Source of the DNA: a virus
Lineage: Duplodnaviria; Caudoviricetes
IMG/VR virus record: IMGVR_UViG_3300025426_000021
Location: 20,229-84,228 of that record
Reading direction: 5' to 3' (one strand)
DNA length: 64,000 nucleotides
Shown: positions 1-64,000 of the stretch, piece by piece
Position numbering within the stretch: the first letter of the stretch is position 1
Layout: every line of letters starts with the position of its first letter
Notes under the pieces: model-generated
The model's database searches: none
What the model was told of the DNA's origin: nothing
What the model saw: only the letters and a program-made list of their open reading frames with translations
Position numbers and translations under genes: made by a program

Positions 1-2
1 TT

Positions 3-1835
3 GGTGGGGGTTCATGCCCAACAATACATCAGTTCTCAGATTTAAACAGCAACGGTGTAGGTATGATTGTGCTTAACGAAGCTCAAACAACCATTAATGA
101 AAAGTTTGAAGGTTTATACGTTAACTTAGCAGATAACACAGGTTTAAATCCTACATCTAATTTTAACGAAATCAACAACATCTATACTATTGTAAGCGAT
201 ACAACATACTTTGACCCAACAGTAGGTACTGGTACCCATCAGTATCAAGTTATACCAAGTAGCCGTTTAGACTTCCAGTTATCTGCTACAAATACAGACC
301 CTAATGTAAGTCTTTCTCATATTGTTGAAAATATTCCTTCATACGATATTGCTAACATTAACGGTACAAGCAACGAGTTTAACGATTTAGGTATCTTATC
401 ACTATTTAAGATCAAGACTTCACCTTTTGCTGCTAACCCATTACAGTTAACTTATAACTTAGTAGAAGGTTACGCAACATCGTTCTATTCTAACCGTACT
501 GTACAAGATGTTAACGGTGGTGCTCCTAAGAACGACTTTATACAGACAGTTGTTAACAACGCTTCAAAGAACTTAACAGTTTACGTTAACCCAAATATTT
601 CAAACCAACTTACTTGGTTAGACAATAACGGTAATGCACAAAAATCAGTAAGAGTTATTAATACAGATCTTTACTCAACTGAAGCTTCACTAGCTACAAA
701 AGGGTGGCAGGTAGCTGATAAGTTATTCCCATTAGGTGTTTATGCTCCTACATTAGATACAACTAATAACAAAGTTATCGGTGATATTGGTGCAAAGTTA
801 GACAATGCTTTAGAGCTAGCTGCAAATGCTGATACAGTAAACATTGACGTTGTAGTTGATGCAGGTCTTTCAACTATTGCAGGCGGTACTTGCCAACTTT
901 CCGGCACATTTGACGATACATTATTTGATACAACTGTACAAGCTGCTTTAACTAACTTATCAAAGTCAGATGGTACTTATAATGCTTCAGCAAATCCTTA
1001 TACAATAGCTTGGAGCAACATTACAAGCAAGTTCGTTAACTTCACAACAAATACTCGTAAAGATTGTATCTTTATTTCTGACCCATTACGTCAAGTATTT
1101 GTACAAGGTATTAACTATAAAATATTAAGCGACAAGTCTAAGAACTTCTCACAAAACGTTTACTGGCCTTTACGTAATCTTTATTCTGGTACAAACTCAA
1201 GTTATGCTGCAACTTATGGTAACTGGGTCTTAATACAAGATTCATTTACTAACAAGCCAACATGGTTACCATTCTCTGGTTTTGCTTCTGCGTTATACAC
1301 AACTAACGATTCAGTTGCTTATCCATGGGCTGCACCAGCTGGTTTAAGTCGTGGTGTTATTAACGGTATTGTTGACATTGCTGTTAACCCAAATCAAAAA
1401 CAACGCGATTTACTTTATAAGATCTCGGTTAACCCAGTAGTAAACTTCCCTGGTTCTGGCTTCTCAATACAAGGTCAAAAGACATTATTAGCTACACCAA
1501 GTGCATTTGATCGTATTAATGTTCGTCGTTTATTCCTCTTCTTAGAGAAATCAGTTCTTAATACAAGCAGAAGCTTTGTATTTGAACCAAACACAACATT
1601 TACACAGAATCGCTTAGTAAACACAATCGACCCCGTATTTAAGTTAGCTAAGAATACTCAAGGCATTTACGACTACTTAATCGTATGTAACTCTACTAAC
1701 AACACACCTAGTGTTGTTGATGACAACTCACTTGTAGTAGATATCTACATTAAACCAGTTCGTACTGCAGAGTTTATCTTAGTAAACTTCTATGCTACTA
1801 AGACATCTCAGAACTTCCAAGAGTTATTACAATAA
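3..1835 (+). CDS. Contractile tail sheath protein (T4 gp18-like), 5'-truncated by window edge
   Basis: C-terminal sheath motifs WAAPAGLSRG, VNPVVNFPG, GQKTL, FDRINVRRLFL, FVFEPN, IYIKPVRTAEFI. The frame is open from position 3, so the true start is upstream of the window. Confidence 0.95.
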   Translation, partial: GGGSCPTIHQFSDLNSNGVGMIVLNEAQTTINEKFEGLYVNLADNTGLNPTSNFNEINNIYTIVSDTTYFDPTVGTGTHQYQVIPSSRLDFQLSATNTDPNVSLSHIVENIPSYDIANINGTSNEFNDLGILSLFKIKTSPFAANPLQLTYNLVEGYATSFYSNRTVQDVNGGAPKNDFIQTVVNNASKNLTVYVNPNISNQLTWLDNNGNAQKSVRVINTDLYSTEASLATKGWQVADKLFPLGVYAPTLDTTNNKVIGDIGAKLDNALELAANADTVNIDVVVDAGLSTIAGGTCQLSGTFDDTLFDTTVQAALTNLSKSDGTYNASANPYTIAWSNITSKFVNFTTNTRKDCIFISDPLRQVFVQGINYKILSDKSKNFSQNVYWPLRNLYSGTNSSYAATYGNWVLIQDSFTNKPTWLPFSGFASALYTTNDSVAYPWAAPAGLSRGVINGIVDIAVNPNQKQRDLLYKISVNPVVNFPGSGFSIQGQKTLLATPSAFDRINVRRLFLFLEKSVLNTSRSFVFEPNTTFTQNRLVNTIDPVFKLAKNTQGIYDYLIVCNSTNNTPSVVDDNSLVVDIYIKPVRTAEFILVNFYATKTSQNFQELLQ

Positions 1836-1843
1836 CCTTAACA

Positions 1844-1849
1844 TAAATA
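1844..1849 (+). promoter_or_regulatory. Late promoter core TAAATA, 6 nt before tail tube ATG
   Basis: Resembles the T4 gp55 late promoter TATAAATA; the TAA(A/G)TA-N5-7-ATG pattern recurs across the window. Confidence 0.7.
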
Positions 1850-1855
1850 TTTAAT

Positions 1856-2377
1856 ATGTCACAAACAATACAAGACTTCTATAGAGTAGCACAGCAAAGA
1901 GACTTTGCACGTGACTACATGTTACGGGTAGTTTCTATCGGTAATAACACGTTCAACGAAGACGATTTCGTTTACATTACTACTGCTACACTACCTTCTA
2001 GAGACATTCAAAACCAAACAGCTACTTATATGGGTCTAGATTTTAACTTCCCAGGCACTGTAAAGTACCCAGGAAGCAATGGATGGAATATTGAGTTCCG
2101 TGCTGATAAAGCTAACGTTCTTCGTAACAAACTTGAAGATTGGCAAAGAGGTCAAGTATTCAATGATGCTACAAGCACAGGTGACTTATCAGTAAGAGGT
2201 CCTGAATCTCTTATCCAACTACATCAAGTAGACGATAAACTCAATGTTCTTAACATTTTTAACCTATACGGAGCATATGTACAAAAGCTCGGTGAACTAA
2301 AGTATGATACTGCTGGTACTGGTAAACCTTTAACGTTTACTGCTACATTAGCATATCACTACTGGACAAGAGGTTAA
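1856..2377 (+). CDS. Major tail tube protein (gp19-like)
   Basis: Directly follows the sheath gene; 173 aa; tube-like pattern (ATLPSR, FPGTVKY, W-x-I-x-F, YGAY, F-x-A-T-L-A-Y); followed by a terminator. Confidence 0.85.
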   Translation: MSQTIQDFYRVAQQRDFARDYMLRVVSIGNNTFNEDDFVYITTATLPSRDIQNQTATYMGLDFNFPGTVKYPGSNGWNIEFRADKANVLRNKLEDWQRGQVFNDATSTGDLSVRGPESLIQLHQVDDKLNVLNIFNLYGAYVQKLGELKYDTAGTGKPLTFTATLAYHYWTRG

Positions 2378-2396
2378 TCAGTAGTTATTTGTTATT

Positions 2397-2422
2397 AACC
2401 CGACTGCAAAGTCGGGTTTTTT
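2397..2422 (+). terminator. Rho-independent terminator after tail tube
   Basis: AACCCGACT-GCAA-AGTCGGGTT hairpin followed by a T-run. Confidence 0.85.
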
Positions 2423-2446
2423 ATTGTTCTAAGCTTAAGTATTAGT

Positions 2447-2977
2447 ATGGCATTACAGGATTTTAATACTGCAGTTCAAGATTTTGGATTCGGCAAAAAA
2501 TATAGCTTCCAAGTGACTGATCTTCAAGGTCCGCCAAGCTTGGTAAGTTTTAATGCTAAACAATGGCTGTATGTAGAATCTCTTACTATACCCTCAAGAA
2601 AGACAAATACAACAAAAGTACCGTACAAAGCTTTTGATTTTGTGGTTCCAACCAATACTTCTTTTCCGGAGAATGAAAGCTGGAAAGTAAACTTTTTTTC
2701 AGATGAAAAATTAAAAATTAGAAGGCTCTTTGACACTTGGAGTGAAGCAACATACAAGTTTACAAATAATTATGGTGGTGGTAACTTAGGTTTTGGTAAC
2801 TGTAACCTAGAAATAACAATAAACGATGATAAAGGTTCTACAAAAAAAGCTTTTACTCTGTACGGAGTGTATCCAGTTTTAATAGGTAGTATGGAATATA
2901 ATGTATCTGATGCAGGTACAACTGTAGCTAAGGTTCCGGTTACTTTAGCATTCCAATATTTTGATAGTAAGTATTAA
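2447..2977 (+). CDS. Tail tube-fold paralog 2 (gp19-like)
   Basis: Same pattern as 1856..2377 (TIPSRK, W-x-V-x-F, LYGVYP, VTLAFQYF); TAAGTA 5 nt upstream. Confidence 0.75.
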   Translation: MALQDFNTAVQDFGFGKKYSFQVTDLQGPPSLVSFNAKQWLYVESLTIPSRKTNTTKVPYKAFDFVVPTNTSFPENESWKVNFFSDEKLKIRRLFDTWSEATYKFTNNYGGGNLGFGNCNLEITINDDKGSTKKAFTLYGVYPVLIGSMEYNVSDAGTTVAKVPVTLAFQYFDSKY

Positions 2978-2978
2978 T

Positions 2979-3605
2979 ATGTCGGATTACACTTCCCAAG
3001 ATTTAAATGCTTTTTACCGCGCAATACAACTGTACGGGTTCTCACGCGATTTTCAAGCTAGGGTAGATAGTATTTCGATTAACAATAAATTTTTTGTAGT
3101 TCCAGGTGTTGGTACAGACACACAAGCACCTCTTTTGTATATAAAAGATTTTACTATACCGGGCGTTAAAAAAGCAGTCGCTTCTGTAAAATATCAAGGG
3201 GTAGACTTTCATGCCCCTGGTACAAGAGATTTCGGTGATAGTAAGAACTGGGCAGTTACTTTCTATACAGATCAAAACTTAATATTTAAAACTTGGCTAC
3301 AAAACAGACTTATTGAATCAGCTTCTAATACTTCTAATTCATCAAATCATATACCTAACGATAATGATTACGCACAAATTTCAGTTTATAATGATAGTCT
3401 TCAAAAAGTAGCTAGTTATAAAATAAACGGTTTATTTGTTATAGATGTACCTAGTCAAACATATGATGTGTCTGGTGGTGGTAAGATACAAGAACTAAAA
3501 GTGGTGTTCGGCTATCAAAACTGGACTACATTACCAGTACAAGCAAACTTGGTGAAAACATCTGCTGATCAAGCTATAACAGCTAATTCATTATTAGGTA
3601 TTTAA
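2979..3605 (+). CDS. Tail tube-fold paralog 3
   Basis: GFSRDFQARV, TIPG, FHAPGT, WAVTFY, VFGYQNW resemble the tube gene. Start moved to ATG 2979, which lies 5 nt after TAAGTA. Confidence 0.7.
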   Translation: MSDYTSQDLNAFYRAIQLYGFSRDFQARVDSISINNKFFVVPGVGTDTQAPLLYIKDFTIPGVKKAVASVKYQGVDFHAPGTRDFGDSKNWAVTFYTDQNLIFKTWLQNRLIESASNTSNSSNHIPNDNDYAQISVYNDSLQKVASYKINGLFVIDVPSQTYDVSGGGKIQELKVVFGYQNWTTLPVQANLVKTSADQAITANSLLGI

Positions 3606-3606
3606 A

Positions 3607-4263
3607 ATGAATCGTATAACAGATATAAATACGTTTCTGACACAAGTACTGTCAAACCCTAACTTTCATATACCTGTTGAAGCGAATTTTATTGTAGGGT
3701 TTAGTGACTTACAAGAAAGAATAATTCCGAACTTATCAACTGCAAAAGTACCAGATCAAACCAGCGGGGTGGCTAATTTGTGGTCTAAGATACCAGATAA
3801 TGATATCTTTTTTGCAAACGGAGTATCTTTACCAGGAGAAACAATAAAAGCTGGTAGAGCAGGATTCTCGGCTAGCGGTGAAACCCTGTATGGTGGTCTT
3901 TTATCAAGCCCTGTACTGAACGGTCGTACTGATTTAGTACCTTTAGAAATAGACTTTCTAGAAACGAACCAATCTTTTGTTGATAACGTTATAAGACCAT
4001 GGATTATTAATGCATCTCATTTTGGTTTGTTTGCAAGGGATAGCAGTCAGTCTGCACAAAATCAAAATTTTAAAACAAATATTACTATTAATTTTTTAGA
4101 TAAACAAGGTAGTGATTCTGACTTTGTAAGTCGTAAAAGAATTTATTACGAAAACGCCGTACCGATAAGTGTTGCAGCTGCAAACTTTAACTACGGTGGT
4201 TCTAAAGCAGGTGTTCGTAGTATAAAAACCACGTGGTTATATTCTACATACTCGATAAGTTAA
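3607..4263 (+). CDS. Tube-fold baseplate/tube junction protein (gp54-like)
   Basis: VSLPGE, IDFLET, RPW, YENAVPISV, WLYS motifs; position within the tail module. Confidence 0.55.
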   Translation: MNRITDINTFLTQVLSNPNFHIPVEANFIVGFSDLQERIIPNLSTAKVPDQTSGVANLWSKIPDNDIFFANGVSLPGETIKAGRAGFSASGETLYGGLLSSPVLNGRTDLVPLEIDFLETNQSFVDNVIRPWIINASHFGLFARDSSQSAQNQNFKTNITINFLDKQGSDSDFVSRKRIYYENAVPISVAAANFNYGGSKAGVRSIKTTWLYSTYSIS

Positions 4264-4269
4264 TAGGCA

Positions 4270-5190
4270 ATGCCTTTTAAGTTAAATGCTTATCTCCCTA
4301 GTAAACAACTAGAAGTACAGATAAAAGAGCTCTGTTATAAACAATATAGAGAGCTTGTTAAAAGCTTATACAACACTGATAAGAAAGAAACCTTACAACA
4401 ATACAACTCTATACTAGAGGATCTTTGTCCGGATATAGTTGGTAAAGATATAACGTTTGAAGATAAGCTTTATTTGCTGTTGACTGTACGCAACTACTGT
4501 GTTAGTCCGGATTTAAAGTTAAAATGTACATTACCGGATAAAACTACCTTTAACTATACAATACCAGTTGATACTATCATTACCAAGGTTAAAAATATTA
4601 ATAAATCCGGTAAGGTAACTGTAGATGACATTGCTGTAGAGTATTCTAGTTATAAAGTGAGAGATGAACATGTTTTTCTTAGTAATAACAAAGATATACT
4701 TGTAGTATTAGCGTCTTATATAGATAACATAAAGACAGATACCCTAAATGTAGATTTTAAGGATTTTCCGTTAAACGAAAGAACAATGATTATAAACTCA
4801 TTACCTCAATCCGTTGTAAACGAGCTTATAAAAAGTATAGTTGCTAAAGAAGAAGAACTTAACTTAATAGACCTAATATTAGTAAAGGATCCTACAAATG
4901 ATAAAACGTTGTTGAGACTTTCATGTAGTGTTACTTTTGAAGTATTACAAAAGATGATCGAGTTCTTGTTTACAGAGAACTTAAACAACATTTATAGAAC
5001 TTTATACAATGCTGTTAAACATTTAGATTTTACCCCAGAATACGTAGATAGTATTACTCCTGTTGAAATACAGGTTTATTGGATGTACTTTATGCAGGAT
5101 AAAGCTGAAGCTGCTAAAAATAATACTCAAAACCCTTCACCTGGATTTAATCCACCGACTAGCACACCTAACTCAGAGCTAGGATTCTAA
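4270..5190 (+). CDS. Baseplate hub assembly protein (gp26/gp51-like)
   Basis: N-terminal YLPSK...IKEL...YRELVK and D-x-x-Y-L-L-L-x-V-R pattern; tail-module context. Confidence 0.5.
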   Translation: MPFKLNAYLPSKQLEVQIKELCYKQYRELVKSLYNTDKKETLQQYNSILEDLCPDIVGKDITFEDKLYLLLTVRNYCVSPDLKLKCTLPDKTTFNYTIPVDTIITKVKNINKSGKVTVDDIAVEYSSYKVRDEHVFLSNNKDILVVLASYIDNIKTDTLNVDFKDFPLNERTMIINSLPQSVVNELIKSIVAKEEELNLIDLILVKDPTNDKTLLRLSCSVTFEVLQKMIEFLFTENLNNIYRTLYNAVKHLDFTPEYVDSITPVEIQVYWMYFMQDKAEAAKNNTQNPSPGFNPPTSTPNSELGF

Positions 5191-5211
5191 GAATACCGGG
5201 TAAGTATTTTT

Positions 5212-5970
5212 ATGCCTAATGTAAATGATTTCCTAGCAAGTCTTAATACCCTTGCTGAAAAAAACTCTATCGATGTTTATTTGCCTACACTACAAAGAAG
5301 TGTAAAGTTTAAACCTGTTACAGCTAAACAACATAAAAGCCTGTACACCTGTGTTAGAGATAATGTAATATATAATACAAAGTTTTTTATATTAACACAT
5401 GATATTATTAAAGATAACTGTCTAGAACCAGATGTTATAAAGCAGCTTACCATTATTGACAGAGTTTTTGTATTGCTTGCACTAAGAAAAGATATTCTAG
5501 GTACAACTATAAAACAGAAAAATGCTGACTTTAGTAACTGTATACAAGCAGCTACTAGTGTAACATTACCGGTTAATGAAACATTTGTTAATAGTGGAGT
5601 AAAAATAGAAGTACAAGTACCTACCCTTGAAGATGCTTATAACATGGAAAAAGAGTTAAGAGGTAATTTAGAGCCTAAAACTCTAACTGTTGATATGCTC
5701 ACTCAAGAAGTTATTTTAAACAGTCTATGCAAATATATTAAAAACATCTGGATAGTAGGAGAAAGCGAGGACACAGATTTAAACTTTAGCTCTTTTTCGT
5801 ATAAAGATCGTATAACTTTAATAGAGCAGTTACCAGCTACTGTTCTTACTTCTATGCAAAGTTTTGCAGGTAAAGTAACAAGCATACAAGATAATGCTAC
5901 TAAAGCACTAGCTAACGACAATACAGAGGTACAGTTCTTTATTAACGCGGATTTCTTTTTATCCGAGTGA
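5212..5970 (+). CDS. Baseplate hub assembly protein (gp26-like) paralog
   Basis: VYLPTLQRSVKFKPVTAKQHKSL and IDRVFVLLALR resemble the gp26 N-terminus. Confidence 0.55.
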   Translation: MPNVNDFLASLNTLAEKNSIDVYLPTLQRSVKFKPVTAKQHKSLYTCVRDNVIYNTKFFILTHDIIKDNCLEPDVIKQLTIIDRVFVLLALRKDILGTTIKQKNADFSNCIQAATSVTLPVNETFVNSGVKIEVQVPTLEDAYNMEKELRGNLEPKTLTVDMLTQEVILNSLCKYIKNIWIVGESEDTDLNFSSFSYKDRITLIEQLPATVLTSMQSFAGKVTSIQDNATKALANDNTEVQFFINADFFLSE

Positions 5971-6001
5971 CATAAGGACAGTTTAATACCTAAGTATTTT
6001 T

Positions 6002-7834
6002 ATGTCCGAAGAGACTGATCAACAGGTATTAGAGTCTAATGCTTCTTTAACTGAAGCAATAGGTAAGCTTGCGGATGCTTTAACTAAAAGTAGCAAGTTA
6101 GGTGCACAAAGTAAATCCCTGGTTGATTTAATAGGAGAGTTAAACGAAAAAGTAGATAAGATCGGTAAGCAGGTTGCTACTGGTGTTAAGGAAGGTATAT
6201 CTGGTGTTTCTGGTGCATCTTCTTTTGTTACTACAGATAAAGAAGGTAGATTAGAAGAAATATACGAAAAGGATCAAGTCATAAGAGAGGCTTTAAGAAT
6301 ATTATCGGAAAAGGAAAGAAACTTTGAAAAAAGCGGAGAAAAAGAAAAACTCCAAGATGTAGAAACTGCAACTAAATCTAGGTTAAGTCAAGTAGAGGGG
6401 TTTTTTAGTAGATATATACCAAGCTCTATACAAGGTATATTAAGCTTTTTAGGCGGTAAAGAAATATTAGAATCTGTAAACAAATCTGTAATAAACAGTA
6501 TAACAGGCATGTTTGCAGGGAAAGAAAAAGAGAAAGCTGATGACCTGAAAAGAGCAAGAGAGCAAATTTATAAAGATAGAGATGAACAAGAGAATAAGAG
6601 ACGGGAAAGCGACGAGACTAATGAAAACAGAAAAAAAGCTTACGAAACTTATTGGTCAGGAGATATAATACCGGAAAGCAATTTAAATAATACAGGAGAA
6701 TCGGTTAAGACTGATATGTCTATAGTACCAGTTAATAGGGAAGATAGTCTAGGAGGTAAAAACAAAAAATCAGTAAACAATGTTGAAAACGAAGGCTCGT
6801 CTGAAGCAGTAACAAAAGATAACGCTATTCTTAGCGAAGAAGCATCAGAGATAAAAGTTTCAATAGTAGATATTAAGCCAGAAGTATTAAACAGCTTGGC
6901 AGCGGCAATAAAAGATGCATTAACAGAAAAGCGTTCATTAACAAGTGAAAATGATACTTCTACAGCAGGTAAGGTACCCTCATCCTCAGTTGAGACGGTA
7001 AGCACATCTGTACCTGAAGCACCAAGGCCAGGAGAACTTGAAGTATTACCTGAAGAGGAACCGGCAACTCCAGTCTCTTTTATAAACACTTTAAGAAATG
7101 TTACTTCATCAGGTAAAGACTCAGGTAAAGAACAACAAGAAGGAAATCAATCGCCAAACTCTAGTTTAAATACTAACATTTTAACTGGGATTGAGCAAGG
7201 AGCAGGTAAAGCTGCTACGCAAATGTTATTACCTTTGCTTGTTTCAGCAGCTACAAATCTTTTATTGGGCGGACCTGAAAACCCAGTTGCAGATGTTGCT
7301 AGTGCTTGGACATACGAAGAAATGTCAACGCTGGGAGGTGCTGCAAAAGGTGGGGATATAAAAAAAGACGTACCTATTGTGGTAGGAGAAGAAGGACCGG
7401 AAGTATTTGTTCCAAGTAATAATGGTACTGTAATACCTAATGATAAAATAAAAGATACTGATAGTGTTGCAGCCACCCCTGCAATAGAAAAACTTACTTC
7501 TCTGTTTTCTTCTACTAGTACTGATAAGCAAACCACAGTAACAGCTTTACCTTCAGAAGAGCTTAAAACTATTTCAAACGTAACTAATATAAATAATGAT
7601 TCTAATATGTTATTAAGTGAAGTTAATAAAACTTTGCTTGATATAAGCAGTAAGTTAGAAAATAACTTAAAAAACCCTGTTAATCAACCTGCTACAGCAA
7701 ATACAGCTGGTGTTATGAGTAGTAGCAGTACTAATAATAATAGTAGTATTAATATAACAACAAATAGTAGCCCTATAACCAATTCGCGTATAATAACGGA
7801 TACTATGTTATATAGAAGGAGAGCTCTAGCTTAA
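6002..7834 (+). CDS. Probable tape-measure/baseplate hub-associated protein
   Basis: Coiled-coil and low-complexity sequence with an AKGG...IVVGEEGPEVFVP motif common in tape-measure-type proteins. Confidence 0.5.
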   Translation: MSEETDQQVLESNASLTEAIGKLADALTKSSKLGAQSKSLVDLIGELNEKVDKIGKQVATGVKEGISGVSGASSFVTTDKEGRLEEIYEKDQVIREALRILSEKERNFEKSGEKEKLQDVETATKSRLSQVEGFFSRYIPSSIQGILSFLGGKEILESVNKSVINSITGMFAGKEKEKADDLKRAREQIYKDRDEQENKRRESDETNENRKKAYETYWSGDIIPESNLNNTGESVKTDMSIVPVNREDSLGGKNKKSVNNVENEGSSEAVTKDNAILSEEASEIKVSIVDIKPEVLNSLAAAIKDALTEKRSLTSENDTSTAGKVPSSSVETVSTSVPEAPRPGELEVLPEEEPATPVSFINTLRNVTSSGKDSGKEQQEGNQSPNSSLNTNILTGIEQGAGKAATQMLLPLLVSAATNLLLGGPENPVADVASAWTYEEMSTLGGAAKGGDIKKDVPIVVGEEGPEVFVPSNNGTVIPNDKIKDTDSVAATPAIEKLTSLFSSTSTDKQTTVTALPSEELKTISNVTNINNDSNMLLSEVNKTLLDISSKLENNLKNPVNQPATANTAGVMSSSSTNNNSSINITTNSSPITNSRIITDTMLYRRRALA

Positions 7835-7842
7835 GTAATATT

Positions 7843-9279
7843 ATGGCCGACTTATTTCCTCAAGATTCAGTTGCTGGGTATAGTCCAGATGTTGATACAA
7901 AAACTCAACAACTTGATGCGGCTAATAGCATAACTGCAGATATGCAAAGCACCGGGGGAGTATCTGTAGCGGGGACAGGAGCAAAATCTTTGTTAAATGT
8001 TGGTAAGTGGGATGTACATGGTTCTTGGAACTGGGCATTAAATTTAGGTTCCACTACTGATGATGTAAGGCAGTATGTACCGAGAATAAAAATGATAGAA
8101 TATAATCTAACATCTAGTTCTCAATTAAATGCTTTTAAACTATTTTTATCCCAAACCCAATCTCAATTAGATCTCGCAGGTGTTGATCAAAACATTGAAA
8201 GTAATATAGCTACGCTATTTGCTAACAGCGCAATAAACAACCTAAATCAATATGTAGGAGAAAATAATGGAACCGCGCAACCAGGCGGCTTTAGTGAAAC
8301 CGACCCTTATTATGGTTTATATCAAGGTAAAGTTACAGGCAATGAGTACGTTTTACCTTATTTGAGTTCACAAAATATGACTTCAGTCTTAGGATCCTGG
8401 GCTAAAGTTGACGATAAAAATCTTGTGACTGCTTTAGCTAAAGCGGCTATATTTAAGAGTGGTGGATTTACAGGTAAAATCGCAACTGATATACTTGGTC
8501 AAATACAAAGTGCAGGATTAACTTATGAACAGTTTGCTGCCCCAGCCGAGACGTTAGCTAGTTTAAATGCACCGGGCATTTCAAAAGAAACTATAAAAAT
8601 GTTTACACCAAACGAAAACGGAGACACAATAACTACTACGTTTTATTTGTTTAACACTGAAAAAGTTTCTGATATATTAGATAACTGGAACTTTTTATTT
8701 GCATTGACTTATCAAAACTTGCCTAATAGAAAATCTTTAAGCAGGATGGATCCACCTTGTATTTATGATGTAACAGTACCAGGGTTTAAAAGATTCCCAG
8801 TAGCAGTTGTTTCTGGATTAAAAGTAGACAATCTAGGTACTACAAGACTAGTAGATATAACTACCGGTGAAATGATGTCGGTAAATAAAGCGGAATCTAG
8901 TAAAAATGTAAAAATAATACCGGAAGCTTACAAGGTTACTATAACCATACAAAGTTTATTAATAAATTCTCGTAATTTATTTTATTATAACTATGATCAG
9001 ACTGATTCAGGAGCAAAAATAAATGTAATAACTTCTCCTGATCAAAACAATCAATCAAAACAAGCATTAACAAAAAATCTAGAAGATGCAACTAATGCTG
9101 CTGCAGCTGCTGCAAAAGCTGCGGAAGAAACTCAAAGTAATTACAATAATACAGTAATAAACGGTACTGCAGGAGAAGCTACTGCAGCTAACAATGCTAA
9201 TGTAGCGGCACAAAATGCAGCAGCTGCAGCGGTAGCAAATTTACGATCAGCTCTCAAATCCTCAGGACTAGGACCATAA
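7843..9279 (+). CDS. Baseplate tube cap-like protein (gp48-like) with Ala/Asn-rich tail
   Basis: F-x-L-F-N-T, YQNLPNR, PPCIYDVTVPG, IPEAYKVTITIQ pattern; lies upstream of the gp53-like gene. Confidence 0.5.
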   Translation: MADLFPQDSVAGYSPDVDTKTQQLDAANSITADMQSTGGVSVAGTGAKSLLNVGKWDVHGSWNWALNLGSTTDDVRQYVPRIKMIEYNLTSSSQLNAFKLFLSQTQSQLDLAGVDQNIESNIATLFANSAINNLNQYVGENNGTAQPGGFSETDPYYGLYQGKVTGNEYVLPYLSSQNMTSVLGSWAKVDDKNLVTALAKAAIFKSGGFTGKIATDILGQIQSAGLTYEQFAAPAETLASLNAPGISKETIKMFTPNENGDTITTTFYLFNTEKVSDILDNWNFLFALTYQNLPNRKSLSRMDPPCIYDVTVPGFKRFPVAVVSGLKVDNLGTTRLVDITTGEMMSVNKAESSKNVKIIPEAYKVTITIQSLLINSRNLFYYNYDQTDSGAKINVITSPDQNNQSKQALTKNLEDATNAAAAAAKAAEETQSNYNNTVINGTAGEATAANNANVAAQNAAAAAVANLRSALKSSGLGP

Positions 9280-9280
9280 T

Positions 9281-9658
9281 ATGGACGGACAAAAACAAAA
9301 TAATGTATCTACATTACCTACATTAAGTTTAATAAACTTAGAAAACTTATTTAATGTGTATAGTGAAACTGTTTATGATCCTAACATACAGAACTACTTT
9401 TATAACTTAATAGGTACTGTTAATATACCAGAAAACTTAAACGCTGCTACTTACACGGTATATACAGTAACAACAGATAATATGCCCTGGACGTTAATAG
9501 CTCAAAAAGTTTACAATGCACCTGGTTTATGGTGGTTAATATGTTGTATTAATAATATACAAAACCCTATACAGTTTCCTAAAGCTGGCACCAAGCTGAA
9601 AATTTTAACTCCAGATTACGTGTCTAGTGTGCTACAAAAAATAAATCAACCTAGCTAA
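9281..9658 (+). CDS. Baseplate wedge protein gp53-like (LysM-like)
   Basis: WTLIAQKVYNAPGLWWLICCINNIQNP...GTKLKIL is a typical gp53/LysM signature. Confidence 0.8.
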   Translation: MDGQKQNNVSTLPTLSLINLENLFNVYSETVYDPNIQNYFYNLIGTVNIPENLNAATYTVYTVTTDNMPWTLIAQKVYNAPGLWWLICCINNIQNPIQFPKAGTKLKILTPDYVSSVLQKINQPS

Positions 9659-11214
9659 TGGCAAACTTTGATTCCATATTTAATGGTCGACCACCTGCTG
9701 AATCTAATACCAAGCTTTATAATAATCAAAAATATCAGTTAGATATTATTTTTGATAACTCGCAAGGTAATCAGTTTCAACTGGACTTAGCTAGTATGGT
9801 TACTTTGGATATAGAAGAAGATACTCGTTGTTGGTACAAGAAAGCAAGTCTAGTTATACGTAACCCGCAAAATATATTTGAACAGAAGGTATTTTCGAAT
9901 GCTAACCTTAATCAATATTATAAGTTTAGAAACGATGGTAGAGACATAGTATATATAAGGTTCCGTATAATAGAAGACAGTGCAATACTATCTACTAATG
10001 CAAAAATAGATTATAATACTTGGGGCATGCAGTATAAGTTTGTAGTATATGATAGAGAAGATATACCAGGAGAAACACCTTTAACTAAACAACTTAAACT
10101 ATATTTGTGGGAGTTTGATTATCAAATACTACAAGAAACAAACTTGCTTTGGTCAACTAACGAGTTGTTACCTTCAGATATTAACCCGGCTTATGCTACC
10201 GACGATCAAAAGAAAGTACCTGCTGGTAATGCTATTAAAAGCGCTATTACAAAAGGACTACAAAAATACGGTGTACAAACATTTACAAGTGAATGGGATG
10301 TAGGTTCTAGTAAAATATTTTATACCGCTCCTGCTAACTATACCGGGGCTGATACGATTGAGTATTTGTTAAAAAAGCATGTAAGCTCTCAAGTAGGTAC
10401 TGATGGTGGAGCTGATCCATGTATATTGTCTCGTACCCGTTACGACAATGATTGGAAACTGATATCATATACTAACTTTTTTTCTAAAGCAATCGAGATG
10501 AAAGGGCCTATAGCTACAGCAGGTCCATTACAAAGAGAAATAATAACTTTATCACTGCCTGGTGGAGACGATAGTGCAACATACTTGTACAACTTACAAA
10601 TATCTCCTTCCAACTCAAAAAGTTATTTTGCTAACTTTAAAGATCCTATTACTAGCAACATACGTAACATACACTTTACAGATATGTCTCCTTTAGATAG
10701 CGCTAGAGACATGATTCACACTCCTTGCTATAGTAATGATTTAAAAAATAAAATATTTGAACTAGATTTTAGCAATAATGATATACAAAATGTAAAAAAG
10801 TTTGTCAATACTAACTACGCTAATAAGCTTAAGATAAACTCTAACCCTGATACATTAATAACTTTAAACAAAACTAAAACAGATGCTTTAGCATTAAGAA
10901 ACATCTATTCTTACAGTACAGATAAGCTTAGTAGGTTTGCAGAAGGTAGAAACTTTTTATTAACTTCTGCATTATATTATAATACTTCATTGAGCTTTAC
11001 AGCATTTGGTTCTCCAATACGAGAAGCGGGTACGTTTATAAGTATTGAAACAGATGTAGGTAGTGTAAGAGATGAGTTCTTTAACAAGCTGTTTGGACAA
11101 TGGATGGTATACAATGTAGTACATAGTTTCTCTGAAGGAGATTACACAAACAACGTTACTGCATTAAGAGTACATGCAAATGATAACATTGATATAAAGA
11201 GTAATATAACTTAA
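9658..11214 (+). CDS. Baseplate hub protein (gp27-like)
   Basis: C-terminal G..REAGTFI...GQWMVYNVVHSF..Y pattern; located between gp53-like and gp5-like genes. Confidence 0.55.
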   Translation: MANFDSIFNGRPPAESNTKLYNNQKYQLDIIFDNSQGNQFQLDLASMVTLDIEEDTRCWYKKASLVIRNPQNIFEQKVFSNANLNQYYKFRNDGRDIVYIRFRIIEDSAILSTNAKIDYNTWGMQYKFVVYDREDIPGETPLTKQLKLYLWEFDYQILQETNLLWSTNELLPSDINPAYATDDQKKVPAGNAIKSAITKGLQKYGVQTFTSEWDVGSSKIFYTAPANYTGADTIEYLLKKHVSSQVGTDGGADPCILSRTRYDNDWKLISYTNFFSKAIEMKGPIATAGPLQREIITLSLPGGDDSATYLYNLQISPSNSKSYFANFKDPITSNIRNIHFTDMSPLDSARDMIHTPCYSNDLKNKIFELDFSNNDIQNVKKFVNTNYANKLKINSNPDTLITLNKTKTDALALRNIYSYSTDKLSRFAEGRNFLLTSALYYNTSLSFTAFGSPIREAGTFISIETDVGSVRDEFFNKLFGQWMVYNVVHSFSEGDYTNNVTALRVHANDNIDIKSNIT

Positions 11215-11222
11215 GTAATAAT

Positions 11223-12479
11223 ATGGCTCTAAGTGCACAACAAGTAATAAAAACGTATGACTATTATAATACGCTTACTGTTGTGCCTGGATATTCTGCA
11301 GTAGGGTATCCAAATGAGAACAATATAGCTAAAGCTTATTATAGTACCAAGTTTTCTTCTAATCCGATTGGTTCTCAAATAGACTTTTTTACACACTTAA
11401 ATGATCCGTGTATTGATATAGTAGCACCACAACCAGTGTTCACTATAACTAAACCTTTATCTGCTTTGAACCCTCAATGGATAGATGGTTGGTGGGATCA
11501 GGCAATGTTTTATTCCCACCCAGAAGTGGTAGCACAGTTAAGTGCTAACTATCCTGACATATATCAAAACTTTTCAGACTCGGTAGGTACTTTAGCGTAT
11601 GGTACGAACAATACAGACTATACTAATCCTAACTTTGGTAGAGATCCTATTGCATTACCTATACAGAACAAGGTTATATCAAATGTGTTTAAAGAGTTAG
11701 ACTCTCTTAATAACGATTTGTTAAAACTGTATCAAAACGTTACACCTAAAGGCTTTGGTTTAGGTTCAAATAACTTTTTACGTCAAGCTTTAGCTTATCA
11801 AGGTGCTTCATTTAGTTTACAAGCTGGTATTAAGACAAAGTACGGAGTACTAAAAGTAAAGATACCTTTTGCTACTAACCTTACCGGTAACTTAGAAAAC
11901 AACTCGAACTGGAATGTTGATCAGATTACTGAAAACATTAATCATACAGTTGATAAGATTAACAACGCTATTAAAACACCAGGTAGAATGTTATCTGAAG
12001 CTATCTTTAATGTAAAGCAATATATTAAAGATAAGATTAAACAGTTACCTTCAATAGGTAAGTTGCTTGGCTTAAATGTAGGTAACCCAACTGCAGTAAC
12101 TAAGGTGTTACAACAGTTACAGAGCTATGCAAGTGCAGCAAAGAGTGTACTGAATACTGCTGAAGGAGTGCTAGCAGCTACTAAGACAGTTGTAGCTACT
12201 GTACAACAGGGTATAGGTAGTATTGCTGGTACTTTAAATACGGAAACCAATCTTCTTAAAAATACTGTTAACACTGTACAACGTTTACCAGCTACCGTGC
12301 AAGGCTTTAACAGTGTAGTAAGTGTTGGTGGTACAACAGTAGGATTAAACTATCAAACTAATAATGCCGTAACGAACTTAAATAGTAATAAAGTTACTAT
12401 TATACCAGGTACTGTTAAGAGTGATGGTAATCCTTCAGTGATAAGTATTAATACAGTGCAAAACCCTCCTAACACATGA
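11223..12479 (+). CDS. Hypothetical virion/baseplate protein
   Basis: Late promoter TAAGTA 5 nt upstream; ATGA overlap with the gp5-like gene. Confidence 0.55.
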   Translation: MALSAQQVIKTYDYYNTLTVVPGYSAVGYPNENNIAKAYYSTKFSSNPIGSQIDFFTHLNDPCIDIVAPQPVFTITKPLSALNPQWIDGWWDQAMFYSHPEVVAQLSANYPDIYQNFSDSVGTLAYGTNNTDYTNPNFGRDPIALPIQNKVISNVFKELDSLNNDLLKLYQNVTPKGFGLGSNNFLRQALAYQGASFSLQAGIKTKYGVLKVKIPFATNLTGNLENNSNWNVDQITENINHTVDKINNAIKTPGRMLSEAIFNVKQYIKDKIKQLPSIGKLLGLNVGNPTAVTKVLQQLQSYASAAKSVLNTAEGVLAATKTVVATVQQGIGSIAGTLNTETNLLKNTVNTVQRLPATVQGFNSVVSVGGTTVGLNYQTNNAVTNLNSNKVTIIPGTVKSDGNPSVISINTVQNPPNT

Positions 12480-14659
12480 CAGAACAATTTAATAGCATAT
12501 ACGTAGGCATAGTTGTACAGAACGATGACCCTGATTACCGTGGTAGAGTGAAAGTATGGGTACCTCACATATCTACTATTGTTTATAACAAGTGGAATCA
12601 GTTAAAACAAGATCAAACGTTTTCTTTTCCAGGTACACCTAATGGAGAAAACTTAAGTCAAATATTACCAGATTTAAAAGCTCAGTTACCATGGGCAGAA
12701 CAGTGTAGCCCGATAATGGGTGCTTCTACCCCTGGTTATTATAATGCTTATGCAGATGTTAACTCTGTATCAGATGCTCCTTTAGTATATGGGTTACCTA
12801 ATAGTAACTATGCTAACTCTTCTTCAGCAACTAGCATTGACCCAGAGAACAAAGGTGGTAAACCTGGTTCGTATTTTGAATCTCATCCGGTGAGTGATGC
12901 ATTTGGTAATACAGCTAAGATAAACAGTCAAAACTTTAATCAGTATTCAGATCTCTATAAACCCTCTACATACTCTAATGCTGCTAAGGGTATATTTTCT
13001 GTTCCTAATGTAGGTGCACATGTGTGGGTGTTTTTTAGAGATGGTAGTCCATTAGTACCTGTTTACTTTGCTGCTGCTTTTGGACAAAACGATTTTAGCA
13101 GTATCTATCAAGCAGGTAGTGCTTATCCTGATTACCCAGATTCATTTGAAAATAAGGATAAAAACGCTTCTCAAGGTGCTACAAACGATCATTTAACTTA
13201 TCGTAATAAGATGGTTATTAACCAGCGTGCAGCTGCTATTGAGTTTATTAATACTACTGATAGAGAAGCATATAAGGTGACCCATTTCGGTGGTGGTTAT
13301 CATGAAATGAATAACTACTTTACTGCTCTGTTTAATCCTAAGAACTTTCAGTTACTAACCCTAGCTGATAAGTTTGAGACTGTAAAAGGTCATAATAACT
13401 TATATGTAGGACGTACTAGTGATAATATCATTAACGGAGATCACTTCTTAAAGGTTGGTAACTTCAGTACAAAAGCAACATCAATATGGAGTGACATATA
13501 TAGTACTTTAACAGGTATAACCGATCCAGCAAAGTTAGCTGCGCAGTTAGCTAGTGTGGTGAATCCTTTATCTGAACAAGAAAAAGAAATGGGGTTTGGT
13601 GGTAATAGCTTTGAGTTTATCACAAAACATAAAGTAGTAACAGTGGGTATAAAGCGTAACACTGCTAAAGCTTATGTATCAGATATAGCTGGTATATTGA
13701 CTGATGGTTTAAACGGAATACAAAGCATATCCCCAGATTTGCCTACAGGTACGTTTAAAACTAGACCTTATAACTTTCCAGCGTTTGCAGAACTATATGT
13801 ACCGGATATGCCTGGTGGTAACTATACCATACATGCAATGAACAAGTTTAGTGTTGATGCTGGTTCTGGTGGTATGCAGTTACGTACATTAGGTAACTTG
13901 AAGATAGCTAGCGGCACCACTGAAGTAAGAGGCGATCTTATTACGCTAGGCTCTCAAGATGGTCAAATCGCTATTAATGGTAGTCTTGTTACCATTGATG
14001 CAGATACTTTAAACTTAAGAAATAAAATCGGTGGACAGGTGGTAGTAGATAGCACTTTAGGTGTATCAAAGAACGTTATTATCGGGGGTGGTGCTTACGT
14101 AGAAGGTGAAATGTTTGTAAATCACGTAACCGCTCCTATAGAATACCAAGTAACAGAAAGTACTCAAATAGTCGCCAAAGGACCAGCTGCCCCGGGCGGT
14201 GTAAGTCCTGCTGGTGCACCAGGTAGTGGTTGGTCTATTTCTAGATCTAATATGCAAGGTAGTATAACTGTTATCATACCACCTCTAACAGTAAGCGGTA
14301 GTCTTACTAAAGAAACAGCAGTAACATTGCAGATTAATGCAGGTACGGTAGATTTAAATACAGCTGGTGCAGGTGTATTAACTATTGCACAACCACACAC
14401 TCACGTATTCAAGAACTTACCACTCACTTTACTTGCACAACCACCAGTTGGACCAAGTCCATTTAACGCTTATGCTGCTTCTAAGATTGGTGTTAGCGAT
14501 AATAAAGCTATCGGTCATGAAGGCCGTAGCGACGGTAGAAGCTCTACTGTTGGTATACCACCACCAACAAAGTTCTTACTTAAAGATGCACCTACAATAG
14601 CTGGCCCTAATGGTCCTGGTTCAACTCTAGTAGGACCAGCTATAGTGCCTACTCCTTAA
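12476..14659 (+). CDS. Baseplate central spike (gp5/VgrG-like)
   Basis: N-terminal YVGIVVQNDDPDYRGRVKVWVP and VPNVGAHVWVFFRDG (gp5 OB-fold); beta-helix-like repeats; C-terminal PHTH motif. Confidence 0.85.
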   Translation: MTEQFNSIYVGIVVQNDDPDYRGRVKVWVPHISTIVYNKWNQLKQDQTFSFPGTPNGENLSQILPDLKAQLPWAEQCSPIMGASTPGYYNAYADVNSVSDAPLVYGLPNSNYANSSSATSIDPENKGGKPGSYFESHPVSDAFGNTAKINSQNFNQYSDLYKPSTYSNAAKGIFSVPNVGAHVWVFFRDGSPLVPVYFAAAFGQNDFSSIYQAGSAYPDYPDSFENKDKNASQGATNDHLTYRNKMVINQRAAAIEFINTTDREAYKVTHFGGGYHEMNNYFTALFNPKNFQLLTLADKFETVKGHNNLYVGRTSDNIINGDHFLKVGNFSTKATSIWSDIYSTLTGITDPAKLAAQLASVVNPLSEQEKEMGFGGNSFEFITKHKVVTVGIKRNTAKAYVSDIAGILTDGLNGIQSISPDLPTGTFKTRPYNFPAFAELYVPDMPGGNYTIHAMNKFSVDAGSGGMQLRTLGNLKIASGTTEVRGDLITLGSQDGQIAINGSLVTIDADTLNLRNKIGGQVVVDSTLGVSKNVIIGGGAYVEGEMFVNHVTAPIEYQVTESTQIVAKGPAAPGGVSPAGAPGSGWSISRSNMQGSITVIIPPLTVSGSLTKETAVTLQINAGTVDLNTAGAGVLTIAQPHTHVFKNLPLTLLAQPPVGPSPFNAYAASKIGVSDNKAIGHEGRSDGRSSTVGIPPPTKFLLKDAPTIAGPNGPGSTLVGPAIVPTP

Positions 14660-15150
14660 GATCTTGGTAACACATTATTAGTTGTAATAATCTGTACAGG
14701 TTCTTTAGTCTTAATCTTTAGATTGTTTGTCTTAAAGAACTTGTTTGGTACATTAGCAATAGCTTGACCAATAGATGATACTGGATACTTTTGGCCTTTC
14801 TTAGAGGCATTAAAGTTATAAGCACCATTCTTAATAGAATCTATAACAGTAGCTACATCATCATCTTCTGGAATCTGTAATACCCAACCTACTAGATCCT
14901 TTGTAATAATCTTATTAGTGTCGGATACAAGCATAACGTATTGTTGCTTTGGTTTTGGTTCGCTTTCCTCATCATTACCGGTTTCTTCAGAAGCATCAAC
15001 CGCTTCTTCTTCCGTTTTAGCAGCTTCATCAACAGCTACTGTAGCATTGCTTAAGAGATCAAGGATTTCATCAATCTTTTCTTGATCTTCAACAGTCTTT
15101 TGCAATGCAGCGATAACAGCTTGTAGTTTAACGTATTCTTCTTTTGACAT
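14656..15150 (-). CDS. Hypothetical protein
   Basis: 164 aa ORF with an upstream TTGATT-N16-TACTAT promoter. Confidence 0.65.
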   Translation of the reverse strand: MSKEEYVKLQAVIAALQKTVEDQEKIDEILDLLSNATVAVDEAAKTEEEAVDASEETGNDEESEPKPKQQYVMLVSDTNKIITKDLVGWVLQIPEDDDVATVIDSIKNGAYNFNASKKGQKYPVSSIGQAIANVPNKFFKTNNLKIKTKEPVQIITTNNVLPRS

Positions 15151-15172
15151 AGTATGTATTAGTTATGTTACT

Positions 15173-15200
15173 ATAGTATAGTTTATTCTTAGGAAATCAA
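15173..15200 (-). promoter_or_regulatory. Sigma70-type early promoter TTGATT-N16-TACTAT
   Basis: Matches the recurring TTGAWW-N16-TAnnAT consensus. Confidence 0.55.
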
Positions 15201-15246
15201 GCTAATGGTATAGATATTTTTAAACATTTTATAATTAAAATAATAT

Positions 15247-16506
15247 ATGGAAGCTGATAAAGTATTAAAGGATAACAACTCATTTTGTCTTGTTCCTTGG
15301 ATACATTCCTACATTTCTCCACAAGGTAAGAGATGCTTATGTGCTGTTTCAAATGATAACTTTGGAAAAAACTTGTCATTAGAAGAGTTTTGGAATAGCG
15401 AGCAAATGAAAGAAATAAGACGTAAAATGATGCGAGGAGAGTCGTTATCAGAATGTGAGCGTTGCCACGGAAAGACTGTTAACGTTTATACATATAAAAC
15501 ATACTTCAATACAGAGTTTGCTCATAGAACAGAAGATATTTTAAAGAACACATCAGAAGATGGCACATACAATCAGTTACCTCAAACATTAGATTATAGA
15601 ACTAATGTTTGTAACTTTAAATGTAAAATGTGTACAGAAGAGTATTCTACACAAATACAAAATGAAAAGACTCGTAACAATATACCACTACAGTATGGTA
15701 TGTTAAACAAAGAAGAAAGAGAAAGAAGTGTAGAGATAATAGATAGCGAGTTTAATAATGAAGATATACTCAAGAACTTATTAGAGTTGTATTGGGCTGG
15801 TGGGGAGCCAATGTTTTGGAAAACTCATTGGGACGTATTAAAGAACTTAATAGATAAAAATTACGCAAAAAACGTAATATTAAGATATCATAGCAACTTA
15901 TCTACAATAAAGTATAAAGACTTAGAACTAACTGAATGTTTTAAGCATTTTAAAAAAATTAAGTTTTTCTGTAGTTTAGATGGTACCGGAGAAATAGGGG
16001 AATGGATAAGATCGAATCTTGATTACTTTAAATGGAGGTTAAACTTTGCTAAGTTAGTAGAATACAGAAACAGTAATGATAACTTAGAGCTAATACTTTC
16101 TATTACAGTTAATACACCTACCTTATTTGATTTCGATAATCTGTACAGCTTATGTAAAGAGTTTGCTGTTATACCAGATTTTCAAACATGCCATGCAGAC
16201 AATGCTACTAACTTGTTATGCCCAAGAACTATACCCAAGAAAATAGTACAAGATATATGTGATGCATTTCTACAAAAATATGCTAATGAAAACAACCTTG
16301 TAATGGATAAGTTTAAAAGCTACATTAACTTTCTATACAGTCAAGAGTTTTTTGAAGTAGATGCAGATGGAGAATATAGAAAACAATTAAAAAGAGCCAC
16401 TGATGAAATAGTTTATTTAGAAGAGAATAGGTCTCATGAAACTATTACTTTTAAAAAAATAATATCTCAAAATAAAGACTTAGAAGATTTTTATAACAAT
16501 ATATGA
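15247..16506 (+). CDS. Radical SAM protein with N-terminal twitch/SPASM-like Cys cluster
   Basis: CNFKCKMC (CxxxCxxC), AGGEP, SLDG; N-terminal FCLVPW...CLC...CERC. Confidence 0.85.
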   Translation: MEADKVLKDNNSFCLVPWIHSYISPQGKRCLCAVSNDNFGKNLSLEEFWNSEQMKEIRRKMMRGESLSECERCHGKTVNVYTYKTYFNTEFAHRTEDILKNTSEDGTYNQLPQTLDYRTNVCNFKCKMCTEEYSTQIQNEKTRNNIPLQYGMLNKEERERSVEIIDSEFNNEDILKNLLELYWAGGEPMFWKTHWDVLKNLIDKNYAKNVILRYHSNLSTIKYKDLELTECFKHFKKIKFFCSLDGTGEIGEWIRSNLDYFKWRLNFAKLVEYRNSNDNLELILSITVNTPTLFDFDNLYSLCKEFAVIPDFQTCHADNATNLLCPRTIPKKIVQDICDAFLQKYANENNLVMDKFKSYINFLYSQEFFEVDADGEYRKQLKRATDEIVYLEENRSHETITFKKIISQNKDLEDFYNNI

Positions 16507-17156
16507 ATGCATTATTATTAGGCACGGGTAGTAAGTGGGGTGTAAATTTCACCCAAACTTTAGTTAATAACGGCTATCATTGCTATGTAGTAACAAGCAA
16601 AGATATGAATATTAATGGAGTTACTACTATTAAGGTAGATTGGAATAATTTAAGTGTACAACAAGCAGAACAAATAGCAAACACTTTACCTGATTTAGAT
16701 TTAATATTTTTTAGTCAAAACGGTGGAGATGATCCTGGAGAGTGGTGCTTAAAAAATGGTAATGATTTTAATGAAGGTAATGTTAAAATGTGGGCTAATC
16801 GTTTTTGGACTGATTGTCAATTACCAGTATTTTTAGTTAAAAAACTAGAAAGTAAAATAAACGATAACACTAAAATTGGTTGGATGGTAACCGGTTTTAT
16901 AAAAAATGAAGTTGAACTAAAAGGGTGCTGGCAATGGGCGGGGTATGGTGCAAAAAAATATACAAATGTTTCTATGGCTCGGGGTTTTGCAAGCGTCAAC
17001 CATCCAGGTATATTTTTCTGTATAAATCCTCATCCAGGTCTGTTTGAAGAGAAGGTTTGGCAAGAACGTTCAACAGCACTGCTCAATACTATTAAAAACA
17101 TTACAAAAGAGCAAAACGGACACTCTTTATTTATTGACGGTAGTTCCTGGTGGTAA
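16503..17156 (+). CDS. Short-chain dehydrogenase/reductase-like protein
   Basis: N-terminal ALLLGTGSKWG Rossmann motif and YxxxK (YGAKK). Confidence 0.6.
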   Translation: MNALLLGTGSKWGVNFTQTLVNNGYHCYVVTSKDMNINGVTTIKVDWNNLSVQQAEQIANTLPDLDLIFFSQNGGDDPGEWCLKNGNDFNEGNVKMWANRFWTDCQLPVFLVKKLESKINDNTKIGWMVTGFIKNEVELKGCWQWAGYGAKKYTNVSMARGFASVNHPGIFFCINPHPGLFEEKVWQERSTALLNTIKNITKEQNGHSLFIDGSSWW

Positions 17157-17157
17157 T

Positions 17158-17937
17158 ATGATTTTATTTACAAACGGATGTTGCTGGACCTGGGGAGCAG
17201 GTTATGATTTTGAAGATGATACGTATACTCCGTATGTAGATCCTAACACTACACGTTTTAAAATTACCTGGCCGTATTTACTGGGTAAAAAGTTAAGTGC
17301 AGATGAAGTAATAAACCTATCTATGGGGTGCGGTAGTAATGAGCGTATTATTAGAACCACATTTGATTGGTTGTGTAACCAAACACCTGAACACTTGAAA
17401 GAAACTATAGCCATTATACAATGGACCGATGGGCAGCGGTTTGAATATTACGTACCAAAATCGCCTATAAACACATATGAGCGTAACACTGAAAATGATC
17501 CTTTTAGATGGCGATTGGTTGCGCCCAGATTTAGTACAGTAACACTACCGCCACCGTACTACATTACAAACACAACTCAAAATAAAATACCATTACCCGA
17601 TGACGAAAAAGATGGTACAGATATCAATCAGGTATGGATTAAAACAAACTCTAAGCAACAGGAAATGTATAAAGATATAATGTGTTTTACTTCTATGAGT
17701 GATATGTTTAAAAGTTTTGGAGTTAAACATTTTTTTTGGCATAAAACGTATGACCCTGATCATCATGCTTATCGCTCTCAAACTATAAAAGATTATATAA
17801 AGTATAAACTGCCGTTTATAGATAATGATATTATTTTTAAACCGGAATGGATAGCTCAAAACAAGCCGCACCCATCTTACGAGGGTTATAAGTATTTAGC
17901 AAATATAATATACGAACAAATTAAACCATTAATATGA
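17158..17937 (+). CDS. SGNH/GDSL-like hydrolase or acyltransferase family protein
   Basis: FTNGCCWTWG (block I), NLSMGCGSNERIIR (block II), HPS (block V). Start moved to ATG 17158. Confidence 0.6.
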   Translation: MILFTNGCCWTWGAGYDFEDDTYTPYVDPNTTRFKITWPYLLGKKLSADEVINLSMGCGSNERIIRTTFDWLCNQTPEHLKETIAIIQWTDGQRFEYYVPKSPINTYERNTENDPFRWRLVAPRFSTVTLPPPYYITNTTQNKIPLPDDEKDGTDINQVWIKTNSKQQEMYKDIMCFTSMSDMFKSFGVKHFFWHKTYDPDHHAYRSQTIKDYIKYKLPFIDNDIIFKPEWIAQNKPHPSYEGYKYLANIIYEQIKPLI

Positions 17938-18905
17938 GTAATAAAAAAGTAATAGTGTGTGGAGCGGGCGGGTTTATAGGTACCCATTTAGTAACCAGCT
18001 TAAAACAAAAAGGTTATTATGTTATTGGTGCTGATTTAAAATACCCTGAATATTCTAAAACTGATGCAGATGAGTTCTACTTATACGATTTAATAGATCA
18101 AAGTTTGGTAGATAACTTACTCGGTAATCAAGTAGATGAAATATACCAGCTCGCTGCAGATATGGGTGGTGCAGGATATATATTTACAGGTAATAATGAC
18201 GCACATATAATGCAAAACAGCGCTACTATTAATCTTAATATATTACGTTCTTTATTAAAATATAAAACTTGTAATAAAATATTTTATTCTTCTAGTGCAT
18301 GCGCATATCCTGCAGAAGCTCAAACAAAAACAGATAGTCCAGCTTTAAAAGAAGAAGACGCATACCCAGCTAACCCAGATAGTGAATACGGGTGGGAGAA
18401 GCTTTTTAGTGAACGTTTATATATGTCTCATGCAAGAAATCATGGGCTACAGGTAAGAATAGCACGGTTTCATAATATATTTGGACCACTAGGTAGTTGG
18501 AACAACGGTAAAGAGAAGTCTCCAGCTGCAATATGCAGAAAAGTAGCAGAAGCTACAGATGAAATAGAGGTATGGGGAGATGGTACTCAAACTAGAAGTT
18601 TTTTATATGTAGATGAATGTGTTTATGGTATACACCAGTTAATGGCAAGTAGTTATGACAAACCTTTAAATCTAGGTAGTGATAGACAGATAAGCATAAA
18701 CGAGCTTGCAGCAATAGTAGCTAAAATAGCCGGAAAATCCATTAATATAAAACATGTACCCGGTCCACGTGGTGTAGTAGGTAGATGTAGTGATAATGGG
18801 AAAATCCAAGAAGTACTAGGGTGGAAACCTAAGGATACTCTAGAGTATGGCCTTACTCAAACTTATAACTGGATTCTTAGTAGGATTAACCAACAAGAGG
18901 GATAA
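17934..18905 (+). CDS. NAD-dependent nucleotide-sugar epimerase, GDP-mannose 3,5-epimerase-like
   Basis: GAGGFIG, LAADMGGAGYI, YSSSACAYP, YGWEK, RFHNIFGP, EKSPAAICRK, WGDGTQTRSF. Confidence 0.9.
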   Translation: MSNKKVIVCGAGGFIGTHLVTSLKQKGYYVIGADLKYPEYSKTDADEFYLYDLIDQSLVDNLLGNQVDEIYQLAADMGGAGYIFTGNNDAHIMQNSATINLNILRSLLKYKTCNKIFYSSSACAYPAEAQTKTDSPALKEEDAYPANPDSEYGWEKLFSERLYMSHARNHGLQVRIARFHNIFGPLGSWNNGKEKSPAAICRKVAEATDEIEVWGDGTQTRSFLYVDECVYGIHQLMASSYDKPLNLGSDRQISINELAAIVAKIAGKSINIKHVPGPRGVVGRCSDNGKIQEVLGWKPKDTLEYGLTQTYNWILSRINQQEG

Positions 18906-18915
18906 ATATAGTTAA

Positions 18916-19140
18916 ATGAAATTTGAAGAACTAATGGAACAATACGGAATGCTAGAAAAAAAGCAGCGTATATTCTATCCTAAGACTCTTAAGTTATCCG
19001 AACCATTTTTAAAAGCTCTTAAAGAAGAGTTTGCTATACAGGAAAAAGCAGGTATGGATCTAAAAAAGTTTGCTTTGTTGTTAAATAGAGCACTTCAGTT
19101 CCATATTAATGAACATAAAAAAACCCCTGCACCGAAGTGA
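18916..19140 (+). CDS. Small late protein, candidate internal head protein
   Basis: TAAATA 7 nt upstream; N-terminus MKFEELMEQY. Confidence 0.55.
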   Translation: MKFEELMEQYGMLEKKQRIFYPKTLKLSEPFLKALKEEFAIQEKAGMDLKKFALLLNRALQFHINEHKKTPAPK

Positions 19141-19176
19141 GGGGTTAGTTGTTTGAGGGTGTGAAAAGTTCTAATA

Positions 19177-19908
19177 TTAGAACTTGAATTTGTAGCCGAC
19201 GTTGTAGCCTGTAATCTGAGCTGCTGAGTCTGTTAATGAAGTGCGTTGAGCAAATAAGTTTGCTGTTACACCATGGAACTCAAGGCCAACGCCTGGTTGG
19301 TAGTACTTCTTAACGTTCTTTAGTGCAGCAATAGTAGCAGCGCCTGGATCGTTAAAGCCAACAACTAGTGCTGGGACAACCTTCAATGCACCGAACGTAT
19401 TGATTGGTGTATTAACACCGAACTCATAGTTGTTGCTGCGATTGACTGTGTCGTTAAGAGCGCGGCCTTGCCAGTTAAGATGACCACCAAACCAACTACC
19501 ACTTAATTTTACAAATGGTAAGAAGTTGTGATTAGCTTGACCAGCGGCTTCTGCTGCATTTACGTGTCTCAACTCAGCACCGAGTGTTAAGTCAGCGAGA
19601 GGGGACGTGAACTTGTAACCAGCATCGAAATAAACGCGCTTTAGACCAGAAGCATCGGTTGTTGATACTGTTTTACCAGCTACAACTGAAGTTGTGGTTG
19701 TGTCGCTAACTTTGTCAAATGCTGTTACAGCAAGATCAATGCCGTATACATTTGTATCAACGCCAGCTGTTGCATAGTTAGTGCCAACTAATTGACCTTG
19801 TTGGATTAACTTTGAAGTAAATCCGAGGTCTAAGTCACCGCTAACTGGAGCAGCATTTACAACGATTGCGATTAATGACAATGCGAGGAATGTTAATAGT
19901 TTCTTCAT
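19177..19908 (-). CDS. Outer-membrane beta-barrel (porin-like) protein with signal peptide
   Basis: Sec signal MKKLLTFLALSLIAIVVNA; amphipathic beta strands; C-terminal YNVGYKFKF beta-signal; exact TATAAATA 6 nt upstream. Confidence 0.75.
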   Translation of the reverse strand: MKKLLTFLALSLIAIVVNAAPVSGDLDLGFTSKLIQQGQLVGTNYATAGVDTNVYGIDLAVTAFDKVSDTTTTSVVAGKTVSTTDASGLKRVYFDAGYKFTSPLADLTLGAELRHVNAAEAAGQANHNFLPFVKLSGSWFGGHLNWQGRALNDTVNRSNNYEFGVNTPINTFGALKVVPALVVGFNDPGAATIAALKNVKKYYQPGVGLEFHGVTANLFAQRTSLTDSAAQITGYNVGYKFKF

Positions 19909-19978
19909 ACTCTATATTTATATATTATAAACAAAAAATAGCAACTTCCTTGCAAATATTTTTAGTTTAGTATATCTG

Positions 19979-21079
19979 CTACTGTTTAATAAAATTGCTT
20001 AAAATGTTGTTAAGCTTAACGTTAACGCTGTTTTTAGCGGTATTTATATGGTTTTGATTATAAAAAAGTCTATTATGTAAATTTAAAGTAGAATCTAGTA
20101 TACTGTGTAAACCTTGCTTAGAAAGCCTCTCTACTTCGTTTGTAACTAAAACCATTCTTTTATAACCATCTAGTACTTCATCATAACTGTGATTGATAAC
20201 ATCATCAAACACATCGAACCCCATATCTCTTATCTTTTTTACATAACCCGGTGGTGCTAAAAATATCGGTATTTGTTTCCAAAAAAAAGCTTTGGTAGTT
20301 TTTTCAGTTAAAAATAATCTAGTACTATGGTTGGTAAGGCTTTTAATAACCCCGTTTTTAGTAATATAGGGATCATTTGTATAGCTCGACTCAATAACTA
20401 CATTTAATAGACATTCGGAAAAATACTCATGGTTGTAAGTAAAATTCATCCATATAAGGTGACTTTTTTGGTTATCAATAGTGCTATCCACAAGTATAGG
20501 AAACATACCTTTATATCTATTATCTAACTCTTCATACATTTTTTTATCTTCATCTTGTACGTTAACTCCGCAAGAAATAATACTGTTATCGTTGTAAAGA
20601 TTACGTTTAAGTAGTTCTTGTATAAATAAGAGTTTGTAAAGTCTGACTGATCTAGCTAAAGCAGTAAAAAGTTTTGTTTTTTTGGTAAACAAATACTGCG
20701 CTGAAAAACCTTGATCTTCTATCGTTAAAAAATAGGGTAAATAACCGTGATTGTAAATAGTGGGTTCATCTAAACCGCAATCTAAAAATAAAATATTATC
20801 TTTTTTTATCTCGCATTTAGTAGTTATAATATATGTTAAATGCAACCAGAAAGAGTGGTGTACAGCTTCGCAAGAAGCAACTAATATAACTTTATTTATT
20901 TTTTTGTTTAAATTACTATAGTATTTATAGAACATATCTTGTTCCATTTCATTACAAATATTGGAAGAAACAAAATATATAATAACATCTTCTGTATTGT
21001 CTTCAAAAAAATACGGTACAAGTACAGGTAAAGATTTTTTTGATATAGCAACTGACATGTCGAAATTGTTACAGTACAT
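19979..21079 (-). CDS. Hypothetical protein, possible glycosyltransferase-like C-terminal domain
   Basis: NVVIES...FLTEKTTKAF...GFDVFDDVINHSYD motif seen in large-phage sugar-modification islands. Confidence 0.5.
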   Translation of the reverse strand: MYCNNFDMSVAISKKSLPVLVPYFFEDNTEDVIIYFVSSNICNEMEQDMFYKYYSNLNKKINKVILVASCEAVHHSFWLHLTYIITTKCEIKKDNILFLDCGLDEPTIYNHGYLPYFLTIEDQGFSAQYLFTKKTKLFTALARSVRLYKLLFIQELLKRNLYNDNSIISCGVNVQDEDKKMYEELDNRYKGMFPILVDSTIDNQKSHLIWMNFTYNHEYFSECLLNVVIESSYTNDPYITKNGVIKSLTNHSTRLFLTEKTTKAFFWKQIPIFLAPPGYVKKIRDMGFDVFDDVINHSYDEVLDGYKRMVLVTNEVERLSKQGLHSILDSTLNLHNRLFYNQNHINTAKNSVNVKLNNILSNFIKQ

Positions 21080-21121
21080 ACTCTATTATATATATTAATA
21101 TGCGTATAAAATAATGCAAAT

Positions 21122-21158
21122 AAAAAAAGGAACCCGGCTCAGATTACTCCAAGCCGGG
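21122..21158 (-). terminator. Probable rho-independent terminator
   Basis: Minus strand CCCGGCT...AGCCGGG stem followed by a T-run. Confidence 0.6.
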
Positions 21159-21181
21159 CGTTATTTTTCTAACTTATAGTA

Positions 21182-21367
21182 TTAAAATAGATGTTGATGT
21201 GGGGCTGAGATAGCGTCTTTCCACGCTTTCTTAAACCCTACCCAAAACTTTTTAACACTTTCAATGAACTTTGACTTTGTCTTACTGTTACCTATCTTAT
21301 AGTCCTCGTATGCGAGTCTAACAAGACCACCAACAGCAAGATAACTTGTTATAATTAATACTTGCAT
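21182..21367 (-). CDS. Small membrane-anchored hypothetical protein
   Basis: 61 aa with a hydrophobic N-terminus, a basic C-terminus and its own promoter/leader. Confidence 0.5.
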   Translation of the reverse strand: MQVLIITSYLAVGGLVRLAYEDYKIGNSKTKSKFIESVKKFWVGFKKAWKDAISAPHQHLF

Positions 21368-21512
21368 ATGTGTTGTTTTGTTTAGAACCGCCGCCCGGGG
21401 GCTTTGGTTGTTATGCTGGATAAAGTCACCAGCACAAATACTTACTTGTGTTTTTTATATAATAGGGGAATTTGTCATAGGAATAACCTATCATTTCTAT
21501 TTGGATTAAAGA

Positions 21513-21586
21513 TGGCTGTCCGACCTGGATTCGAACCAGAACTAGATGAGTCAAAGTCATCTGTGCTACCATTACACCATCAGACA
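21513..21586 (-). tRNA. tRNA-Gln(UUG)
   Basis: Cloverleaf with TGTCTGA/TCGGACA acceptor, anticodon loop CT-TTG-AC, TTCGAAT T-loop and encoded CCA. Confidence 0.92.
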
Positions 21587-21590
21587 ATAA

Positions 21591-21662
21591 TACCCCCACC
21601 GGGATTCGAACCCGGATAGTCGCAGTGAAAGTGCGGTAGACTAACCATTATCCTATGAGGGC
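21591..21662 (-). tRNA. tRNA-Glu(UUC), CCA not encoded
   Basis: GCCCTCA/TGGGGGT acceptor, anticodon loop CT-TTC-AC, CCGGG-TTCGAAT-CCCGG T-arm. Confidence 0.85.
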
Positions 21663-21668
21663 ATAAAG

Positions 21669-22051
21669 TGGTGGACCTGCCGGGTACTGCCCCCGGGTGT
21701 TCTGTGCCGTTTTTATCAGTTTCTACAAGCTTATCATTACTAATAAGATGCATACCCGTAATGCTGATATACAAATTGTTTGGTAGTGTTCCTGCTATTC
21801 TACTACCATTGAATAGTCAGTCTCGCTGAATGACGGTTATAGTATATAGCGAGAATCTATATTATAACCGATCGAGCTTAAGCAGCTGCGAGTGCGAAGC
21901 TTTCGCTAGTATTGAATGAATCCATTACTGATGCGACTGCGTTCTTGAGGCTTTGAATAATGCCGGTTGTTTTTGTGTTAATTTATAAAGGATTTAACAA
22001 TCCTGCTTGCTTCTAATACGTCTGTCACAGAGTCGAATCTAGTACAGGCCC
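21669..22051 (-). ncRNA. ssrA: tmRNA (SsrA), one-piece
   Basis: 5' GGGCCTG-TACTAGATTCGAC pairs with 3' CAGGTCC-ACCA, giving the G3:U alanine identity pair; T-arm CCGGG-GGCAGTA-CCCGG; internal tag frame ends FALAAA-stop (21878-21964). Confidence 0.92.
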
Positions 22052-22096
22052 GTATAAAATATGTTAAAGAACTATAAGTAATATAACATATTTACA

Positions 22097-22510
22097 ATGA
22101 ATAGCAACTTAAAACTGTTAGCGGAACAATATCAGTTAATTTTAGAAAAACGAGTTCAACCTGATCCTACTACAGAAGAATCTCTTGTACAGTTTTTGGA
22201 TAAGAGAGCTGCTGGTGCTGCTAAGATTGCTCATAGTTCAAAAGAGAAGGGTGGGTTTGCTACTTTAACTGCTATTCACTTTGCTGCTAAAGCTAAACCA
22301 TATGCAGAAGCAGAAAAGATGGAAAAAGCACCTGATAAAGATTGTGATAAATGTAACGCGCATTATAAAAAAATGGCAAAAGAAATACACGCAAAATTAG
22401 CAGATCTAGATAAGTTATCACAAAAAGAGTTTCAAGCTCTTATGGGCGAGCTAGAAGTTTGGGGTGAGGTTTACATACGTGCTATGAAACCTGAAAGCTT
22501 AAAAATTTAA
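22097..22510 (+). CDS. Hypothetical protein, candidate internal head protein
   Basis: 137 aa; N-terminus MNSNLKLLAEQYQLILE. Confidence 0.55.
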   Translation: MNSNLKLLAEQYQLILEKRVQPDPTTEESLVQFLDKRAAGAAKIAHSSKEKGGFATLTAIHFAAKAKPYAEAEKMEKAPDKDCDKCNAHYKKMAKEIHAKLADLDKLSQKEFQALMGELEVWGEVYIRAMKPESLKI

Positions 22511-23475
22511 GACTTCCAGCTATCTCTATCATACCCAAATTTTATAAACCACTCTTTTCTGTCTTCATAAACTATATCAGCTAGTTCTTGATTGTAAAAA
22601 CTTTTCCACTCATTACTAAACAACTGATATAAGTCTATTAACTTAGTTTTTTCTGCAAAGCCTTCCGGTACAATAAAATAGTTTTTAATAAACGTTTGCA
22701 GCTTATCAGTTGGTAACATTTGTAACTGTTTATATGTTTTCTTTAAAAGTAACTGTGGGTAGGTTTTAGGTTTAGCATTAAAAAGAGCATTACTTACTTT
22801 TTTATTACTCTCTATAAACTTTATAAAATAATCATTATCTAATTTACCATTAATAGCATAGTTAATAATAATATACTTCATAACTGTAGTAAAATACTGT
22901 GCTGTACAAGGATTAGCAGTACTAACTTTAGTTATACCCGGTATCTTTAATAGATCTTCTTTAAGGTTCTCCACCTTAACCACATAATCAGGTTCTTTAT
23001 TTGGTAACTTATGCGGGTTAGAGTTTCTATTAAATTTATTACTGTCCTTTTCATTTATACAATGTACCCACTCATTAAATGTTTTGCATAAAGGGGGTTC
23101 ATTTAAATACACCTTAGTTAAACCTGTACCGTCTTCTCCTTCTAGTATTTCATCAAATAGTAAAGGCATTCTATCGTTAGTATCAGGAAAAGGATTACGA
23201 ACAGTAGCGTGTGGACGTACCGCTATAGTTTGATTAAGTCTCCATAAAGAAACTGCTTGTATGTATGGGTTGCGTACATTAATAACTAATGGGTATTGCG
23301 AAGATAAATACTTTTCCGGTATATTAGTTTCGTGTGTATAACCTCTACTAAAAACTGGTACGTATCCAATAGACTCTATTACGTTTAAGCCGTTTTGTTG
23401 TAAAGTGTCAAATGTAGCTCGAGAAGCATGTCTTTCCGGTAACAACCAGATATAACCATTAGATAATAAGTTCAT
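22507..23475 (-). CDS. Sulfotransferase-family-like protein 1
   Basis: WLLPERHASRA (5'-PSB-like), VRNPY..AVSLW (3'-PB-like), C-terminal YNQELADIVY...FGYDRDSWK. Confidence 0.6.
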   Translation of the reverse strand: MNLLSNGYIWLLPERHASRATFDTLQQNGLNVIESIGYVPVFSRGYTHETNIPEKYLSSQYPLVINVRNPYIQAVSLWRLNQTIAVRPHATVRNPFPDTNDRMPLLFDEILEGEDGTGLTKVYLNEPPLCKTFNEWVHCINEKDSNKFNRNSNPHKLPNKEPDYVVKVENLKEDLLKIPGITKVSTANPCTAQYFTTVMKYIIINYAINGKLDNDYFIKFIESNKKVSNALFNAKPKTYPQLLLKKTYKQLQMLPTDKLQTFIKNYFIVPEGFAEKTKLIDLYQLFSNEWKSFYNQELADIVYEDRKEWFIKFGYDRDSWKS

Positions 23476-23482
23476 TTTTTAG

Positions 23483-23557
<75 letters not shown>

Positions 23558-23584
23558 GCGCTTATTACTATTTAAGCAGCGGTA

Positions 23585-24301
23585 TTATGATTTCCAGCTA
23601 TCTTTATCGTAGCCAAATGCAGCAAAATCTGCAGTATATGCATTATAAACTGCATCAGCTAAATCTTGAGTATACTGACCTTTCCAGTTAATACTAGAGA
23701 GATTTAAGTTATAAGCATCATTATTAATATGCTGAGTAAGTGCTCTTGCTACGTTAACGTTGGTTACATCTAAACCAATTTTTGTAGTTAAGGTAGCAAC
23801 ATCAGTTGCAAAAGATTCAAGATGTACAACAGTTAAATTATTTAAAGGTATATTAGCATACACGCATTGATCGGTTACCTGACCAAGAGAAACCCCTGGC
23901 CATGTATCGCTTGGGTTTGTCTTTAAATTATTAATATACCAGCAACCTTTTTGATGCCATGGTGCACCTAAAGAAGTGGCAGATAGTGGAGTTGCCCATG
24001 CTCCGGTTTTCCACATATTTACATAGTCTGCAAATAATGGCGGAGTATTATATTTTTGAGAATATAACCAACGTGTAAAGAATATTTCATAAGGGTTTCT
24101 TACTGTACAAGCAATAGTTGTAACAGGCACGCCTGCAGGTACTGAAAACTCTCTTGTTAAATAAACTGGTGCAGCTTCAGCTTTTGTTTCTAATAAAGTA
24201 ACATAGTTGTTAAGTGCATTTAAATAGTTATTAAATGACTGTGAACCGGTATAACTTGTACCGAGTTGTACAGCTGATAAAGTAGGATAATAAGCAGGCA
24301 T
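23585..24301 (-). CDS. Sulfotransferase-family-like protein 2
   Basis: VRNPYE, VHLESF, YTQDLADAVY...DFAAFGYDKDSWK; TAAATA 5 nt upstream. Confidence 0.55.
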   Translation of the reverse strand: MPAYYPTLSAVQLGTSYTGSQSFNNYLNALNNYVTLLETKAEAAPVYLTREFSVPAGVPVTTIACTVRNPYEIFFTRWLYSQKYNTPPLFADYVNMWKTGAWATPLSATSLGAPWHQKGCWYINNLKTNPSDTWPGVSLGQVTDQCVYANIPLNNLTVVHLESFATDVATLTTKIGLDVTNVNVARALTQHINNDAYNLNLSSINWKGQYTQDLADAVYNAYTADFAAFGYDKDSWKS

Positions 24302-24327
24302 GTTAATATTTACATTTTTTAATGTTT

Positions 24328-24702
24328 TTATTGTACAGACTTTAAATAATCACAATAAAAATTTTTACACATACTCGGTCTGATTTCATATACATTACAA
24401 CATTTTAGAGTAGAGTTATAAAATATGCAAGGTTTTCTAACATGATTATAATCAACTCTTAACGCAGGATAATGAGCCGGGTTTTGATAGTTAAATCTTT
24501 CCGGGAACATTTTAGATCCCTCTTCATAGTCTATAAACACATCTTTCCACTCTATTCTTATACCAGGATACTTCTCTTTCAGTCTTTGTAAAAACAGTAC
24601 AGGGTCCGAAACTGGACCTATAATATAGTCTCTATCATCAATCTGACAGCAACCACCATGATTACCTGTTTGACCTAGACATTTTTCGCAGCAATGATTC
24701 AT
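24328..24702 (-). CDS. YkgJ/UPF0153-like Cys-cluster (Zn/Fe-S) protein
   Basis: CEKC...GGCC at the N-terminus; PCIFY...CNVYEIRPSMCKNFYC. Confidence 0.75.
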   Translation of the reverse strand: MNHCCEKCLGQTGNHGGCCQIDDRDYIIGPVSDPVLFLQRLKEKYPGIRIEWKDVFIDYEEGSKMFPERFNYQNPAHYPALRVDYNHVRKPCIFYNSTLKCCNVYEIRPSMCKNFYCDYLKSVQ

Positions 24703-25358
24703 TTTTTCCAGCTATCTCTTGAATAACCAAAAGGTTCAAACTGCCCTTTAAACTTTTCGTACACTATATCAGCTAGTCTTTGATTAAACCTATAATACGA
24801 GCGCCAATCAGCAAATCGGTCGTCTATGTTATCTCTACGTATGTCACCGCGTGGGTCATCTACACCTTCGTATTTGTATTTGTTTTTTATTATGGTGTTG
24901 TCGTAACTAAACTTAACTTTAGGATCATTTAAGTCTAAAAATGGTATTTTTTTAACATCTTCTGCAAAGTTTTCATACCTAATAAAAAGGTAGGGTTTGT
25001 ATGTTGCAGCTGGTTCTTCATAACTGTCCATTATACTTGAGTTTATTACATATTCTTCAAAATCACGCTCTACTACTAGTTCGTCATTGTTTTTACGTTT
25101 AAAGTTATATAAATGCCAAAATGAAACTGCCCGAGAGTATGGGTTACGTATTTGCATTATTATTTTGTAGTCTTTATACTTTTCTGATACATCATAACCA
25201 TGATTGTGAGCCACATTACGTATATCTGATTCAGGAGTAAGGGTGTTTGAAATATTATAGTTAAAAAAATCATAATACTGCAGTACTTCGCTCAAAGCTC
25301 TACTCCCGCATCTTGGAGTTGCCCACCAAATATGCTGTACTGTTTCGGAGACGTTCAT
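24699..25358 (-). CDS. Sulfotransferase-family-like protein 3
   Basis: WWATPRCGSRAL (5'-PSB), IRNPYSRAVSFW (3'-PB), IRYENF, LADIVY...FGYSRDSWK. Confidence 0.7.
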   Translation of the reverse strand: MNVSETVQHIWWATPRCGSRALSEVLQYYDFFNYNISNTLTPESDIRNVAHNHGYDVSEKYKDYKIIMQIRNPYSRAVSFWHLYNFKRKNNDELVVERDFEEYVINSSIMDSYEEPAATYKPYLFIRYENFAEDVKKIPFLDLNDPKVKFSYDNTIIKNKYKYEGVDDPRGDIRRDNIDDRFADWRSYYRFNQRLADIVYEKFKGQFEPFGYSRDSWKK

Positions 25359-25414
25359 ATATAGACTTAGTAAAAAAACTTGTACTTCAAGGGCAATCCA
25401 GTAAGTAGTTAAAA

Positions 25415-26020
25415 ATGGAGCATTTTCAACACACTATTGCAGGTTGGTTTACATTTCCAGAACTATACAAAATCGCCGCTCAATATGTGCCAGATGGAGG
25501 TCATGTAGTTGAAATAGGTGCTTTTTTAGGCAAATCAACATCCTTTATGGCAGTTGAACTGTTTAACTCGGGTAAACGAGTAAAATTTGATGTTATTGAT
25601 ACTTGGCAAGGCAGTCCAGAACACGTAGAAACGTTTAAAGATCTAGGCTACGAACCTGGAGATAAAAATATACTTTACAAAGAATTTTTGCGCCATATGG
25701 AACCAGTAAGGCATATTATCAATCCATTGCGTACTGATTCAGTAACAGGTGGTAAACTTTACCCGGATGAGTCTTTAGATTTTGTTTTTATAGATGCGGG
25801 GCACGAATATGAAAATGTAAAAAACGATTTATTAACATGGTATCCTAAGGTAAAAAAAGGCGGGTTTATTGCTGGGCATGATTATTTTTTTCCGAGCGAT
25901 CCAGAACACGGACATAAATACCCCGGAGTAAAAAAAGCTGTAGATGAGTTTTTTACAAATATAAAAGCAGATGTTTTAATAAGTCCTGCAGAATATTGCT
26001 GGTTATACCAAGTGCGTTAA
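25415..26020 (+). CDS. Class I SAM-dependent methyltransferase (Methyltransf_24-like)
   Basis: VEIGAFLGKST, IDTW, DFVFIDAGHEYE, GGFIAGHDY. Confidence 0.85.
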   Translation: MEHFQHTIAGWFTFPELYKIAAQYVPDGGHVVEIGAFLGKSTSFMAVELFNSGKRVKFDVIDTWQGSPEHVETFKDLGYEPGDKNILYKEFLRHMEPVRHIINPLRTDSVTGGKLYPDESLDFVFIDAGHEYENVKNDLLTWYPKVKKGGFIAGHDYFFPSDPEHGHKYPGVKKAVDEFFTNIKADVLISPAEYCWLYQVR

Positions 26021-26274
26021 TACTTTATTTCAGTTATTCTTATAGAGTTGCCCTGTTTGTCGTATGTAAAGATTCTCGGTAGCTTATCAAGTTTAAAAGA
26101 TCTAGCTACATTTATAGCTTCATTTACACTTGGCTGAGGTGCAGCATCCTCAAAAGACCTACACCATGTGTCAGTATTATCTTTAAAGCCTGCAAAAAAA
26201 AGACCTTCTTCAAGAACCATTTTTGCATTCATACGCACAACAGATGCGTCCATTATAATAGTTTTTTCGTTCAT
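26017..26274 (-). CDS. Hypothetical protein
   Basis: 85 aa ORF in a tightly packed minus-strand operon. Confidence 0.55.
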   Translation of the reverse strand: MNEKTIIMDASVVRMNAKMVLEEGLFFAGFKDNTDTWCRSFEDAAPQPSVNEAINVARSFKLDKLPRIFTYDKQGNSIRITEIKY

Positions 26275-26275
26275 A

Positions 26276-26590
26276 TTATTCTTTTATTTCAAGACGACGT
26301 AGTTTGTTTTCGATCTGAAGATTTTTAATATTAATAAGATTTTTTTCAATACCACGAGCGGTTTGAATTTTCATTACTAATGTATCTGTACGGTTATCTA
26401 CATAATCTTGTATATCTAAAGGTTTGATATATTTCATACCTTCTGGACTGTAAAAATCGATGCTTCTGTCTTCACACTTTTCAGCAATGAGATCAACAGC
26501 CTCGATTAAAGCAGCCCAACGGGCAAGTTCATATGTAGTGATCTGGCGAGGACCGGTTTGAGTTACTTCTTCTAAAGTATAATCTTCCAT
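26276..26590 (-). CDS. Hypothetical protein
   Basis: 104 aa ORF, tightly packed with its neighbours. Confidence 0.6.
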   Translation of the reverse strand: MEDYTLEEVTQTGPRQITTYELARWAALIEAVDLIAEKCEDRSIDFYSPEGMKYIKPLDIQDYVDNRTDTLVMKIQTARGIEKNLINIKNLQIENKLRRLEIKE

Positions 26591-26599
26591 AAAATATTA

Positions 26600-26992
26600 T
26601 TAGCTCTTATTTGAAAGTGGTTGTGTTACTAAAGCAGCTTCTACGTTAACGTATACTGCATTCTTTGCCTGACAATGAACACAATCGAAATATGTATCTT
26701 CTTTAGCGTTTATCACAACTTCATTTGTTTGTTTACAAGCAGCACAAGGTACATTAAAAGTGATTTTAGAGAGTATTTCAAGCTCTTTGAGGTTTTTCTC
26801 AGTTATATCTTTAGTAGCTTTATATTCTAAATAAGCACCATAAAGATAGAATAGAATAAACTGAGCAACAAAAGTCGCCCAAAACCATACTGCGGTAGAT
26901 TGCTTTGTAAAATGTGCAATAGTTGCGAAAACAGCACTTACTGCAGCCGCCTTCAATACAGAACCCAACAGGGTTATTAATATTTGTTTCAT
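26600..26992 (-). CDS. Membrane protein with C-terminal zinc ribbon
   Basis: Two hydrophobic segments followed by CAAC...CVHC. Confidence 0.6.
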   Translation of the reverse strand: MKQILITLLGSVLKAAAVSAVFATIAHFTKQSTAVWFWATFVAQFILFYLYGAYLEYKATKDITEKNLKELEILSKITFNVPCAACKQTNEVVINAKEDTYFDCVHCQAKNAVYVNVEAALVTQPLSNKS

Positions 26993-27018
26993 ATGTTACT
27001 CGTATTAGAGTAACTTAT

Positions 27019-27426
27019 TCACTTAGGTGCAAGAGTAAAGGAGTTTAATTGTGCAGCAAGTTCTTTGTATGCTATCATAATGCCTGCCAACTTTGCTCTA
27101 AACTTCTTTAAGTCTTTTTCTTTACCTTTAAATAAAGGTAAGTTTGCTGCTGTAGCAGCTTTGTTCTTTAAATCTAATGTTTGTAGATATAGATTAGCTA
27201 GTTGTACTACTGAATCTTGTAAAGGGTAGGGTAAGGCTTCTGGGTTAGGACCGCCTTGACCGTTGTTCTTGAGATTAGCTAGTTTTTCTAATGTAGGAGG
27301 GCTATCATTAGTTACGTAGCTATCTTTTGTCTCCGGAGTTGAAGTAGAAGGTAGAGCGCCGGTATATGTGTTACCGGATTCGTAACTTGCTTCACTTAAG
27401 ATTTTATCTGTTTTTCTTTTGCTCAC
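27019..27426 (-). CDS. Hypothetical protein, candidate head protein
   Basis: Likely GTG start (MSKRKTDKILSEA), with an ILSE motif near the N-terminus. Confidence 0.5.
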   Translation of the reverse strand: MSKRKTDKILSEASYESGNTYTGALPSTSTPETKDSYVTNDSPPTLEKLANLKNNGQGGPNPEALPYPLQDSVVQLANLYLQTLDLKNKAATAANLPLFKGKEKDLKKFRAKLAGIMIAYKELAAQLNSFTLAPK

Positions 27427-27598
27427 GGTTCTCAATACTTACTACTCCAATCTTGAATCTACCGCTACATTTTGGGCAAATCCAATGAGCTTCGTTAACG
27501 ATTTGATTGCCTTTGTTAACTCTTACAGCTCTAGGGTGTACTGGTCCATGGCCGCAAATATGGCAGCTTTCTGGACGCATAAATACTTGTTCGTTCAT
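27404..27598 (-). CDS. Small zinc-ribbon protein
   Basis: CHICG...WICPKC; ATG 27598 lies 7 nt after TAAGTA. Confidence 0.6.
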   Translation of the reverse strand: MNEQVFMRPESCHICGHGPVHPRAVRVNKGNQIVNEAHWICPKCSGRFKIGVVSIENREQKKNR

Positions 27599-27608
27599 AG
27601 ACGAATAC

Positions 27609-28520
27609 TTATCCAAATAGCTTACAGAAATCAACTAAAGCTTGGTTGTTTGCTTGTTTATTAAATGTTTTCTTCCAATCATTTATCTTATCTAAAACAC
27701 TGTTAAACTCTAACTCTTTACACTTTTCTACAAAGTCATTAAAATCCGTATTAGATGCAGATAGAGTGTTTAACTGTTCGATATACAAGCTCACTTCTTC
27801 AGGATGCACTGCTAAACCATGCGCTAAGTCTACTAAAGGTCTATTGGTAGTAATAGCTTCATTACATAGTTCTAATGCTTTGGGGTCTTTAGCTACCCAT
27901 TGTTTAGCTAGTTTTTGACCTCTAATCTTACCTACCCCTTCAATACCCTGTACATTATCGGATTTATCACCAGCTATACATTTATAAATAACGAATTCTT
28001 CCGGAGTTAACCCATAATGTTCTACAAAGTTATTGACATCTACAAGAAGCTTTTTAACTGGGTTATAGAAAGAAGTATCCGCATTAACCAGTTGTGCAAA
28101 GTCGTTATCTACACTAACAATAATCTTTTTACCAAGTATCTCTTTACTCAACCAACTAATAACATCGTCTGCTTCGAGATTACCTGGAAATATGTTTTTT
28201 ATTCCGAGTGCAGTTGTTACTTCAACAATAGCATCTGCCTCTCCATACACAGCTTTATTACGTTCCTGATTTCTATTACCTTTATATGTACCCTCTGTTA
28301 AGGTTTTACGGAAGTTCTCTTTATTACCTAACTTCTTATCCCAAGCAATATAAATTTTATCTGCATTAAACTGGTCAGCATTAGACTTAATTGTCTTAAG
28401 AAAGGCAAAAATACTCCCGGTATTAATCCCTTTTGAGTTTACTAGAGGCTTTCCTATGTTGTTTGCCACCCAGTACGCCCGGTGAAGAGTATTGTTGCCG
28501 TCTATCAGGAGTGTTGTCAT
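27609..28520 (-). CDS. rnh: T4 RNase H-like 5'-3' exonuclease (FEN family)
   Basis: LLIDGNN, YKGNR, LEADDVI, SVDNDFAQL, GDKSDNVQGIEGVG. Confidence 0.9.
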   Translation of the reverse strand: MTTLLIDGNNTLHRAYWVANNIGKPLVNSKGINTGSIFAFLKTIKSNADQFNADKIYIAWDKKLGNKENFRKTLTEGTYKGNRNQERNKAVYGEADAIVEVTTALGIKNIFPGNLEADDVISWLSKEILGKKIIVSVDNDFAQLVNADTSFYNPVKKLLVDVNNFVEHYGLTPEEFVIYKCIAGDKSDNVQGIEGVGKIRGQKLAKQWVAKDPKALELCNEAITTNRPLVDLAHGLAVHPEEVSLYIEQLNTLSASNTDFNDFVEKCKELEFNSVLDKINDWKKTFNKQANNQALVDFCKLFG

Positions 28521-28818
28521 CTTGTTTTAATTTGAGTTTATATTCTTCTAAGCAGGTATTGTAAACGCCTTTTGGTAAAACGTCAACTATTTCTAGTATT
28601 TTATTTTGTAAGCCTGAAGCAACTTCCGTATTAGGTACCGTTCTTACGTGTTTGTCTGGTAAAGAAAAGAAAACAGTATGACCAGGTGTATAAGACACTG
28701 GTACTAACCATTCCCCTTTAAATGTACCTTCTTTTACGACGTATATGCTTCTCTCTGGAGGATAAAAATAATCTTTAATCCTCTTCAGAGTCGTTTTGAG
28801 GCTGGTCTTTAAATCCAT
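28423..28818 (-). CDS. Hypothetical protein (3' end overlaps rnh start)
   Basis: ORF fills the gap between 28775..29227 and rnh. Confidence 0.55.
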   Translation of the reverse strand: MDLKTSLKTTLKRIKDYFYPPERSIYVVKEGTFKGEWLVPVSYTPGHTVFFSLPDKHVRTVPNTEVASGLQNKILEIVDVLPKGVYNTCLEEYKLKLKQDDNTPDRRQQYSSPGVLGGKQHRKASSKLKRD

Positions 28819-29227
28819 ATGGGTCGTTACCGTTGGTTTGAACAATATTGTTATTGATCTTAAACATTACACGGCGAAACCGCTCTAATAAAGCATCATG
28901 CGAAGCAGGGTCTGAAGCAGAAACAATCTCAACTGGCTGATTGTTTAAATCGTAACCAATAAGCATGTAAGGGCCTAGAAACTCTTTAATTTGCATATCT
29001 AAAGAGTCTATTTCTTTACGCTTTTCGTTTACAATGGCGTTCTTTAATGACTTCATGTACTCTAACTTTGCAAGTTGTATCATTTGGTTGATACTAGCTT
29101 GCTCAGTAGGAGTTATCTTTGATTCATTAGCTTTTTCAGGAGCAATAGAAGGAGTAGGCTCAGTAGCGCTTGGCTGTTTTTTGTTCTGAGCCTTTTTATT
29201 ACCCTTCGTTGGTTTTTTTGCGGCCAT
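28775..29227 (-). CDS. Hypothetical protein
   Basis: TAAATA 6 nt upstream; basic N-terminus. Confidence 0.6.
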   Translation of the reverse strand: MAAKKPTKGNKKAQNKKQPSATEPTPSIAPEKANESKITPTEQASINQMIQLAKLEYMKSLKNAIVNEKRKEIDSLDMQIKEFLGPYMLIGYDLNNQPVEIVSASDPASHDALLERFRRVMFKINNNIVQTNGNDPYGFKDQPQNDSEED

Positions 29228-29232
29228 TAATA

Positions 29233-29964
29233 TTATTTAGTGTTTCTTTCGGCGGAAGCAATAAAGTCGTAGAACTCTTTTCTAGTCTCAGGCTCGTTCA
29301 TGAAATCCTTAGATAGTTTAGAAGTAATCATTACTGCACCGTGATGCTTTACACCTCTATGACAAGCACAAGTATGAGAGCATTTTACTACTACTGCAAC
29401 ACCTTGGTTCTTTTCACATATTTCGTCAATAGCTTTATGGATTTGAACTGTTAAAGCTTCCTGTACTTGTGGTCGACGAGCATAATGCTCTACAATACGA
29501 TTTAGCTTTGATAGACCAATAACCCGTCCGTCTTTACTTGGGATATATGCAACGTGTGCTACACCAGTAAAAGCTAAATGGTGATGGCTACACATTGATA
29601 CTAAAGGTATATTACACTGACTTACAATACCGTCATAACCATCTGAAGGGAATGAAGTAATCTTAGGCGGTTGATCGTAGCAACCTTTAATAAGATCACA
29701 TACATAAGCCTTAGCTACACGCTTTGGTGTACCTTCACTATTAGGATCATTACGCCAGTCAATCTGTAAAGCATCTAAGAAGCCTTCATAAGCTTTGGTA
29801 GCGTTAAGGATAATTTCTGTCTTTTCTTCTTCGGTACGAGGTATATTACTATTCGCAGTAGGAAGAGGTGGGTGTTTAACTCTTGATGTTGTTGCCATAT
29901 TAAATGATTTTACGGACTTAAACTTTTCGCCCGTTGTATAACTCTGATTTGTTATTGATTCCAT
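29233..29964 (-). CDS. folE: GTP cyclohydrolase I (start may be 29898)
   Basis: TPKRVAK, SMCSHHHL, IGLSKLNRIV, RRPQVQE, HTCACHRGV. Confidence 0.95.
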   Translation of the reverse strand: MESITNQSYTTGEKFKSVKSFNMATTSRVKHPPLPTANSNIPRTEEEKTEIILNATKAYEGFLDALQIDWRNDPNSEGTPKRVAKAYVCDLIKGCYDQPPKITSFPSDGYDGIVSQCNIPLVSMCSHHHLAFTGVAHVAYIPSKDGRVIGLSKLNRIVEHYARRPQVQEALTVQIHKAIDEICEKNQGVAVVVKCSHTCACHRGVKHHGAVMITSKLSKDFMNEPETRKEFYDFIASAERNTK

Positions 29965-30247
29965 ATTTTACTAAATAGCTTATTATAACCTCGATCGAGT
30001 CAGTTTTCAACTTAAATCGCTCAGGAATATATTGACCTCCGTCATATAACTCGAAGAAGGTTTCATTAAAAAGTTCCTTGTGATTGACATAACAGGTACA
30101 AAACACTGATGCATTACCCGGATCAATCATAACTGTCCAGGAACGTGGATCTGCTTCACCATATTGATCAAAGATCTTATAGACCATATAACCTGAGTCT
30201 TTAAGTCTTTTGATGAAATAACTTTGTGTTGTTATCTTATTAGCCAT
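29918..30247 (-). CDS. Hypothetical protein
   Basis: 109 aa ORF coupled to the clamp gene. Confidence 0.6.
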   Translation of the reverse strand: MANKITTQSYFIKRLKDSGYMVYKIFDQYGEADPRSWTVMIDPGNASVFCTCYVNHKELFNETFFELYDGGQYIPERFKLKTDSIEVIISYLVKYGINNKSELYNGRKV

Positions 30248-30981
30248 TATTTAACTAAACCTGATATTACAAATGTAAAGTCGGTTTCGTCAGTAGGCTT
30301 AACGTAGAACGACATTACTTTAAACTTTAAGTTAATACCAACGCGTGCAGTTTCAAACTTAACACCAGTTAGTATACGAAATATATCGAGATTAAAAGGT
30401 ATAACCTGATTAAACGGTTGACCTTCTACTTTATCAGTAACTTTAAGACTGATGTTATCTGTATTGGCTTTTTCTTTATCTCCTAACTCACAATATACCC
30501 CATCAGATTGACCATACAAGTAAATCTTATTGGTATCTGTGGTAAATGAACTAGCTTTTAATATTTCCTGTAGTTTCTTTGTATTAATATCAAAGTACGT
30601 ATCATTAGTAAGAGCTTCAATTTTCTCTCTCTTTAACGTAACTTTAGGTACTACTGAATCGTCTAAAAAGTGATACTTAAACTGTAACTTATCAGTTTTA
30701 TAATAAAGATGATTAGATTCAATAGTAAACACTAGCTCATCTTCATCTATACAATCAATAACTCTTAATAGCTTTTTTACATCACCAATGTTAAGAGTAA
30801 TCTCTTGATCTACATTAAAAGACTTATTATACTTTGCTAATAGAATAATACTTGTATCAGGCTTATTACAGACAGCGTACAAGCCATCCTTGTTGAGCTT
30901 AATAGACACAATATCTATAGCTTTACCTATAACACTTAAAAAGTTATCGGCAAAATCTTTCTTAACGAGCTTAAGTTCCAT
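30247..30981 (-). CDS. Sliding clamp (gp45-like)
   Basis: 244 aa beta-rich two-domain pattern (LNIGDVKKLLRVI, LQEILKASS); located next to the gp32-like gene. Confidence 0.7.
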   Translation of the reverse strand: MELKLVKKDFADNFLSVIGKAIDIVSIKLNKDGLYAVCNKPDTSIILLAKYNKSFNVDQEITLNIGDVKKLLRVIDCIDEDELVFTIESNHLYYKTDKLQFKYHFLDDSVVPKVTLKREKIEALTNDTYFDINTKKLQEILKASSFTTDTNKIYLYGQSDGVYCELGDKEKANTDNISLKVTDKVEGQPFNQVIPFNLDIFRILTGVKFETARVGINLKFKVMSFYVKPTDETDFTFVISGLVK

Positions 30982-31501
30982 TTGTTATCTTCGGTTTTTT
31001 TTTATTATTAGAGTCAATTAACTGGTTTACTTTATCGGTTAATATGTTAACCTTATTCTCTAATTTATCAATAGCATTTATAATATCTTCGTACCGAGTT
31101 TGTTTGTTTAAATCAAACTCTAACTGATTAGGATCAGAAGGTGGAAGGTTAGTTTCCTGTATTTGTTGTACTGGTGGTGCAATAAACTGAAAATCAGGCT
31201 GCACTATCGGTTGAGGTGCAGGTTGTTGAACCAGTCTCTGTTGTTGAGGTTGCTTGATACCCATAGCCGGTAAGATATGAGAAGGCATAACCTTACTCAT
31301 ATCTACATCCGACACTTTAAGACCACCACCTACTTCTGCAGCTTGTTTCTTAATACCATTGATATCACCTTGTAGCTGCTTTGCGAACATTGCAGCCATC
31401 ATGATTTCTTGGCTACCTACTTGACTAGTAGATACAGCAAGCCTCTGAAGCTCTGCTTCGTTCAGAGGCCTGTTTTGCTGTGGTTGTGGTTGATTGGCCA
31501 T
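30971..31501 (-). CDS. Hypothetical Gln/Pro-rich protein with C-terminal coiled coil
   Basis: Overlapping stop/start with both neighbours; contains DPNQLEFD. Confidence 0.6.
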   Translation of the reverse strand: MANQPQPQQNRPLNEAELQRLAVSTSQVGSQEIMMAAMFAKQLQGDINGIKKQAAEVGGGLKVSDVDMSKVMPSHILPAMGIKQPQQQRLVQQPAPQPIVQPDFQFIAPPVQQIQETNLPPSDPNQLEFDLNKQTRYEDIINAIDKLENKVNILTDKVNQLIDSNNKKKPKITNGT

Positions 31502-32403
31502 TATAGGTTATCTAACCCGTTTAAGATATCTAATACTTTATCGTCGTTAGAAGTTGTAGCTTCTACTTTAGCTGCAGGTTTTACTGTAGCTTTAGGTGCT
31601 GGAGTATCATAAGGAACATCTTCTTCCTCTTCTACTACAGGTGCTGCAACAGGAGCTGCTTCAGCATTACCATAATAGTGTTCGTCGATAAACGCCTTAA
31701 TCTCTTCACTAGACTTACGATCTATAAATGTATTTAAGTCGTAAACGCTATTTAAGATCTCTTCTACCTTGCTATCATCTAAACCTTCGATAGCAGATGC
31801 ATTTAAGAACTTAGAAGCTGTATAAGTTGGGTACTTAGGTGCACCTGGCTTATCAGATACTAACTCTACTTTAATACGTAAGTTGCAGCCTGCTTCACTT
31901 AAGTCAAAGATCTTAGCACCGAACTCTTCTGAATCATCACCATTGATAGCAGATTGAATAATCTTATCTAACTGCTTACCATAACGTAATACTTTAATAG
32001 TACCGTTATTTTCTGGTTTCTTAGGATCATTAACAACATAAACGTTTACTAACCAGTTTTCTTTACGACGTAGGTTAGCTTTAGCACGTTCTTTTTCTTC
32101 GTTCGTACCATCGCGTAATACTTTAAAGTATAGCTCGCTTACAGGGCAACGATCGCCCCAAGTGGTAGGAGAAGTAATACTAGCATATTTGCCAGTACTA
32201 ATGCTATTCCAACCATGATGGAAGTAATGAAGAATAGTTTCTTCTGGGTTCTTAATATTAGGTAATAAACGTACTACATAAGGCTTTTCACCTGGTTCAA
32301 GTTGTAATAAGTTACGATATGCTGCGCCGTCGCCCGCTTTAGTTTTAGCTTTGTCTAGAGCATTTTTAATGCTTTCGAACATATTTGAGTTATAAGGTTT
32401 CAT
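31501..32403 (-). CDS. Single-stranded DNA-binding protein (gp32-like)
   Basis: VRLLP, CPVSE, NVYVVNDPKKPENNG..KVLRYGKQL, IFDL..GCNLRIK, YPTY..SKF, acidic tail. Confidence 0.88.
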   Translation of the reverse strand: MKPYNSNMFESIKNALDKAKTKAGDGAAYRNLLQLEPGEKPYVVRLLPNIKNPEETILHYFHHGWNSISTGKYASITSPTTWGDRCPVSELYFKVLRDGTNEEKERAKANLRRKENWLVNVYVVNDPKKPENNGTIKVLRYGKQLDKIIQSAINGDDSEEFGAKIFDLSEAGCNLRIKVELVSDKPGAPKYPTYTASKFLNASAIEGLDDSKVEEILNSVYDLNTFIDRKSSEEIKAFIDEHYYGNAEAAPVAAPVVEEEEDVPYDTPAPKATVKPAAKVEATTSNDDKVLDILNGLDNL

Positions 32404-32418
32404 ATTGAATGATATGGT

Positions 32419-32446
32419 ATATTAGTATGGTTTTATTTTTTATCAA
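32419..32446 (-). promoter_or_regulatory. Sigma70-type promoter TTGATA-N16-TAATAT for gp32-like gene
   Basis: Matches the recurring consensus. Confidence 0.6.
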
Positions 32447-33077
32447 GTAAAAGTTTGTTTATTCTCTTTAATCCTTCCATTATAATTTTCTTAGCTCTGG
32501 ATGAGTTATTCAATCGCATTTTAAACTTAACAATATCTGTTGCAACCGTCTTTAAATAGATTTCTTTATCTTGGGCTTGCATGCTATTGAATATGTATTC
32601 AAAGTTTGAAAGAGATAGTAAAACATATAAATTGATATGTTTGTTTCTATAATCTTCTAGACTTCTCCATGTATAACCAGCTTTTTGATTACAGTACTGT
32701 TCTAGAGTTATTTGTTCATTAATACAAGTAGTAGCCAGATACTTTAAGGATTCAAGAATATGTTTAATGTGGCCATCAGTGTCGGGTAGTTCTTCGGCCC
32801 TCTGACTTTGTAAGAGAGAGTAACAGGCAATGGCTTTTTGCGTGAGGTAGAAGTTGAGCGGGAAGTGTTCTTCGTCTTTGTAGATGACATAGGGTGCTAA
32901 TAAAAAGTCTTTAATGTTTATTTGAGGGAATCGTTTAAAAAACATATCCAAACGAACGCAAAGTATACCATCTGGGGTTTTATCAAACCCTTCAAAGTCT
33001 TTACGTGCTTTCCAAGGCTTGTTTTGATGACCTCTAGATACACTTAAATATGTGTTGTAAACTTGTTCTACGCTCAT
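32433..33077 (-). CDS. Hypothetical replication-cluster protein (position of gp59 helicase loader in T4-like phages)
   Basis: Synteny only: immediately upstream of the gp32-like gene and about the right size. Confidence 0.45.
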   Translation of the reverse strand: MSVEQVYNTYLSVSRGHQNKPWKARKDFEGFDKTPDGILCVRLDMFFKRFPQINIKDFLLAPYVIYKDEEHFPLNFYLTQKAIACYSLLQSQRAEELPDTDGHIKHILESLKYLATTCINEQITLEQYCNQKAGYTWRSLEDYRNKHINLYVLLSLSNFEYIFNSMQAQDKEIYLKTVATDIVKFKMRLNNSSRAKKIIMEGLKRINKLLLDKK

Positions 33078-33379
33078 TAAGAGCTATATTGTAGTATCTC
33101 TCTAACAACTTTGCTACGGCAAAGGTTACTATTGTACTTTAAAAATAGTAATATTGCCTCTCTTTCGCTATCAGTATCAGTTAGTTCCATGAAGATTTTA
33201 CGGTACAATTTATTTTTGACTATTAATGAAAATATAGTCACATTGTTAAGTTTTTTATTGTGAATAATAGAACAAAATGAACCAAACTTAATAAGTTCAA
33301 TCTCAAGCTCATCTCTAGCCAGTTGGCTAATAGGAGTTTCTATGACAGCTTCTTGTAGTGCACCTACTATGCCAGACAT
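33077..33379 (-). CDS. Hypothetical protein
   Basis: 100 aa ORF coupled to its neighbour. Confidence 0.5.
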   Translation of the reverse strand: MSGIVGALQEAVIETPISQLARDELEIELIKFGSFCSIIHNKKLNNVTIFSLIVKNKLYRKIFMELTDTDSEREAILLFLKYNSNLCRSKVVREILQYSS

Positions 33380-33380
33380 A

Positions 33381-34301
33381 TTATGTTAGTGGCGTGAGTA
33401 GTTTGGTGAAATTTAAAAACGTTTCCGTTACTTTTCCACCCGCTGCATATTCATGTCCGCCTCCTTCGCAGATTTTAGCAGCTAACTTTGATAAGTCTAC
33501 ATCACATGACTTGTTTTTGCGAAATGATACATGTGAGTTGTTTGAGTTGACAAAGAATACAATATCAGCTGGGTGGGTGTTTATCATGTAATCGCAAATC
33601 TCGTTAACAAACTTTGTACCGTGAGTGCCGTATATTGTACGCTTAGCACCACCTATAGACACCGTTCCTTGATATATTTCAAGAGAAGCTATAGCTTTGT
33701 TTTTACGGTCTACATACTCTTTTATAATAGCTTTCTCCTGTGTAGTAAAAGGATAGAAGCCATTGTAGTATTTTTCTAAAAATATTTCAGCACGCTGTTT
33801 TGTAGACGTCTTTTGCGTGTTCGTGTAAAGGCAGTTCAGTTCATATGTTTCAGGTAACTTAAACTGGTAACAATCATAATCATCAGCAAGGGCAATAAAA
33901 TATTTTTGTTGCTGGGTCAGTTTAGTCAACTTACCTAATGTCTTAAAGTGGTTATAAGCTTTTTTAGCACATGAAGAAGTTTCACTTACATATACTTCTG
34001 CATTTTTATAAACCCCTAATGCATTAACATGTGTTAAATGGTGATCGATAATAACAATATTTTTTCTATCAACTAAGTCAGCATTTTTAGCTACATCTAA
34101 GTCTAAGATGTAAATCTTATCAAAATCGTTTGGGTTATTTTCATTTAACCAGTTTAAATACTCTTTACGAAAGTTGGTTACTGTGGTGATCTTAAAAGCT
34201 ATCTGACCAGGCTCAGCACCGAGTGCCCAATGCAAGGCTAACAAAGCAGCAACTCCATCAATATCGAAGTCGGTAAAAACGTATATCTTGTTAAAGCTCA
34301 C
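33381..34301 (-). CDS. DHH/DHHA1 family phosphoesterase
   Basis: TDFDIDG, ILDLD, IIDHH, SFRK, GGGHEYAAGG. Confidence 0.88.
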   Translation of the reverse strand: MSFNKIYVFTDFDIDGVAALLALHWALGAEPGQIAFKITTVTNFRKEYLNWLNENNPNDFDKIYILDLDVAKNADLVDRKNIVIIDHHLTHVNALGVYKNAEVYVSETSSCAKKAYNHFKTLGKLTKLTQQQKYFIALADDYDCYQFKLPETYELNCLYTNTQKTSTKQRAEIFLEKYYNGFYPFTTQEKAIIKEYVDRKNKAIASLEIYQGTVSIGGAKRTIYGTHGTKFVNEICDYMINTHPADIVFFVNSNNSHVSFRKNKSCDVDLSKLAAKICEGGGHEYAAGGKVTETFLNFTKLLTPLT

Positions 34302-34316
34302 TATAATCTATTTAAG

Positions 34317-35669
34317 CTACTTGCTTATTTTTTCAAGCTTATTTTCCAAGTCCATTACTTCATCTAAACCACTGCCGGATTTATTACCTGTTAAGCCAAC
34401 ATAGCCTTTATCTTCAGTCAAAGATAATGTGGTATAATCAATACGCATTGCTGTAGCAGCATGCTTTGGACCTAAACGATTCTTTACACCTGCTAGCTTA
34501 ATAACTCCGAGCTCTTGATCACCTTCTTCTTGATAGATAGCCCAAACCACGTCTGCAGTAAACGCTACACCTAAAGATTCAGATACTGTGTCTAAGCTTG
34601 GTTTCTCCATACCTTCACGGTTAGTTTGAATAGCACTGACTACAGGCATATTGAAGAAGTATGATAGTGCTCTTAGTTCTTCTGCAGCCACCTTACCTTG
34701 CTCGTAAGAGTTCTCACCTTGTGATGCCTTTATTAGTCCAAGATAGTCTATCACGAGTATATCCGGTTTTATCCCAGTCTTTACTAAAGACTCAAGATAG
34801 GCCTTAATACCTGCTACGGTAATGGATTTCGGTGGGAATTCCTTAATAATAAGTTTGCGTTTATGTGTTTCAGTAACGCCTTTAAAGTATGAATCTAATG
34901 CACCTATTTGACCTTGTATCTCGTTAATAGGGATTTTAGAAAGATGGCTACTAATACGTTTAGCATACATCATTTCAGGCATTTCTAAAGATATAAGGAC
35001 TGTTGTTAAACCTTTTGCAGCCATATTAGAGGCTACGTTACCTAAAAAGATAGACTTACCTACATTAGTTGGTCCTAAGAACAAATAAAGTGCTCTACCG
35101 TTTTTAGCTAAACCGCCACCGATTTTATCGTCAATAAACTCCCAACCTGTTGGTATTACTTCATTCTTTGTACCAAGTTCATTAATGATCTTTTCGTATT
35201 CACCGAAAAAATCTAAACCGATATCACTTGTTAAGGCTATATTACAAGCCTTTTCAAACATTGATAAGAACTTAGGGTAATCAGCTTTTTCCTTAGATAC
35301 GTCATCTACTATCTTCAATACAGTATTGTATACAGCCTTCTCCTTAAAGAACTGCTCTGTATTAGCAATAAGCTCATCCATATTAAGAGCTGTATCGTAT
35401 TGTTTATATGTTGTTACCGTATCTTTGAATAGTTTTAGATCTTCTTCTTTACTGAGATACGTTTTAATCTCAGTAATAGTAGGTAAAACTTTACGTTTAG
35501 TGTAAAAATCTTTAATAATACCTACAACGAGTCTGTTACCAGGGTTTTTAAAGTTCTCTGGTGCTAAATAATCTAATACTAAAGAAGTATAGTAAGCATT
35601 AGTCAAACATTGACATGCTACAATGTTCTCAAAAAAATCGCTATTAACTTGAAGAGAGTTTTTCTTCAT
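34317..35669 (-). CDS. Replicative helicase (gp41/DnaB-like)
   Basis: GPTNVGKS Walker A, ISLEM, IIKEFPP, VIDYLGL, AIQTNR, SES, KNR. Confidence 0.93.
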   Translation of the reverse strand: MKKNSLQVNSDFFENIVACQCLTNAYYTSLVLDYLAPENFKNPGNRLVVGIIKDFYTKRKVLPTITEIKTYLSKEEDLKLFKDTVTTYKQYDTALNMDELIANTEQFFKEKAVYNTVLKIVDDVSKEKADYPKFLSMFEKACNIALTSDIGLDFFGEYEKIINELGTKNEVIPTGWEFIDDKIGGGLAKNGRALYLFLGPTNVGKSIFLGNVASNMAAKGLTTVLISLEMPEMMYAKRISSHLSKIPINEIQGQIGALDSYFKGVTETHKRKLIIKEFPPKSITVAGIKAYLESLVKTGIKPDILVIDYLGLIKASQGENSYEQGKVAAEELRALSYFFNMPVVSAIQTNREGMEKPSLDTVSESLGVAFTADVVWAIYQEEGDQELGVIKLAGVKNRLGPKHAATAMRIDYTTLSLTEDKGYVGLTGNKSGSGLDEVMDLENKLEKISK

Positions 35670-35692
35670 TCGTACATTATATATTATAAATT

Positions 35693-35721
35693 AAAAAAAG
35701 CTAAGGTTGCCCTTAGCTTTT
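35693..35721. terminator. Bidirectional rho-independent terminator after uvsX
   Basis: AAAAGCTAAGG-TTGC-CCTTAGCTTTT, flanked by A- and T-runs. Confidence 0.8.
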
Positions 35722-35725
35722 CTTT

Positions 35726-36862
35726 TTATTCTTTTGTAAGCTTTTCAGCCTCGTCTAGAACTGAGTTACTTGACCCGTACCCGACTTTCTCTTTAAGAGT
35801 CTGTTCGAGTACCGGTAGTACTTTCTTATCCCAAAACTCGGTATCGTTTTCCCAAGTTTTTCTATAACCGATCTTCTCTCCATTAAACTGAAACGTAGAA
35901 CCGGTTTGTTGAATAACTCCAAACGCTACTGCCATATCAGCTAAGCCAGCATAGCGACTTAAACCAGTACGGAAGTTATTGTATAGTTCTGCCTTCAAGA
36001 AAGCAGGTACAAAGCGGTTCTTAACTGTCATTGCTGACAATGTAACACCGCTTACGTTATGAGCTACCGCGATTGATTCTTCTCCTTCGTTCTTGTCGAT
36101 TTTTTCGTTTCTAGTCGCAAGCTGTACGAGCAGAGAAGCAAGATAAATAGGGCCAGAACCACCGGACTGTTTTTTAACCAATTCAGGATAGAGTGAAGTT
36201 GGGTTATCATAAATGTGATTAGTAAAAAGAATAGGCACACGAGCCTTAGCTGCTTTAAAGGTTAAAGCGCGCATCATAGACTTCATTGCTTTAGCTTTTG
36301 TACCCATATCTGCTGCGTCCTTACCTTCTGTAACGTCACGAAGCTCTTTAGCGCTTGCTAAATTACCAAGACTATCAATAGCTATAATAACCTTTAAGTT
36401 AGGGTCATTAGCTGCAATAATCTTATCTAAGAATGTAGCGATTTGGTTACGACAGTCTTCTACTGTTTCTACTGGATAGTATTTTAAGCGTTTTGGATCA
36501 ATACCAACACCCTCTGCAGATTGCTTATCTACTGCTGCTTCCGTATCCCAGACAGCAGCAAAGTAGCCTTTCTTTTGAGCGTTTGCAATGATCTTATTAA
36601 CAATAAGCGTCTTACCCGCACCGGAAGGCCCGGAAAAACCAGTAACCCTACCAACAGGAATACCCTTGTAAAGAGATCCAGAAAAGATAGCATTAAGTGC
36701 ATAAGAGCCTGTATCGATCCAGTCGCCTACAATAGAAAGAGAGTTATCATCTGAAAGCAGAGATGCATCTGCATTTAGTGCATCTACTGCTTCAAAGATA
36801 TCTTTCATTGACGAAACCTTAGTCTCGTCATTGTTTACGTCTGTACGTGGTTTACGTGCCAT
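35726..36862 (-). CDS. uvsX: RecA-like recombinase UvsX
   Basis: IDTGSYALN, GPSGAGKT, DTEAA, IDSLGNL, TNH, SGGSG, KNRF. Confidence 0.93.
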   Translation of the reverse strand: MARKPRTDVNNDETKVSSMKDIFEAVDALNADASLLSDDNSLSIVGDWIDTGSYALNAIFSGSLYKGIPVGRVTGFSGPSGAGKTLIVNKIIANAQKKGYFAAVWDTEAAVDKQSAEGVGIDPKRLKYYPVETVEDCRNQIATFLDKIIAANDPNLKVIIAIDSLGNLASAKELRDVTEGKDAADMGTKAKAMKSMMRALTFKAAKARVPILFTNHIYDNPTSLYPELVKKQSGGSGPIYLASLLVQLATRNEKIDKNEGEESIAVAHNVSGVTLSAMTVKNRFVPAFLKAELYNNFRTGLSRYAGLADMAVAFGVIQQTGSTFQFNGEKIGYRKTWENDTEFWDKKVLPVLEQTLKEKVGYGSSNSVLDEAEKLTKE

Positions 36863-36863
36863 A

Positions 36864-37211
36864 TTATTTAGCTTCGTCGTCAAACAACTTTACTACAGGT
36901 GTATTAGCGTTAATAGCTGTAGTAGCGAACATTTGTGCGTATTGTAGTTGTAGGTTAGCTTCAAGTTCAACGTCACTTACTACTACAGTAGACTTAGAAT
37001 ACGTCCAGTTAGCAAACTCATCACGATTTGCTGTAAACTCTCTAAAGAATACAGGATAGAGTTGTACTTGTAGTTTCTTGTCTGGTGTAGGTGTAACCTG
37101 TAAGATAACAGGCTTAGTTACTGTTAAAGTAGTTTTATCTTCACTTACTAGAGTGGCGATAATCGTACGTTGAATATTATCTAGGAATGTTACTAGTTTA
37201 TCTTGGCTCAT
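36864..37211 (-). CDS. Hypothetical protein (possible Sm-like fold)
   Basis: 115 aa beta-rich ORF with its own promoter. Confidence 0.6.
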   Translation of the reverse strand: MSQDKLVTFLDNIQRTIIATLVSEDKTTLTVTKPVILQVTPTPDKKLQVQLYPVFFREFTANRDEFANWTYSKSTVVVSDVELEANLQLQYAQMFATTAINANTPVVKLFDDEAK

Positions 37212-37217
37212 ATGTTT

Positions 37218-37245
37218 ATATTAATATAGTTTTTGTTTTAATCAA
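37218..37245 (-). promoter_or_regulatory. Sigma70-type promoter TTGATT-N16-TAATAT, 6 nt before ATG
   Basis: Matches the recurring consensus. Confidence 0.6.
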
Positions 37246-37247
37246 GG

Positions 37248-38165
37248 TTATTGACGAGGAAACTTAAAATAAGGGTACTTTGAGTTTATTAAATGTTGAT
37301 CTAATAGTTTTTTATCAGATGCACGAGTTGGCACGATGTCCCAGCCACCACGACGGGCATAAAAACAAGTTACCATAAGTTCATCTGGTTCTAATAAGTC
37401 CCAAAGACGTTTATAAGCAGCTTCACAGATTTCTTCATGGAAATGACATTCATTACGGAATGATACGATCCATTCTAGTAAAGATTGTTCAGTTACTTCT
37501 TTATCGCTTTTATAGTAGATAAAGATATCACCTGAATCTGGTTGCTTTGTAATCTTACAGTTAGAACGTAATAGAGTGCTCATATAGAAGTGCTTTTTAT
37601 TCACTTCAGATTCATTAGCTACTAACAAATCAGCTGATTCGTTGAATATTGTAAACTTAATACTTTCTGCGCTCTTAATACTTTCTAACGGTAACCAGAT
37701 ACCAGGATCATAATCTCTTAACCAAACTTCACGAGCAGCAAAGTCTTTTATTTGTACTTGTGGAAATAGATCAACTTCTACATCTGTCTCTAATAGTTTA
37801 GATAGGTCTTCTGAAGCAGTCTTTTTAATATTGTTTAATGCTTCTGCTACAGTCTTACCCATAGGCTGCATATTAAATGAGTTCCAGTAGAGCTTCATTG
37901 ACTTAGACTCTACAATATAAGGGTTAGTAGCTGGATACACTACTTTAGCAACACAGGTAACAGGTAAACCGTTATTTGTTAATGCACTACATTCATAACC
38001 GTTCCAGATATCGTAACCTACGAATGGTAAGGAATCGTTCTGTAAACCTAAGTAGGTACGATTGCGTTGACGTTCTTCACGCACTAAGATCTCAGGCGTG
38101 TAGGTGGTAGGAGAATCAACTCTCTGACCAAGTACTTTGTCAATATTATTAGTATTATAGCTCAT
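37248..38165 (-). CDS. queF: NADPH-dependent preQ0 reductase QueF (bimodular type)
   Basis: QueF motif VESKSMKLYWNSF, catalytic LLRSNCKITKQPD, FHEEICE, YARRGG. Confidence 0.92.
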   Translation of the reverse strand: MSYNTNNIDKVLGQRVDSPTTYTPEILVREERQRNRTYLGLQNDSLPFVGYDIWNGYECSALTNNGLPVTCVAKVVYPATNPYIVESKSMKLYWNSFNMQPMGKTVAEALNNIKKTASEDLSKLLETDVEVDLFPQVQIKDFAAREVWLRDYDPGIWLPLESIKSAESIKFTIFNESADLLVANESEVNKKHFYMSTLLRSNCKITKQPDSGDIFIYYKSDKEVTEQSLLEWIVSFRNECHFHEEICEAAYKRLWDLLEPDELMVTCFYARRGGWDIVPTRASDKKLLDQHLINSKYPYFKFPRQ

Positions 38166-38730
38166 TGGTAAAATCTTTCTTTAAGTTATCAGTTACAATC
38201 TTAACTCTATCTTCTACAGAACCCATTACATAAACAAGTTTATCTGTAGGCATTGAATGGTGTTTTAGATAAAAGTCAAACTGCTTAACAACACCATCAA
38301 AAAACTCCTTACCTGTACTTCTCTCACCATCATCTTTTACTTCAAGTTCAGGTACAACATAAAAAATCTTATCATATACTTTTAGCAGTTCTTCATAAAC
38401 AGCTAAAGCAGCTTGATACACATCTTTACTAACTTGACCTTTTTCATAAAAGTAAGTCGTGTAAGCAATACCATCTAAAGCACCTCTATCTAATATCCAG
38501 TTACCCGGAGTTAAACCGTACTCTAAATGTCTAGCCATTATCAAATACTGAGTTAAAGAAGTACCGCCTTCATTAATAGGTACATTTAAATCTTTAAGAC
38601 CTCTCGTTAGATTAGTTCTAAAACTAAAATGCTGATCGTCTAAAAACAGATCATCTTTTAGTGCTTTTACTAACGTTGTCTTACCTTGTGAATGAGCGCC
38701 ACAGATTGCAGCTTTATAGTTTGATCTCAT
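38155..38730 (-). CDS. P-loop nucleotide/nucleoside-monophosphate kinase-like (AAA_28) protein
   Basis: GAHSQGKTT Walker A, ILDRGALD..AY, YDKIFYV, DDGERS. Confidence 0.75.
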   Translation of the reverse strand: MRSNYKAAICGAHSQGKTTLVKALKDDLFLDDQHFSFRTNLTRGLKDLNVPINEGGTSLTQYLIMARHLEYGLTPGNWILDRGALDGIAYTTYFYEKGQVSKDVYQAALAVYEELLKVYDKIFYVVPELEVKDDGERSTGKEFFDGVVKQFDFYLKHHSMPTDKLVYVMGSVEDRVKIVTDNLKKDFTNEL

Positions 38731-38733
38731 AAG

Positions 38734-39312
38734 TTATTTATTTAATAGGCTTTTGCGCATAAAGCCAACCCAATTTTCGATTGCCAGTTTATGCAGTCTT
38801 CCAATATAATCGTCTAAGCTATCAAATTCATTGTAGATATTCTTGCTATAAAACTCTTTCTCAGACACTACTTTACCAGCATCTACTTCAGGTATAACTT
38901 CATGTATAACGTGTCCGTGCTGATAGTAAGGTCTTTCGGCGTGACTGAACCACACTTTAGCCTGAGGATCTTTACCTTTTAACTCAGGAAACTTAGTTAT
39001 AAGACCTGGATGTCCGTTGTATATCTTGAATCTACCGCAGATCTGTGGCGGTAGTATACGAAGATAACCGTGAAGAGTAATAATATCGGTATGCTTAATA
39101 GCCTCTCTATATTCTTCTACTGTTGGTTTCTTAGGTAAAAATATAAAACGATCAAAACATTTTTCTAGAAGATTAGGATTGATTTTGTCCATATCTTCAA
39201 AGCTTTTATTAGTTATGATTGCATCTGGAAACCTACCGATATGCTTAGATATCTCATATATCTCAGATCCACTCTGAGAGAAAAAGGTTTTCCAGATTAA
39301 GGTACGTTTCAT
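38734..39312 (-). CDS. PurN-like formyltransferase, probable preQ1 formyltransferase (DpdN-like)
   Basis: FFSQSGS, LHGYLRIL, YNGHPGL, LKGKDPQ, HEVIPEVDAG (formyl_trans_N Asn/His/Asp residues); located between the dpdA-like gene and queF. Confidence 0.8.
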   Translation of the reverse strand: MKRTLIWKTFFSQSGSEIYEISKHIGRFPDAIITNKSFEDMDKINPNLLEKCFDRFIFLPKKPTVEEYREAIKHTDIITLHGYLRILPPQICGRFKIYNGHPGLITKFPELKGKDPQAKVWFSHAERPYYQHGHVIHEVIPEVDAGKVVSEKEFYSKNIYNEFDSLDDYIGRLHKLAIENWVGFMRKSLLNK

Positions 39313-39539
39313 ATGTTTAGTCGATACCCTATTGTATTATCACTAAAGAAAATTACAAGTGTAAAGTCAACAATACCGTGTTTTATTAGGTAAGGTTTAA
39401 CATCTGCAAGCTCTTTTACCGGGAGTTCATGATTACGAATACAATCCCAGAAAGAATAATCGCGGATATAAACAGAATCGGCCAGTAAGTGAGGATAGTT
39501 TGCATGTACAGAATTAGTTATAGCTTCTAAAGTTGTCAT
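39309..39539 (-). CDS. Small hypothetical protein in modification operon
   Basis: 76 aa; 4-nt stop/start overlaps on both sides. Confidence 0.55.
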   Translation of the reverse strand: MTTLEAITNSVHANYPHLLADSVYIRDYSFWDCIRNHELPVKELADVKPYLIKHGIVDFTLVIFFSDNTIGYRLNI

Positions 39540-40342
39540 CCATTAACATAGTTTCTAAACTGAATCAGATTGCTTGCAATGATTCTTTCTTGTATTTCAT
39601 CTGGTACTACATCTAAAAGATCTACAAGTTTGGTAGATTCTTTCTTCCAGTTACCAATAACATCAGAATATCTTACTCTTTTAATACCATGTACAATAGG
39701 AGAAGAAGTATCTAGTGTTTCGATCCAGTTATATTCAGGTCCTTGATAGAAACTAAACTCTCTTGGGTGTGCACAACCTAATAAATGATGAGGTTTATCT
39801 TTATTAATGATACCGTCATTCATTAACTGAGTTAAAGTTATTACTCTACCCATCATATAAGATACCCACTTGTTAGGATGAGGAAATGCTTTAAGGTAAT
39901 AAGAATAGTCAAATGAAATAGCTAGTTTATCTACGCCGATCTCTTGATCTAGTGCTACATAACACTTAACTAGTTCACCGTAAGTCTTTCCTTGCACAAC
40001 ACCAATAGTTTTAGAGCTACTAACAAAGTCCCAATCTTTCCATAAGCACTTCTTAGCTGAATCAATAGTACCTTGACAATCTTCTAACACGTCTGGTATA
40101 ATATATTCTGTAGGGTTAAGCTTTTGTATCCAGTGAGCATAACGTTTAGAGTCAAAAGAGGTACCTAACTCAAATATAGAGTTATCTAATAAAACATGCC
40201 TACCACCTTTAACACTGTCTTCAAAGAACTTGTAGTATTGCGGGTGAGTTTCAAAGAGGTGCACGAGTGCATAGCAGTAATCGTTGTATGTACGAGATAT
40301 CTCGAGCATACTTAAGGGAGATTCGTGTGATATTTTAATCAT
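39536..40342 (-). CDS. TGT-fold 7-deazaguanine insertion enzyme (DpdA-like)
   Basis: TGT-type motif order LLDNS / IIPDV / VVQG / HHLLG / LDTSS; no C-terminal Zn site; queF, queC, queD, queE and folE are present in the window. Confidence 0.75.
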   Translation of the reverse strand: MIKISHESPLSMLEISRTYNDYCYALVHLFETHPQYYKFFEDSVKGGRHVLLDNSIFELGTSFDSKRYAHWIQKLNPTEYIIPDVLEDCQGTIDSAKKCLWKDWDFVSSSKTIGVVQGKTYGELVKCYVALDQEIGVDKLAISFDYSYYLKAFPHPNKWVSYMMGRVITLTQLMNDGIINKDKPHHLLGCAHPREFSFYQGPEYNWIETLDTSSPIVHGIKRVRYSDVIGNWKKESTKLVDLLDVVPDEIQERIIASNLIQFRNYVNG

Positions 40343-42900
40343 GAGAATATGTCAAATAAGTCTGTTGTTACTTCGTTAGTTAAATCTGGTAAACGCCATC
40401 CAATAGCTTCATATACAGCTAATATCGGCGGTTTAATTATTGTATCGAACATTTCAATATAGTCTACTTGAAATTCATTAAATTCTGGTGGAAAGTTGTA
40501 AGGGTAACAAAGAGTATCGATATTATACTTGTTTGGTGCAATATAAATCTTCTTTACTTTGCCACCGGAAGTAATTCGTTCATACTTTGTTTCCAAATGT
40601 AAATGTTTTAGTAGTTGGTTATACCATAATGCACCTTTAACGTGATTAGGTGTGCCGGTACCTATCTTAAAGCCATCTGCTTTTACTTCGTACTTCTCTA
40701 AATCACTAAGACCGCCACGGATAGCTATTTCATCAACATTTAACTTTTTAAATGCATCGTAAACCTCTTTATAAAGACTGTTTGCCTTTATTTGATCCTG
40801 ACCTAACAAAGAGTTCTCAATAACCTTCTTAATCAGTTCTTTTGCTTTCTTTGGCGTTGTAGACCTAGCGATTTCAACCCCAACGTACTTAAACTTACTA
40901 ACATTTGCACCTTCATCGTTTAATACATGAATAATATAACGTTTCTTTTGCAGGTAAACACCTACATCACAAATCGACTCCCGTTTAAAGAAGTAACGAG
41001 GATCGATAGACTTAAACTCAGAAGCAGACCACTTTTTAATCTCACTATTTAAGTATGTACCAATCTCTTTGTCTATTAAATCTATACCTTCTGGTGTTAC
41101 TTTACCGTCTTTAAATATGTTAAGCTTAATTTTATCAAGGATAGGTCTAATAGTAATATGAGTACTATCAGTATCACCGTAAATGTTAAGGGACGTATTA
41201 ACCCCGTATTTGTCTTTAGCGTATTTATCAAGGATGATACCCGCCTGCTTAACCACTGACTGACCAGTAAGAGTAATACTACCGGCGTGATCACTATCGC
41301 AAATAGGGCTAAACTTATTAGCAAAAACACCATAAATAGAATTAAGAAGAATTTTAATAACGTGCTGGATGGTGTCAGCTCGTTCCATATTAAACTTACA
41401 CGTTTTGTACTCATCTGTATCTGGGGGTAAATTACTTAGTTGTTTTTTGTATTCAATGTATTGGTTCTTATTTCTTACACGTTCACTATAAAGACCATCA
41501 ATCAATGAAGGCACAACGCCTTTTTTCTTTTGAGTATATAAAACATTAGCTTTAGATATAGCTAACTTTTCTATCTCCATAAACTTTTCAAGTTTATCGA
41601 GTGGTACCGTCTTTTCTGCACCACTAGCTAATAATAACGTTGCTTCTGTATCTGTCTTGCGTACGATTTTGCCTATTTTAGTTTCTGGTGATATATTGAG
41701 AGTAATAATGGTGTTAGGGTATAGAGAGTTAGCGTCATAACTCACAATAGCAGTCTTTAAACCGCGTTCAGGATCTCTAACGTACCCACCTTCGATTTCA
41801 TCTCTAGTAGGACCAGACACAAACGTTGGTATAACCAAACCGTGCTTGTATGCTTCTAAAGCAACACAACCGGTAACAATTTGAACTTTACCTAAAGCAG
41901 CTTCAAAGCTAGTTAAACCTTTGTAAGCTAACATACGTATGATCTTAAAAAACTGTAGTTTCTTTTCCATTCGTACTAACAGATCAACGTCTTGAATATT
42001 ATAGTCTACAAAGTTTTTCCAATCGCTACCGGCTAAAGCGGCTAGGTTAGTAGCGTTAATAGCTAGTTTACCTTCACCTAGTTCATGTTGTGCTACAAAG
42101 TTTAGTGCATATGACTCTAATAAACCACGTGCAAAGCCTTTATACACTTCCATGTAGTCCATAGCTGATATACCGTGAATGTACCAACGATCTAGCTCTT
42201 GACCTTTAACAAAGATACCTTTACGACACCAAAGACTTTTTAATGGAGATAAACGCTTTGCAGCATCTTCACCTAATAAGTTATTGATACGATTAATAGT
42301 ATAAGGAAAGTCGAAAAAGTCCGTGTTCCACCCGCTAAGAATATCTGGGTAATAATCGTTTTCCCAGAACTCTAGAAACTTATTAAGCAAATCCACCTCA
42401 CTACGACACTCTGTATATACAACATTGTCGCGTGTTGGTGTATAAGGTTTTTCACCCCAAGTATAAAACGTATCAGATAAGTTGTCATATATGGTTATAA
42501 GGTTAATAGGGTGCTTTGCATCCTTAGCTTCAGGAAACTCATCTGGCGAGTAAACTTCGATATCAAGAAAGCAAACCTTTAACGGGTTAGCAGAAAACTC
42601 AGGTTTTTCGTAGTCATCTTTATACTTTTCGATAAGAAACTGTTGCTCTACCTGAATATTGTGATATAAACGTTTAATAGCACCATCTTGTGCAGACTTA
42701 TTACGTTCATACGAGTTCTTAAATACCTTCTTCTTTAACTTAGTGTTAAAAATAGATATAGCATCGTGATTGTCCTGATTAGTCTCTACATAAAAGTAAG
42801 GACTATACAGTTCTTTCTTAACAACCCGTTTACCGTTTTTGTCCCAGGTAAATAGGTATGCAGAAGATTCTCTTGAGTTATAATATACGTTACGATACAC
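40339..42900 (-). CDS. Family B DNA polymerase (gp43-like)
   Basis: LDIE (ExoI), GWN..FFD, YNIQD, YDANSLYP, KILLNSIYG, YGDTDS, KKRY. Confidence 0.97.
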   Translation of the reverse strand: MYRNVYYNSRESSAYLFTWDKNGKRVVKKELYSPYFYVETNQDNHDAISIFNTKLKKKVFKNSYERNKSAQDGAIKRLYHNIQVEQQFLIEKYKDDYEKPEFSANPLKVCFLDIEVYSPDEFPEAKDAKHPINLITIYDNLSDTFYTWGEKPYTPTRDNVVYTECRSEVDLLNKFLEFWENDYYPDILSGWNTDFFDFPYTINRINNLLGEDAAKRLSPLKSLWCRKGIFVKGQELDRWYIHGISAMDYMEVYKGFARGLLESYALNFVAQHELGEGKLAINATNLAALAGSDWKNFVDYNIQDVDLLVRMEKKLQFFKIIRMLAYKGLTSFEAALGKVQIVTGCVALEAYKHGLVIPTFVSGPTRDEIEGGYVRDPERGLKTAIVSYDANSLYPNTIITLNISPETKIGKIVRKTDTEATLLLASGAEKTVPLDKLEKFMEIEKLAISKANVLYTQKKKGVVPSLIDGLYSERVRNKNQYIEYKKQLSNLPPDTDEYKTCKFNMERADTIQHVIKILLNSIYGVFANKFSPICDSDHAGSITLTGQSVVKQAGIILDKYAKDKYGVNTSLNIYGDTDSTHITIRPILDKIKLNIFKDGKVTPEGIDLIDKEIGTYLNSEIKKWSASEFKSIDPRYFFKRESICDVGVYLQKKRYIIHVLNDEGANVSKFKYVGVEIARSTTPKKAKELIKKVIENSLLGQDQIKANSLYKEVYDAFKKLNVDEIAIRGGLSDLEKYEVKADGFKIGTGTPNHVKGALWYNQLLKHLHLETKYERITSGGKVKKIYIAPNKYNIDTLCYPYNFPPEFNEFQVDYIEMFDTIIKPPILAVYEAIGWRLPDLTNEVTTDLFDIFS

Positions 42901-42905
42901 AAAAC

Positions 42906-42935
42906 ATATTATGTACCATTTTACAAACTAATCAA
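42906..42935 (-). promoter_or_regulatory. Sigma70-type promoter for the pol-dpdA-queF operon
   Basis: TTGATT followed by CATAAT/TAATAT, 5-7 nt before the GTG start. Confidence 0.5.
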
Positions 42936-44095
42936 GAAGGAAAGTAAACTTTCATATGCTCATCAATGTGATCTTCTAACCAATACTTGGTTGCAACCTT
43001 ACGAGCATCATCCGACTCATTTAAGTACATTCTACGATCTTTTAGTAGCTTCTTAGCTAGATCCATCATTTCATCAGGAGTATTAAACCGTAGAGGTGCT
43101 ACAGGATCTGTATTGTATGGTGGAGCATCTTGGCATAAACATGGAATACCTAATGCACCTGCTTCAAGATACTTAATGGGTGCTTTTGCATAGTTAAACC
43201 TGTTATTTTGTAAAGGTGCAAATGCTAAGTTTAAGTTTAACGAATCAAACGTATAACTATACTCATACAAGCTCTTCCAAGGTACATATTCAACTTCACC
43301 AGCTGCAATTAAATCTTGCACACCGAAAGGAGCGGCTCCAAAAAACACCCACTTGTAATCTTTGTAAGTCTTACGAATAATATCAGTAAATGGTTCAATA
43401 TCATCTACCACTCCAGGCAAGCGCTGTACATTAAGGTGGGTTGGACTACCAACATAACCGATACGAGGACGTTTCTTGTTGCGATCAAAGTTCTCCGCCA
43501 CTCTTTGTTTACTGTAAAAACGATCCATCCAAAACTTAGGTAGGTAGTTAGGTACTACAATAGCGGGTACACCAGTCTTTTCTGTATAATAATCTGCCAT
43601 GTACTTGGTAGGGCAAGTAATAGCATCACAGAGCTTAATAATCTCTATTGCTGTTTTACCAATAATAGGGTTAACAAATGCTTCTCTAGACTTGTTGTAT
43701 AATGGAATATCTTCTGGGAAAATAACGTCATCGATTTCATAATACAGTTTAAACTTGCTTCCATTATCAGAAGTATGTCTTAAGAACTTAGCAAACTGAA
43801 GTTGTGGTTCAGTGACTTGACGTTGTATCTTAACTGATTGTATATTTTGATACTGTCTTGGGTCAAGTATCATCATCGTAGAGTTCTGTACAACTCCTTT
43901 ACCTGAAGAGTTGATTATAGATTCTGGCCAGTGCATACGCCAAAAACCGCATCCACCATGGTCAGCAGCAAAGCTCATTGCCATCTTTGTAGGTGGTACG
44001 CTTGGAAGTACTGGTTGAGAGTTAGGTGTAGTTACCCCTAAAGTAGGAGCTCCTAATGGTAATGCTGGTGCACCGATTACGAATGAGTTATTCAT
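42932..44095 (-). CDS. GT-B fold glycosyltransferase
   Basis: GGCGFWRM, YEIDD, RIGYVGSPTH, APLQNNRFNYAKAPIKYLEAGALG. Confidence 0.8.
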   Translation of the reverse strand: MNNSFVIGAPALPLGAPTLGVTTPNSQPVLPSVPPTKMAMSFAADHGGCGFWRMHWPESIINSSGKGVVQNSTMMILDPRQYQNIQSVKIQRQVTEPQLQFAKFLRHTSDNGSKFKLYYEIDDVIFPEDIPLYNKSREAFVNPIIGKTAIEIIKLCDAITCPTKYMADYYTEKTGVPAIVVPNYLPKFWMDRFYSKQRVAENFDRNKKRPRIGYVGSPTHLNVQRLPGVVDDIEPFTDIIRKTYKDYKWVFFGAAPFGVQDLIAAGEVEYVPWKSLYEYSYTFDSLNLNLAFAPLQNNRFNYAKAPIKYLEAGALGIPCLCQDAPPYNTDPVAPLRFNTPDEMMDLAKKLLKDRRMYLNESDDARKVATKYWLEDHIDEHMKVYFPS

Positions 44096-45911
44096 TATTA
44101 AAGTTGTTTGATCTTACTGTTATGCCGTTTTTCTTTTCTAGGAATATGATTTCACCACTTGTACAGTACTTCATACTTTCCTTGCGGTGTGATATTATAT
44201 ACACTGCCTCTTGGTACTTTTCCACTCTATCCCGTATTATATCCAATACTAGTTCAATACCTTTTTCGTCTAAAGACGAATCAAGTAGTTCATCAAATAC
44301 AGATATATTTAACCATACATTAGCTTGTGCTCTACGGATATCTTGAAACGCAAATATCATTGCAAGATCGATAGCTTTACGTTCAGCTCCAGAGAAGTTA
44401 AAATAACTACATACTGCACCACGTTCATTAGTGATAGTTTCTTCAAAGAACTCATTAAACTTAACTGTACTGTTACTTTCAAGCTTCTTAAGATAGTAAG
44501 CAAGTCTAAGATTGAGTACCTCTAATATCTTTTTAACAATAAACGATTTTACACCTTCTTCAGAAGTAATAAACTTAGCTGATTCAATAATATCGATCTT
44601 AATCTGTAGTTCATCTACTTTAGCTTTTACTTCAGATATACGGTCTTCAATCTTTTTAATATTGTCTGTATATACATTATCCTCGTTATTAAGAGCATCA
44701 ATATCTACTACAAGTTGAGATTGCCATACATTGAGTTGATTTAAACGATTATTAATGTTTTCTACTTCTTTTTTACGAATATTAAAATCGTTTATCTTTT
44801 TCTGTGCATTAGTAATATGAGTCTCAACTTTATTTAACTGACTTTGTGCTTCTACTAAAAGTGGTTTTTGAGTATTAACAATCTCTGTATATTTTTGTAT
44901 TTCTGCATGACACTCTGCTTTATCTTTTTCGTATTGAGTATTAGTTGCTTCAGCGAGATCTTTACCGCAATGTGGACATTTACTATCTACTTTTTTAAGT
45001 TTTTTAATACGGTCATTATTAAGCTTAATATGGGTTTCTGCTTCAGTAATAAGCTTATTAACCGCAGCTATTTTACGATCGCATAAAGTTTCAGCAGTTT
45101 TAAGGGCTGCCATATTATCTAATATCTTTTTCTCAGCTTCAGTATCGACTGATTCGAGCTTACCGATCTTTTCGTTAATAAGCGCAATCTCTTGCTGATT
45201 GTTACGCTGACGAGTAAGTAGTACTTCTTTACGTTTTAACTTACTCTCTTCATAAACTTGTTTTTGTTTAATACTATCTTGTAAAGCTCTATCATTTTCG
45301 TCTACCTTAGCGTGTTCAACATCTAATAAACGTTTTACTTCATTAAAGTCAAAACGAGCAATACTTAACATATTGCTAAACACTTCTAAACCAAGTATAC
45401 CCTCAATAAACTTACGTTTCTCGATCTTTTTCTGAGCCATAAACGGAACTGTATTGTTTATGGTCATTACTACACTATTCTGAAATACTTCTGGTGAAGT
45501 GTCAATAATATCAATAATATATTCAGTTGTTTGTGGTACACCTGAACGGGTTTTATCTTCTCCGTTTACGAAGAGAAAACATTTGGTAGGATTAAGTGTT
45601 CTTACTATTTTATATTCTGTCTTAACATGATTAACATCTGTAGTAAACTCGATCTCTACTTCACAAACATCTTCTGGATAGAGATTATTGACAATATTCT
45701 CTTTTTTAAGCTCTCTAATAGTAGAGCCGTATAGAGCAAAATGAATAGCATCTGCAATAGTAGATTTACCTACACCGTTAGCACGATCTGCCTTGTCTAG
45801 ATTGCGGCCAGTAATAATGTTTAAGCCTGGCTTAAAATCTACAGTAACCGGGCGTTTACCAACAGATAAAAAGTTAGTTATCTTTAAAGACTTAAAAAAT
45901 ACGTACTGCAT
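44088..45911 (-). CDS. Recombination endonuclease subunit gp46 (Rad50/SbcC-like)
   Basis: NFLSVG, NGVGKS, CPHCG zinc hook, FSGAE signature, FDELLDSSLD, ISH. Confidence 0.95.
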   Translation of the reverse strand: MQYVFFKSLKITNFLSVGKRPVTVDFKPGLNIITGRNLDKADRANGVGKSTIADAIHFALYGSTIRELKKENIVNNLYPEDVCEVEIEFTTDVNHVKTEYKIVRTLNPTKCFLFVNGEDKTRSGVPQTTEYIIDIIDTSPEVFQNSVVMTINNTVPFMAQKKIEKRKFIEGILGLEVFSNMLSIARFDFNEVKRLLDVEHAKVDENDRALQDSIKQKQVYEESKLKRKEVLLTRQRNNQQEIALINEKIGKLESVDTEAEKKILDNMAALKTAETLCDRKIAAVNKLITEAETHIKLNNDRIKKLKKVDSKCPHCGKDLAEATNTQYEKDKAECHAEIQKYTEIVNTQKPLLVEAQSQLNKVETHITNAQKKINDFNIRKKEVENINNRLNQLNVWQSQLVVDIDALNNEDNVYTDNIKKIEDRISEVKAKVDELQIKIDIIESAKFITSEEGVKSFIVKKILEVLNLRLAYYLKKLESNSTVKFNEFFEETITNERGAVCSYFNFSGAERKAIDLAMIFAFQDIRRAQANVWLNISVFDELLDSSLDEKGIELVLDIIRDRVEKYQEAVYIISHRKESMKYCTSGEIIFLEKKNGITVRSNNFNNE

Positions 45912-45919
45912 TAGAGATC

Positions 45920-45947
45920 ATTATAATCTCTAGCTATTCTTTTTCAA
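45920..45947 (-). promoter_or_regulatory. Sigma70-type promoter TTGAAA-N16-TATAAT, 8 nt before gp46 ATG
   Basis: Near-consensus hexamers with a 16-nt spacer. Confidence 0.65.
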
Positions 45948-46790
45948 CGTGTTTAGAAAATATTTTGCAACCGCACTTGTTGTACAGTTTTCGTAAAGTG
46001 CTTTCCTGAAAGTTTCAATGTACTGTTCATACACTTTAACTGGATCTGTTTTCTTCTGAAGCAAGCTCATTACCTCTTGACATTCCTTTTTAGGAAACGT
46101 TGCCATGGTTAATGAAGGGCAGTTTTCTATATTATAAAACACAGGAATACATCCGTTACCAAGTATTTCGTAATGTCTTAAACAGTCCCAACCAGCTTTT
46201 TTAACTGTTACTCCAAATCTCGATTGATTATAATCATTATAATAATCTTTTTCGTTTTTGTATATGTATGTACTCTTATCTAAAGGAGTAATAAATGCCC
46301 CATTACGTGTTTTATTCGTGTTGAAGTTAACTTTAGAATCTGGTATAGCAAAAGTAATAGGAAACAAACGGTCTTTTTGATAAACAAGTTCTCTCTTAAA
46401 ATACATTATACCGCGATTATAAACCGGGTGTATATTTGTTTCATCTTCACCGTCTACTGCTACAACTTTATCAAACGGGTAATATTTTAATATATCATCG
46501 ATATAATCATTACATCTCCAAATAGAACCATACACAATAAGATCGTAGTGTTTGTTTTTTATCTTAGAAGTAATATCAGTACGATCAACTTCTAAATCTG
46601 GCAACACACGGGTTACTGTCATACCCATACCATAAAGTTTACTAGCCTTTTCAGCATCATAAGTGTCGTAGTTATGGGCTTGTTTATTATAGTCTACTAC
46701 ATCTGCACCGTATAACTGTTTCAAGCCTATCAACAACGCATCGTTTTGATAGTCTACGTGATCGCCTTTTGTTAAATAAAGTATTTTCAT
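45930..46790 (-). CDS. Glycosyltransferase-like protein
   Basis: VDGED, YFKRE, KKAGWDCLRHYEILGNGCIP (GT-B C-terminal motif). Confidence 0.65.
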   Translation of the reverse strand: MKILYLTKGDHVDYQNDALLIGLKQLYGADVVDYNKQAHNYDTYDAEKASKLYGMGMTVTRVLPDLEVDRTDITSKIKNKHYDLIVYGSIWRCNDYIDDILKYYPFDKVVAVDGEDETNIHPVYNRGIMYFKRELVYQKDRLFPITFAIPDSKVNFNTNKTRNGAFITPLDKSTYIYKNEKDYYNDYNQSRFGVTVKKAGWDCLRHYEILGNGCIPVFYNIENCPSLTMATFPKKECQEVMSLLQKKTDPVKVYEQYIETFRKALYENCTTSAVAKYFLNTLKKNS

Positions 46791-47677
46791 AAATGTTTTA
46801 ATAATGACTTAACTCTAGACATAGCAGTATGATACTTTGATACTTTATCAAACCCAGCTTGCGCTATCTTAAGTCTTTCATCTTTGTGTTCAGTATAGTA
46901 GTTAACTTTATTGATACAATCATCTAAAGAATCAAAATAAACAATCTCTTTACCTTCTTCAAATATTAAATCAATACGAGTACCTGGTTCAGGTCTATCA
47001 GCAATGACCATTCTATTAGCTAGCATGCCTTCAAATATACGTCGTGTAACCTCTTTATATTGACTGTTTTGTAATACTATTTTACCTCTTCTAAGATATG
47101 ATGAATGTTCTAAAGCATGCAACCCGCTACGAGTATCAAAACGTTTACCTAATCGGGCTCTTACACTTTGAAAAAACTTGTCAGAAACATCTCTAGTACA
47201 TACAGCATCTAAATCAGGTTCAATGCTATACACTCTTTCAGGATACATATCAGTATCTGCAAAGTGCGGAAACCACATAGCATTATAGCCTTGGGAGTTG
47301 TATGTAGCACAACATCTAATATCTGGAGATAAAATAATATCAAAGTTACCAGCTTTAGCTTTAATATAGTTGTTATTAAAGCTTTGAGGGTCATCTCCAG
47401 ACTCTAATACCCATATTGCAGATGGGAATGAGCTCTTTTTAAGTAACGGGCTTTGAAAGCGTCCATAATCAAAGTTAATAATAACATCTGGTACAAATGT
47501 ACCATTGTTTGCGTCTGTTAGTAATGCTTTTAACCCGTCTTCCGAGTATTGATCTTCAACAGTCATTGAAGAGTAACATTTTGTAGTGTGTCCTAGTTTG
47601 TCAAAAGCATTTTGTATGGCTATTGAAGTATTCCAAACATCTTGAGGGGTTCTAGGATATAAAAACGAAATGTTCAT
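46787..47677 (-). CDS. Glycosyltransferase (Glyco_trans_1_2/CgeB-like)
   Basis: GDDPQ, RRIFEGM, FEEGKEIVYF, ERLKIAQAG...HT...RV. Confidence 0.8.
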   Translation of the reverse strand: MNISFLYPRTPQDVWNTSIAIQNAFDKLGHTTKCYSSMTVEDQYSEDGLKALLTDANNGTFVPDVIINFDYGRFQSPLLKKSSFPSAIWVLESGDDPQSFNNNYIKAKAGNFDIILSPDIRCCATYNSQGYNAMWFPHFADTDMYPERVYSIEPDLDAVCTRDVSDKFFQSVRARLGKRFDTRSGLHALEHSSYLRRGKIVLQNSQYKEVTRRIFEGMLANRMVIADRPEPGTRIDLIFEEGKEIVYFDSLDDCINKVNYYTEHKDERLKIAQAGFDKVSKYHTAMSRVKSLLKHL

Positions 47678-48418
47678 TTAAAGTATATACGGTTTGAACT
47701 GTTTAAATCCACCTGATTTGAACGGCTCGTTATTCCATTTATCTGCTAAAATATTACCCTGTTTGTTCATGTTCTCTGGGGTATAATCTGTTCTAGAAGA
47801 GCCTTTAGCAGATGTACCACCTACTTTATGTTTAACTCTAGCACTGGTTAATACACCATGTAACAGTTTGTTTCTTTCTAAACACATTGAGTAATCATTA
47901 TCTTGATAAAAGAAAAAGAAACGTTCATCAAGATAACCTATAACTTCAAATACTCCGCGTCTTGCTGCAAATATACAACCAAACAAGTGTAAAGATGTTT
48001 CATACCCATAATAAAGTTTATTATCATCAGGAAAATACTGTTTAGTATGACGATGCCAATTTCTATCAATAGGGCTAATAGAACTGATAGTAGAGTTGGT
48101 TTCAAACTCTTTTACGATGTTTTGTATACAGTTTTCTTGTATTATTAAATCGTTATTAGGGCCTATTATATAATCTGATTTACAACGGCTTAAACCTATA
48201 TTAAAAAACTGGTTATAGTTAAACTCGTAAGGGGGTATTATTACCTCTACTTTAGGTTGATTATAATCTCTATTAAAGGTTTTATTAGTTTCAATAACAA
48301 ATATATTGTTAATGAGTTCATCAGCTGTATTAATATAAGAATCAATACATCTTTTAGTTACTTCAAAGCTCTTGTCATCGTTAACAAGAGATAAAATGAT
48401 TACATCAACTTTGCTCAT
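47678..48418 (-). CDS. GT2-family glycosyltransferase
   Basis: VDVIILS, FNYNQFFNIG, NNDL, IGYLDERFFFFYQDNDY. Confidence 0.8.
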   Translation of the reverse strand: MSKVDVIILSLVNDDKSFEVTKRCIDSYINTADELINNIFVIETNKTFNRDYNQPKVEVIIPPYEFNYNQFFNIGLSRCKSDYIIGPNNDLIIQENCIQNIVKEFETNSTISSISPIDRNWHRHTKQYFPDDNKLYYGYETSLHLFGCIFAARRGVFEVIGYLDERFFFFYQDNDYSMCLERNKLLHGVLTSARVKHKVGGTSAKGSSRTDYTPENMNKQGNILADKWNNEPFKSGGFKQFKPYIL

Positions 48419-49154
48419 TAATAAAACTTTCTACATCTGGGTGCCCGTCATATTGATGAAATACAGCTGGTACATTGCTCTTATTCCATTTAGTTTGTAT
48501 GCTAACTTGTGCTAAGTTTAGTACAGTTGTTTTAGACCCTATTTCGTATCTGTATTGATCAAAACGAACCACCTTATTAAGTATGGCCTGATCTATATTA
48601 GCATAGTTTCCTATTCTACCTAATATAATAGAAGTATCTAAACACATTTCTTTTAATAAACCTATACACTGAGATCTCCAACCAAGTATGGCTCCTCCAT
48701 TAATAATCTCATACTTTTGTAACAATCCGTATATGTCTTGATTATAACATAAGTTTATCCAAGTAGTATTAGTCTGACAGTTACGTATTATCTGACCTTC
48801 CCCAAATACCATTGGTTTTACTGAAACGAAATCAAATATGTTTTTATTAAAATAAACATCGGTAAAATCACACAAAAACACATTATCAGCTGTAGAAATT
48901 TTACTGCAATACAGATAAAAGAAAATAACTTTAAGTGTATAAGGTGATAGTTTCATATCCACATTATACTTTTTCGCTATTTGATCAGCATCAACAAAGT
49001 TACAGTTATTTTTCTTGAGATAATCTAGTACATCTTGCTTAAGATTGTAGCCTATAACAGTGACAGTATTGTTAGTTTTTACAGCTGACTTAACAAAGTT
49101 TTCTATACCTTTGTTAAGACTGTAGTTCTGTCCATATGTAATGATTTCGTTCAT
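48405..49154 (-). CDS. GT-A-like glycosyltransferase
   Basis: CDFTDVYF, INGGAILG, DQAILN, HQYD. Confidence 0.6.
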   Translation of the reverse strand: MNEIITYGQNYSLNKGIENFVKSAVKTNNTVTVIGYNLKQDVLDYLKKNNCNFVDADQIAKKYNVDMKLSPYTLKVIFFYLYCSKISTADNVFLCDFTDVYFNKNIFDFVSVKPMVFGEGQIIRNCQTNTTWINLCYNQDIYGLLQKYEIINGGAILGWRSQCIGLLKEMCLDTSIILGRIGNYANIDQAILNKVVRFDQYRYEIGSKTTVLNLAQVSIQTKWNKSNVPAVFHQYDGHPDVESFINEQS

Positions 49155-49975
49155 TTACGGTATTTTATTTGTTTAAGTATATTTAAAACCTCGTTTTGAG
49201 TATAGTTTTTAGGTTCGTTCGGATAGTGTCCGTGTTTAGTCTTGTAAAGCTCTCTACCACCGTACACGTTCTTATGCCATTGTTCTTTCTTGTCTGCAAT
49301 AGATGAGTTATCGATAGCACCAGGAGCTTCTTCGAGGTATTTCTCACTATCAGCTATATCAGCAAACCACCAAAATGGAGGATGGTAACCAGCTAGTGCA
49401 ATACGATAGGTATGGTCTACGTGTTCCCAAGCATTATAAAACTGCTCGTCAATATAGCCTACCTTCTCGAGTACTTCTCTTGTAAAAAACGAAAACATTG
49501 CTACTGTATGAGTATATAATGCAATCTTAATTTCTCCAGGATACTCAATAACAATACGAGGATTAACAGGACTCTTTTGATCGAGTAAATGTCTATTATG
49601 AAGATCAAACTCTATGTTTTGTTTACGGTTAAATGGTGAACCAGGTCCGTAGTTAAAATGTTGTATACCGGTTTCTTGATATGCTTCAATGTATTTCATA
49701 AATACATTTTTATCTTTAATAAGCATATCATCTTCAATAATAAAAATATAATTACAACCAGCATCATAAAGATACTTCATTGCTTTGTTTTTAGATTTAC
49801 CTACACCAAGATTGACTTCATTCTGTAACCAAGTACCTGGTACCTCTATTTGATTTTCAGCCTTACCGTCGTTAACTACGACTAAAGCATCTACCACGTC
49901 CATAGGAAGTGTAGTTATTAAAGCTTTTAAGTAGTTGTTTCTGTTACAGGTAATAATACCAACACCGATTTTCAT
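49151..49975 (-). CDS. GT2-family glycosyltransferase
   Basis: GIITCNR, VVNDG, NLGVGKSKN, IEDD, VGYIDE, EHVD. Confidence 0.82.
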   Translation of the reverse strand: MKIGVGIITCNRNNYLKALITTLPMDVVDALVVVNDGKAENQIEVPGTWLQNEVNLGVGKSKNKAMKYLYDAGCNYIFIIEDDMLIKDKNVFMKYIEAYQETGIQHFNYGPGSPFNRKQNIEFDLHNRHLLDQKSPVNPRIVIEYPGEIKIALYTHTVAMFSFFTREVLEKVGYIDEQFYNAWEHVDHTYRIALAGYHPPFWWFADIADSEKYLEEAPGAIDNSSIADKKEQWHKNVYGGRELYKTKHGHYPNEPKNYTQNEVLNILKQIKYRK

Positions 49976-50967
49976 GTTAAAAATACATCCTTATATTGGT
50001 TAATTACATTGTTAGCACTAAACTTCTCTGAAAACATGTCCCAGTTTTGACTACGTAAATACTGCACATCTAGACCTTCCATAATGTTAACTAGACTGTT
50101 ATAATCATGATAAAGTATAGCTTTATCTCCTAAATGATCTATATGAGCGGTATCGTAACCAAGATTGGTTTCTCCACTCCATGGCATTTTACCGCTCCAG
50201 GTCATCACAGGTTTGTTATGAGAGGAAAACTCTCCTACTGCTAAACCAAATGTCTCTCCCATATGACGAGCATGTATCATAATGTCACATGCATTAATAA
50301 AATTAGATATACCAACATCATTAGTTATCCACGGAAAAAACATAGCTCTATCATGTTTAATAAAAGCATTAGTAGATAAAAATAGGAAGTAAACATCGTT
50401 TCTTGTTTTAAGAATAGTTTCTACTGCTCTATGTACAAATGCTAAATCAAATGAATCATTACCTCCGTGTCTACCAATAACTAAAGCATCTTTAGGTATG
50501 CCTAGTGCAGCTTTAATATCTTTATTAGGTGCTACCTTATTAATAATATGGGGTACAAACTTGTTTATATTGTATTTTTTAGCTAAGTTTTCTGATATAG
50601 CAGCATAAACACTTCCATGAGGCTCACTACAGTTAAAAACACAATGTATACCTGTTTTACAGTTATCTGGTGTAATGTGATCTATAGTACCAGATTTAAA
50701 CATGTATAGGAAGTCTATTTTTTTATCATCTACTACTCTGCTTATATCAGTTTTTACTACAGAAGCAAGAGATACTTCTACTTTAGAATCGTATGTAATG
50801 ACTTCAAACTCTTTAGATATTTTTTCAATACCCTCGTTAGCATTCATACTAGAGGTAACAAATGTTACGTTGTGACCAAGTATATCTCTTAGTGCTAGAC
50901 CGTAATCATAGGTTACGCGGGTAGAACCGCGGTTATCGAATTGATTTGAGTGTAAGGCAATATTCAT
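49972..50967 (-). CDS. GT4-like (GT-B) glycosyltransferase
   Basis: IGRHGG, FINACDIMIHAR..GETFGLAVGE. Confidence 0.8.
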   Translation of the reverse strand: MNIALHSNQFDNRGSTRVTYDYGLALRDILGHNVTFVTSSMNANEGIEKISKEFEVITYDSKVEVSLASVVKTDISRVVDDKKIDFLYMFKSGTIDHITPDNCKTGIHCVFNCSEPHGSVYAAISENLAKKYNINKFVPHIINKVAPNKDIKAALGIPKDALVIGRHGGNDSFDLAFVHRAVETILKTRNDVYFLFLSTNAFIKHDRAMFFPWITNDVGISNFINACDIMIHARHMGETFGLAVGEFSSHNKPVMTWSGKMPWSGETNLGYDTAHIDHLGDKAILYHDYNSLVNIMEGLDVQYLRSQNWDMFSEKFSANNVINQYKDVFLT

Positions 50968-50968
50968 A

Positions 50969-52021
50969 TTACATTTTTACTGCTCTGGAATAAAGATCGT
51001 TAACATAAAGTTTAGTTGCTTCTTTGTTTTTTACATCCATTAACTCAACAAACTCGTCAATAGACTTCTCTACACTTATGTTAAACTCCTTATTAGCAGC
51101 TTCTTCAATATTAATTTTACTTTGTTCAGTGACATCATGCTCCATTGTGAACTCTACAGGTTTAACTGCAACGAGTTTACGTACTATGGTTTCTAAAGTG
51201 ATCGGATCTACAGGTTTATCGACAATAAACTTAACGATATTACCTTGTATAGCAGCTTTAAGCGTTTCCGGTGTATATATGCCGCTAGTAAGTTCAGTAT
51301 ACTGTAATCGTCTATAAGACGGAGAAACATTATTTTCTATAAACTTGTAACTCAAATCAGCAAGATCTAATATATACAAACCTTTAGTTGTACCAAAGTC
51401 ACCCCAATCCTGTTGATACGGACAACCTACATAAAGTATAGTACCGTCTTTATATTTGCGCTCTTCTCTGTGGTGAAAATGACCAGTAATAGTTAAAGGT
51501 GCTCTATCAGTTAAATCAGATGATTTTAACCCATTTGTACATACTTTAAACGAGTTCATCTTAAAGCTGTTAACTTCAAAATGACCAATGATTAAATCAC
51601 ACTTAAGTACTTCATTAATATCTTGACCCCAAGGACAAAATGCTATTTTTCTTCCTTGGAGTGTTTCGACGGTAAGAGTGTCAACAACAGTAATATTACT
51701 CCAACCACGAAGAATGGATACGGAATTAACAGTAGAATTATCCCGGTAGTAAGCATCGTGATTACCCACGGTAATAATGATATTAAAATCACGCAATACA
51801 TCAAAAATGTCAGTAACCACGTGAAGAGTATTAACAGCAATGTCATTACGATCATGAAATATGTCTCCTGGTATTATTATGTCTTGTATACCGTTCTTTT
51901 TAAACTGTTCAGCAGCCCATTTTGCATGATCTAGAGCAATCTTGTGCCAGGTTGCGCTGTTACGATGTACACCATAATGAGGATCTGAAAATATACCGAC
52001 TTCTGAGTTTTTAATCAACAT
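50969..52021 (-). CDS. Recombination endonuclease subunit gp47 (Mre11/SbcD-like)
   Basis: SDPHYG, GDIFH, GNHD, GHFE, GHFH, YVGCPYQ. Confidence 0.93.
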   Translation of the reverse strand: MLIKNSEVGIFSDPHYGVHRNSATWHKIALDHAKWAAEQFKKNGIQDIIIPGDIFHDRNDIAVNTLHVVTDIFDVLRDFNIIITVGNHDAYYRDNSTVNSVSILRGWSNITVVDTLTVETLQGRKIAFCPWGQDINEVLKCDLIIGHFEVNSFKMNSFKVCTNGLKSSDLTDRAPLTITGHFHHREERKYKDGTILYVGCPYQQDWGDFGTTKGLYILDLADLSYKFIENNVSPSYRRLQYTELTSGIYTPETLKAAIQGNIVKFIVDKPVDPITLETIVRKLVAVKPVEFTMEHDVTEQSKINIEEAANKEFNISVEKSIDEFVELMDVKNKEATKLYVNDLYSRAVKM

Positions 52022-52547
52022 GTTTATTAATAGGGTTTACTGGGTCATCGATACCTACTTGAGGTCCAATGGCGCTATATACTTCTTCTTGATATGCTGC
52101 TAGTGTGTCTCTCATACGTTTTTCTTTCTTAATACGAGAACGCCAGCAGTTAAAGGCAATAGAGTTAAAATATGAAAAAGGATTAAAGCCTTTGTCGAAG
52201 TTATACTTCTTATCTTTTAATGCATTAAACATATTGATAAGAGAGTCTCCAATAGCTTCTTCTTTAAATGTATAGTTAATAAAGTTAGATGCATGTGCTA
52301 ACCCATAAGCAATATTGCGTATCATAATGGCGAGATTATCACTCATTACATTAGTTGCGTAATATTTTCGAAGTTCTTCTGTAAATTCAGCTGGGCTCAC
52401 ATAGTATACCTTTTTAGCTTTAGCAGATTCACTTAATGGCTTCTTAGGCTTATCTGCTTTAGCTATTTTAGTTATTTTTACAGTCGACGGCCCTTCAGAC
52501 TGCTTCAGTAATTGTTTTTTCGGTAATTTTGATTTTTTCAAGGTCAT
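52011..52547 (-). CDS. Late-transcription sigma factor (gp55-like)
   Basis: YYVS..EF, NFINYTFKEE.IGD, FNPFSYFNSIAFN...RIKKEK; adjacent to gp47 as in T4. Confidence 0.85.
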   Translation of the reverse strand: MTLKKSKLPKKQLLKQSEGPSTVKITKIAKADKPKKPLSESAKAKKVYYVSPAEFTEELRKYYATNVMSDNLAIMIRNIAYGLAHASNFINYTFKEEAIGDSLINMFNALKDKKYNFDKGFNPFSYFNSIAFNCWRSRIKKEKRMRDTLAAYQEEVYSAIGPQVGIDDPVNPINKHVD

Positions 52548-53949
52548 AAAATTCTTTTCGTTTGTCGTAGTGCTTAATACCATAAATTAAATCATCGACA
52601 ATATCGACCAATGTCAATATGTCTTTGTTTTCGTGAACACGTAATCCACGACCAATAGACTGTAGAGTTTTAATTTTTGATTTACCGCCTGCAGCAAACA
52701 CTATATAATGTATGTTTTTTATAGAAATGCCAGTAGAAAATATCTTACTAATGGCAATACACACAACATTATTATGTTGTTCCATGATTTCTTGTACTCT
52801 GCGGCGTTCTTCCACCTCTACGCTACCCTGTATAAAGTATACCTGTTTATCCGTTAAAGTAGATAGCTCTTTATAGAGATTGTCTCCATGAGCTATATGA
52901 TCTATAAGAATAAGACAGTTGTTTTTAAAGTTATGAGCTAGTTGTCTGATTACTTTGTTTCTAAACTTATTGTTATGTATATAATCTAGTTCTAGCAAGT
53001 ATCTTTGTGCAGAAGATACAGCTGTATAATCTGGTTTAAAGTCGTAATTAAGTTTAATAGCTAAGCATTGTGCATTAGCAATATACTCCCCACCAGCAGC
53101 TTCTCTTAACTCCGTAGTTGTCTTTTTAAATACAACCGGACCAATAAAGTTGTTAATATTCCATGTATCGATATTATTTTCTGGTAACGTACCTGTAAAA
53201 CCAATACGTCTTAATGTAGGTACTTTGTCAAGTAGTTTGCAAACCTTATTACCTCTACGTAGTTTATGACATTCATCTACAACTAATAAACCTACTTTAC
53301 TAAACCAACTAATATCTGAGTTCTTACTCTGTAATATACCCATATTAGCAATAATAACCCGAGCATTAGGGTCTATTTCAGTATTGCCGGTCCACTTACT
53401 TACTATTTCCATAGGAAAGTTATAAGAAGTAAAGTCTTTATGAGTTTGAGACACTAAACCTAAGTCTGGAACTACTATTAATATTTTTTCAGTAGGTTCT
53501 ATTTGATGTAATGCAGCATATACCAAGTTAGCAATGATTAAAGTTTTACCACCACCTGTTGCTAACTCTACAACTCCGTAACCATTGTCTAGTGCTTTAC
53601 TAACTGCTGTTTCTTGGTAGTCTCTAAGTTTAAATTCACTACTTAATGTTTTAAACCTATCAGGGTCGAGTATATGAGTCTTTTGTACGATGTCTTTATA
53701 TTCTTGATTAACTTTAATCTCAAACGGTATGTTCTGATTGTTTAAAAACTCTATAATACCAGGTACTAAACCAATACCACAATACCCTGCAGGTGTAATA
53801 GCATATATGCGCTGAGGAATGAACCTAGCAAAACGATTAAAACGAGCACCCGGGTTCTTAACACTGAAGTGCTCTTTTATATTAGGAAGATATTCTGAAA
53901 CGATTTTTACTTCCTTACGCTTTGGGTCATATTGGAACTCAACTACCAT
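52495..53949 (-). CDS. uvsW: SF2 helicase UvsW
   Basis: LRDYQ, ATGGGKT, VDECH, GFTGT, FSTGISI, LQSIGRGLR. Confidence 0.93.
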   Translation of the reverse strand: MVVEFQYDPKRKEVKIVSEYLPNIKEHFSVKNPGARFNRFARFIPQRIYAITPAGYCGIGLVPGIIEFLNNQNIPFEIKVNQEYKDIVQKTHILDPDRFKTLSSEFKLRDYQETAVSKALDNGYGVVELATGGGKTLIIANLVYAALHQIEPTEKILIVVPDLGLVSQTHKDFTSYNFPMEIVSKWTGNTEIDPNARVIIANMGILQSKNSDISWFSKVGLLVVDECHKLRRGNKVCKLLDKVPTLRRIGFTGTLPENNIDTWNINNFIGPVVFKKTTTELREAAGGEYIANAQCLAIKLNYDFKPDYTAVSSAQRYLLELDYIHNNKFRNKVIRQLAHNFKNNCLILIDHIAHGDNLYKELSTLTDKQVYFIQGSVEVEERRRVQEIMEQHNNVVCIAISKIFSTGISIKNIHYIVFAAGGKSKIKTLQSIGRGLRVHENKDILTLVDIVDDLIYGIKHYDKRKEFYDLEKIKITEKTITEAV

Positions 53950-54350
53950 TATGTTGTCTCAAGTTTTTGTAAATCTATTACGTTTTTATAGTCGTACGTT
54001 AACGAGCTGGTTAGTTTTTCTATTTTTTCAAGGTACTCTAAGATTATCTTCACTTGATCAATACAAGCATTAATAGAAACAATCTCATCATCCCCTGCTA
54101 TAGCTTGTTCTTGAGCCGTTTTTGACAGTACTACAGGAGAGTTAAATGCTTTAGTTTTAATCTTTTGCTTCTTGGTATATTCTAACTTGAGTAGTGCACT
54201 CTTGTATTGCATTGTTTTTGCAACCCACTTATGTTTAGTAGTAGGTGCTAACATAGCTTTTTCTTTAATGGATAGTTCATCCATTTTAATATCATTAGTA
54301 AGTTCAGATTGAAAGTCACTAATAATTTTATCTATATTGAGTAAGTCCAT
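53949..54350 (-). CDS. uvsY: Recombination mediator UvsY-like
   Basis: 133 aa helical protein directly upstream of uvsW; HKW and YLEKI...KN.ID pattern. Confidence 0.65.
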   Translation of the reverse strand: MDLLNIDKIISDFQSELTNDIKMDELSIKEKAMLAPTTKHKWVAKTMQYKSALLKLEYTKKQKIKTKAFNSPVVLSKTAQEQAIAGDDEIVSINACIDQVKIILEYLEKIEKLTSSLTYDYKNVIDLQKLETT

Positions 54351-54390
54351 AAATCTTACTAAGTATATATTATAAAATTAATAAATCTAC

Positions 54391-54636
54391 GTGAAAAACT
54401 TTAATATTTTGTATACTAAGCTTTTAGAAGACATGACAACTGGTAGTGCTTTTGGTGCAGACCAGGCTCATGCTCCTGTAACAGGACAATCAAGTGATTT
54501 TTATGCACCAGGAGATGCAAGAAATATATGGGGTACTGGTAGTAAAAAACCTAAAAAGGACAAAAAGAAAAAAATGAATGGTGAGCCTCAACCGTTACTT
54601 CCATTACAACGTAGAACATTTCCAAAAGGGATGTAA
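54391..54636 (+). CDS. Small protein, candidate internal head protein
   Basis: MKNFNILYTKLLEDM N-terminus; DFYAPGDAR. Confidence 0.55.
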   Translation: MKNFNILYTKLLEDMTTGSAFGADQAHAPVTGQSSDFYAPGDARNIWGTGSKKPKKDKKKKMNGEPQPLLPLQRRTFPKGM

Positions 54637-54645
54637 GTAGGATGC

Positions 54646-55197
54646 ATGGACATAGGCCATTGGACAACAAATGAAACTTTCAACAACGATATTTTGCCTT
54701 ACGGTTTTATTTATCGTATTACAAACCTGGTCAGTGGTAAGGTCTATTTCGGTAAAAAGCAGATTAAAAGCGTTAAAAAACTTAAGCCTCTCAAAGGAAG
54801 AAAAAACAAAAGACACTTTGACGTAGAGACAGATTGGAAGACTTATACTTCATCCTCTAATGATGTTAATGAAGATATAAAGAAGATTGGTAAAGACAAA
54901 TTTAAGTTTGAAATACTACGTTTTTGTGACAGTAAGTTTGAGTTAGCTTATTATGAAGCTAAAATACAGTTTGATCATGATGTGTTACTTAAAGGTGGTT
55001 ATTATAACGGCATTATAAACTGCCGTATTGGTAGAGCACCAGATGCTTTGCTAAAAAAGCTTGCACAAAGCAATAAAGAGCCTATCTTATTATTCGGTGA
55101 AACCTTACCCGTTAAAGTACAACCTGTATCTGAAAAACTTTCAAGAGACGGAAAGTCAGATTCTAAGCTCCTTTCAGAAGGAACTACGCAAACTTAA
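54646..55197 (+). CDS. GIY-YIG-like nuclease
   Basis: GFIYRITNLVSGKVYFGKK, WKTYTSS, FKFEIL, YYE, YYN. Confidence 0.75.
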   Translation: MDIGHWTTNETFNNDILPYGFIYRITNLVSGKVYFGKKQIKSVKKLKPLKGRKNKRHFDVETDWKTYTSSSNDVNEDIKKIGKDKFKFEILRFCDSKFELAYYEAKIQFDHDVLLKGGYYNGIINCRIGRAPDALLKKLAQSNKEPILLFGETLPVKVQPVSEKLSRDGKSDSKLLSEGTTQT

Positions 55198-55579
55198 TAT
55201 ACAAACATATGACAGTTTACCTCGGCAGGATTATCTCAAGCTTATACATTATTTTACTCTTCACACTCTTTTTACCGAATATTCTAGCTTAGAAGATAAA
55301 AAGAACACTATATACTGGATTAATAAAACAACGTGTAATATGGATATATTACCGTTTATAAAAGAGGTAAAGAAGTGTTTCCCAATACTACTTTATATTA
55401 CCAGTAAACCATATAAAACAGCATTAGTTGACAAAAATACTGCGGAATACACAGAAGTAACTACCGAGCTCAAAGAGTTTCGCTATTCTATTGATTATAG
55501 CAAGTATAGTTTTAACAAAATCAAACGGTTTTGCACGAAATTTGGCATAGAAAACTTAGCATCCGTATTCAAACCATGA
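55061..55579 (+). CDS. Hypothetical protein (start uncertain)
   Basis: ORF fills the gap after the GIY-YIG gene. Confidence 0.5.
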   Translation: MHKAIKSLSYYSVKPYPLKYNLYLKNFQETESQILSSFQKELRKLNIQTYDSLPRQDYLKLIHYFTLHTLFTEYSSLEDKKNTIYWINKTTCNMDILPFIKEVKKCFPILLYITSKPYKTALVDKNTAEYTEVTTELKEFRYSIDYSKYSFNKIKRFCTKFGIENLASVFKP

Positions 55580-55801
55580 GCTGGATTTCTCGCTCTAATT
55601 ATATAATATATAGTGAGCGCAGCGAACTTGTTAAAAAGGTCTGCAAGACTGAGACGAAGGAGCTTTGCTCCTGAGTCCCTATTATTAATACATATAATAC
55701 TATTATATGTGGTATACTCCTTAAACCGACGACACTTTATATTACTTTATTGCCAAATAAAATCAAGTGCAAATATACAAAAAAGTCGTAAATATATTGA
55801 A

Positions 55802-56131
55802 ATGAAGCCAAAAAGTAAGTTTTTAACGTTATTAAATCAAATTACTATTGATGAAGGACTGACAGATGTAATAGCACCTGATCAGCAATCAGACGTTGCA
55901 AAAAAATCTGTAGACGCAGCACAAGCAGCAACTGCAGCTGCGGCAAGTAATACACTTCAAGGCATACACGCTGTTTATAACGATCCAGCTTTTCTTAAAG
56001 CATTACAATCCGGGGATACAGCAACAGCATCAAAAGCTTTAGCAGATTTAGTTGTGAAAAGTAAAGGTACAGCTGGTGGCACTCAAGGTAGTACACCAAG
56101 TGTTTCTTCAGGTGTAACACCAGCTGTTTAA
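55802..56131 (+). CDS. Ala-rich late protein, candidate internal head protein
   Basis: ATG 55802 lies 7 nt after TAAATA; N-terminus MKPKSKFLTLLNQITIDE. Confidence 0.6.
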   Translation: MKPKSKFLTLLNQITIDEGLTDVIAPDQQSDVAKKSVDAAQAATAAAASNTLQGIHAVYNDPAFLKALQSGDTATASKALADLVVKSKGTAGGTQGSTPSVSSGVTPAV

Positions 56132-56132
56132 T

Positions 56133-56492
56133 ATGAAAAAATTTGACGCAATAGCAGATAGTATATTTCGTACTTTATTAGAAGCACCAGTACCTCCTGT
56201 AGCTGCTACTCCAGAACAGCAACCTACTACGCCTGCTGCTGGTTTAAATCAAACTGGACAACCACCTCAGCCGTTAGGAGGTCAACCTGAACAAGTGCCA
56301 CAAACTTCTCAGGAGACAACAAACTGGGAGACTACTTTATTAGATATGGCTAAAAACGCTATTATGACAGTTAGAGACAACCCTAACCTAATAAGCGATG
56401 AAGATGCTAAAGTACTTACCACACCAGTTACACAGCAAAATAAAGATGCTGGTATTATGGCGGTGCTTGGTAAACTACAGGGTAAAGCTTAA
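56133..56492 (+). CDS. Pro/Gln-rich protein, candidate internal head protein
   Basis: N-terminus MKKFDAIADSIFRTLLEA. Confidence 0.6.
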   Translation: MKKFDAIADSIFRTLLEAPVPPVAATPEQQPTTPAAGLNQTGQPPQPLGGQPEQVPQTSQETTNWETTLLDMAKNAIMTVRDNPNLISDEDAKVLTTPVTQQNKDAGIMAVLGKLQGKA

Positions 56493-57058
56493 GGCTTTAA
56501 GTATCTGTTAGCAAAAGCTTGGTTACGACCGGTCATTTCTTTGCCGTTTACATGTCGTATGTATTGAGCTTTAACTTCTTTATCATTTCCGGTAACTACA
56601 CCATCTAAAAATCTAGGAAACTTTCCTAATACACCATTAAAGGCAAAGTCTGTTAGCATTTCTTTTTTGCTGTTGTCAAGACGATCAAATGCACCAGGCC
56701 CGAATCTAAAGTCTGTTATTTGTTTTGCCCTGGTAGCAGCAGTTTGTATGTCTTTTTTCAACATTTCAGTAGCCTGTACATCTGTAATACCACGAGAAAA
56801 GTTCTCACCAGGCTGTAACTTGTGGCCATATGCAATAGTATCTGCACCACCCTCTACACTCTTGTGCGGATGCCATAAACCGTGCTTAAAGCCTGCTTTT
56901 ATACCGTTCTCTACACTTTTTATGTAATTAATAAAATCAGGGGTAACTTGAAACCGGCTGTTATGTATATAGTGCTGAGCGAACGTAGGTGGGGGTGGAG
57001 GAGGGGTAGTATTTGGCACGATAAATTCCTTTTTTAAACTTTTTCCTGTTGCAGCCAT
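56489..57058 (-). CDS. Phage lysozyme (GH24-like muramidase)
   Basis: IKSVENG, DTIAYGHKL, ITDVQATEMLKKDI, LTDFAFN; ATG 57058 lies 5 nt after TAAATA. Confidence 0.75.
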   Translation of the reverse strand: MAATGKSLKKEFIVPNTTPPPPPPTFAQHYIHNSRFQVTPDFINYIKSVENGIKAGFKHGLWHPHKSVEGGADTIAYGHKLQPGENFSRGITDVQATEMLKKDIQTAATRAKQITDFRFGPGAFDRLDNSKKEMLTDFAFNGVLGKFPRFLDGVVTGNDKEVKAQYIRHVNGKEMTGRNQAFANRYLKP

Positions 57059-57063
57059 ATCAA

Positions 57064-57084
57064 TATTTACTATCAATATAAATA
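57064..57084. promoter_or_regulatory. Back-to-back divergent late promoters
   Basis: Minus-strand TAAATA at 57064-57069 and plus-strand TATAAATA at 57077-57084, each 5 nt from an ATG. Confidence 0.7.
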
Positions 57085-57089
57085 AATGT

Positions 57090-57443
57090 ATGATAGTAAA
57101 ATACAAAAACAAAAAGTATAGCAGTGATGATGTACCCATATTTTTGTTTTTTAGATCGGATGCTAACAAAAGAGAGTTTATTGATATATTGGCAAACTAT
57201 GAAGATTCTGGTGTTTTTATTAAGTTAAACTGTATAGATATTGCTTTACTTGGCAACACAGTAGTAAAGAATAAAAGAGCTGCTTTACATGTTAGATTGG
57301 ATAGTATTGCGGAGAAAAAAGACATACAACGGTATTTGTTTAACTCTAACGAAGAAAGCAATGCTGTTATATCTACCCCGCCCGATATAAAGCCTAGTAT
57401 ACTAGAAGGTTGGATTGAAAAACACACAAAAGACTTAATTTAA
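57090..57443 (+). CDS. Hypothetical late protein
   Basis: Exact TATAAATA 5 nt upstream. Confidence 0.6.
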   Translation: MIVKYKNKKYSSDDVPIFLFFRSDANKREFIDILANYEDSGVFIKLNCIDIALLGNTVVKNKRAALHVRLDSIAEKKDIQRYLFNSNEESNAVISTPPDIKPSILEGWIEKHTKDLI

Positions 57444-57444
57444 G

Positions 57445-57472
57445 TTGATATTATTTTAAATACCTCTACCAT
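57445..57472 (+). promoter_or_regulatory. Sigma70-type promoter TTGATA-N16-TACCAT for queD
   Basis: Matches the recurring consensus; 5 nt before ATG. Confidence 0.55.
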
Positions 57473-57477
57473 AGGGT

Positions 57478-57942
57478 ATGGGTAAATTTACATCAACTAA
57501 AGTCATTCCGTTGGGTTCGGCTGCTTTCAGACAGCCCTACGCTCAAAGCCATTGTCATTTTATTCATGGCTATCGTTTACAGGCCAAGTTTTGGTTCTCT
57601 TGTGATACATTAGATAACAACAACTGGGTTGTTGATTTCGGCGGTCTTAAGCAACTTAAAACTGCTCTAGAAGAATATTTCGACCATAAAACAGTGGTTT
57701 GGGCTAAAGACCCTGACTTAGATATGTTTAAACAACTAGAAGAACGTAAGATGATTGAACTAGTAATTCTTGAAGACGGAGTAGGTATTGAAAGGTTTGC
57801 TGAACTATGTCATAAACTAGCAAACGAACACGTTAAAGACTTAACTAACGGAAGATGCTGGTGTGAAAAAGTAGAAGTTTGGGAACATGAAGGCAATAGT
57901 GCTATATTTGAAACTATACCTCAAAGTGGGTGGAAAAGCTAA
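57478..57942 (+). CDS. queD: 6-carboxy-5,6,7,8-tetrahydropterin synthase QueD
   Basis: SHCHFIHGY, VVDFGGLK, FDHK, VEVWEH..NSA. Confidence 0.9.
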   Translation: MGKFTSTKVIPLGSAAFRQPYAQSHCHFIHGYRLQAKFWFSCDTLDNNNWVVDFGGLKQLKTALEEYFDHKTVVWAKDPDLDMFKQLEERKMIELVILEDGVGIERFAELCHKLANEHVKDLTNGRCWCEKVEVWEHEGNSAIFETIPQSGWKS

Positions 57943-57964
57943 TAACATATAATATAATACCTCT

Positions 57965-58771
57965 ATGTCTAATATTGACCCTAATACAACTTTATTTATT
58001 TCAGACGATTTTGTGTTCTATACGCTAGAAGGAGAGGGCCGTTATATCGGTCATCCTTCAGTGTTTATGAGAATGGCTATGTGTAACTTAACATGTATCG
58101 GTTTTAAGAGTGAAGACTCACCGAACGGTTGTGATAGCTATATTAGCTGGTCTAAGAAAAACAAAATGACATTTGAAGAGGTTGCACAACTCTTTGAGAA
58201 AAACGATTATCATGAACGTTTAAAAGAAGGTGCATTACTTAAGTTAACTGGTGGTGAACCTTTTATTCAGCAAAAGAACTTATTACTATTTGTTAAGTTT
58301 ATTAGAGATCGTTGGGGTTTTAAAAACTACAGCAGAACATTAACAATGGAAGATATTGGTAGGCCTACATTGCATGTAGACTTTGAAACTAACGGCACTA
58401 TTATGCCGGATGAAGAATGGTCTCGTATTGGCGTACATGTAACATATACTACTTCGCCTAAACTATCAAGTAACGGAGATCCTGCTGATAAACGTTATAA
58501 ACCAGAAGTATTGCGTTATCTAGCTGTACATGATGCTTGTTTTAAGTTTGTAGCTAAACAAGAGTCAGACTTAAATGAAGTATTAGAAAACTATCTTAAT
58601 AGCCCTGAAGTAGCTGTACGTTCAAGTCAAGTATGGATTATGCCAATGTGCGGTAGCCGTAAAGAGCTACTAGAAGTTGGGCCTGTAGTGGCTGAACTAT
58701 GTAAGAAATATAATTTTAAGTTCTCTAACAGAATGCACTTGCAGGTCTGGGATCGCGCACTCAAGGTTTAA
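57965..58771 (+). CDS. queE: 7-carboxy-7-deazaguanine synthase QueE (radical SAM)
   Basis: FYTLEGEG..G.PSVFMR..CNLTC...CDS, TGGEP, ETNGT, SPKL, RMH..W. Confidence 0.92.
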   Translation: MSNIDPNTTLFISDDFVFYTLEGEGRYIGHPSVFMRMAMCNLTCIGFKSEDSPNGCDSYISWSKKNKMTFEEVAQLFEKNDYHERLKEGALLKLTGGEPFIQQKNLLLFVKFIRDRWGFKNYSRTLTMEDIGRPTLHVDFETNGTIMPDEEWSRIGVHVTYTTSPKLSSNGDPADKRYKPEVLRYLAVHDACFKFVAKQESDLNEVLENYLNSPEVAVRSSQVWIMPMCGSRKELLEVGPVVAELCKKYNFKFSNRMHLQVWDRALKV

Positions 58772-58774
58772 TAT

Positions 58775-58936
58775 ATGAACGATATTCCTGACCCTAAAAA
58801 ACATAAAAACATTAGTATCATTAAAAGCATTATCCGCATTATTGCGGGTACGTGCCTTTGCTTTGGTAGCTTTTGGGTTACTGGTGTGTTACTAATCGTA
58901 GCAGAAATACTCGGTATAATTGAAGAAATGGTATAA
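58775..58936 (+). CDS. Small membrane protein (53 aa, absent from ORF track)
   Basis: MNDIPDPKKHKNISIIKSIIRIIAGTCLCFGSFWVTGVLLIVAEILGIIEEMV; fills the gap between queE and the next ORF. Confidence 0.65.
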   Translation: MNDIPDPKKHKNISIIKSIIRIIAGTCLCFGSFWVTGVLLIVAEILGIIEEMV

Positions 58937-58939
58937 TGT

Positions 58940-59203
58940 ATGAAACAAGAAATAAAATTCACATATACGTTAGAGCATACTGATGACGACACCAACGTTA
59001 GTGTACCTTGTAAGATTGAAATTACACTTGATGGTCAAGTTGGTTTAGAAGAACTAACAGAACAGTTTAATGCTTTTGTTAGGGCTATGGGTTATTATCC
59101 GTCAGACAACTGTGTACTTGATTGGGTAGATATTGAAACTGGTCAACCACCTGAAGATGATGAGGTTGCCAATATTAGTATAAAGCGTAAATTTAAAAAA
59201 TGA
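58940..59203 (+). CDS. Small acidic hypothetical protein
   Basis: 87 aa; contains FNAFVRAMGY. Confidence 0.6.
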   Translation: MKQEIKFTYTLEHTDDDTNVSVPCKIEITLDGQVGLEELTEQFNAFVRAMGYYPSDNCVLDWVDIETGQPPEDDEVANISIKRKFKK

Positions 59204-59919
59204 GTCATTCTAAACTTAGCAAAATAGGTGTCATTGGTACACAGTGTGTAGGTAAATCTACACTTGTTGATGACATGATTATACAATGGTCACAACTTGT
59301 AAGACCTGAAAAATCTTATCGAGACCTTATTAAAAGCAAGAAACTCAAGATTAATAAAGAAGGCAATAAAAAATCTCAAGAAACTATACTTAATTTTCTT
59401 GTTGATGAAGCAATGGCTAACTACGGTAAAAAGAAAATGGTTTTCGATCGTACACCTATTGATAACTTGGTTTATTCTTTATGGTTGTTTGAAAAAGGCT
59501 TAGGAGATATTGATGAAGCTTTTATTGATAAATGTGTAAAGCAGGTGAGAGAAGCGGTCAAGTTCTACTCCGTTATCTTCTATATACCTTTAACTAAAGA
59601 AAACGATGTACTTCTTCAAATGAAGGAAAATAGAGATATAGACCCAGTGTATCGTGGTGAAATAGCATTATTATTTGATGGTTTATTTAAAGCTTGGGAA
59701 AGCGGTAAATCGGGATTTTTCGATGCTGATGATTGCCCGCCTATTATTCCGGTTTACGGAAATCCATTAGAACGTATTGCACAAATCTCATTATATATTA
59801 ATGAAAAGTGTGAGTTTTTTGGAGAAGAAGACTCTTTAATAGCAAAAGACATTAAAGAACAAGAACTCTTAGCTACTCAACTTGGATTACCACCTGATAA
59901 GAATCAGATTAAAATATAA
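59200..59919 (+). CDS. Second P-loop nucleotide kinase-like (AAA_28) protein
   Basis: GTQCVGKST, FDRTPIDNLVY, YSVIFYIP. Confidence 0.72.
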   Translation: MSHSKLSKIGVIGTQCVGKSTLVDDMIIQWSQLVRPEKSYRDLIKSKKLKINKEGNKKSQETILNFLVDEAMANYGKKKMVFDRTPIDNLVYSLWLFEKGLGDIDEAFIDKCVKQVREAVKFYSVIFYIPLTKENDVLLQMKENRDIDPVYRGEIALLFDGLFKAWESGKSGFFDADDCPPIIPVYGNPLERIAQISLYINEKCEFFGEEDSLIAKDIKEQELLATQLGLPPDKNQIKI

Positions 59920-59931
59920 TAAGTATATAAT

Positions 59932-60588
59932 ATGAAATTTAACGAAGCAGTTAACTATATCTCTGAAAACATGCTCGATGTAGAGATGGCTAAACCAAAG
60001 AATCCTGCTATCTTAGCAAGAGCAGCAGAACTTGAAAAACAAGGTCTTTCAAAAAATACAGCTTATGCTTATGCTCGTAAAGAGTTTAATGCAGGTAAAA
60101 TCGGTGACGGTGCTGCACCTGCCCCTAAAGCTTCAGCCCCTACTGGTGCTACTAAGATTGATCCTAGAGATCAAGAAAAAGTAGACGCTTTAGTTGCACA
60201 GGGAGTTGCACCAGAAGAGATCTACAAATCATTAAAAAATACTTTACCAGGTGAAAGACCTTTTGTTGGTAACATGCAAGATGTGCAAGCAATGATTAAT
60301 GCTGCTCAAGGAGAAGAGGCACCTGCTGATTTAGAAGAACCTCAAATCGATCCTGCTGAACTAAGGAAAGCAGCTATTAGAGATCGTTTAGCAAAGTTCG
60401 GTATGAAGGTTACTCCAGTAGATAAGAGCAAAGCTGCAGATAAGCTCAAGGCTTCTATTGGTAAAATTAAATCAAGAGGTAGAAAACCTTCTGGTGAAGA
60501 GCTAGCTGGTTTTAAAGAACCAGAACCTGAAGAAATCGTTGGCGGTACAGGAAGTCAAAACCCTTACGACTACGAAGGTCAGGATTGA
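59932..60588 (+). CDS. Late protein, candidate internal head protein
   Basis: TAAGTA 6 nt upstream; N-terminus MKFNEAVNYISE. Confidence 0.6.
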   Translation: MKFNEAVNYISENMLDVEMAKPKNPAILARAAELEKQGLSKNTAYAYARKEFNAGKIGDGAAPAPKASAPTGATKIDPRDQEKVDALVAQGVAPEEIYKSLKNTLPGERPFVGNMQDVQAMINAAQGEEAPADLEEPQIDPAELRKAAIRDRLAKFGMKVTPVDKSKAADKLKASIGKIKSRGRKPSGEELAGFKEPEPEEIVGGTGSQNPYDYEGQD

Positions 60589-61034
60589 GTTAAGTATTTT
60601 TCGGTAAGAACTACAAACTTCATACCTTTTTTAGCCGCGTACTCACTCGCGGCTTTCCATTTGCTCTGATTCTTGTGCCACATTAACTGTTCGTACAGTA
60701 TAGTGCTTTTTCTTTTTCTATCATTAGATTGTGGTGGTTGAGTTTGAGAGTGTGGTTTTAACTCAATCAAATATTTTTGTACTGTACCGTCTTTTTCCTT
60801 GATTGCTGCTACTAAATCTACATAATAGTTATGTACTTTATTATCAATACTACTATAATAAGGAACAACTATGCCCTCACTTACCCAAGCAGTAACATTT
60901 GGATTTTGATCAAAGAATAAAAAGAAATCTCTTTCTAATGAAGACCTATACACAGGATTACCATTACCCATATATTTGTTTTTGTTAATAGGGGTATAAA
61001 TTCCTTGAATATATTTGCTATTCTTTGAAGACAT
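60579..61034 (-). CDS. Head completion nuclease (T4 gp4-like)
   Basis: G.YTP.N..KY.G, YRSSLE, VPY.S..DNKVHNYYVD, IELKP..QT.PP, NQSKWKAA, F.VLTE. Confidence 0.88.
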   Translation of the reverse strand: MSSKNSKYIQGIYTPINKNKYMGNGNPVYRSSLERDFFLFFDQNPNVTAWVSEGIVVPYYSSIDNKVHNYYVDLVAAIKEKDGTVQKYLIELKPHSQTQPPQSNDRKRKSTILYEQLMWHKNQSKWKAASEYAAKKGMKFVVLTEKYLTQS

Positions 61035-61055
61035 ATTATATTATATATTTACTTT

Positions 61056-62072
61056 ATGATTATACCGCAAAACTTTGTAATACAGACGTTCTATCAGTAT
61101 ACAAAGCGTCCTACGTATAAAAAGAATACTAACACGTATACTGGCGAATGTCCATACTGTCATGAAGGTAAGAGTGCTGGTAAGAAACGCAGGTTTTTCT
61201 ATATTCCTGAAGACGATCACCTATACTGTCATAACTGTAATGAAAGTAAGAACGGATTAGAGTTTGTTAAAGAAATGACTAACTTGCCTCTGTGCGAAAT
61301 ACTCTCTCAAGCCGGTTCTCATGCAGATACAGTAGAAGATGTTATTAAGAAGTCAGACTTTTATAAGAAAGCTAACCCTAATCCTTTACCATACGATAGT
61401 ATAAACTTATTCGACAGTAATCAGGTATCGTTTTATAAAGAGAACCAGGTAGTTAAGGATGCTCTTGAGTTTATCAATAAGAGACGCTTAAACACTGCTA
61501 TAAACAAACCTAAATCGCTTTGGATTAGCTTAACTGACGTTACTCATAAAAATAGAGTAGTGTTTCCGTTTTATAATACAGAAGGTAAGATTGTAACCTA
61601 TCAATCAAGAGCATTGTATAAAGAGGATGAAGATAAAGCAAAGTATCTATCTAAAGTTAACAGCGATAAAGGGGTATTTAATCTAGATAAAGTATCGCCT
61701 GATATAGAATATATATTCTTACAAGAAGGCCCTATTGATGCTATGTTTTTACGTAATAGTGTAGCACTAGCTGGTATTCACCCTACTGAAGAACAGTTAG
61801 AGTTAATACAAAAATCATACCCTATGCACGAACTAGTATATGTACTAGACAATCAGTGGGTTGATGTTACTTCTTATAAAGTAACTAAAGAGTTATTAGA
61901 TAGAGGAGAGTCGGTGTTTATTTGGCCTAAAGAATATAGTCAGTATAAAGACTTAAACGAGCTTTGTACCAAACAAAAGCAGGATGAAATACCGCACAAC
62001 AATATACTACAAAATACCTTTAAAGGTATGAGAGGTTTTATACAGTATTCTTTAGTTAAAAAGCCGGTTTAA
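61056..62072 (+). CDS. DNA primase (gp61-like)
   Basis: CPYC...CHNC zinc finger, RVVFPF, YQSR, KYL, EGPIDAMF, VLDN (TOPRIM), KDLNE. Confidence 0.92.
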   Translation: MIIPQNFVIQTFYQYTKRPTYKKNTNTYTGECPYCHEGKSAGKKRRFFYIPEDDHLYCHNCNESKNGLEFVKEMTNLPLCEILSQAGSHADTVEDVIKKSDFYKKANPNPLPYDSINLFDSNQVSFYKENQVVKDALEFINKRRLNTAINKPKSLWISLTDVTHKNRVVFPFYNTEGKIVTYQSRALYKEDEDKAKYLSKVNSDKGVFNLDKVSPDIEYIFLQEGPIDAMFLRNSVALAGIHPTEEQLELIQKSYPMHELVYVLDNQWVDVTSYKVTKELLDRGESVFIWPKEYSQYKDLNELCTKQKQDEIPHNNILQNTFKGMRGFIQYSLVKKPV

Positions 62073-62875
62073 CGAGAAGTAATGCGGCTAGTAGCATCAT
62101 GAATCTTTTTACCAGAACTTGTAACAACAGTCTTAAACAGTTCTGCTAAACCACGTAAATTTTCAGCTAACTTAGTGATACGTTTTTCTTCACGACGAAC
62201 AATGCCCTTAAAAGGAATAGAGTTACGCATTTCTAACGCATTAATCTGCGCATTTAAACTGCTTTCATCTGTACCGTTAATAAAAGTAGCCATATCATCA
62301 AGCTTCTTAATCCATTCACGTGCTTTAGCTACGCCTTCTGTATCAAGTTTAAGAGCTGGGTTCTTTGCTCCATCAAAAGCATCTGGCTTGGTATTAGGAT
62401 CTAAAGTCTTACCGTATGCTGCTTTTTCAGCATCAGCATCATTCGTTACTGGTGCAGGGGCAGGAGCTGAAGCAGCGTTTGTTGGAGCTGGCTTAGCTTC
62501 CATATTTGTCATTAAATGTTCTTTAATGGTTTCTTTTTGTACATTTTTAGCAAACTGGGCCATGTGCTTCATGTGCGGGTTTTTGCTATGTAAAGCTTTA
62601 TTTAATTTTGCAGCAGGAATCTTTTCACCTTGCTTTACATGTAGTGCTTTATGAAGACCGCCTTTTTTAACATGTGCATGTTGAATCCATTTTTTATCTT
62701 TTTCTGTTTCTAGTTTATGACCAGTAACCTTTATATTTTTATCTGTACCAGGAACTTTCATAGTACTTTTATGGTTTTTTTCAGCTGCATTCAAAGCACC
62801 AGTAAAAGCGGTACCTTCTTTATCTAGATCTTCTTTGAGGGATTGGACGAATGCATCTTGAAACAAGTTTTTCAT
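62069..62875 (-). CDS. Late protein with basic His/Lys-rich insert, candidate head protein
   Basis: ATG 62875 lies 6 nt after TAAATA; N-terminus MKNLFQDAFVQSLKED. Confidence 0.6.
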   Translation of the reverse strand: MKNLFQDAFVQSLKEDLDKEGTAFTGALNAAEKNHKSTMKVPGTDKNIKVTGHKLETEKDKKWIQHAHVKKGGLHKALHVKQGEKIPAAKLNKALHSKNPHMKHMAQFAKNVQKETIKEHLMTNMEAKPAPTNAASAPAPAPVTNDADAEKAAYGKTLDPNTKPDAFDGAKNPALKLDTEGVAKAREWIKKLDDMATFINGTDESSLNAQINALEMRNSIPFKGIVRREEKRITKLAENLRGLAELFKTVVTSSGKKIHDATSRITSR

Positions 62876-62898
62876 ATACATTATTTACTACTTTTTTA

Positions 62899-62926
62899 TT
62901 GAATTTCTATAAATCTACACTATTAT
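62899..62926 (+). promoter_or_regulatory. Sigma70-type promoter TTGAAT-N16-TATTAT for queC
   Basis: Matches the recurring consensus; 6 nt before ATG. Confidence 0.6.
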
Positions 62927-62932
62927 AACCAT

Positions 62933-63655
62933 ATGTCAAAAGCACTAGTCATATTATCAGGCGGTATGGATAGTACCGTATTATTACATTATGTAACTAA
63001 AACGCTCAAATACGATGAAGTATATGCTGTTACTTTTAACTACGGGCAGCGGATTGCTCGAGAGATTGAATGTGCTAAGTTTCAAGCTAAAGCGTGTAAT
63101 GTTAAAGAGCATAAAGTAATTAATATGGATTTCTTTAGAGATATCTCCACGATGTCTGCTTTAACTAATACTAATCTCAAAATACCGAAAGCTAAAGATG
63201 ATATCGGTAATGCACAGCCCTTGAGTTACGTTCCTTTTAGAAATTTACTTTTACTTACTTCAGCTGCTGGTTGGGCTGAATCTATTGGGGCTCAAGACCT
63301 GTTTTACGGTGCAGTAGAAACCGACGACTTTAGTGGTTATTGGGACTGCACGTCAATGTTTCTTAATAAGGTTAACGACATATACGGTCTTAATCGCAAA
63401 AACACGATCAAGGTTAATGCACCGTTTATGCGTTACTCTAAAGAAGAGGTTATTAAAACCGGTATTGACTTACAAGTAGACTTTAGACAAACACATACCT
63501 GTTATGAGGGTACTGACCCAGCTTGCGGGGAATGTGTATCATGTGCAGCACGCATCAAAGGTTTTATTGACAACAAAGCTATTGACCCTATTAAATATTC
63601 ACGTAACATTCCTTGGGAACAATACGATTGCAAACCTTTAACCTATTTAACATAA
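62933..63655 (+). CDS. queC: 7-cyano-7-deazaguanine (preQ0) synthase QueC
   Basis: LSGGMDST, FNYGQR, YVPFRN, GYWDC, THTCY, CGECVSC..R. Confidence 0.95.
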   Translation: MSKALVILSGGMDSTVLLHYVTKTLKYDEVYAVTFNYGQRIAREIECAKFQAKACNVKEHKVINMDFFRDISTMSALTNTNLKIPKAKDDIGNAQPLSYVPFRNLLLLTSAAGWAESIGAQDLFYGAVETDDFSGYWDCTSMFLNKVNDIYGLNRKNTIKVNAPFMRYSKEEVIKTGIDLQVDFRQTHTCYEGTDPACGECVSCAARIKGFIDNKAIDPIKYSRNIPWEQYDCKPLTYLT

Positions 63656-63656
63656 T

Positions 63657-64000
63657 ATGTGCGGTATAGCAGGTAGTAAAAATAAAGATATAGCTTTTAA
63701 GTTATACAAAGATAATCTTGCAAGAGGTTATTATAGTTCAGGTGCACTAACATTAGACTCTAATGATCAATACCACGTACACAAAACTGAAGGTATTTTT
63801 AATGAACCTATAGACTGTTTTAACCCGCCGGGTATAGACACTCACGGTCGTTACTTTTTATATCATTCCCGTGGCCCTACTGTTGAAACAAAATCATTTG
63901 AAGCGATAAACAATCACCCGTTCATTTATGGTGATTGGATAGTGGCTCATAACGGTATTATTAGTAATTTTGAGAGTTTATGTAGAGAGTATTTTCCCGA
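63657..64000 (+). CDS. Class II (Ntn) glutamine amidotransferase, 3'-truncated by window edge
   Basis: Translated by hand: MCGIAG...RGYYSSG...HSRGPT...NNHPF...VAHNGIISNF; starts 1 nt after the queC stop. Confidence 0.85.
   Translation, partial: MCGIAGSKNKDIAFKLYKDNLARGYYSSGALTLDSNDQYHVHKTEGIFNEPIDCFNPPGIDTHGRYFLYHSRGPTVETKSFEAINNHPFIYGDWIVAHNGIISNFESLCREYFP

Follow-up and report, generated by a model that had tools for sequence, protein, structure and literature searches.

Why does an AT-rich phage genome hold so few copies of AATT, when TTAA, made of the same letters, is common in it? The genome is an 84,228-bp contig of an uncultured T4-like phage (G000), and the window is its last 64,000 bp. 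The stretches on which the analysis turns are these:

1..64000, no strand: AATT-depleted phage DNA (140 AATT against 831 TTAA by direct count; Markov O/E 0.32; all 3-kb bins low)
1..14659, plus strand: tail sheath, three tail-tube paralogues and baseplate genes, by Pfam and PHROG (AATT O/E 0.21)
9658..15150, no strand: near-AATT-free block of four ORFs (1 AATT in total in ORFs 9658-11214, 11223-12479, 12476-14659 and 14656-15150, where codon shuffles predict ~52)
16503..24702, no strand: flexible, less purged island with three tRNA genes and ORFs unmatched in sister contigs
44088..47677, minus strand: AATT-free block with an SMC/AAA_23 ATPase, an ORF of unknown function and a glycosyltransferase (0 observed, ~33 expected from codon shuffles)

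The AATT deficit and its codon-level footprint

An earlier note on this DNA had counted by hand a single AATT against roughly 30 TTAA in positions 1-1860 and had described 9658-14659 as almost devoid of the word. Both observations hold, with counts of 1 and 31 in the former stretch and 1 and 62 in the latter. The whole of 1-14659 is AATT-poor (27 AATT, 192 TTAA; codon-shuffle z of -12.8 over 13 genes), and GATC, CCGG, AGCT and GTAC are as common there as the note had said (37, 23, 105 and 85). The depletion reaches well beyond this part. The entire contig contains 175 AATT and 984 TTAA, and AATT is low in each of its 3-kb bins, including the 20,228 bp upstream of the window.

The deficit was quantified with two null models. 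Under a second-order Markov model AATT has a z of -27.6 and lies at the bottom of all 136 strand-symmetric 4-mers, among which it alone stands out. In the codon null, synonymous codons were shuffled 300 times inside each of 91 ORFs of the contig. The observed count was 167 as compared with 683 ± 18.6 expected (O/E 0.24, z -27.7); the minimum over the shuffles was 624, and none of the 300 was as low as the observed value. The ratio is thus far from 1 in the codon-preserving shuffle that the note had named as the check. The deficit does not differ between the three codon phases or the two strands, and amounts to about 500 of the ~680 expected sites in 84 kb, or about three quarters, in a genome of 35% GC. 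None of the remaining 4-bp palindromes is strongly depleted by codon shuffling, with CATG at 0.83 and the others at 0.85-1.31, and the CATG deficit is mild also by the Markov model (0.74, z -5.9). Neither model shows a deficit in the window for TTAA, ATAT or TATA, the remaining palindromes without G. Under a third-order Markov expectation AATT-containing 5- and 6-mers are not further depleted, so the 4-mer core accounts for the signal. A search for further depleted 5- and 6-mers in G000 gave none that was convincing. CCTAGG, absent where low-order models expect 9-13 copies, was set aside since higher-order models expect merely 1.9-3.6. As a control, the AATT Markov ratio was taken in 47 pieces of bacterial DNA (8-21 kb, diverse phyla) and came to 0.76-2.51.

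The loss is visible in codon choice. The note had proposed that codon pairs dodge the word, citing Glu-Phe and Lys-Phe, and switching by context is indeed found. Ahead of TTN, Glu is encoded by GAA 13 times and by GAG 83 times (13/96 GAA), as compared with 1031 and 281 in other contexts (1031/1312 GAA; p 1.5e-38). Lys ahead of TTN is AAA 24 times and AAG 110 times (1241 and 560 elsewhere), and Asn ahead of TNN is AAT 57 times and AAC 294 times (887 and 562 elsewhere). Ile following NNA is ATT 62 times and ATC or ATA 327 times, the corresponding numbers in other contexts being 779 and 727. The depletion is uneven between genes (chi-square p 7e-5), which may reflect recombination with unpurged relatives. 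The island at 16503..24702 holds 27 AATT against ~62 expected over 12 ORFs, an O/E of ~0.44 as compared with 0.24 overall, and several of its ORFs are missing from the relatives G001 or G003 while the flanks remain.

Purged palindromes among relatives

The relatives are fragmentary IMG/VR contigs with 78-97% DNA polymerase identity to G000. By base composition the AATT O/E is 0.20 in G000, 0.15 in G004, 0.48-0.77 in G002, G003 and G005, and 0.96 in G001. The depletion is therefore specific to particular lineages. AATT-purged loci make up 4 of 47 in a polymerase-anchored set and 11 of 78 in a terminase-anchored set, and the clade of relatives at roughly 80% polymerase identity is unpurged. Other sub-lineages have erased other words. 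CATG is absent from the 63.5 kb of G003, TCGA from five relative loci (21, 14, 11, 10 and 9 expected) and CTAG from four (34, 28, 15 and 13 expected). The purged word tracks lineage, not G content. In G000 all ten NAATTN contexts are cut to 0.04-0.35 of their density in unpurged relatives. A 9,155-bp contig from a different sample is 100% identical to G000, so that G000 is a genotype that really circulates. No close cultured relative came out of a 20-kb megablast search of 50,697 phage records, and the tblastn matches of the polymerase and the terminase were all to T4-like phages, about 30-36% identical.

Alignment with the relatives gives the direction of change. AATT sites found in the relative only and in G000 only number 93 and 20 for G002, 197 and 38 for G003, 210 and 32 for G001, and 108 and 24 for G005, while the same test is symmetric for TTAA, ATAT, TATA and eight more palindromes. 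In the comparisons with G003 and G002, 77-83% of the lost sites differ by one base, and 63-70% of AATT losses are synonymous as compared with 45-49% of TTAA losses. The losses strike all four positions through both transitions and transversions, giving AGTT/AACT, GATT/AATC and TATT/AATA. Site loss is thus directional and mostly silent.

The number of purges is harder to read. In the polymerase tree G000 stands apart from the lineage of L011-L013, and an AU test rejects a single clade (p 1.7e-4), the groups having been defined after inspection of the tree of one gene in a mosaic genome. Among sites lost in both purged lineages, 179 carry identical and 129 different replacements; this share is the same as for control words and so does not discriminate between one purge and several. 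The outgroup's AATT sites are retained at 17% in G003 and 13% in G002, as compared with 28-47% for control words, although these two genomes are only mildly depleted now. The history is therefore more complex than a single recent purge, and the low retention in all ingroup genomes suggests that the purge is older, or recurred, and that sites were regained.

Guanine modification and the explanations for the deficit

The phage carries genes for a 7-deazaguanine pathway, as the note had supposed, identified by homology and gene order:

29233..29964, minus strand: FolE, GTP cyclohydrolase I (Pfam GTP_cyclohydroI, E 7e-48)
37248..38165, minus strand: QueF-like nitrile reductase, preQ0 to preQ1 (QueF_N E 1e-28, QueF E 8e-18)
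38155..38730, minus strand: AAA_28 / thymidylate-kinase-like gene within the cassette (Pfam AAA_28, phrog_2107)
38734..39312, minus strand: DpdN-like formyltransferase with preQ1 or dPreQ1 as its predicted substrate (Pfam Formyl_trans_N, E 4e-7)
39536..40342, minus strand: DpdA, DNA guanine transglycosylase of DpdA3 type (weak Pfam TGT, E 0.12; gene order as in immuto)
57478-57942, plus strand: QueD (Pfam PTPS, E 1e-16)
57965-58771, plus strand: QueE-like radical SAM gene (weak Fer4_12 match)
62933..63655, plus strand: QueC, 7-cyano-7-deazaguanine synthase (Pfam QueC, E 2e-62)

Over its full length DpdA is 49% identical to the protein annotated as DpdA in Flavobacterium phage immuto and 43% to that of the CP220 group, both of which are classed as DpdA3 (PMC10516641). 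The DpdN-like protein, a type described in the same paper, has tblastn matches in the phage collection to the four immuto records and no others (43% identity). The kinase-like gene has a positional counterpart in immuto, and another adjoins DpdA in CP220. FolE, QueD, QueE and QueC, as well as QueF, all have Pfam matches (weak for QueE) and are conserved in sister contigs, QueD and the QueE-like gene being kept in G001-G005. The DpdA-DpdN-QueF cassette is present in each relative that could be checked, and no relative without dpd genes was found among them. The cassette is predicted to convert guanine to fdPreQ1, and the virion DNA is presumably modified.

Tsp509I is one enzyme specific for AATT. 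Restriction specificity for this palindrome is known also in MluCI (named in PMC5567051 and PMC8919816), and avoidance in phages concerns mostly the sites of orthodox Type II enzymes and non-temperate dsDNA phages (PMC6286503). We consider it probable that the AATT shortage is ordinary restriction-site avoidance under an AATT-specific Type II enzyme of the host; such an enzyme, which the note had predicted, would best explain the depletion as its selective agent. The lineage would have repeatedly infected hosts with an orthodox enzyme of the MluCI/Tsp509I type. Each AATT would raise the odds that incoming or replicating DNA is cleaved ahead of protection, and AATT-destroying mutations, mostly silent single-base changes, would for that reason have been fixed genome-wide. 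Where a site lacks G, guanine hypermodification would offer no protection. The purge would then be one episode in a clade-wide pattern in which AATT, CATG, CTAG or TCGA is erased per sub-lineage, presumably following the enzyme sets of the host strains. Against avoidance, the purge is incomplete; a potent AATT cutter should still cleave a genome with 175 sites in 84 kb. The remaining sites require per-site selection that is ongoing or is balanced by frequent re-creation of AATT in AT-rich DNA, or else intermittent exposure.

The note went further and proposed a two-tier strategy in which 7-deazaguanine shields G-containing sites and leaves selection with the G-free AATT. The part that stands is that AATT has no G for a guanine modification to shield: MluCI digests the deazaguanine-modified DNA of phage 9g completely (PMC5567051), as AT-only cutters do. 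As a causal rule the proposal has in its favor the presence of the dpd cassette in G000, in which the sole strongly depleted palindrome is G-free; the resistance of fully fdPreQ1-modified immuto DNA to many G-site enzymes (PMC10516641); and the T-even phages with hmC, reported to avoid 2.4% of E. coli sites as compared with 55.8% in relatives lacking hmC (PMC6286503). However, shielding as the cause of AATT-only purging is unlikely. Equal depletion of G-containing palindromes is not seen in G000 but is seen in its sisters, which carry the same cassette and have completely purged CATG, TCGA and CTAG. CP220, with a reported 100% ADG (PMC10516641), has only 5 CATG in 50 kb where 92 are expected. 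TTAA, ATAT and TATA are equally G-free yet undepleted, G000 itself is mildly short of CATG, and TaqI, which cuts TCGA, digested 9g DNA completely.

Explanations that dispense with a host enzyme fare worse. The phage or a rival phage might encode an AATT endonuclease from which the genome escapes by dropping the site, and the contig does encode SegE-type GIY-YIG and TnsA-like endonuclease genes. Escape from such a nuclease would demand complete loss of its word, as found for CATG, TCGA and CTAG in sisters; the sites left in G000 would expose it to its own nuclease. Both endonuclease genes occur also in relatives not purged of AATT, and in the comparable parts of the fragmentary contigs no gene of G000 is restricted to AATT-purged lineages or co-varies with the purge, so that we regard this origin as very improbable. 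Still less credible is a cause that involves no defence, be it context-dependent mutational bias, a constraint on DNA structure (a narrow minor groove or bending in packaging) or avoidance of a regulatory motif. In favor of such a cause, AATT and TTAA differ in structure, and codon bias is strong in this AT-rich genome. A constraint of structure or regulation should affect all relatives, which share packaging, replication and transcription genes, and yet their O/E spans 0.15 to 0.96. Losses at every position by both classes of substitution do not follow a single mutational path, AATT has no C and hence no methyl-cytosine to deaminate, the deficit is equal across codon phases and strands, and nothing comparable occurs in the 47 bacterial stretches.

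The host, the meaning of the purge and known systems

Avoidance of an AATT-specific enzyme predicts an AATT-specific restriction system in the uncultured host. AATT has been reported as a modified motif of three MAGs of uncultured marine Acidimicrobiia (PMC8919816), and the main text of a metaepigenome study of Lake Biwa mentions no AATT, CATG, CTAG or TCGA motif (PMC6329791). The phage epimerase matched 55 loci in genome contigs from many phyla at about 55-61% identity and is uninformative on the host. Comparison of window positions 1-20000 with 401 genomes of one flavobacterial family gave no spacer-like match, only the epimerase gene and short chance-level matches, the best with 23-24 bases identical (E 1e-3 to 1e-2 per genome).

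Site avoidance is textbook knowledge; what the AATT purge adds is a fresh example, unusually clean, and no new mechanism. We tentatively propose that, within this DpdA3/DpdN clade with its predicted full replacement of G, sub-lineages erase different palindromes (AATT, CATG, CTAG, TCGA and perhaps CGCG), that these signatures outpace core-gene divergence, and that G-containing sites stay under selection. Provided that the DNA does carry the modification, full exchange of G for 7-deazaguanine leaves that selection unrelieved, possibly because DpdA works after replication and newly made DNA is exposed, or alternatively because the altered base is accepted by certain 4-cutters. In the sisters and CP220, full replacement seems to be combined with site avoidance, G-containing sites included, which qualifies the common view that hypermodification makes avoidance needless. 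On this view, the restriction specificity of a host strain would be readable, without culturing, from the purge signature of a phage contig, and the differing, often complete purges of close relatives could help to assign phage contigs to host strains by way of methylome or R-M data.

The closest precedent is Type II site avoidance in virulent dsDNA phages (Rusinov et al. 2018, PMC6286503). Alike are a palindromic word under-represented against composition, a T4-like dsDNA phage of non-temperate type, silent losses and lineage specificity. G000 differs in its target, AATT being far costlier to purge at 35% GC, in its predicted complete guanine hypermodification and in that its cognate host system is inferred; in the T-even phages of that study, unlike G000, modification accompanies little avoidance. 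Immuto (2023, PMC10516641) shares the order DpdA, small ORF, formyltransferase, kinase-like gene and QueF, and is alike in that G000 also has FolE, QueD, QueE and QueC. The remainder is unrelated, with a family A polymerase in immuto and a family B, T4-type one in G000. Immuto DNA is fully fdPreQ1, whereas modification in G000 is predicted from its genes, and the 40.8 kb of immuto examined show no AATT depletion (O/E 1.01). Campylobacter phage CP220 (Firehammervirus) is likewise a T4-like myovirus with a DpdA3 homologue, and combines a reported 100% dADG with near-elimination of a 4-bp palindrome, a pairing for which the G replacement in G000 is a prediction. It differs in that the purged word is CATG with AATT at 0.88, its GC content is 27% and its host is known.

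AATT depletion in the contig

AATT is depleted genome-wide in G000, the 84,228-bp IMG/VR virus contig (estimated completeness ~40%, GC 35%) whose bases 20229-84228 make up the window. An earlier note had counted AATT by hand against TTAA and placed the avoidance at 1-14659. The hand counts were correct on recount, and the avoidance in that region is real. Its confinement there does not hold, since AATT is scarce in all 3-kb bins of the contig.

Counts of AATT and TTAA
Window 1-1860: AATT 1, TTAA 31
Window 9658-14659: AATT 1, TTAA 62
Whole window: AATT 140, TTAA 831
Whole contig: AATT 175, TTAA 984

Under a second-order Markov model AATT was the most depleted 4-mer (O/E 0.32, z -27.6), and the next lowest palindrome was CATG at 0.74. 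The depletion persisted under the codon-preserving shuffle that the earlier note had proposed as a check. With synonymous codons shuffled within each ORF, so that protein sequence and per-gene codon usage are preserved, 167 AATT were observed versus 683 +/- 18.6 expected (O/E 0.24, z -27.7); the region 1-14659 by itself gave an O/E of 0.21 (z -12.8). The reduction was about four-fold in each of the three codon phases, and the remaining 4-bp palindromes ranged from 0.83 to 1.31. Longer words containing AATT showed no extra depletion under a third-order model, which indicates that the avoided unit is the 4-mer itself. Each of the ten NAATTN contexts was less dense than in unpurged relatives, at 0.04-0.35 of the level there. 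The Markov O/E of AATT in 47 control bacterial stretches (8-21 kb, many phyla) was 0.76-2.51. TTAA, GTAC, AGCT and CCGG were modestly over-represented in the window versus codon shuffles (O/E 1.18-1.31, z 4.8-9.2).

The suspected dodging of AATT by codon pairs is striking. Glu was encoded by GAA in 13 of 96 cases before a TTN codon versus 1031 of 1312 elsewhere, and context shifted codon choice likewise for Lys and Gln, for Asn when T follows and for Ile when A precedes (p between 1e-28 and 1e-55). The direction of change was determined by counting gains and losses in blastn-aligned columns between G000 and each of its long relatives (G001-G005).

AATT present only in the relative versus only in G000
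G002: 93 versus 20
G003: 197 versus 38
G001: 210 versus 32
G005: 108 versus 24
G004 (also purged): 18 versus 28

All 11 control palindromes were symmetric in the same alignments. Even L037, a contig just 7% divergent from G000, gave 21 versus 4. The lost sites read mostly AGTT/AACT in G000, followed by GATT/AATC and TATT/AATA; each of the four positions was mutated, by transitions and transversions. Single-base differences accounted for 77-83% of the lost sites in the G003 and G002 comparisons, and the synonymous share was ~63-70%, whereas among lost TTAA sites it was 45-49%. This pattern of loss is the prediction of selection against AATT and is unlike that of one mutational pathway.

The phage and its guanine modification genes

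Pfam and PHROG searches of a crude ORF set (91 ORFs, 96% of the contig covered) identified a T4-superfamily myovirus. Megablast found no close cultured phage, and the polymerase and terminase are only ~30-36% identical to those of T4-like phages of Pseudomonas, Sinorhizobium and cyanobacteria.

Gene content and selected features
Structure and packaging (Pfam/PHROG): T4-type large terminase, tail sheath, three tail-tube paralogues, baseplate proteins
Replication, recombination and transcription (Pfam/PHROG): family B DNA polymerase, gp32-, UvsX-, UvsY- and gp55-like proteins, DnaB-like helicase, primase
Contig 508-12694 (upstream of the window; locus L001): four consecutive large genes with many collagen triple-helix repeats, probably tail fibres, two with a C-terminal Peptidase_S74 chaperone domain
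Window 1856-3605: three tandem tail-tube paralogues (phrog_45)
Window 4270-5970: two T4_baseplate-domain genes
Window 15247-26020: variable island with a SPASM/radical SAM gene, DUF6071, an NAD-dependent epimerase, a sulfotransferase, a Methyltransf_24 gene, tRNA-Gln, tRNA-Glu, tRNA-Gly and several ORFs without a match in sister contigs
Window 38155-38730: AAA_28/thymidylate-kinase-like gene inside the DpdA-DpdN-QueF cassette
Window 42932-50967: four to five glycosyltransferase-like genes between the polymerase and Mre11/Rad50-like genes; two of these genes (46787-48418) are present only in some sister contigs
Window 59200-59919: second AAA_28/thymidylate-kinase-like gene
Window 63657-63998 (continuing past the window end): ORF right after QueC, weak glutamine amidotransferase match (GATase_6, E 5e-4)

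The contig has genes for FolE, QueD, QueC and QueF as well as for a radical SAM protein resembling QueE. Its DpdA is 43% identical to the homologue in the Campylobacter CP220 group, and the formyltransferase beside it matched only those of the Flavobacterium immuto phages (43% identity), an enzyme proposed as DpdN (PMC10516641). G000 and immuto share the gene order DpdA, small ORF, formyltransferase, kinase-like gene, QueF. In immuto DNA the dG peak is reported to be replaced by fdPreQ1, at 345,000 per million nucleotides (Cui et al. 2023, PMC10516641), and complete genome modification in CP220, phiST and immuto is attributed there to the DpdA3 subfamily. The earlier premise of a deazaguanine-modified phage is thus well founded by homology, and the DNA of G000 is predicted from its pathway genes and DpdA/DpdN matches to carry such a base. 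The kinase-like gene lies inside the cassette in immuto as in G000, and a similar gene adjoins DpdA in CP220; the gene may belong to the pathway without having been recognised as part of it. The GATase_6-like ORF occurs here in a genome with QueF and DpdN; the archaeosine route of phage 9g is described as including a QueC-fused Gat domain (PMC10516641).

Palindrome purges among relatives

A polymerase-anchored scan of IMG/VR returned 47 loci, 46 of them at 78-97% amino-acid identity, and a terminase-anchored scan returned 78 more. The AATT deficit is not a clade property.

AATT O/E by composition
G000: 0.20
G004 (L012): 0.15
L011, L012, L013: 0.14-0.15
Most relatives at 90-95% identity: 0.4-0.8
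Most of the ~80% clade, including the 120-kb G001: 0.9-1.0

By fixed criteria AATT was purged in 4 of the 47 polymerase loci and 11 of the 78 terminase loci, one of the latter, from a different sample, matching G000 at 100% identity along 9,155 bp. Other relatives have lost other palindromes. These tallies are of contigs and not of independent lineages, as several are near-duplicates and both sets may sample the same genomes.

Other purged palindromes (observed versus expected where given)
CATG: 0 in all 63,519 bp of G003 (~92% polymerase identity, full dpd pathway); 0 versus 30 in L010; 0 in 14 terminase loci
CATG-free entries: G003 (L061-L064), also L009, L010, L135-L142, L178, L180
TCGA: 0 versus 21, 14, 11, 10 and 9 in L006, L017, L020, L021 and L042
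CTAG: 0 versus 34, 28, 15 and 13 in L029, L031, L034 and L018; 2 each versus 35, 32 and 23 in L017, L020 and L021; 0 in L168-L171
CGCG: 1 each versus 16 and 15 in L149 and L150

CTAG loss was seen in two separate polymerase clades. The polymerase nucleotide tree pairs G000 as sister with the L003/L045 lineage, which shows mild depletion, and groups the L011-L013 lineage with the TCGA/CTAG-free contigs. The AU test, here applied to one gene of mosaic genomes with groups named post hoc from the tree, rejected monophyly both of the AATT-purged rows (p 1.7e-4) and of the CTAG-purged ones (p 1e-9). The AATT sites of the outgroup G001 were retained at 8% in G000, 6% in G004, 13% in G002 and 17% in G003, as compared with 20-47% for six AT-only control words. 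Retention was low in all ingroup genomes, so AATT turnover is raised throughout the 90%-plus clade, which independent purges would explain no better than an earlier or repeated purge followed by regain in part of the lineages.

The depletion is also uneven within G000 (chi-square p 7e-5).

AATT-poor and AATT-richer parts of G000
Window 9658-15150: near-clean block, 1 AATT versus ~52 expected
Window 44088-47677: near-clean block, 0 versus ~33 expected
Window 3607-4263: AATT-richer ORF
Window 16503-24702: AATT-richer flexible island
Collagen-like fibre genes: two of four AATT-richer (O/E 0.68 and 0.71), the other two near 0.2

Several genes of the flexible island are missing in sister contigs despite the presence of the flanks. 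The AATT-richer parts would fit a recent import of less-purged DNA.

Probable restriction-site avoidance alongside predicted guanine modification

The best explanation of the AATT purge is classical restriction-site avoidance, in which an inferred AATT-specific Type II enzyme of the host would drive the loss of sites. Non-temperate dsDNA phages are well known to avoid orthodox Type II sites (PMC6286503), and an AATT modified motif has been reported in three uncultured marine Acidimicrobiia MAGs (PMC8919816). The purge is incomplete, with ~2 AATT sites per kb remaining. The ~500 sites removed of ~680 expected in ORFs nevertheless exceed the whole CATG complement eliminated by G003, and AATT is often re-created by mutation in an AT-rich genome.

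A nuclease carried by the phage itself, whose cut site its genome would avoid, is an unlikely cause, as 175 AATT sites are still in the contig, the nuclease-like genes also occur in unpurged relatives, and no gene was found to co-vary with the purge in the regions comparable between contigs. A mutational, structural or regulatory origin is likewise unlikely, because relatives with the same machinery span the range from fully purged to unpurged.

With avoidance of a host enzyme as the preferred reading, the mechanism belongs to a known type, and the causal framing of the earlier note, a two-tier anti-restriction strategy, was only partly right. AATT is beyond the reach of any guanine modification, which leaves the phage with avoidance; MluCI (AATT) is reported to digest the deazaguanine-modified DNA of 9g to completion (PMC5567051). 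The other tier, that G-containing sites are shielded and need no purge, is contradicted by the CATG, TCGA and CTAG purges of sister lineages and by CP220. DpdA is encoded in all five long relatives; the CATG-free G003 has the whole pathway, and the DpdA, DpdN, kinase-like and QueF genes are intact in the TCGA-/CTAG-free L006, L017, L020 and L031. CP220, reported as 100% ADG-substituted (PMC10516641), had 5 CATG versus 92 expected over 50 kb (L125, NC_027997 30001-80000), with AATT at 0.88; its GATC (0.64) and GTAC (0.67) were low too. The equally G-free TTAA, ATAT and TATA showed no depletion in G000. Taken together, the purged word follows the lineage and not G content, presumably tracking the enzymes of the host.

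In T-even phages modification is reported to go with little avoidance (PMC6286503), whereas in the G000 clade and CP220 the cassette or modification occurs together with palindrome purges. This coexistence may reflect modification after replication, as reported for the deazaguanines of the CP220, phiST and immuto type (PMC10516641), or enzymes able to cut despite the modified base; 9g DNA was cut by TaqI, although just ~25% of its G is replaced (PMC10516641 for the ~25%). What merits follow-up is the mosaic of different, often complete, palindrome purges in close relatives that share a deazaguanine cassette of the complete-replacement type.

Follow-up and report, generated by a model that had tools for sequence, protein, structure and literature searches.

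Introduction

The steps by which FolE, QueD, QueE, QueC, QueF, DpdA3 and DpdN lead to preQ0, preQ1 and fdPreQ1 are established. Full substitution of a base before replication is also known from the hydroxymethyl-dCMP pathway of T4, which employs the gp1 dNMP kinase, and from the PurZ/MazZ/DatZ diaminopurine system. The closest described relative of the locus analysed here is the 7-deazaguanine cluster of Flavobacterium phage immuto_2-6A, in whose DNA fdPreQ1 was reported in place of all G (345,000 fdPreQ1 per 10^6 nucleotides, the dG peak being gone; Cui et al. 2023, PMC10516641). The same paper names the immuto protein YP_010114479.1 (gp204) DpdN, and reports replacement of all G by dADG in Campylobacter Firehammervirus CP220 and by dDG in Cellulophaga phage phiST. 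Bacterial DpdA enzymes feature a CxCxxC...H zinc site (PMC10164549).

Results

The window, that is, the whole stretch of 64,000 nucleotides analysed here, belongs to a T4-like phage whose IMG/VR record comprises 84 kb and is estimated to be 40% complete. By sequence comparison, the window carries a complete predicted DpdA3/DpdN-type 7-deazaguanine DNA-hypermodification pathway, orthologous to the immuto_2-6A cluster. The relevant features are as follows.

40339..42900, minus strand: polB, family B DNA polymerase (T4 gp43-like), 853 aa; start codon GTG when the longest ORF is taken
39536..40342, minus strand: DpdA3-subfamily homologue, distant TGT/DpdA relative, 268 aa
39309..39539, minus strand: 76-aa ORF, from the ORF list
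38734..39312, minus strand: DpdN, PurN-like formyltransferase, 192 aa; Pfam Formyl_trans_N, immuto gp204
38155..38730, minus strand: P-loop kinase (AAA_28 group), 191 aa; Pfam AAA_28, phrog_2107
37248..38165, minus strand: bimodular QueF (preQ0 to preQ1 reductase), 305 aa; Pfam QueF_N and QueF
29233..29964, minus strand: FolE (GTP cyclohydrolase I), first step to preQ0; Pfam GTP_cyclohydroI, E 7.3e-48; 60% identical to immuto gp210
57478..57942, plus strand: QueD (6-carboxytetrahydropterin synthase); Pfam PTPS, E 1e-16
57965..58771, plus strand: QueE-like radical-SAM protein (7-carboxy-7-deazaguanine synthase); weak Pfam Fer4_12; NCBIfam QueE models down to E 4.8e-14, all below cut-offs
62933..63655, plus strand: QueC (preQ0 synthase); Pfam QueC, E 2.4e-62

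A preliminary description of this DNA had proposed six co-oriented genes joined by 4-nt stop/start overlaps and transcribed from one promoter, with folE, queD, queE and queC elsewhere in the window. The six minus-strand ORFs and the four supply genes were all located, and ATGA is read directly at the polB/DpdA3, DpdA3/76-aa ORF and 76-aa ORF/formyltransferase junctions. The formyltransferase/kinase junction is a 3-nt gap and the kinase/QueF junction an 11-nt overlap. The single promoter could not be confirmed: a scan of positions 36500-44500 gave 33 sigma-70-type sites (28.6 ± 5.1 in shuffles) and no terminator-like site on the minus strand, and the six genes belong to a far longer stretch of genes all on the minus strand (roughly 22.5-54.3 kb), separated from the flanking genes by spacers of only 31 and 36 nt. 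Thus, the transcription unit to which they belong is not defined.

The DpdA-like protein, formyltransferase, kinase and QueF correspond, in the same order, to gp206, gp204, gp203 and gp202 of immuto_2-6A (49, 43, 36 and 42% identity). Both phages encode FolE, QueD, QueE and QueC, and in both a short ORF follows DpdA3, but these ORFs (76 aa in the window, 50 aa in immuto) lack similarity. The window cassette abuts the end of the family B polymerase gene, whereas the polymerase gene of immuto is of family A and lies three genes further along; immuto also encodes a MazG-like protein (gp208) and a phosphoribosyltransferase (gp211), neither of which is present in the window. The cassette type is therefore already published in an orthologous phage, and it belongs to a known kind because the DNA of that phage is reported to be fully fdPreQ1-substituted (PMC10516641); the gene identities and the formyl-preQ1 product suggested earlier are supported by this match, the window's own product being a prediction. 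FolE, QueD, QueE and QueC would convert GTP to preQ0, which QueF would reduce to preQ1; DpdA3 would swap guanine for the deazapurine and DpdN would add a formyl group from formyl-folate. Virion DNA would then be expected to carry fdPreQ1 for most or all G.

The DpdA3 homologue matches phrog_19058 (E 5.5e-51) and is 48.9% identical to immuto gp206, annotated as 'DNA guanine transglycosylase, DpdA', and 43% identical to CP220 gp056; no match by sequence was found in Pfam or the PDB. Asp53 and Asp211 are among the invariant columns. The segment LDNSIFELG aligns with LDSGAFS of 9g-type DpdA, giving a common LD(N/S)..F motif, but the profile-profile match between the two groups is weak (probability 3.5%). 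The CxCxxC...H motif is missing from both and so does not separate them. Its neighbours in the Atlas bear the label queuine tRNA-ribosyltransferase; in one neighbouring cluster, 17% of the members have Pfam DpdA. The product is presumed to be a guanine/7-deazaguanine exchange enzyme. DpdA3 occurs in natural fusions with QueF and with DpdN; none of these fusions joins it to a kinase.

DpdN matches Pfam Formyl_trans_N (E 4e-7), and the best PDB matches of its family profile are PurN structures (5cjj, 2.1e-8; E. coli 1c2t, 3.9e-7), in an alignment that extends to the N-terminal FSQtGSE loop. Asn99, His101 and Asp144 are invariant. DpdN is a PurN-like formyltransferase that is predicted to make the formylamino group of fdPreQ1. 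QueF (Pfam QueF_N, 1.1e-28; QueF, 8.4e-18) matches Vibrio cholerae QueF 3bp1 with E 1.4e-32 and retains the ESKSxKLY and SNCxITxQPD motifs.

The remaining enzyme of the cassette is a P-loop kinase of the AAA_28 group (Pfam AAA_28, E 4.6e-10; phrog_2107, 'thymidylate kinase', E 3.1e-21), which shares 36% identity with immuto gp203 and 32% with CP220 gp057. Its profile matches PDB chains weakly, the best being deoxynucleoside kinase 8puu (2.3e-4), with the NadR ribosylnicotinamide kinase 6gye at 4.6e-3; thymidylate kinase reaches only 0.14, and no chain of the guanylate-kinase family appears among the matches up to E 1. Sequence does not reveal which substrate it phosphorylates.

Co-occurrence with dpdA, a check put forward in the preliminary description, gave a positive result. 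We considered the 95 DpdA3 loci flanked on both sides by 2.5 kb or more, counted kinase homologues no more than 3 kb from DpdA3, and defined lineages as 70%-identity clusters of DpdA3, 39 of which were informative. Of the 95 loci, 86 have a kinase homologue next to DpdA3, as do 30 of the 39 clusters. Four further clusters have another small P-loop gene at this position: phiST gp041 (AAA_18), MA9V-3 (AAA_18/AAA_33), BSTP12 and Youna2; for phiST and BSTP12, homology to the window kinase is not demonstrable. The kinase is absent from the available sequence of five clusters (14, 16, 19, 21 and 30), and kinase-less clusters include L133, with DpdA3 directly before polB, and L179, with the order DpdA3-DpdN-QueF-QueC. 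It is retained without DpdN, or without DpdN and QueF, in CP220, CC_R7, L074 and clusters 1, 7, 8 and 10, and on the DpdA3 tree the various architectures are intermingled. In the control, a small Walker-A ORF in the same orientation was sought within 2.5 kb at 17 loci of 9g-type DpdA and found at none; their sole match to the kinase profile is weak (E 0.005) and falls in a 374-aa ORF. DpdA3 and kinase distances are correlated (r = 0.64 across 29 lineages; none of 2000 permutations gave so high a value), as expected for linked genes. We did not find the association in print, and the word 'kinase' is absent from the DpdA3-defining paper (PMC10516641). The near-constant presence of a kinase beside DpdA3 makes it testable whether the base is swapped before or after the DNA is copied.

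Discussion

We commit only weakly, with a probability of about 0.45, to an exchange on the free deoxynucleoside or deoxynucleotide, followed by the kinase and the polymerase. The substrate of DpdA3 would be deoxyguanosine or dGMP instead of finished DNA; host guanylate kinase would refuse the modified product, leaving its phosphorylation to the P-loop kinase; and nucleoside-diphosphate kinase would yield the modified triphosphate for incorporation by the phage polymerase. DpdN would work on the free base or on the monophosphate, a substrate resembling in shape the glycinamide ribonucleotide of PurN.

Such a route is favoured by the constancy of the kinase, by its persistence where DpdN, or DpdN and QueF, are missing, and by the lack of a small co-oriented Walker-A ORF at all 9g-type control loci. 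DpdN is closer to PurN, whose substrate is a mononucleotide, than to tRNA or sugar-nucleotide formyltransferases, the N-terminal loop being aligned. Of the three DpdA3 phages in which full replacement has been measured, two have a nucleotide-hydrolase gene inside the cluster (MazG-like phiST gp039 and PRA-PH/MazG-like immuto gp208). [quoted passage not shown]

Other observations speak against exchange in the nucleotide pool: the five kinase-less clusters, the weak PDB matches of the kinase (best E 2.3e-4), the lack of demonstrable homology to it for the P-loop proteins that phiST and BSTP12 have in its place, and the fusion of DpdA3 to QueF or DpdN but not to a kinase. The 84-kb record and three related records yielded no dGTP-removing gene (MazG, PRA-PH, HD or dCTP-deaminase-like/DCD), which is weak counter-evidence because all four are only 40-65% complete. 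To our knowledge, all TGT/DpdA superfamily members characterised so far work on a polynucleotide, and we know of none that uses free nucleotides.

Insertion after replication, proposed by the authors who defined DpdA3 on the grounds that a DpdA is present in all deazaguanine phages (PMC10516641), is a serious contender, to which we give somewhat less than an even chance. DpdA3 would then be a DNA transglycosylase that puts preQ1 or formyl-preQ1 in the place of G within the polymer, with the same module, the same product and a supportive kinase, although the same source reports that DNA in E. coli was not modified by DpdA3. The LD(N/S)..F motif shared with 9g-type DpdA and the tRNA-ribosyltransferase neighbours agree with an enzyme of this kind, the fusions to QueF and DpdN fit a base-level pathway feeding it, and the records of the window's lineage, 40-65% complete, yielded no dGTPase. 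The kinase might act with a phosphoribosyltransferase to turn the guanine set free by the exchange back into GTP; or it might heal the ends of nucleic acids or aid general nucleotide supply. Salvage would fit immuto gp211, a phosphoribosyltransferase-domain protein inside the cluster, but gp211 has no match in other loci (E <= 1e-3) or in the window (E <= 0.4) and is not a general cassette member, and the kinase falls outside the guanylate-kinase family. CP220 gp055 is a fusion of HD and AAA_33, a layout that recalls end-healing polynucleotide kinases. Insertion into finished DNA gives no specific reason why the kinase should be DpdA3's most constant neighbour and yet be absent from 17 of 17 9g-type loci.

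A pool route bypassing DpdA3, in which a phosphoribosyltransferase joins the deazapurine base to PRPP, as in toyocamycin-type pathways, before kinase, ribonucleotide reductase and polymerase act, leaving DpdA3 to proofread residual G in DNA or to act on something else, for instance tRNA, would suit the location of the immuto phosphoribosyltransferase gene between QueE and FolE and the nucleoside kinases that are the nearest solved relatives of our kinase, but is very improbable given that no phosphoribosyltransferase homologue was found in the window (best blastp E 0.48), that this enzyme is not regular in the cassette, that the analogue's ribonucleotide pool would also enter RNA, and that the kinase is tied more tightly to DpdA3 than to any other gene, as linkage would predict.

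Other systems resemble the window in part. CP220 has DpdA3 (gp056) beside the kinase-like gp057, and phiST a DpdA3 homologue (gp042) beside gp041, but both lack QueF and DpdN and make other end products; CP220 has the HD and AAA_33 fusion upstream, while the phiST cluster includes a MazG-like gene and ends at a Pol III alpha gene. The 9g-type (DpdA1) and bacterial DpdA systems draw on the same preQ0 supply genes but carry out a post-replicative, sequence-dependent and partial exchange. If the exchange does occur in the pool, the window would share with the T4 and PurZ/MazZ/DatZ systems a modified monophosphate, a dedicated kinase, removal of the canonical nucleotide and a phage polymerase. It differs from them in that the enzymes are not homologous, that its would-be nucleotide maker comes from a superfamily known only with polynucleotide substrates, and that the incomplete records of its lineage yielded no canonical-dNTP hydrolase.

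Coupling to the polymerase had been taken to favour the pool route, but does not discriminate. polB (Pfam DNA_pol_B, E 1.4e-22; DNA_pol_B_exo1, the exonuclease domain, E 1.6e-18; phrog_262, E 5.4e-189) overlaps the DpdA3 start with its stop codon, but apart from the window's lineage only a few have a polymerase adjoining DpdA3, and most have none there; phage 9g, with DpdA1 and partial modification, also has DpdA in its replication module, in the order DpdA-clamp-polymerase. Nor is the 76-aa ORF the general pathway component it had been thought to be, as it is absent from the remaining DpdA3 lineages; its product has zero Pfam, PHROG, NCBIfam or Atlas matches. Within the window's lineage and the L074 type, to which it is confined, the protein shows 43-95% identity with 19 invariant columns, and in the window its ORF is translationally coupled on both sides.

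The cassette and its surroundings

The cassette at positions 37248-42935 consists of six minus-strand genes, and the genes of the preQ0 pathway lie elsewhere in the window.

Polymerase and deazaguanine genes of the window (coordinates, strand where recorded, description)
40339-42900, minus: polB, family B polymerase, 853 aa (Pfam/PHROGs)
39536-40342, minus: DpdA3 homologue, 268 aa; phrog_19058 at E 5.5e-51; no Pfam match
39309-39539, minus: 76-aa ORF; no Pfam or PHROG match
38734-39312, minus: DpdN formyltransferase, 192 aa; Pfam Formyl_trans_N (PF00551) at E 4e-7, above cut-off
38155-38730, minus: kinase, 191 aa; Pfam AAA_28 (PF13521) at E 4.6e-10, 40.4 bits (cut-off 27); phrog_2107 "thymidylate kinase"
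37248-38165, minus: bimodular QueF, 305 aa; Pfam QueF_N and QueF
29233-29964: FolE, preQ0 pathway
57478-57942: QueD, preQ0 pathway
57965-58771: QueE-like protein, preQ0 pathway
62933-63655: QueC, preQ0 pathway

The ORF list bears out the six co-oriented genes of the preliminary description, and folE, queD, queE and queC were all located outside the cassette, as it had said. The stop/start overlaps it had reported at the first three junctions are also real: ATGA was read directly at polB/DpdA3, DpdA3/76-aa ORF and 76-aa ORF/DpdN. DpdN and the kinase are separated by a 3-nt gap, and the kinase and QueF genes overlap by 11 nt. The single promoter assumed for this gene set could not be upheld: a scan returned 33 sites against 28.6 +/- 5.1 expected, no minus-strand terminator was found, and the six genes are only part of a stretch of about 30 kb in which all genes run in the same direction.

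The IMG/VR source record has 84,228 bases (the window being bases 20229-84228) and is estimated to be 40% complete; no phage record with a DNA-level match to the window was found. The rest of the window is a T4-like replication module with a gp32-like protein, UvsX, UvsY, helicase, primase, clamp-like protein and late sigma factor. Two endonuclease genes have been inserted between genes for replication and deazaguanine synthesis: a SegE-type GIY-YIG homing endonuclease (54646-55197, plus strand) and a TnsA-like endonuclease (60579-61034, minus strand). Directly upstream of polB is a glycosyltransferase-like run that begins with a 387-aa protein matching phrog_7162, kept beside polB throughout the window's lineage, and continues with Glyco_trans_1_2 and Glycos_transf_2 proteins. 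Sulfotransferase-domain and Methyltransf_24 genes lie beyond it, the whole set covering 42932-49975 (minus strand) and 24699-26020.

Relation to a published system

Flavobacterium phage immuto_2-6A (immuto) has a cassette in the same order as that of the window: gp206 (DpdA), gp205 (50 aa), gp204 (formyltransferase), gp203 ("thymidylate kinase") and gp202 (QueF). In the sections used here of the paper that defined DpdA3 (Cui, Hutinet et al. 2023, PMC10516641), gp206 is placed in this new subfamily, which is also found in Cellulophaga phage phiST and Campylobacter Firehammervirus CP220, and the formyltransferase YP_010114479.1 (gp204) is given the name DpdN. According to the same sections, immuto DNA contains 345,000 fdPreQ1 per 10^6 nucleotides and shows no peak for dG, all G is replaced by dDG in phiST and by dADG in CP220, and these three are the only DpdA3 phages for which complete replacement has been measured (PMC10516641). 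Because the immuto record combines a matching cassette with published fdPreQ1 data, we regard the window cassette as a new environmental member of this system, and by analogy its product is expected to be fdPreQ1. The preQ1 route and the formyl transfer follow, as predictions, from the gene families present. On its own the cassette adds little; the value of the analysis lies in the comparison of kinase and DpdA3 across phages.

The DpdA3 protein of the window is 48.9% identical to immuto gp206 over 100% of the query (tblastn, E 4e-77) and 43% identical to its CP220 counterpart (tblastn), a hypothetical protein of Campylobacter Firehammerviruses. It is thus homologous to founding members of the subfamily (immuto gp206, CP220 gp056 and phiST CGPG_00065), the phiST protein (gp042, the same as CGPG_00065) connecting to it only via Chryseobacterium phage MA9V-3, and it is co-encoded with deazaguanine base synthesis, FolE, QueD, a QueE-like protein, QueC and QueF all being present in the window. 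No Pfam or PDB sequence match was found for it. When aligned by hhalign with the DpdA of the phage 9g type (DpdA1 subfamily, partial G modification), the LDNSIFELG/LDSGAFS stretch alone is matched, at a probability of 3.5%. D53 and D211 are invariant across 19 aligned DpdA3 sequences, and they may correspond to the two catalytic TGT aspartates. Atlas neighbours of the protein carry the label queuine tRNA-ribosyltransferase. The TGT fold of DpdA3 is presumed from the homology to published members, the short common motif and these labels. The CxCxxC motif is found in none of the 19 aligned sequences, in none of seven named phages and in none of 14 DpdA proteins of the 9g type; bacterial DpdA has this zinc-site motif (PMC10164549). 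Zinc-site loss was dropped as an argument about DpdA3, since the 9g-type DpdA, a DNA enzyme, equally lacks the motif.

DpdA3 is a large, viral family. Among 4007 candidates (90% clusters), 3863 proteins match at E <= 1e-3; the family is abundant in viral metagenomes, counts 3315 representatives at 50% identity and occurs in at least 587 IMG/VR stretches. One genome from each of 185,579 species yielded only six loci, all on contigs of metagenome-assembled genomes. The best 150 matches listed from a profile search of 1.84 billion representatives are plain DpdA3 throughout. The long forms include one with a NUMOD3 homing-endonuclease tail (P0122) and one with an unassigned 320-aa head (P0124), neither of them informative. 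Another DpdA3, P0235, has a C-terminal DUF3310 domain. In the immuto-like clade, a conserved, unassigned ORF of 144-145 aa shares 4 nt with the start of DpdA3 (L081:7570-8004, L088:7570-8004, L096:7567-8004); the window has no equivalent of this ORF.

The window DpdN is 43% identical to YP_010114479.1 (tblastn) and is co-encoded with DpdA and the FolE-to-QueF pathway; DpdN adjoins DpdA3 in 60 of the 62 loci of the first locus set and in 19 of 42 cluster representatives. PurN structures are the best PDB matches of its profile (2.1e-8 and 3.9e-7), and it has a PurN-type core in which the invariant N99, H101 and D144 line up with the PurN stretches NxHPS and D.G; these are presumably the Asn-His-Asp catalytic residues. 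The alignment takes in the N-terminal loop, which in PurN binds the substrate phosphate. DpdN is not PurN itself, its NCBIfam PurN score of 36 bits being far under the equivalog cut-off of 150. The window QueF is 42% identical to immuto QueF (tblastn) and matches Vibrio cholerae QueF (3bp1) at E 1.4e-32. It has both domains of a bimodular QueF and keeps ESKSxKLY and SNCxITxQPD, which we take to be the NADPH motif and the catalytic-cysteine stretch; its NCBIfam QueF score is 221.7 bits, under the cut-off of 293.

Two other components of the cassette are less informative than the preliminary description had suggested. Coupling to the polymerase was dropped as evidence, as phage 9g likewise has a DpdA-clamp-polymerase arrangement. 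polB adjoins DpdA3 in 49 of the 71 loci that extend far enough upstream, and those 49 all belong to the window's lineage; outside it there is mostly no polymerase beside DpdA3, and sometimes a family A polymerase (Bacillus phage BSTP12, Weizmannia phage Youna2), Pol III alpha (phiST) or another polymerase (Campylobacter phage CC_R7, locus L133). Deazaguanine genes simply tend to be found in replication modules. The 76-aa ORF, put forward as a component of the pathway, does encode a conserved protein (19 invariant columns), but it is confined to the window's lineage and the type represented by locus L074 and is not a general component. It matches nothing in NCBIfam or the Atlas and shows no similarity to the ORFs in the equivalent position in immuto (50 aa) and phiST (67 aa).

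A small kinase accompanies DpdA3

The window kinase is 36% identical to immuto gp203 (tblastn) and has an invariant Walker A motif (G11, G16, K17, T19). By its sequence it is a member of the AAA_28 P-loop group, NadR-kinase-like. The best PDB match of its profile is a deoxynucleoside kinase (8puu, E 2.3e-4), followed by the ribosylnicotinamide kinase domain of NadR (6gye, 4.6e-3) and, more weakly, by deoxyguanosine/deoxyadenosine kinases (0.12-0.4) and thymidylate kinase (0.14); guanylate kinase and T4 gp1 are both missing from the matches at E values up to 1. No NCBIfam model was matched, nor was Pfam Thymidylate_kin at E <= 0.1. The label "thymidylate kinase" in PHROGs and GenBank is therefore unsupported: there is no family-model match, and the best such chain is at E 0.14.

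An AAA_28 paralogue of 239 aa is encoded at 59200-59919 (plus strand; phrog_2107 at E 2e-12), after QueD, QueE and an 87-aa ORF. When this paralogue is part of the alignment profile, two copies are detected in CP220; immuto, two near-complete immuto-like genomes and a record of the window's own lineage (140 kb, 65% complete) show only the one next to DpdA3.

We gathered 183 loci from two IMG/VR scans, a genome scan and seven named phages; 173 contain a DpdA3 ORF, and these fall into 42 clusters at 70% identity. The co-occurrence of the kinase with dpdA across phages, which the preliminary description had proposed as a check, holds: a kinase homologue lies within 3 kb of DpdA3 in 86 of the 95 loci that extend 2.5 kb or more to each side of it. 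Five of the nine exceptions (L164, L192, L169, L193 and L133) have no kinase or other P-loop gene. In BSTP12, Youna2 and MA9V-3 a different small Walker-A ORF abuts DpdA3, and in phiST this position is taken by gp041, annotated as an AAA_18 protein. Cluster counts were made by hand from representatives, leaving out clusters 12, 20 and 36, whose sequence ends too early. The remaining 39 clusters have a kinase homologue in 30 cases, another P-loop gene in four and neither in five (clusters 14, 16, 19, 21 and 30), so that the co-occurrence also holds at this level. phiST gp041 matches the kinase profile in the P-loop alone (probability 1%) and BSTP12_039 reaches 26%; this homology is not significant, and both were counted as another P-loop gene and not as kinase orthologues.

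Three gene orders recur: DpdA3-DpdN-kinase-QueF (window, immuto), DpdA3-kinase-QueF without DpdN, and DpdA3 with the kinase but without QueF (CP220, CC_R7, L074). They are interspersed on the DpdA3 tree, which indicates that DpdN and QueF are gained and lost whereas the kinase is retained. Over 29 lineages, the pairwise distances between DpdA3 proteins correlate with those between the kinases (r = 0.64; 0 of 2000 permutations reached this value); the correlation shows that the two genes have long been inherited together, as linked genes would be anyway. The control, a set of narrow diversity, was phage 9g DpdA with 17 related IMG/VR loci (40-100% identity); in 0 of these 17 does a small Walker-A ORF of the same orientation lie within 2.5 kb. 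The kinase profile gave a single match there (E 0.005, in a 374-aa ORF).

The small kinase is thus almost always the partner of DpdA3, and this constancy is the one result that goes beyond what could be found in print. A targeted literature search found no paper tying a kinase to the DpdA3 pathway and, as judged by titles and abstract openings, no work on a nucleotide-level route in DpdA3 phages; reviews and supplements may nevertheless discuss either point. The word "kinase" is absent from the main text of PMC10516641, and "DpdA", "kinase" and "nucleotide" are absent from the QueC-family paper PMC13329287.

Two loci have unusual neighbourhoods. In L074 (8001-9603; also in L075) the order is polB-DpdA3-76-aa ORF-kinase, without DpdN and QueF; the 76-aa protein is 86% identical to that of the window, DpdA3 only 59% and the kinase 44%. 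This pattern suggests a recombinant cassette, probably making a different deazaguanine. In L133 (5983-11647) a family B polymerase directly follows DpdA3 and a dCTP-deaminase-like (DCD) gene lies 4 kb downstream, with no kinase or deazaguanine synthesis gene within about 6 kb.

Replacement of G before or after replication

As in the preliminary description, which had proposed pre-replicative synthesis of a formyl-preQ1 nucleotide, our preferred reading is that DpdA3 systems swap guanine before replication; we give it a probability of about 0.45. DpdA3, with its presumed TGT fold, would exchange the base of a free deoxynucleoside or deoxynucleotide, whose modified form the small kinase would then move toward the triphosphate. 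The kinase, closely linked to DpdA3, is a candidate for acting on the modified nucleotide, and both its constancy beside DpdA3 and its absence from 9g-type loci count for this reading. So do the MazG-like genes inside the phiST and immuto clusters and the likeness of DpdN to PurN, including the N-terminal loop. Support also comes from the sections of PMC10516641 used here, which describe complete replacement with DpdA3 only, free ADG nucleoside in infected cells and failed attempts to obtain DpdA3 activity at the DNA level in E. coli. In the window's record and three relatives, all 40-65% complete, no match to PRA-PH, MazG, HD or DCD was found. The HD domain of CP220 is part of a fusion with an AAA_33 kinase that may instead be an end-healing enzyme, and it was not counted as a dGTPase.

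The leading alternative, a real possibility at somewhat under even odds, is that DpdA3 exchanges the base in DNA after replication. We know of no exception to the rule that substrates of the TGT/DpdA superfamily are polynucleotides, which favours exchange in DNA, as does the lack of a dGTP hydrolase in the window's record and its three relatives (40-65% complete). The five DpdA3 lineages without a kinase in the sequence covered point the same way. Natural fusions join DpdA3 to QueF (P0121 and P0123, 531 and 568 aa) and to DpdN (P0148 and P0246, 447 aa each) and never to the kinase, no long protein having matched it; this too argues for exchange in DNA. In that case the kinase could have the task of recycling the guanine that is set free. 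The published view is in line with this alternative: the sections used of PMC10516641 propose that all deazaguanine DNA modifications are post-replicative, since every such virus has a DpdA, and those of a restriction-modification review describe DpdA insertion as post-replicative (PMC12707154). A phosphoribosyltransferase route that bypasses DpdA3 is very improbable.

The kinase provides a concrete handle on how DpdA3 phages reach complete G replacement, and its constancy beside DpdA3 turns the choice between pre- and post-replicative exchange into a few simple enzyme assays. If exchange does take place in the nucleotide pool, DpdA3 would give the transglycosylase superfamily its first enzyme with a small-molecule substrate, and the proposal that all 7-deazaguanines enter DNA post-replicatively would be overturned. 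Enzymatic access to 7-substituted 7-deaza-dGTPs would be gained, and the prediction of modification levels from phage genomes would change.

Distant DpdA3-like genes (24-28% identity) occur in four cultured phages that are not named in the sections used of PMC10516641: BSTP12 (L097), Youna2 (L098), MA9V-3 (L099) and CC_R7 (L100). Each has a small P-loop gene beside the DpdA3-like gene, and in BSTP12, Youna2 and CC_R7, not in MA9V-3, a DNA polymerase gene directly follows the pair. These four phages are candidates for fully G-substituted genomes.
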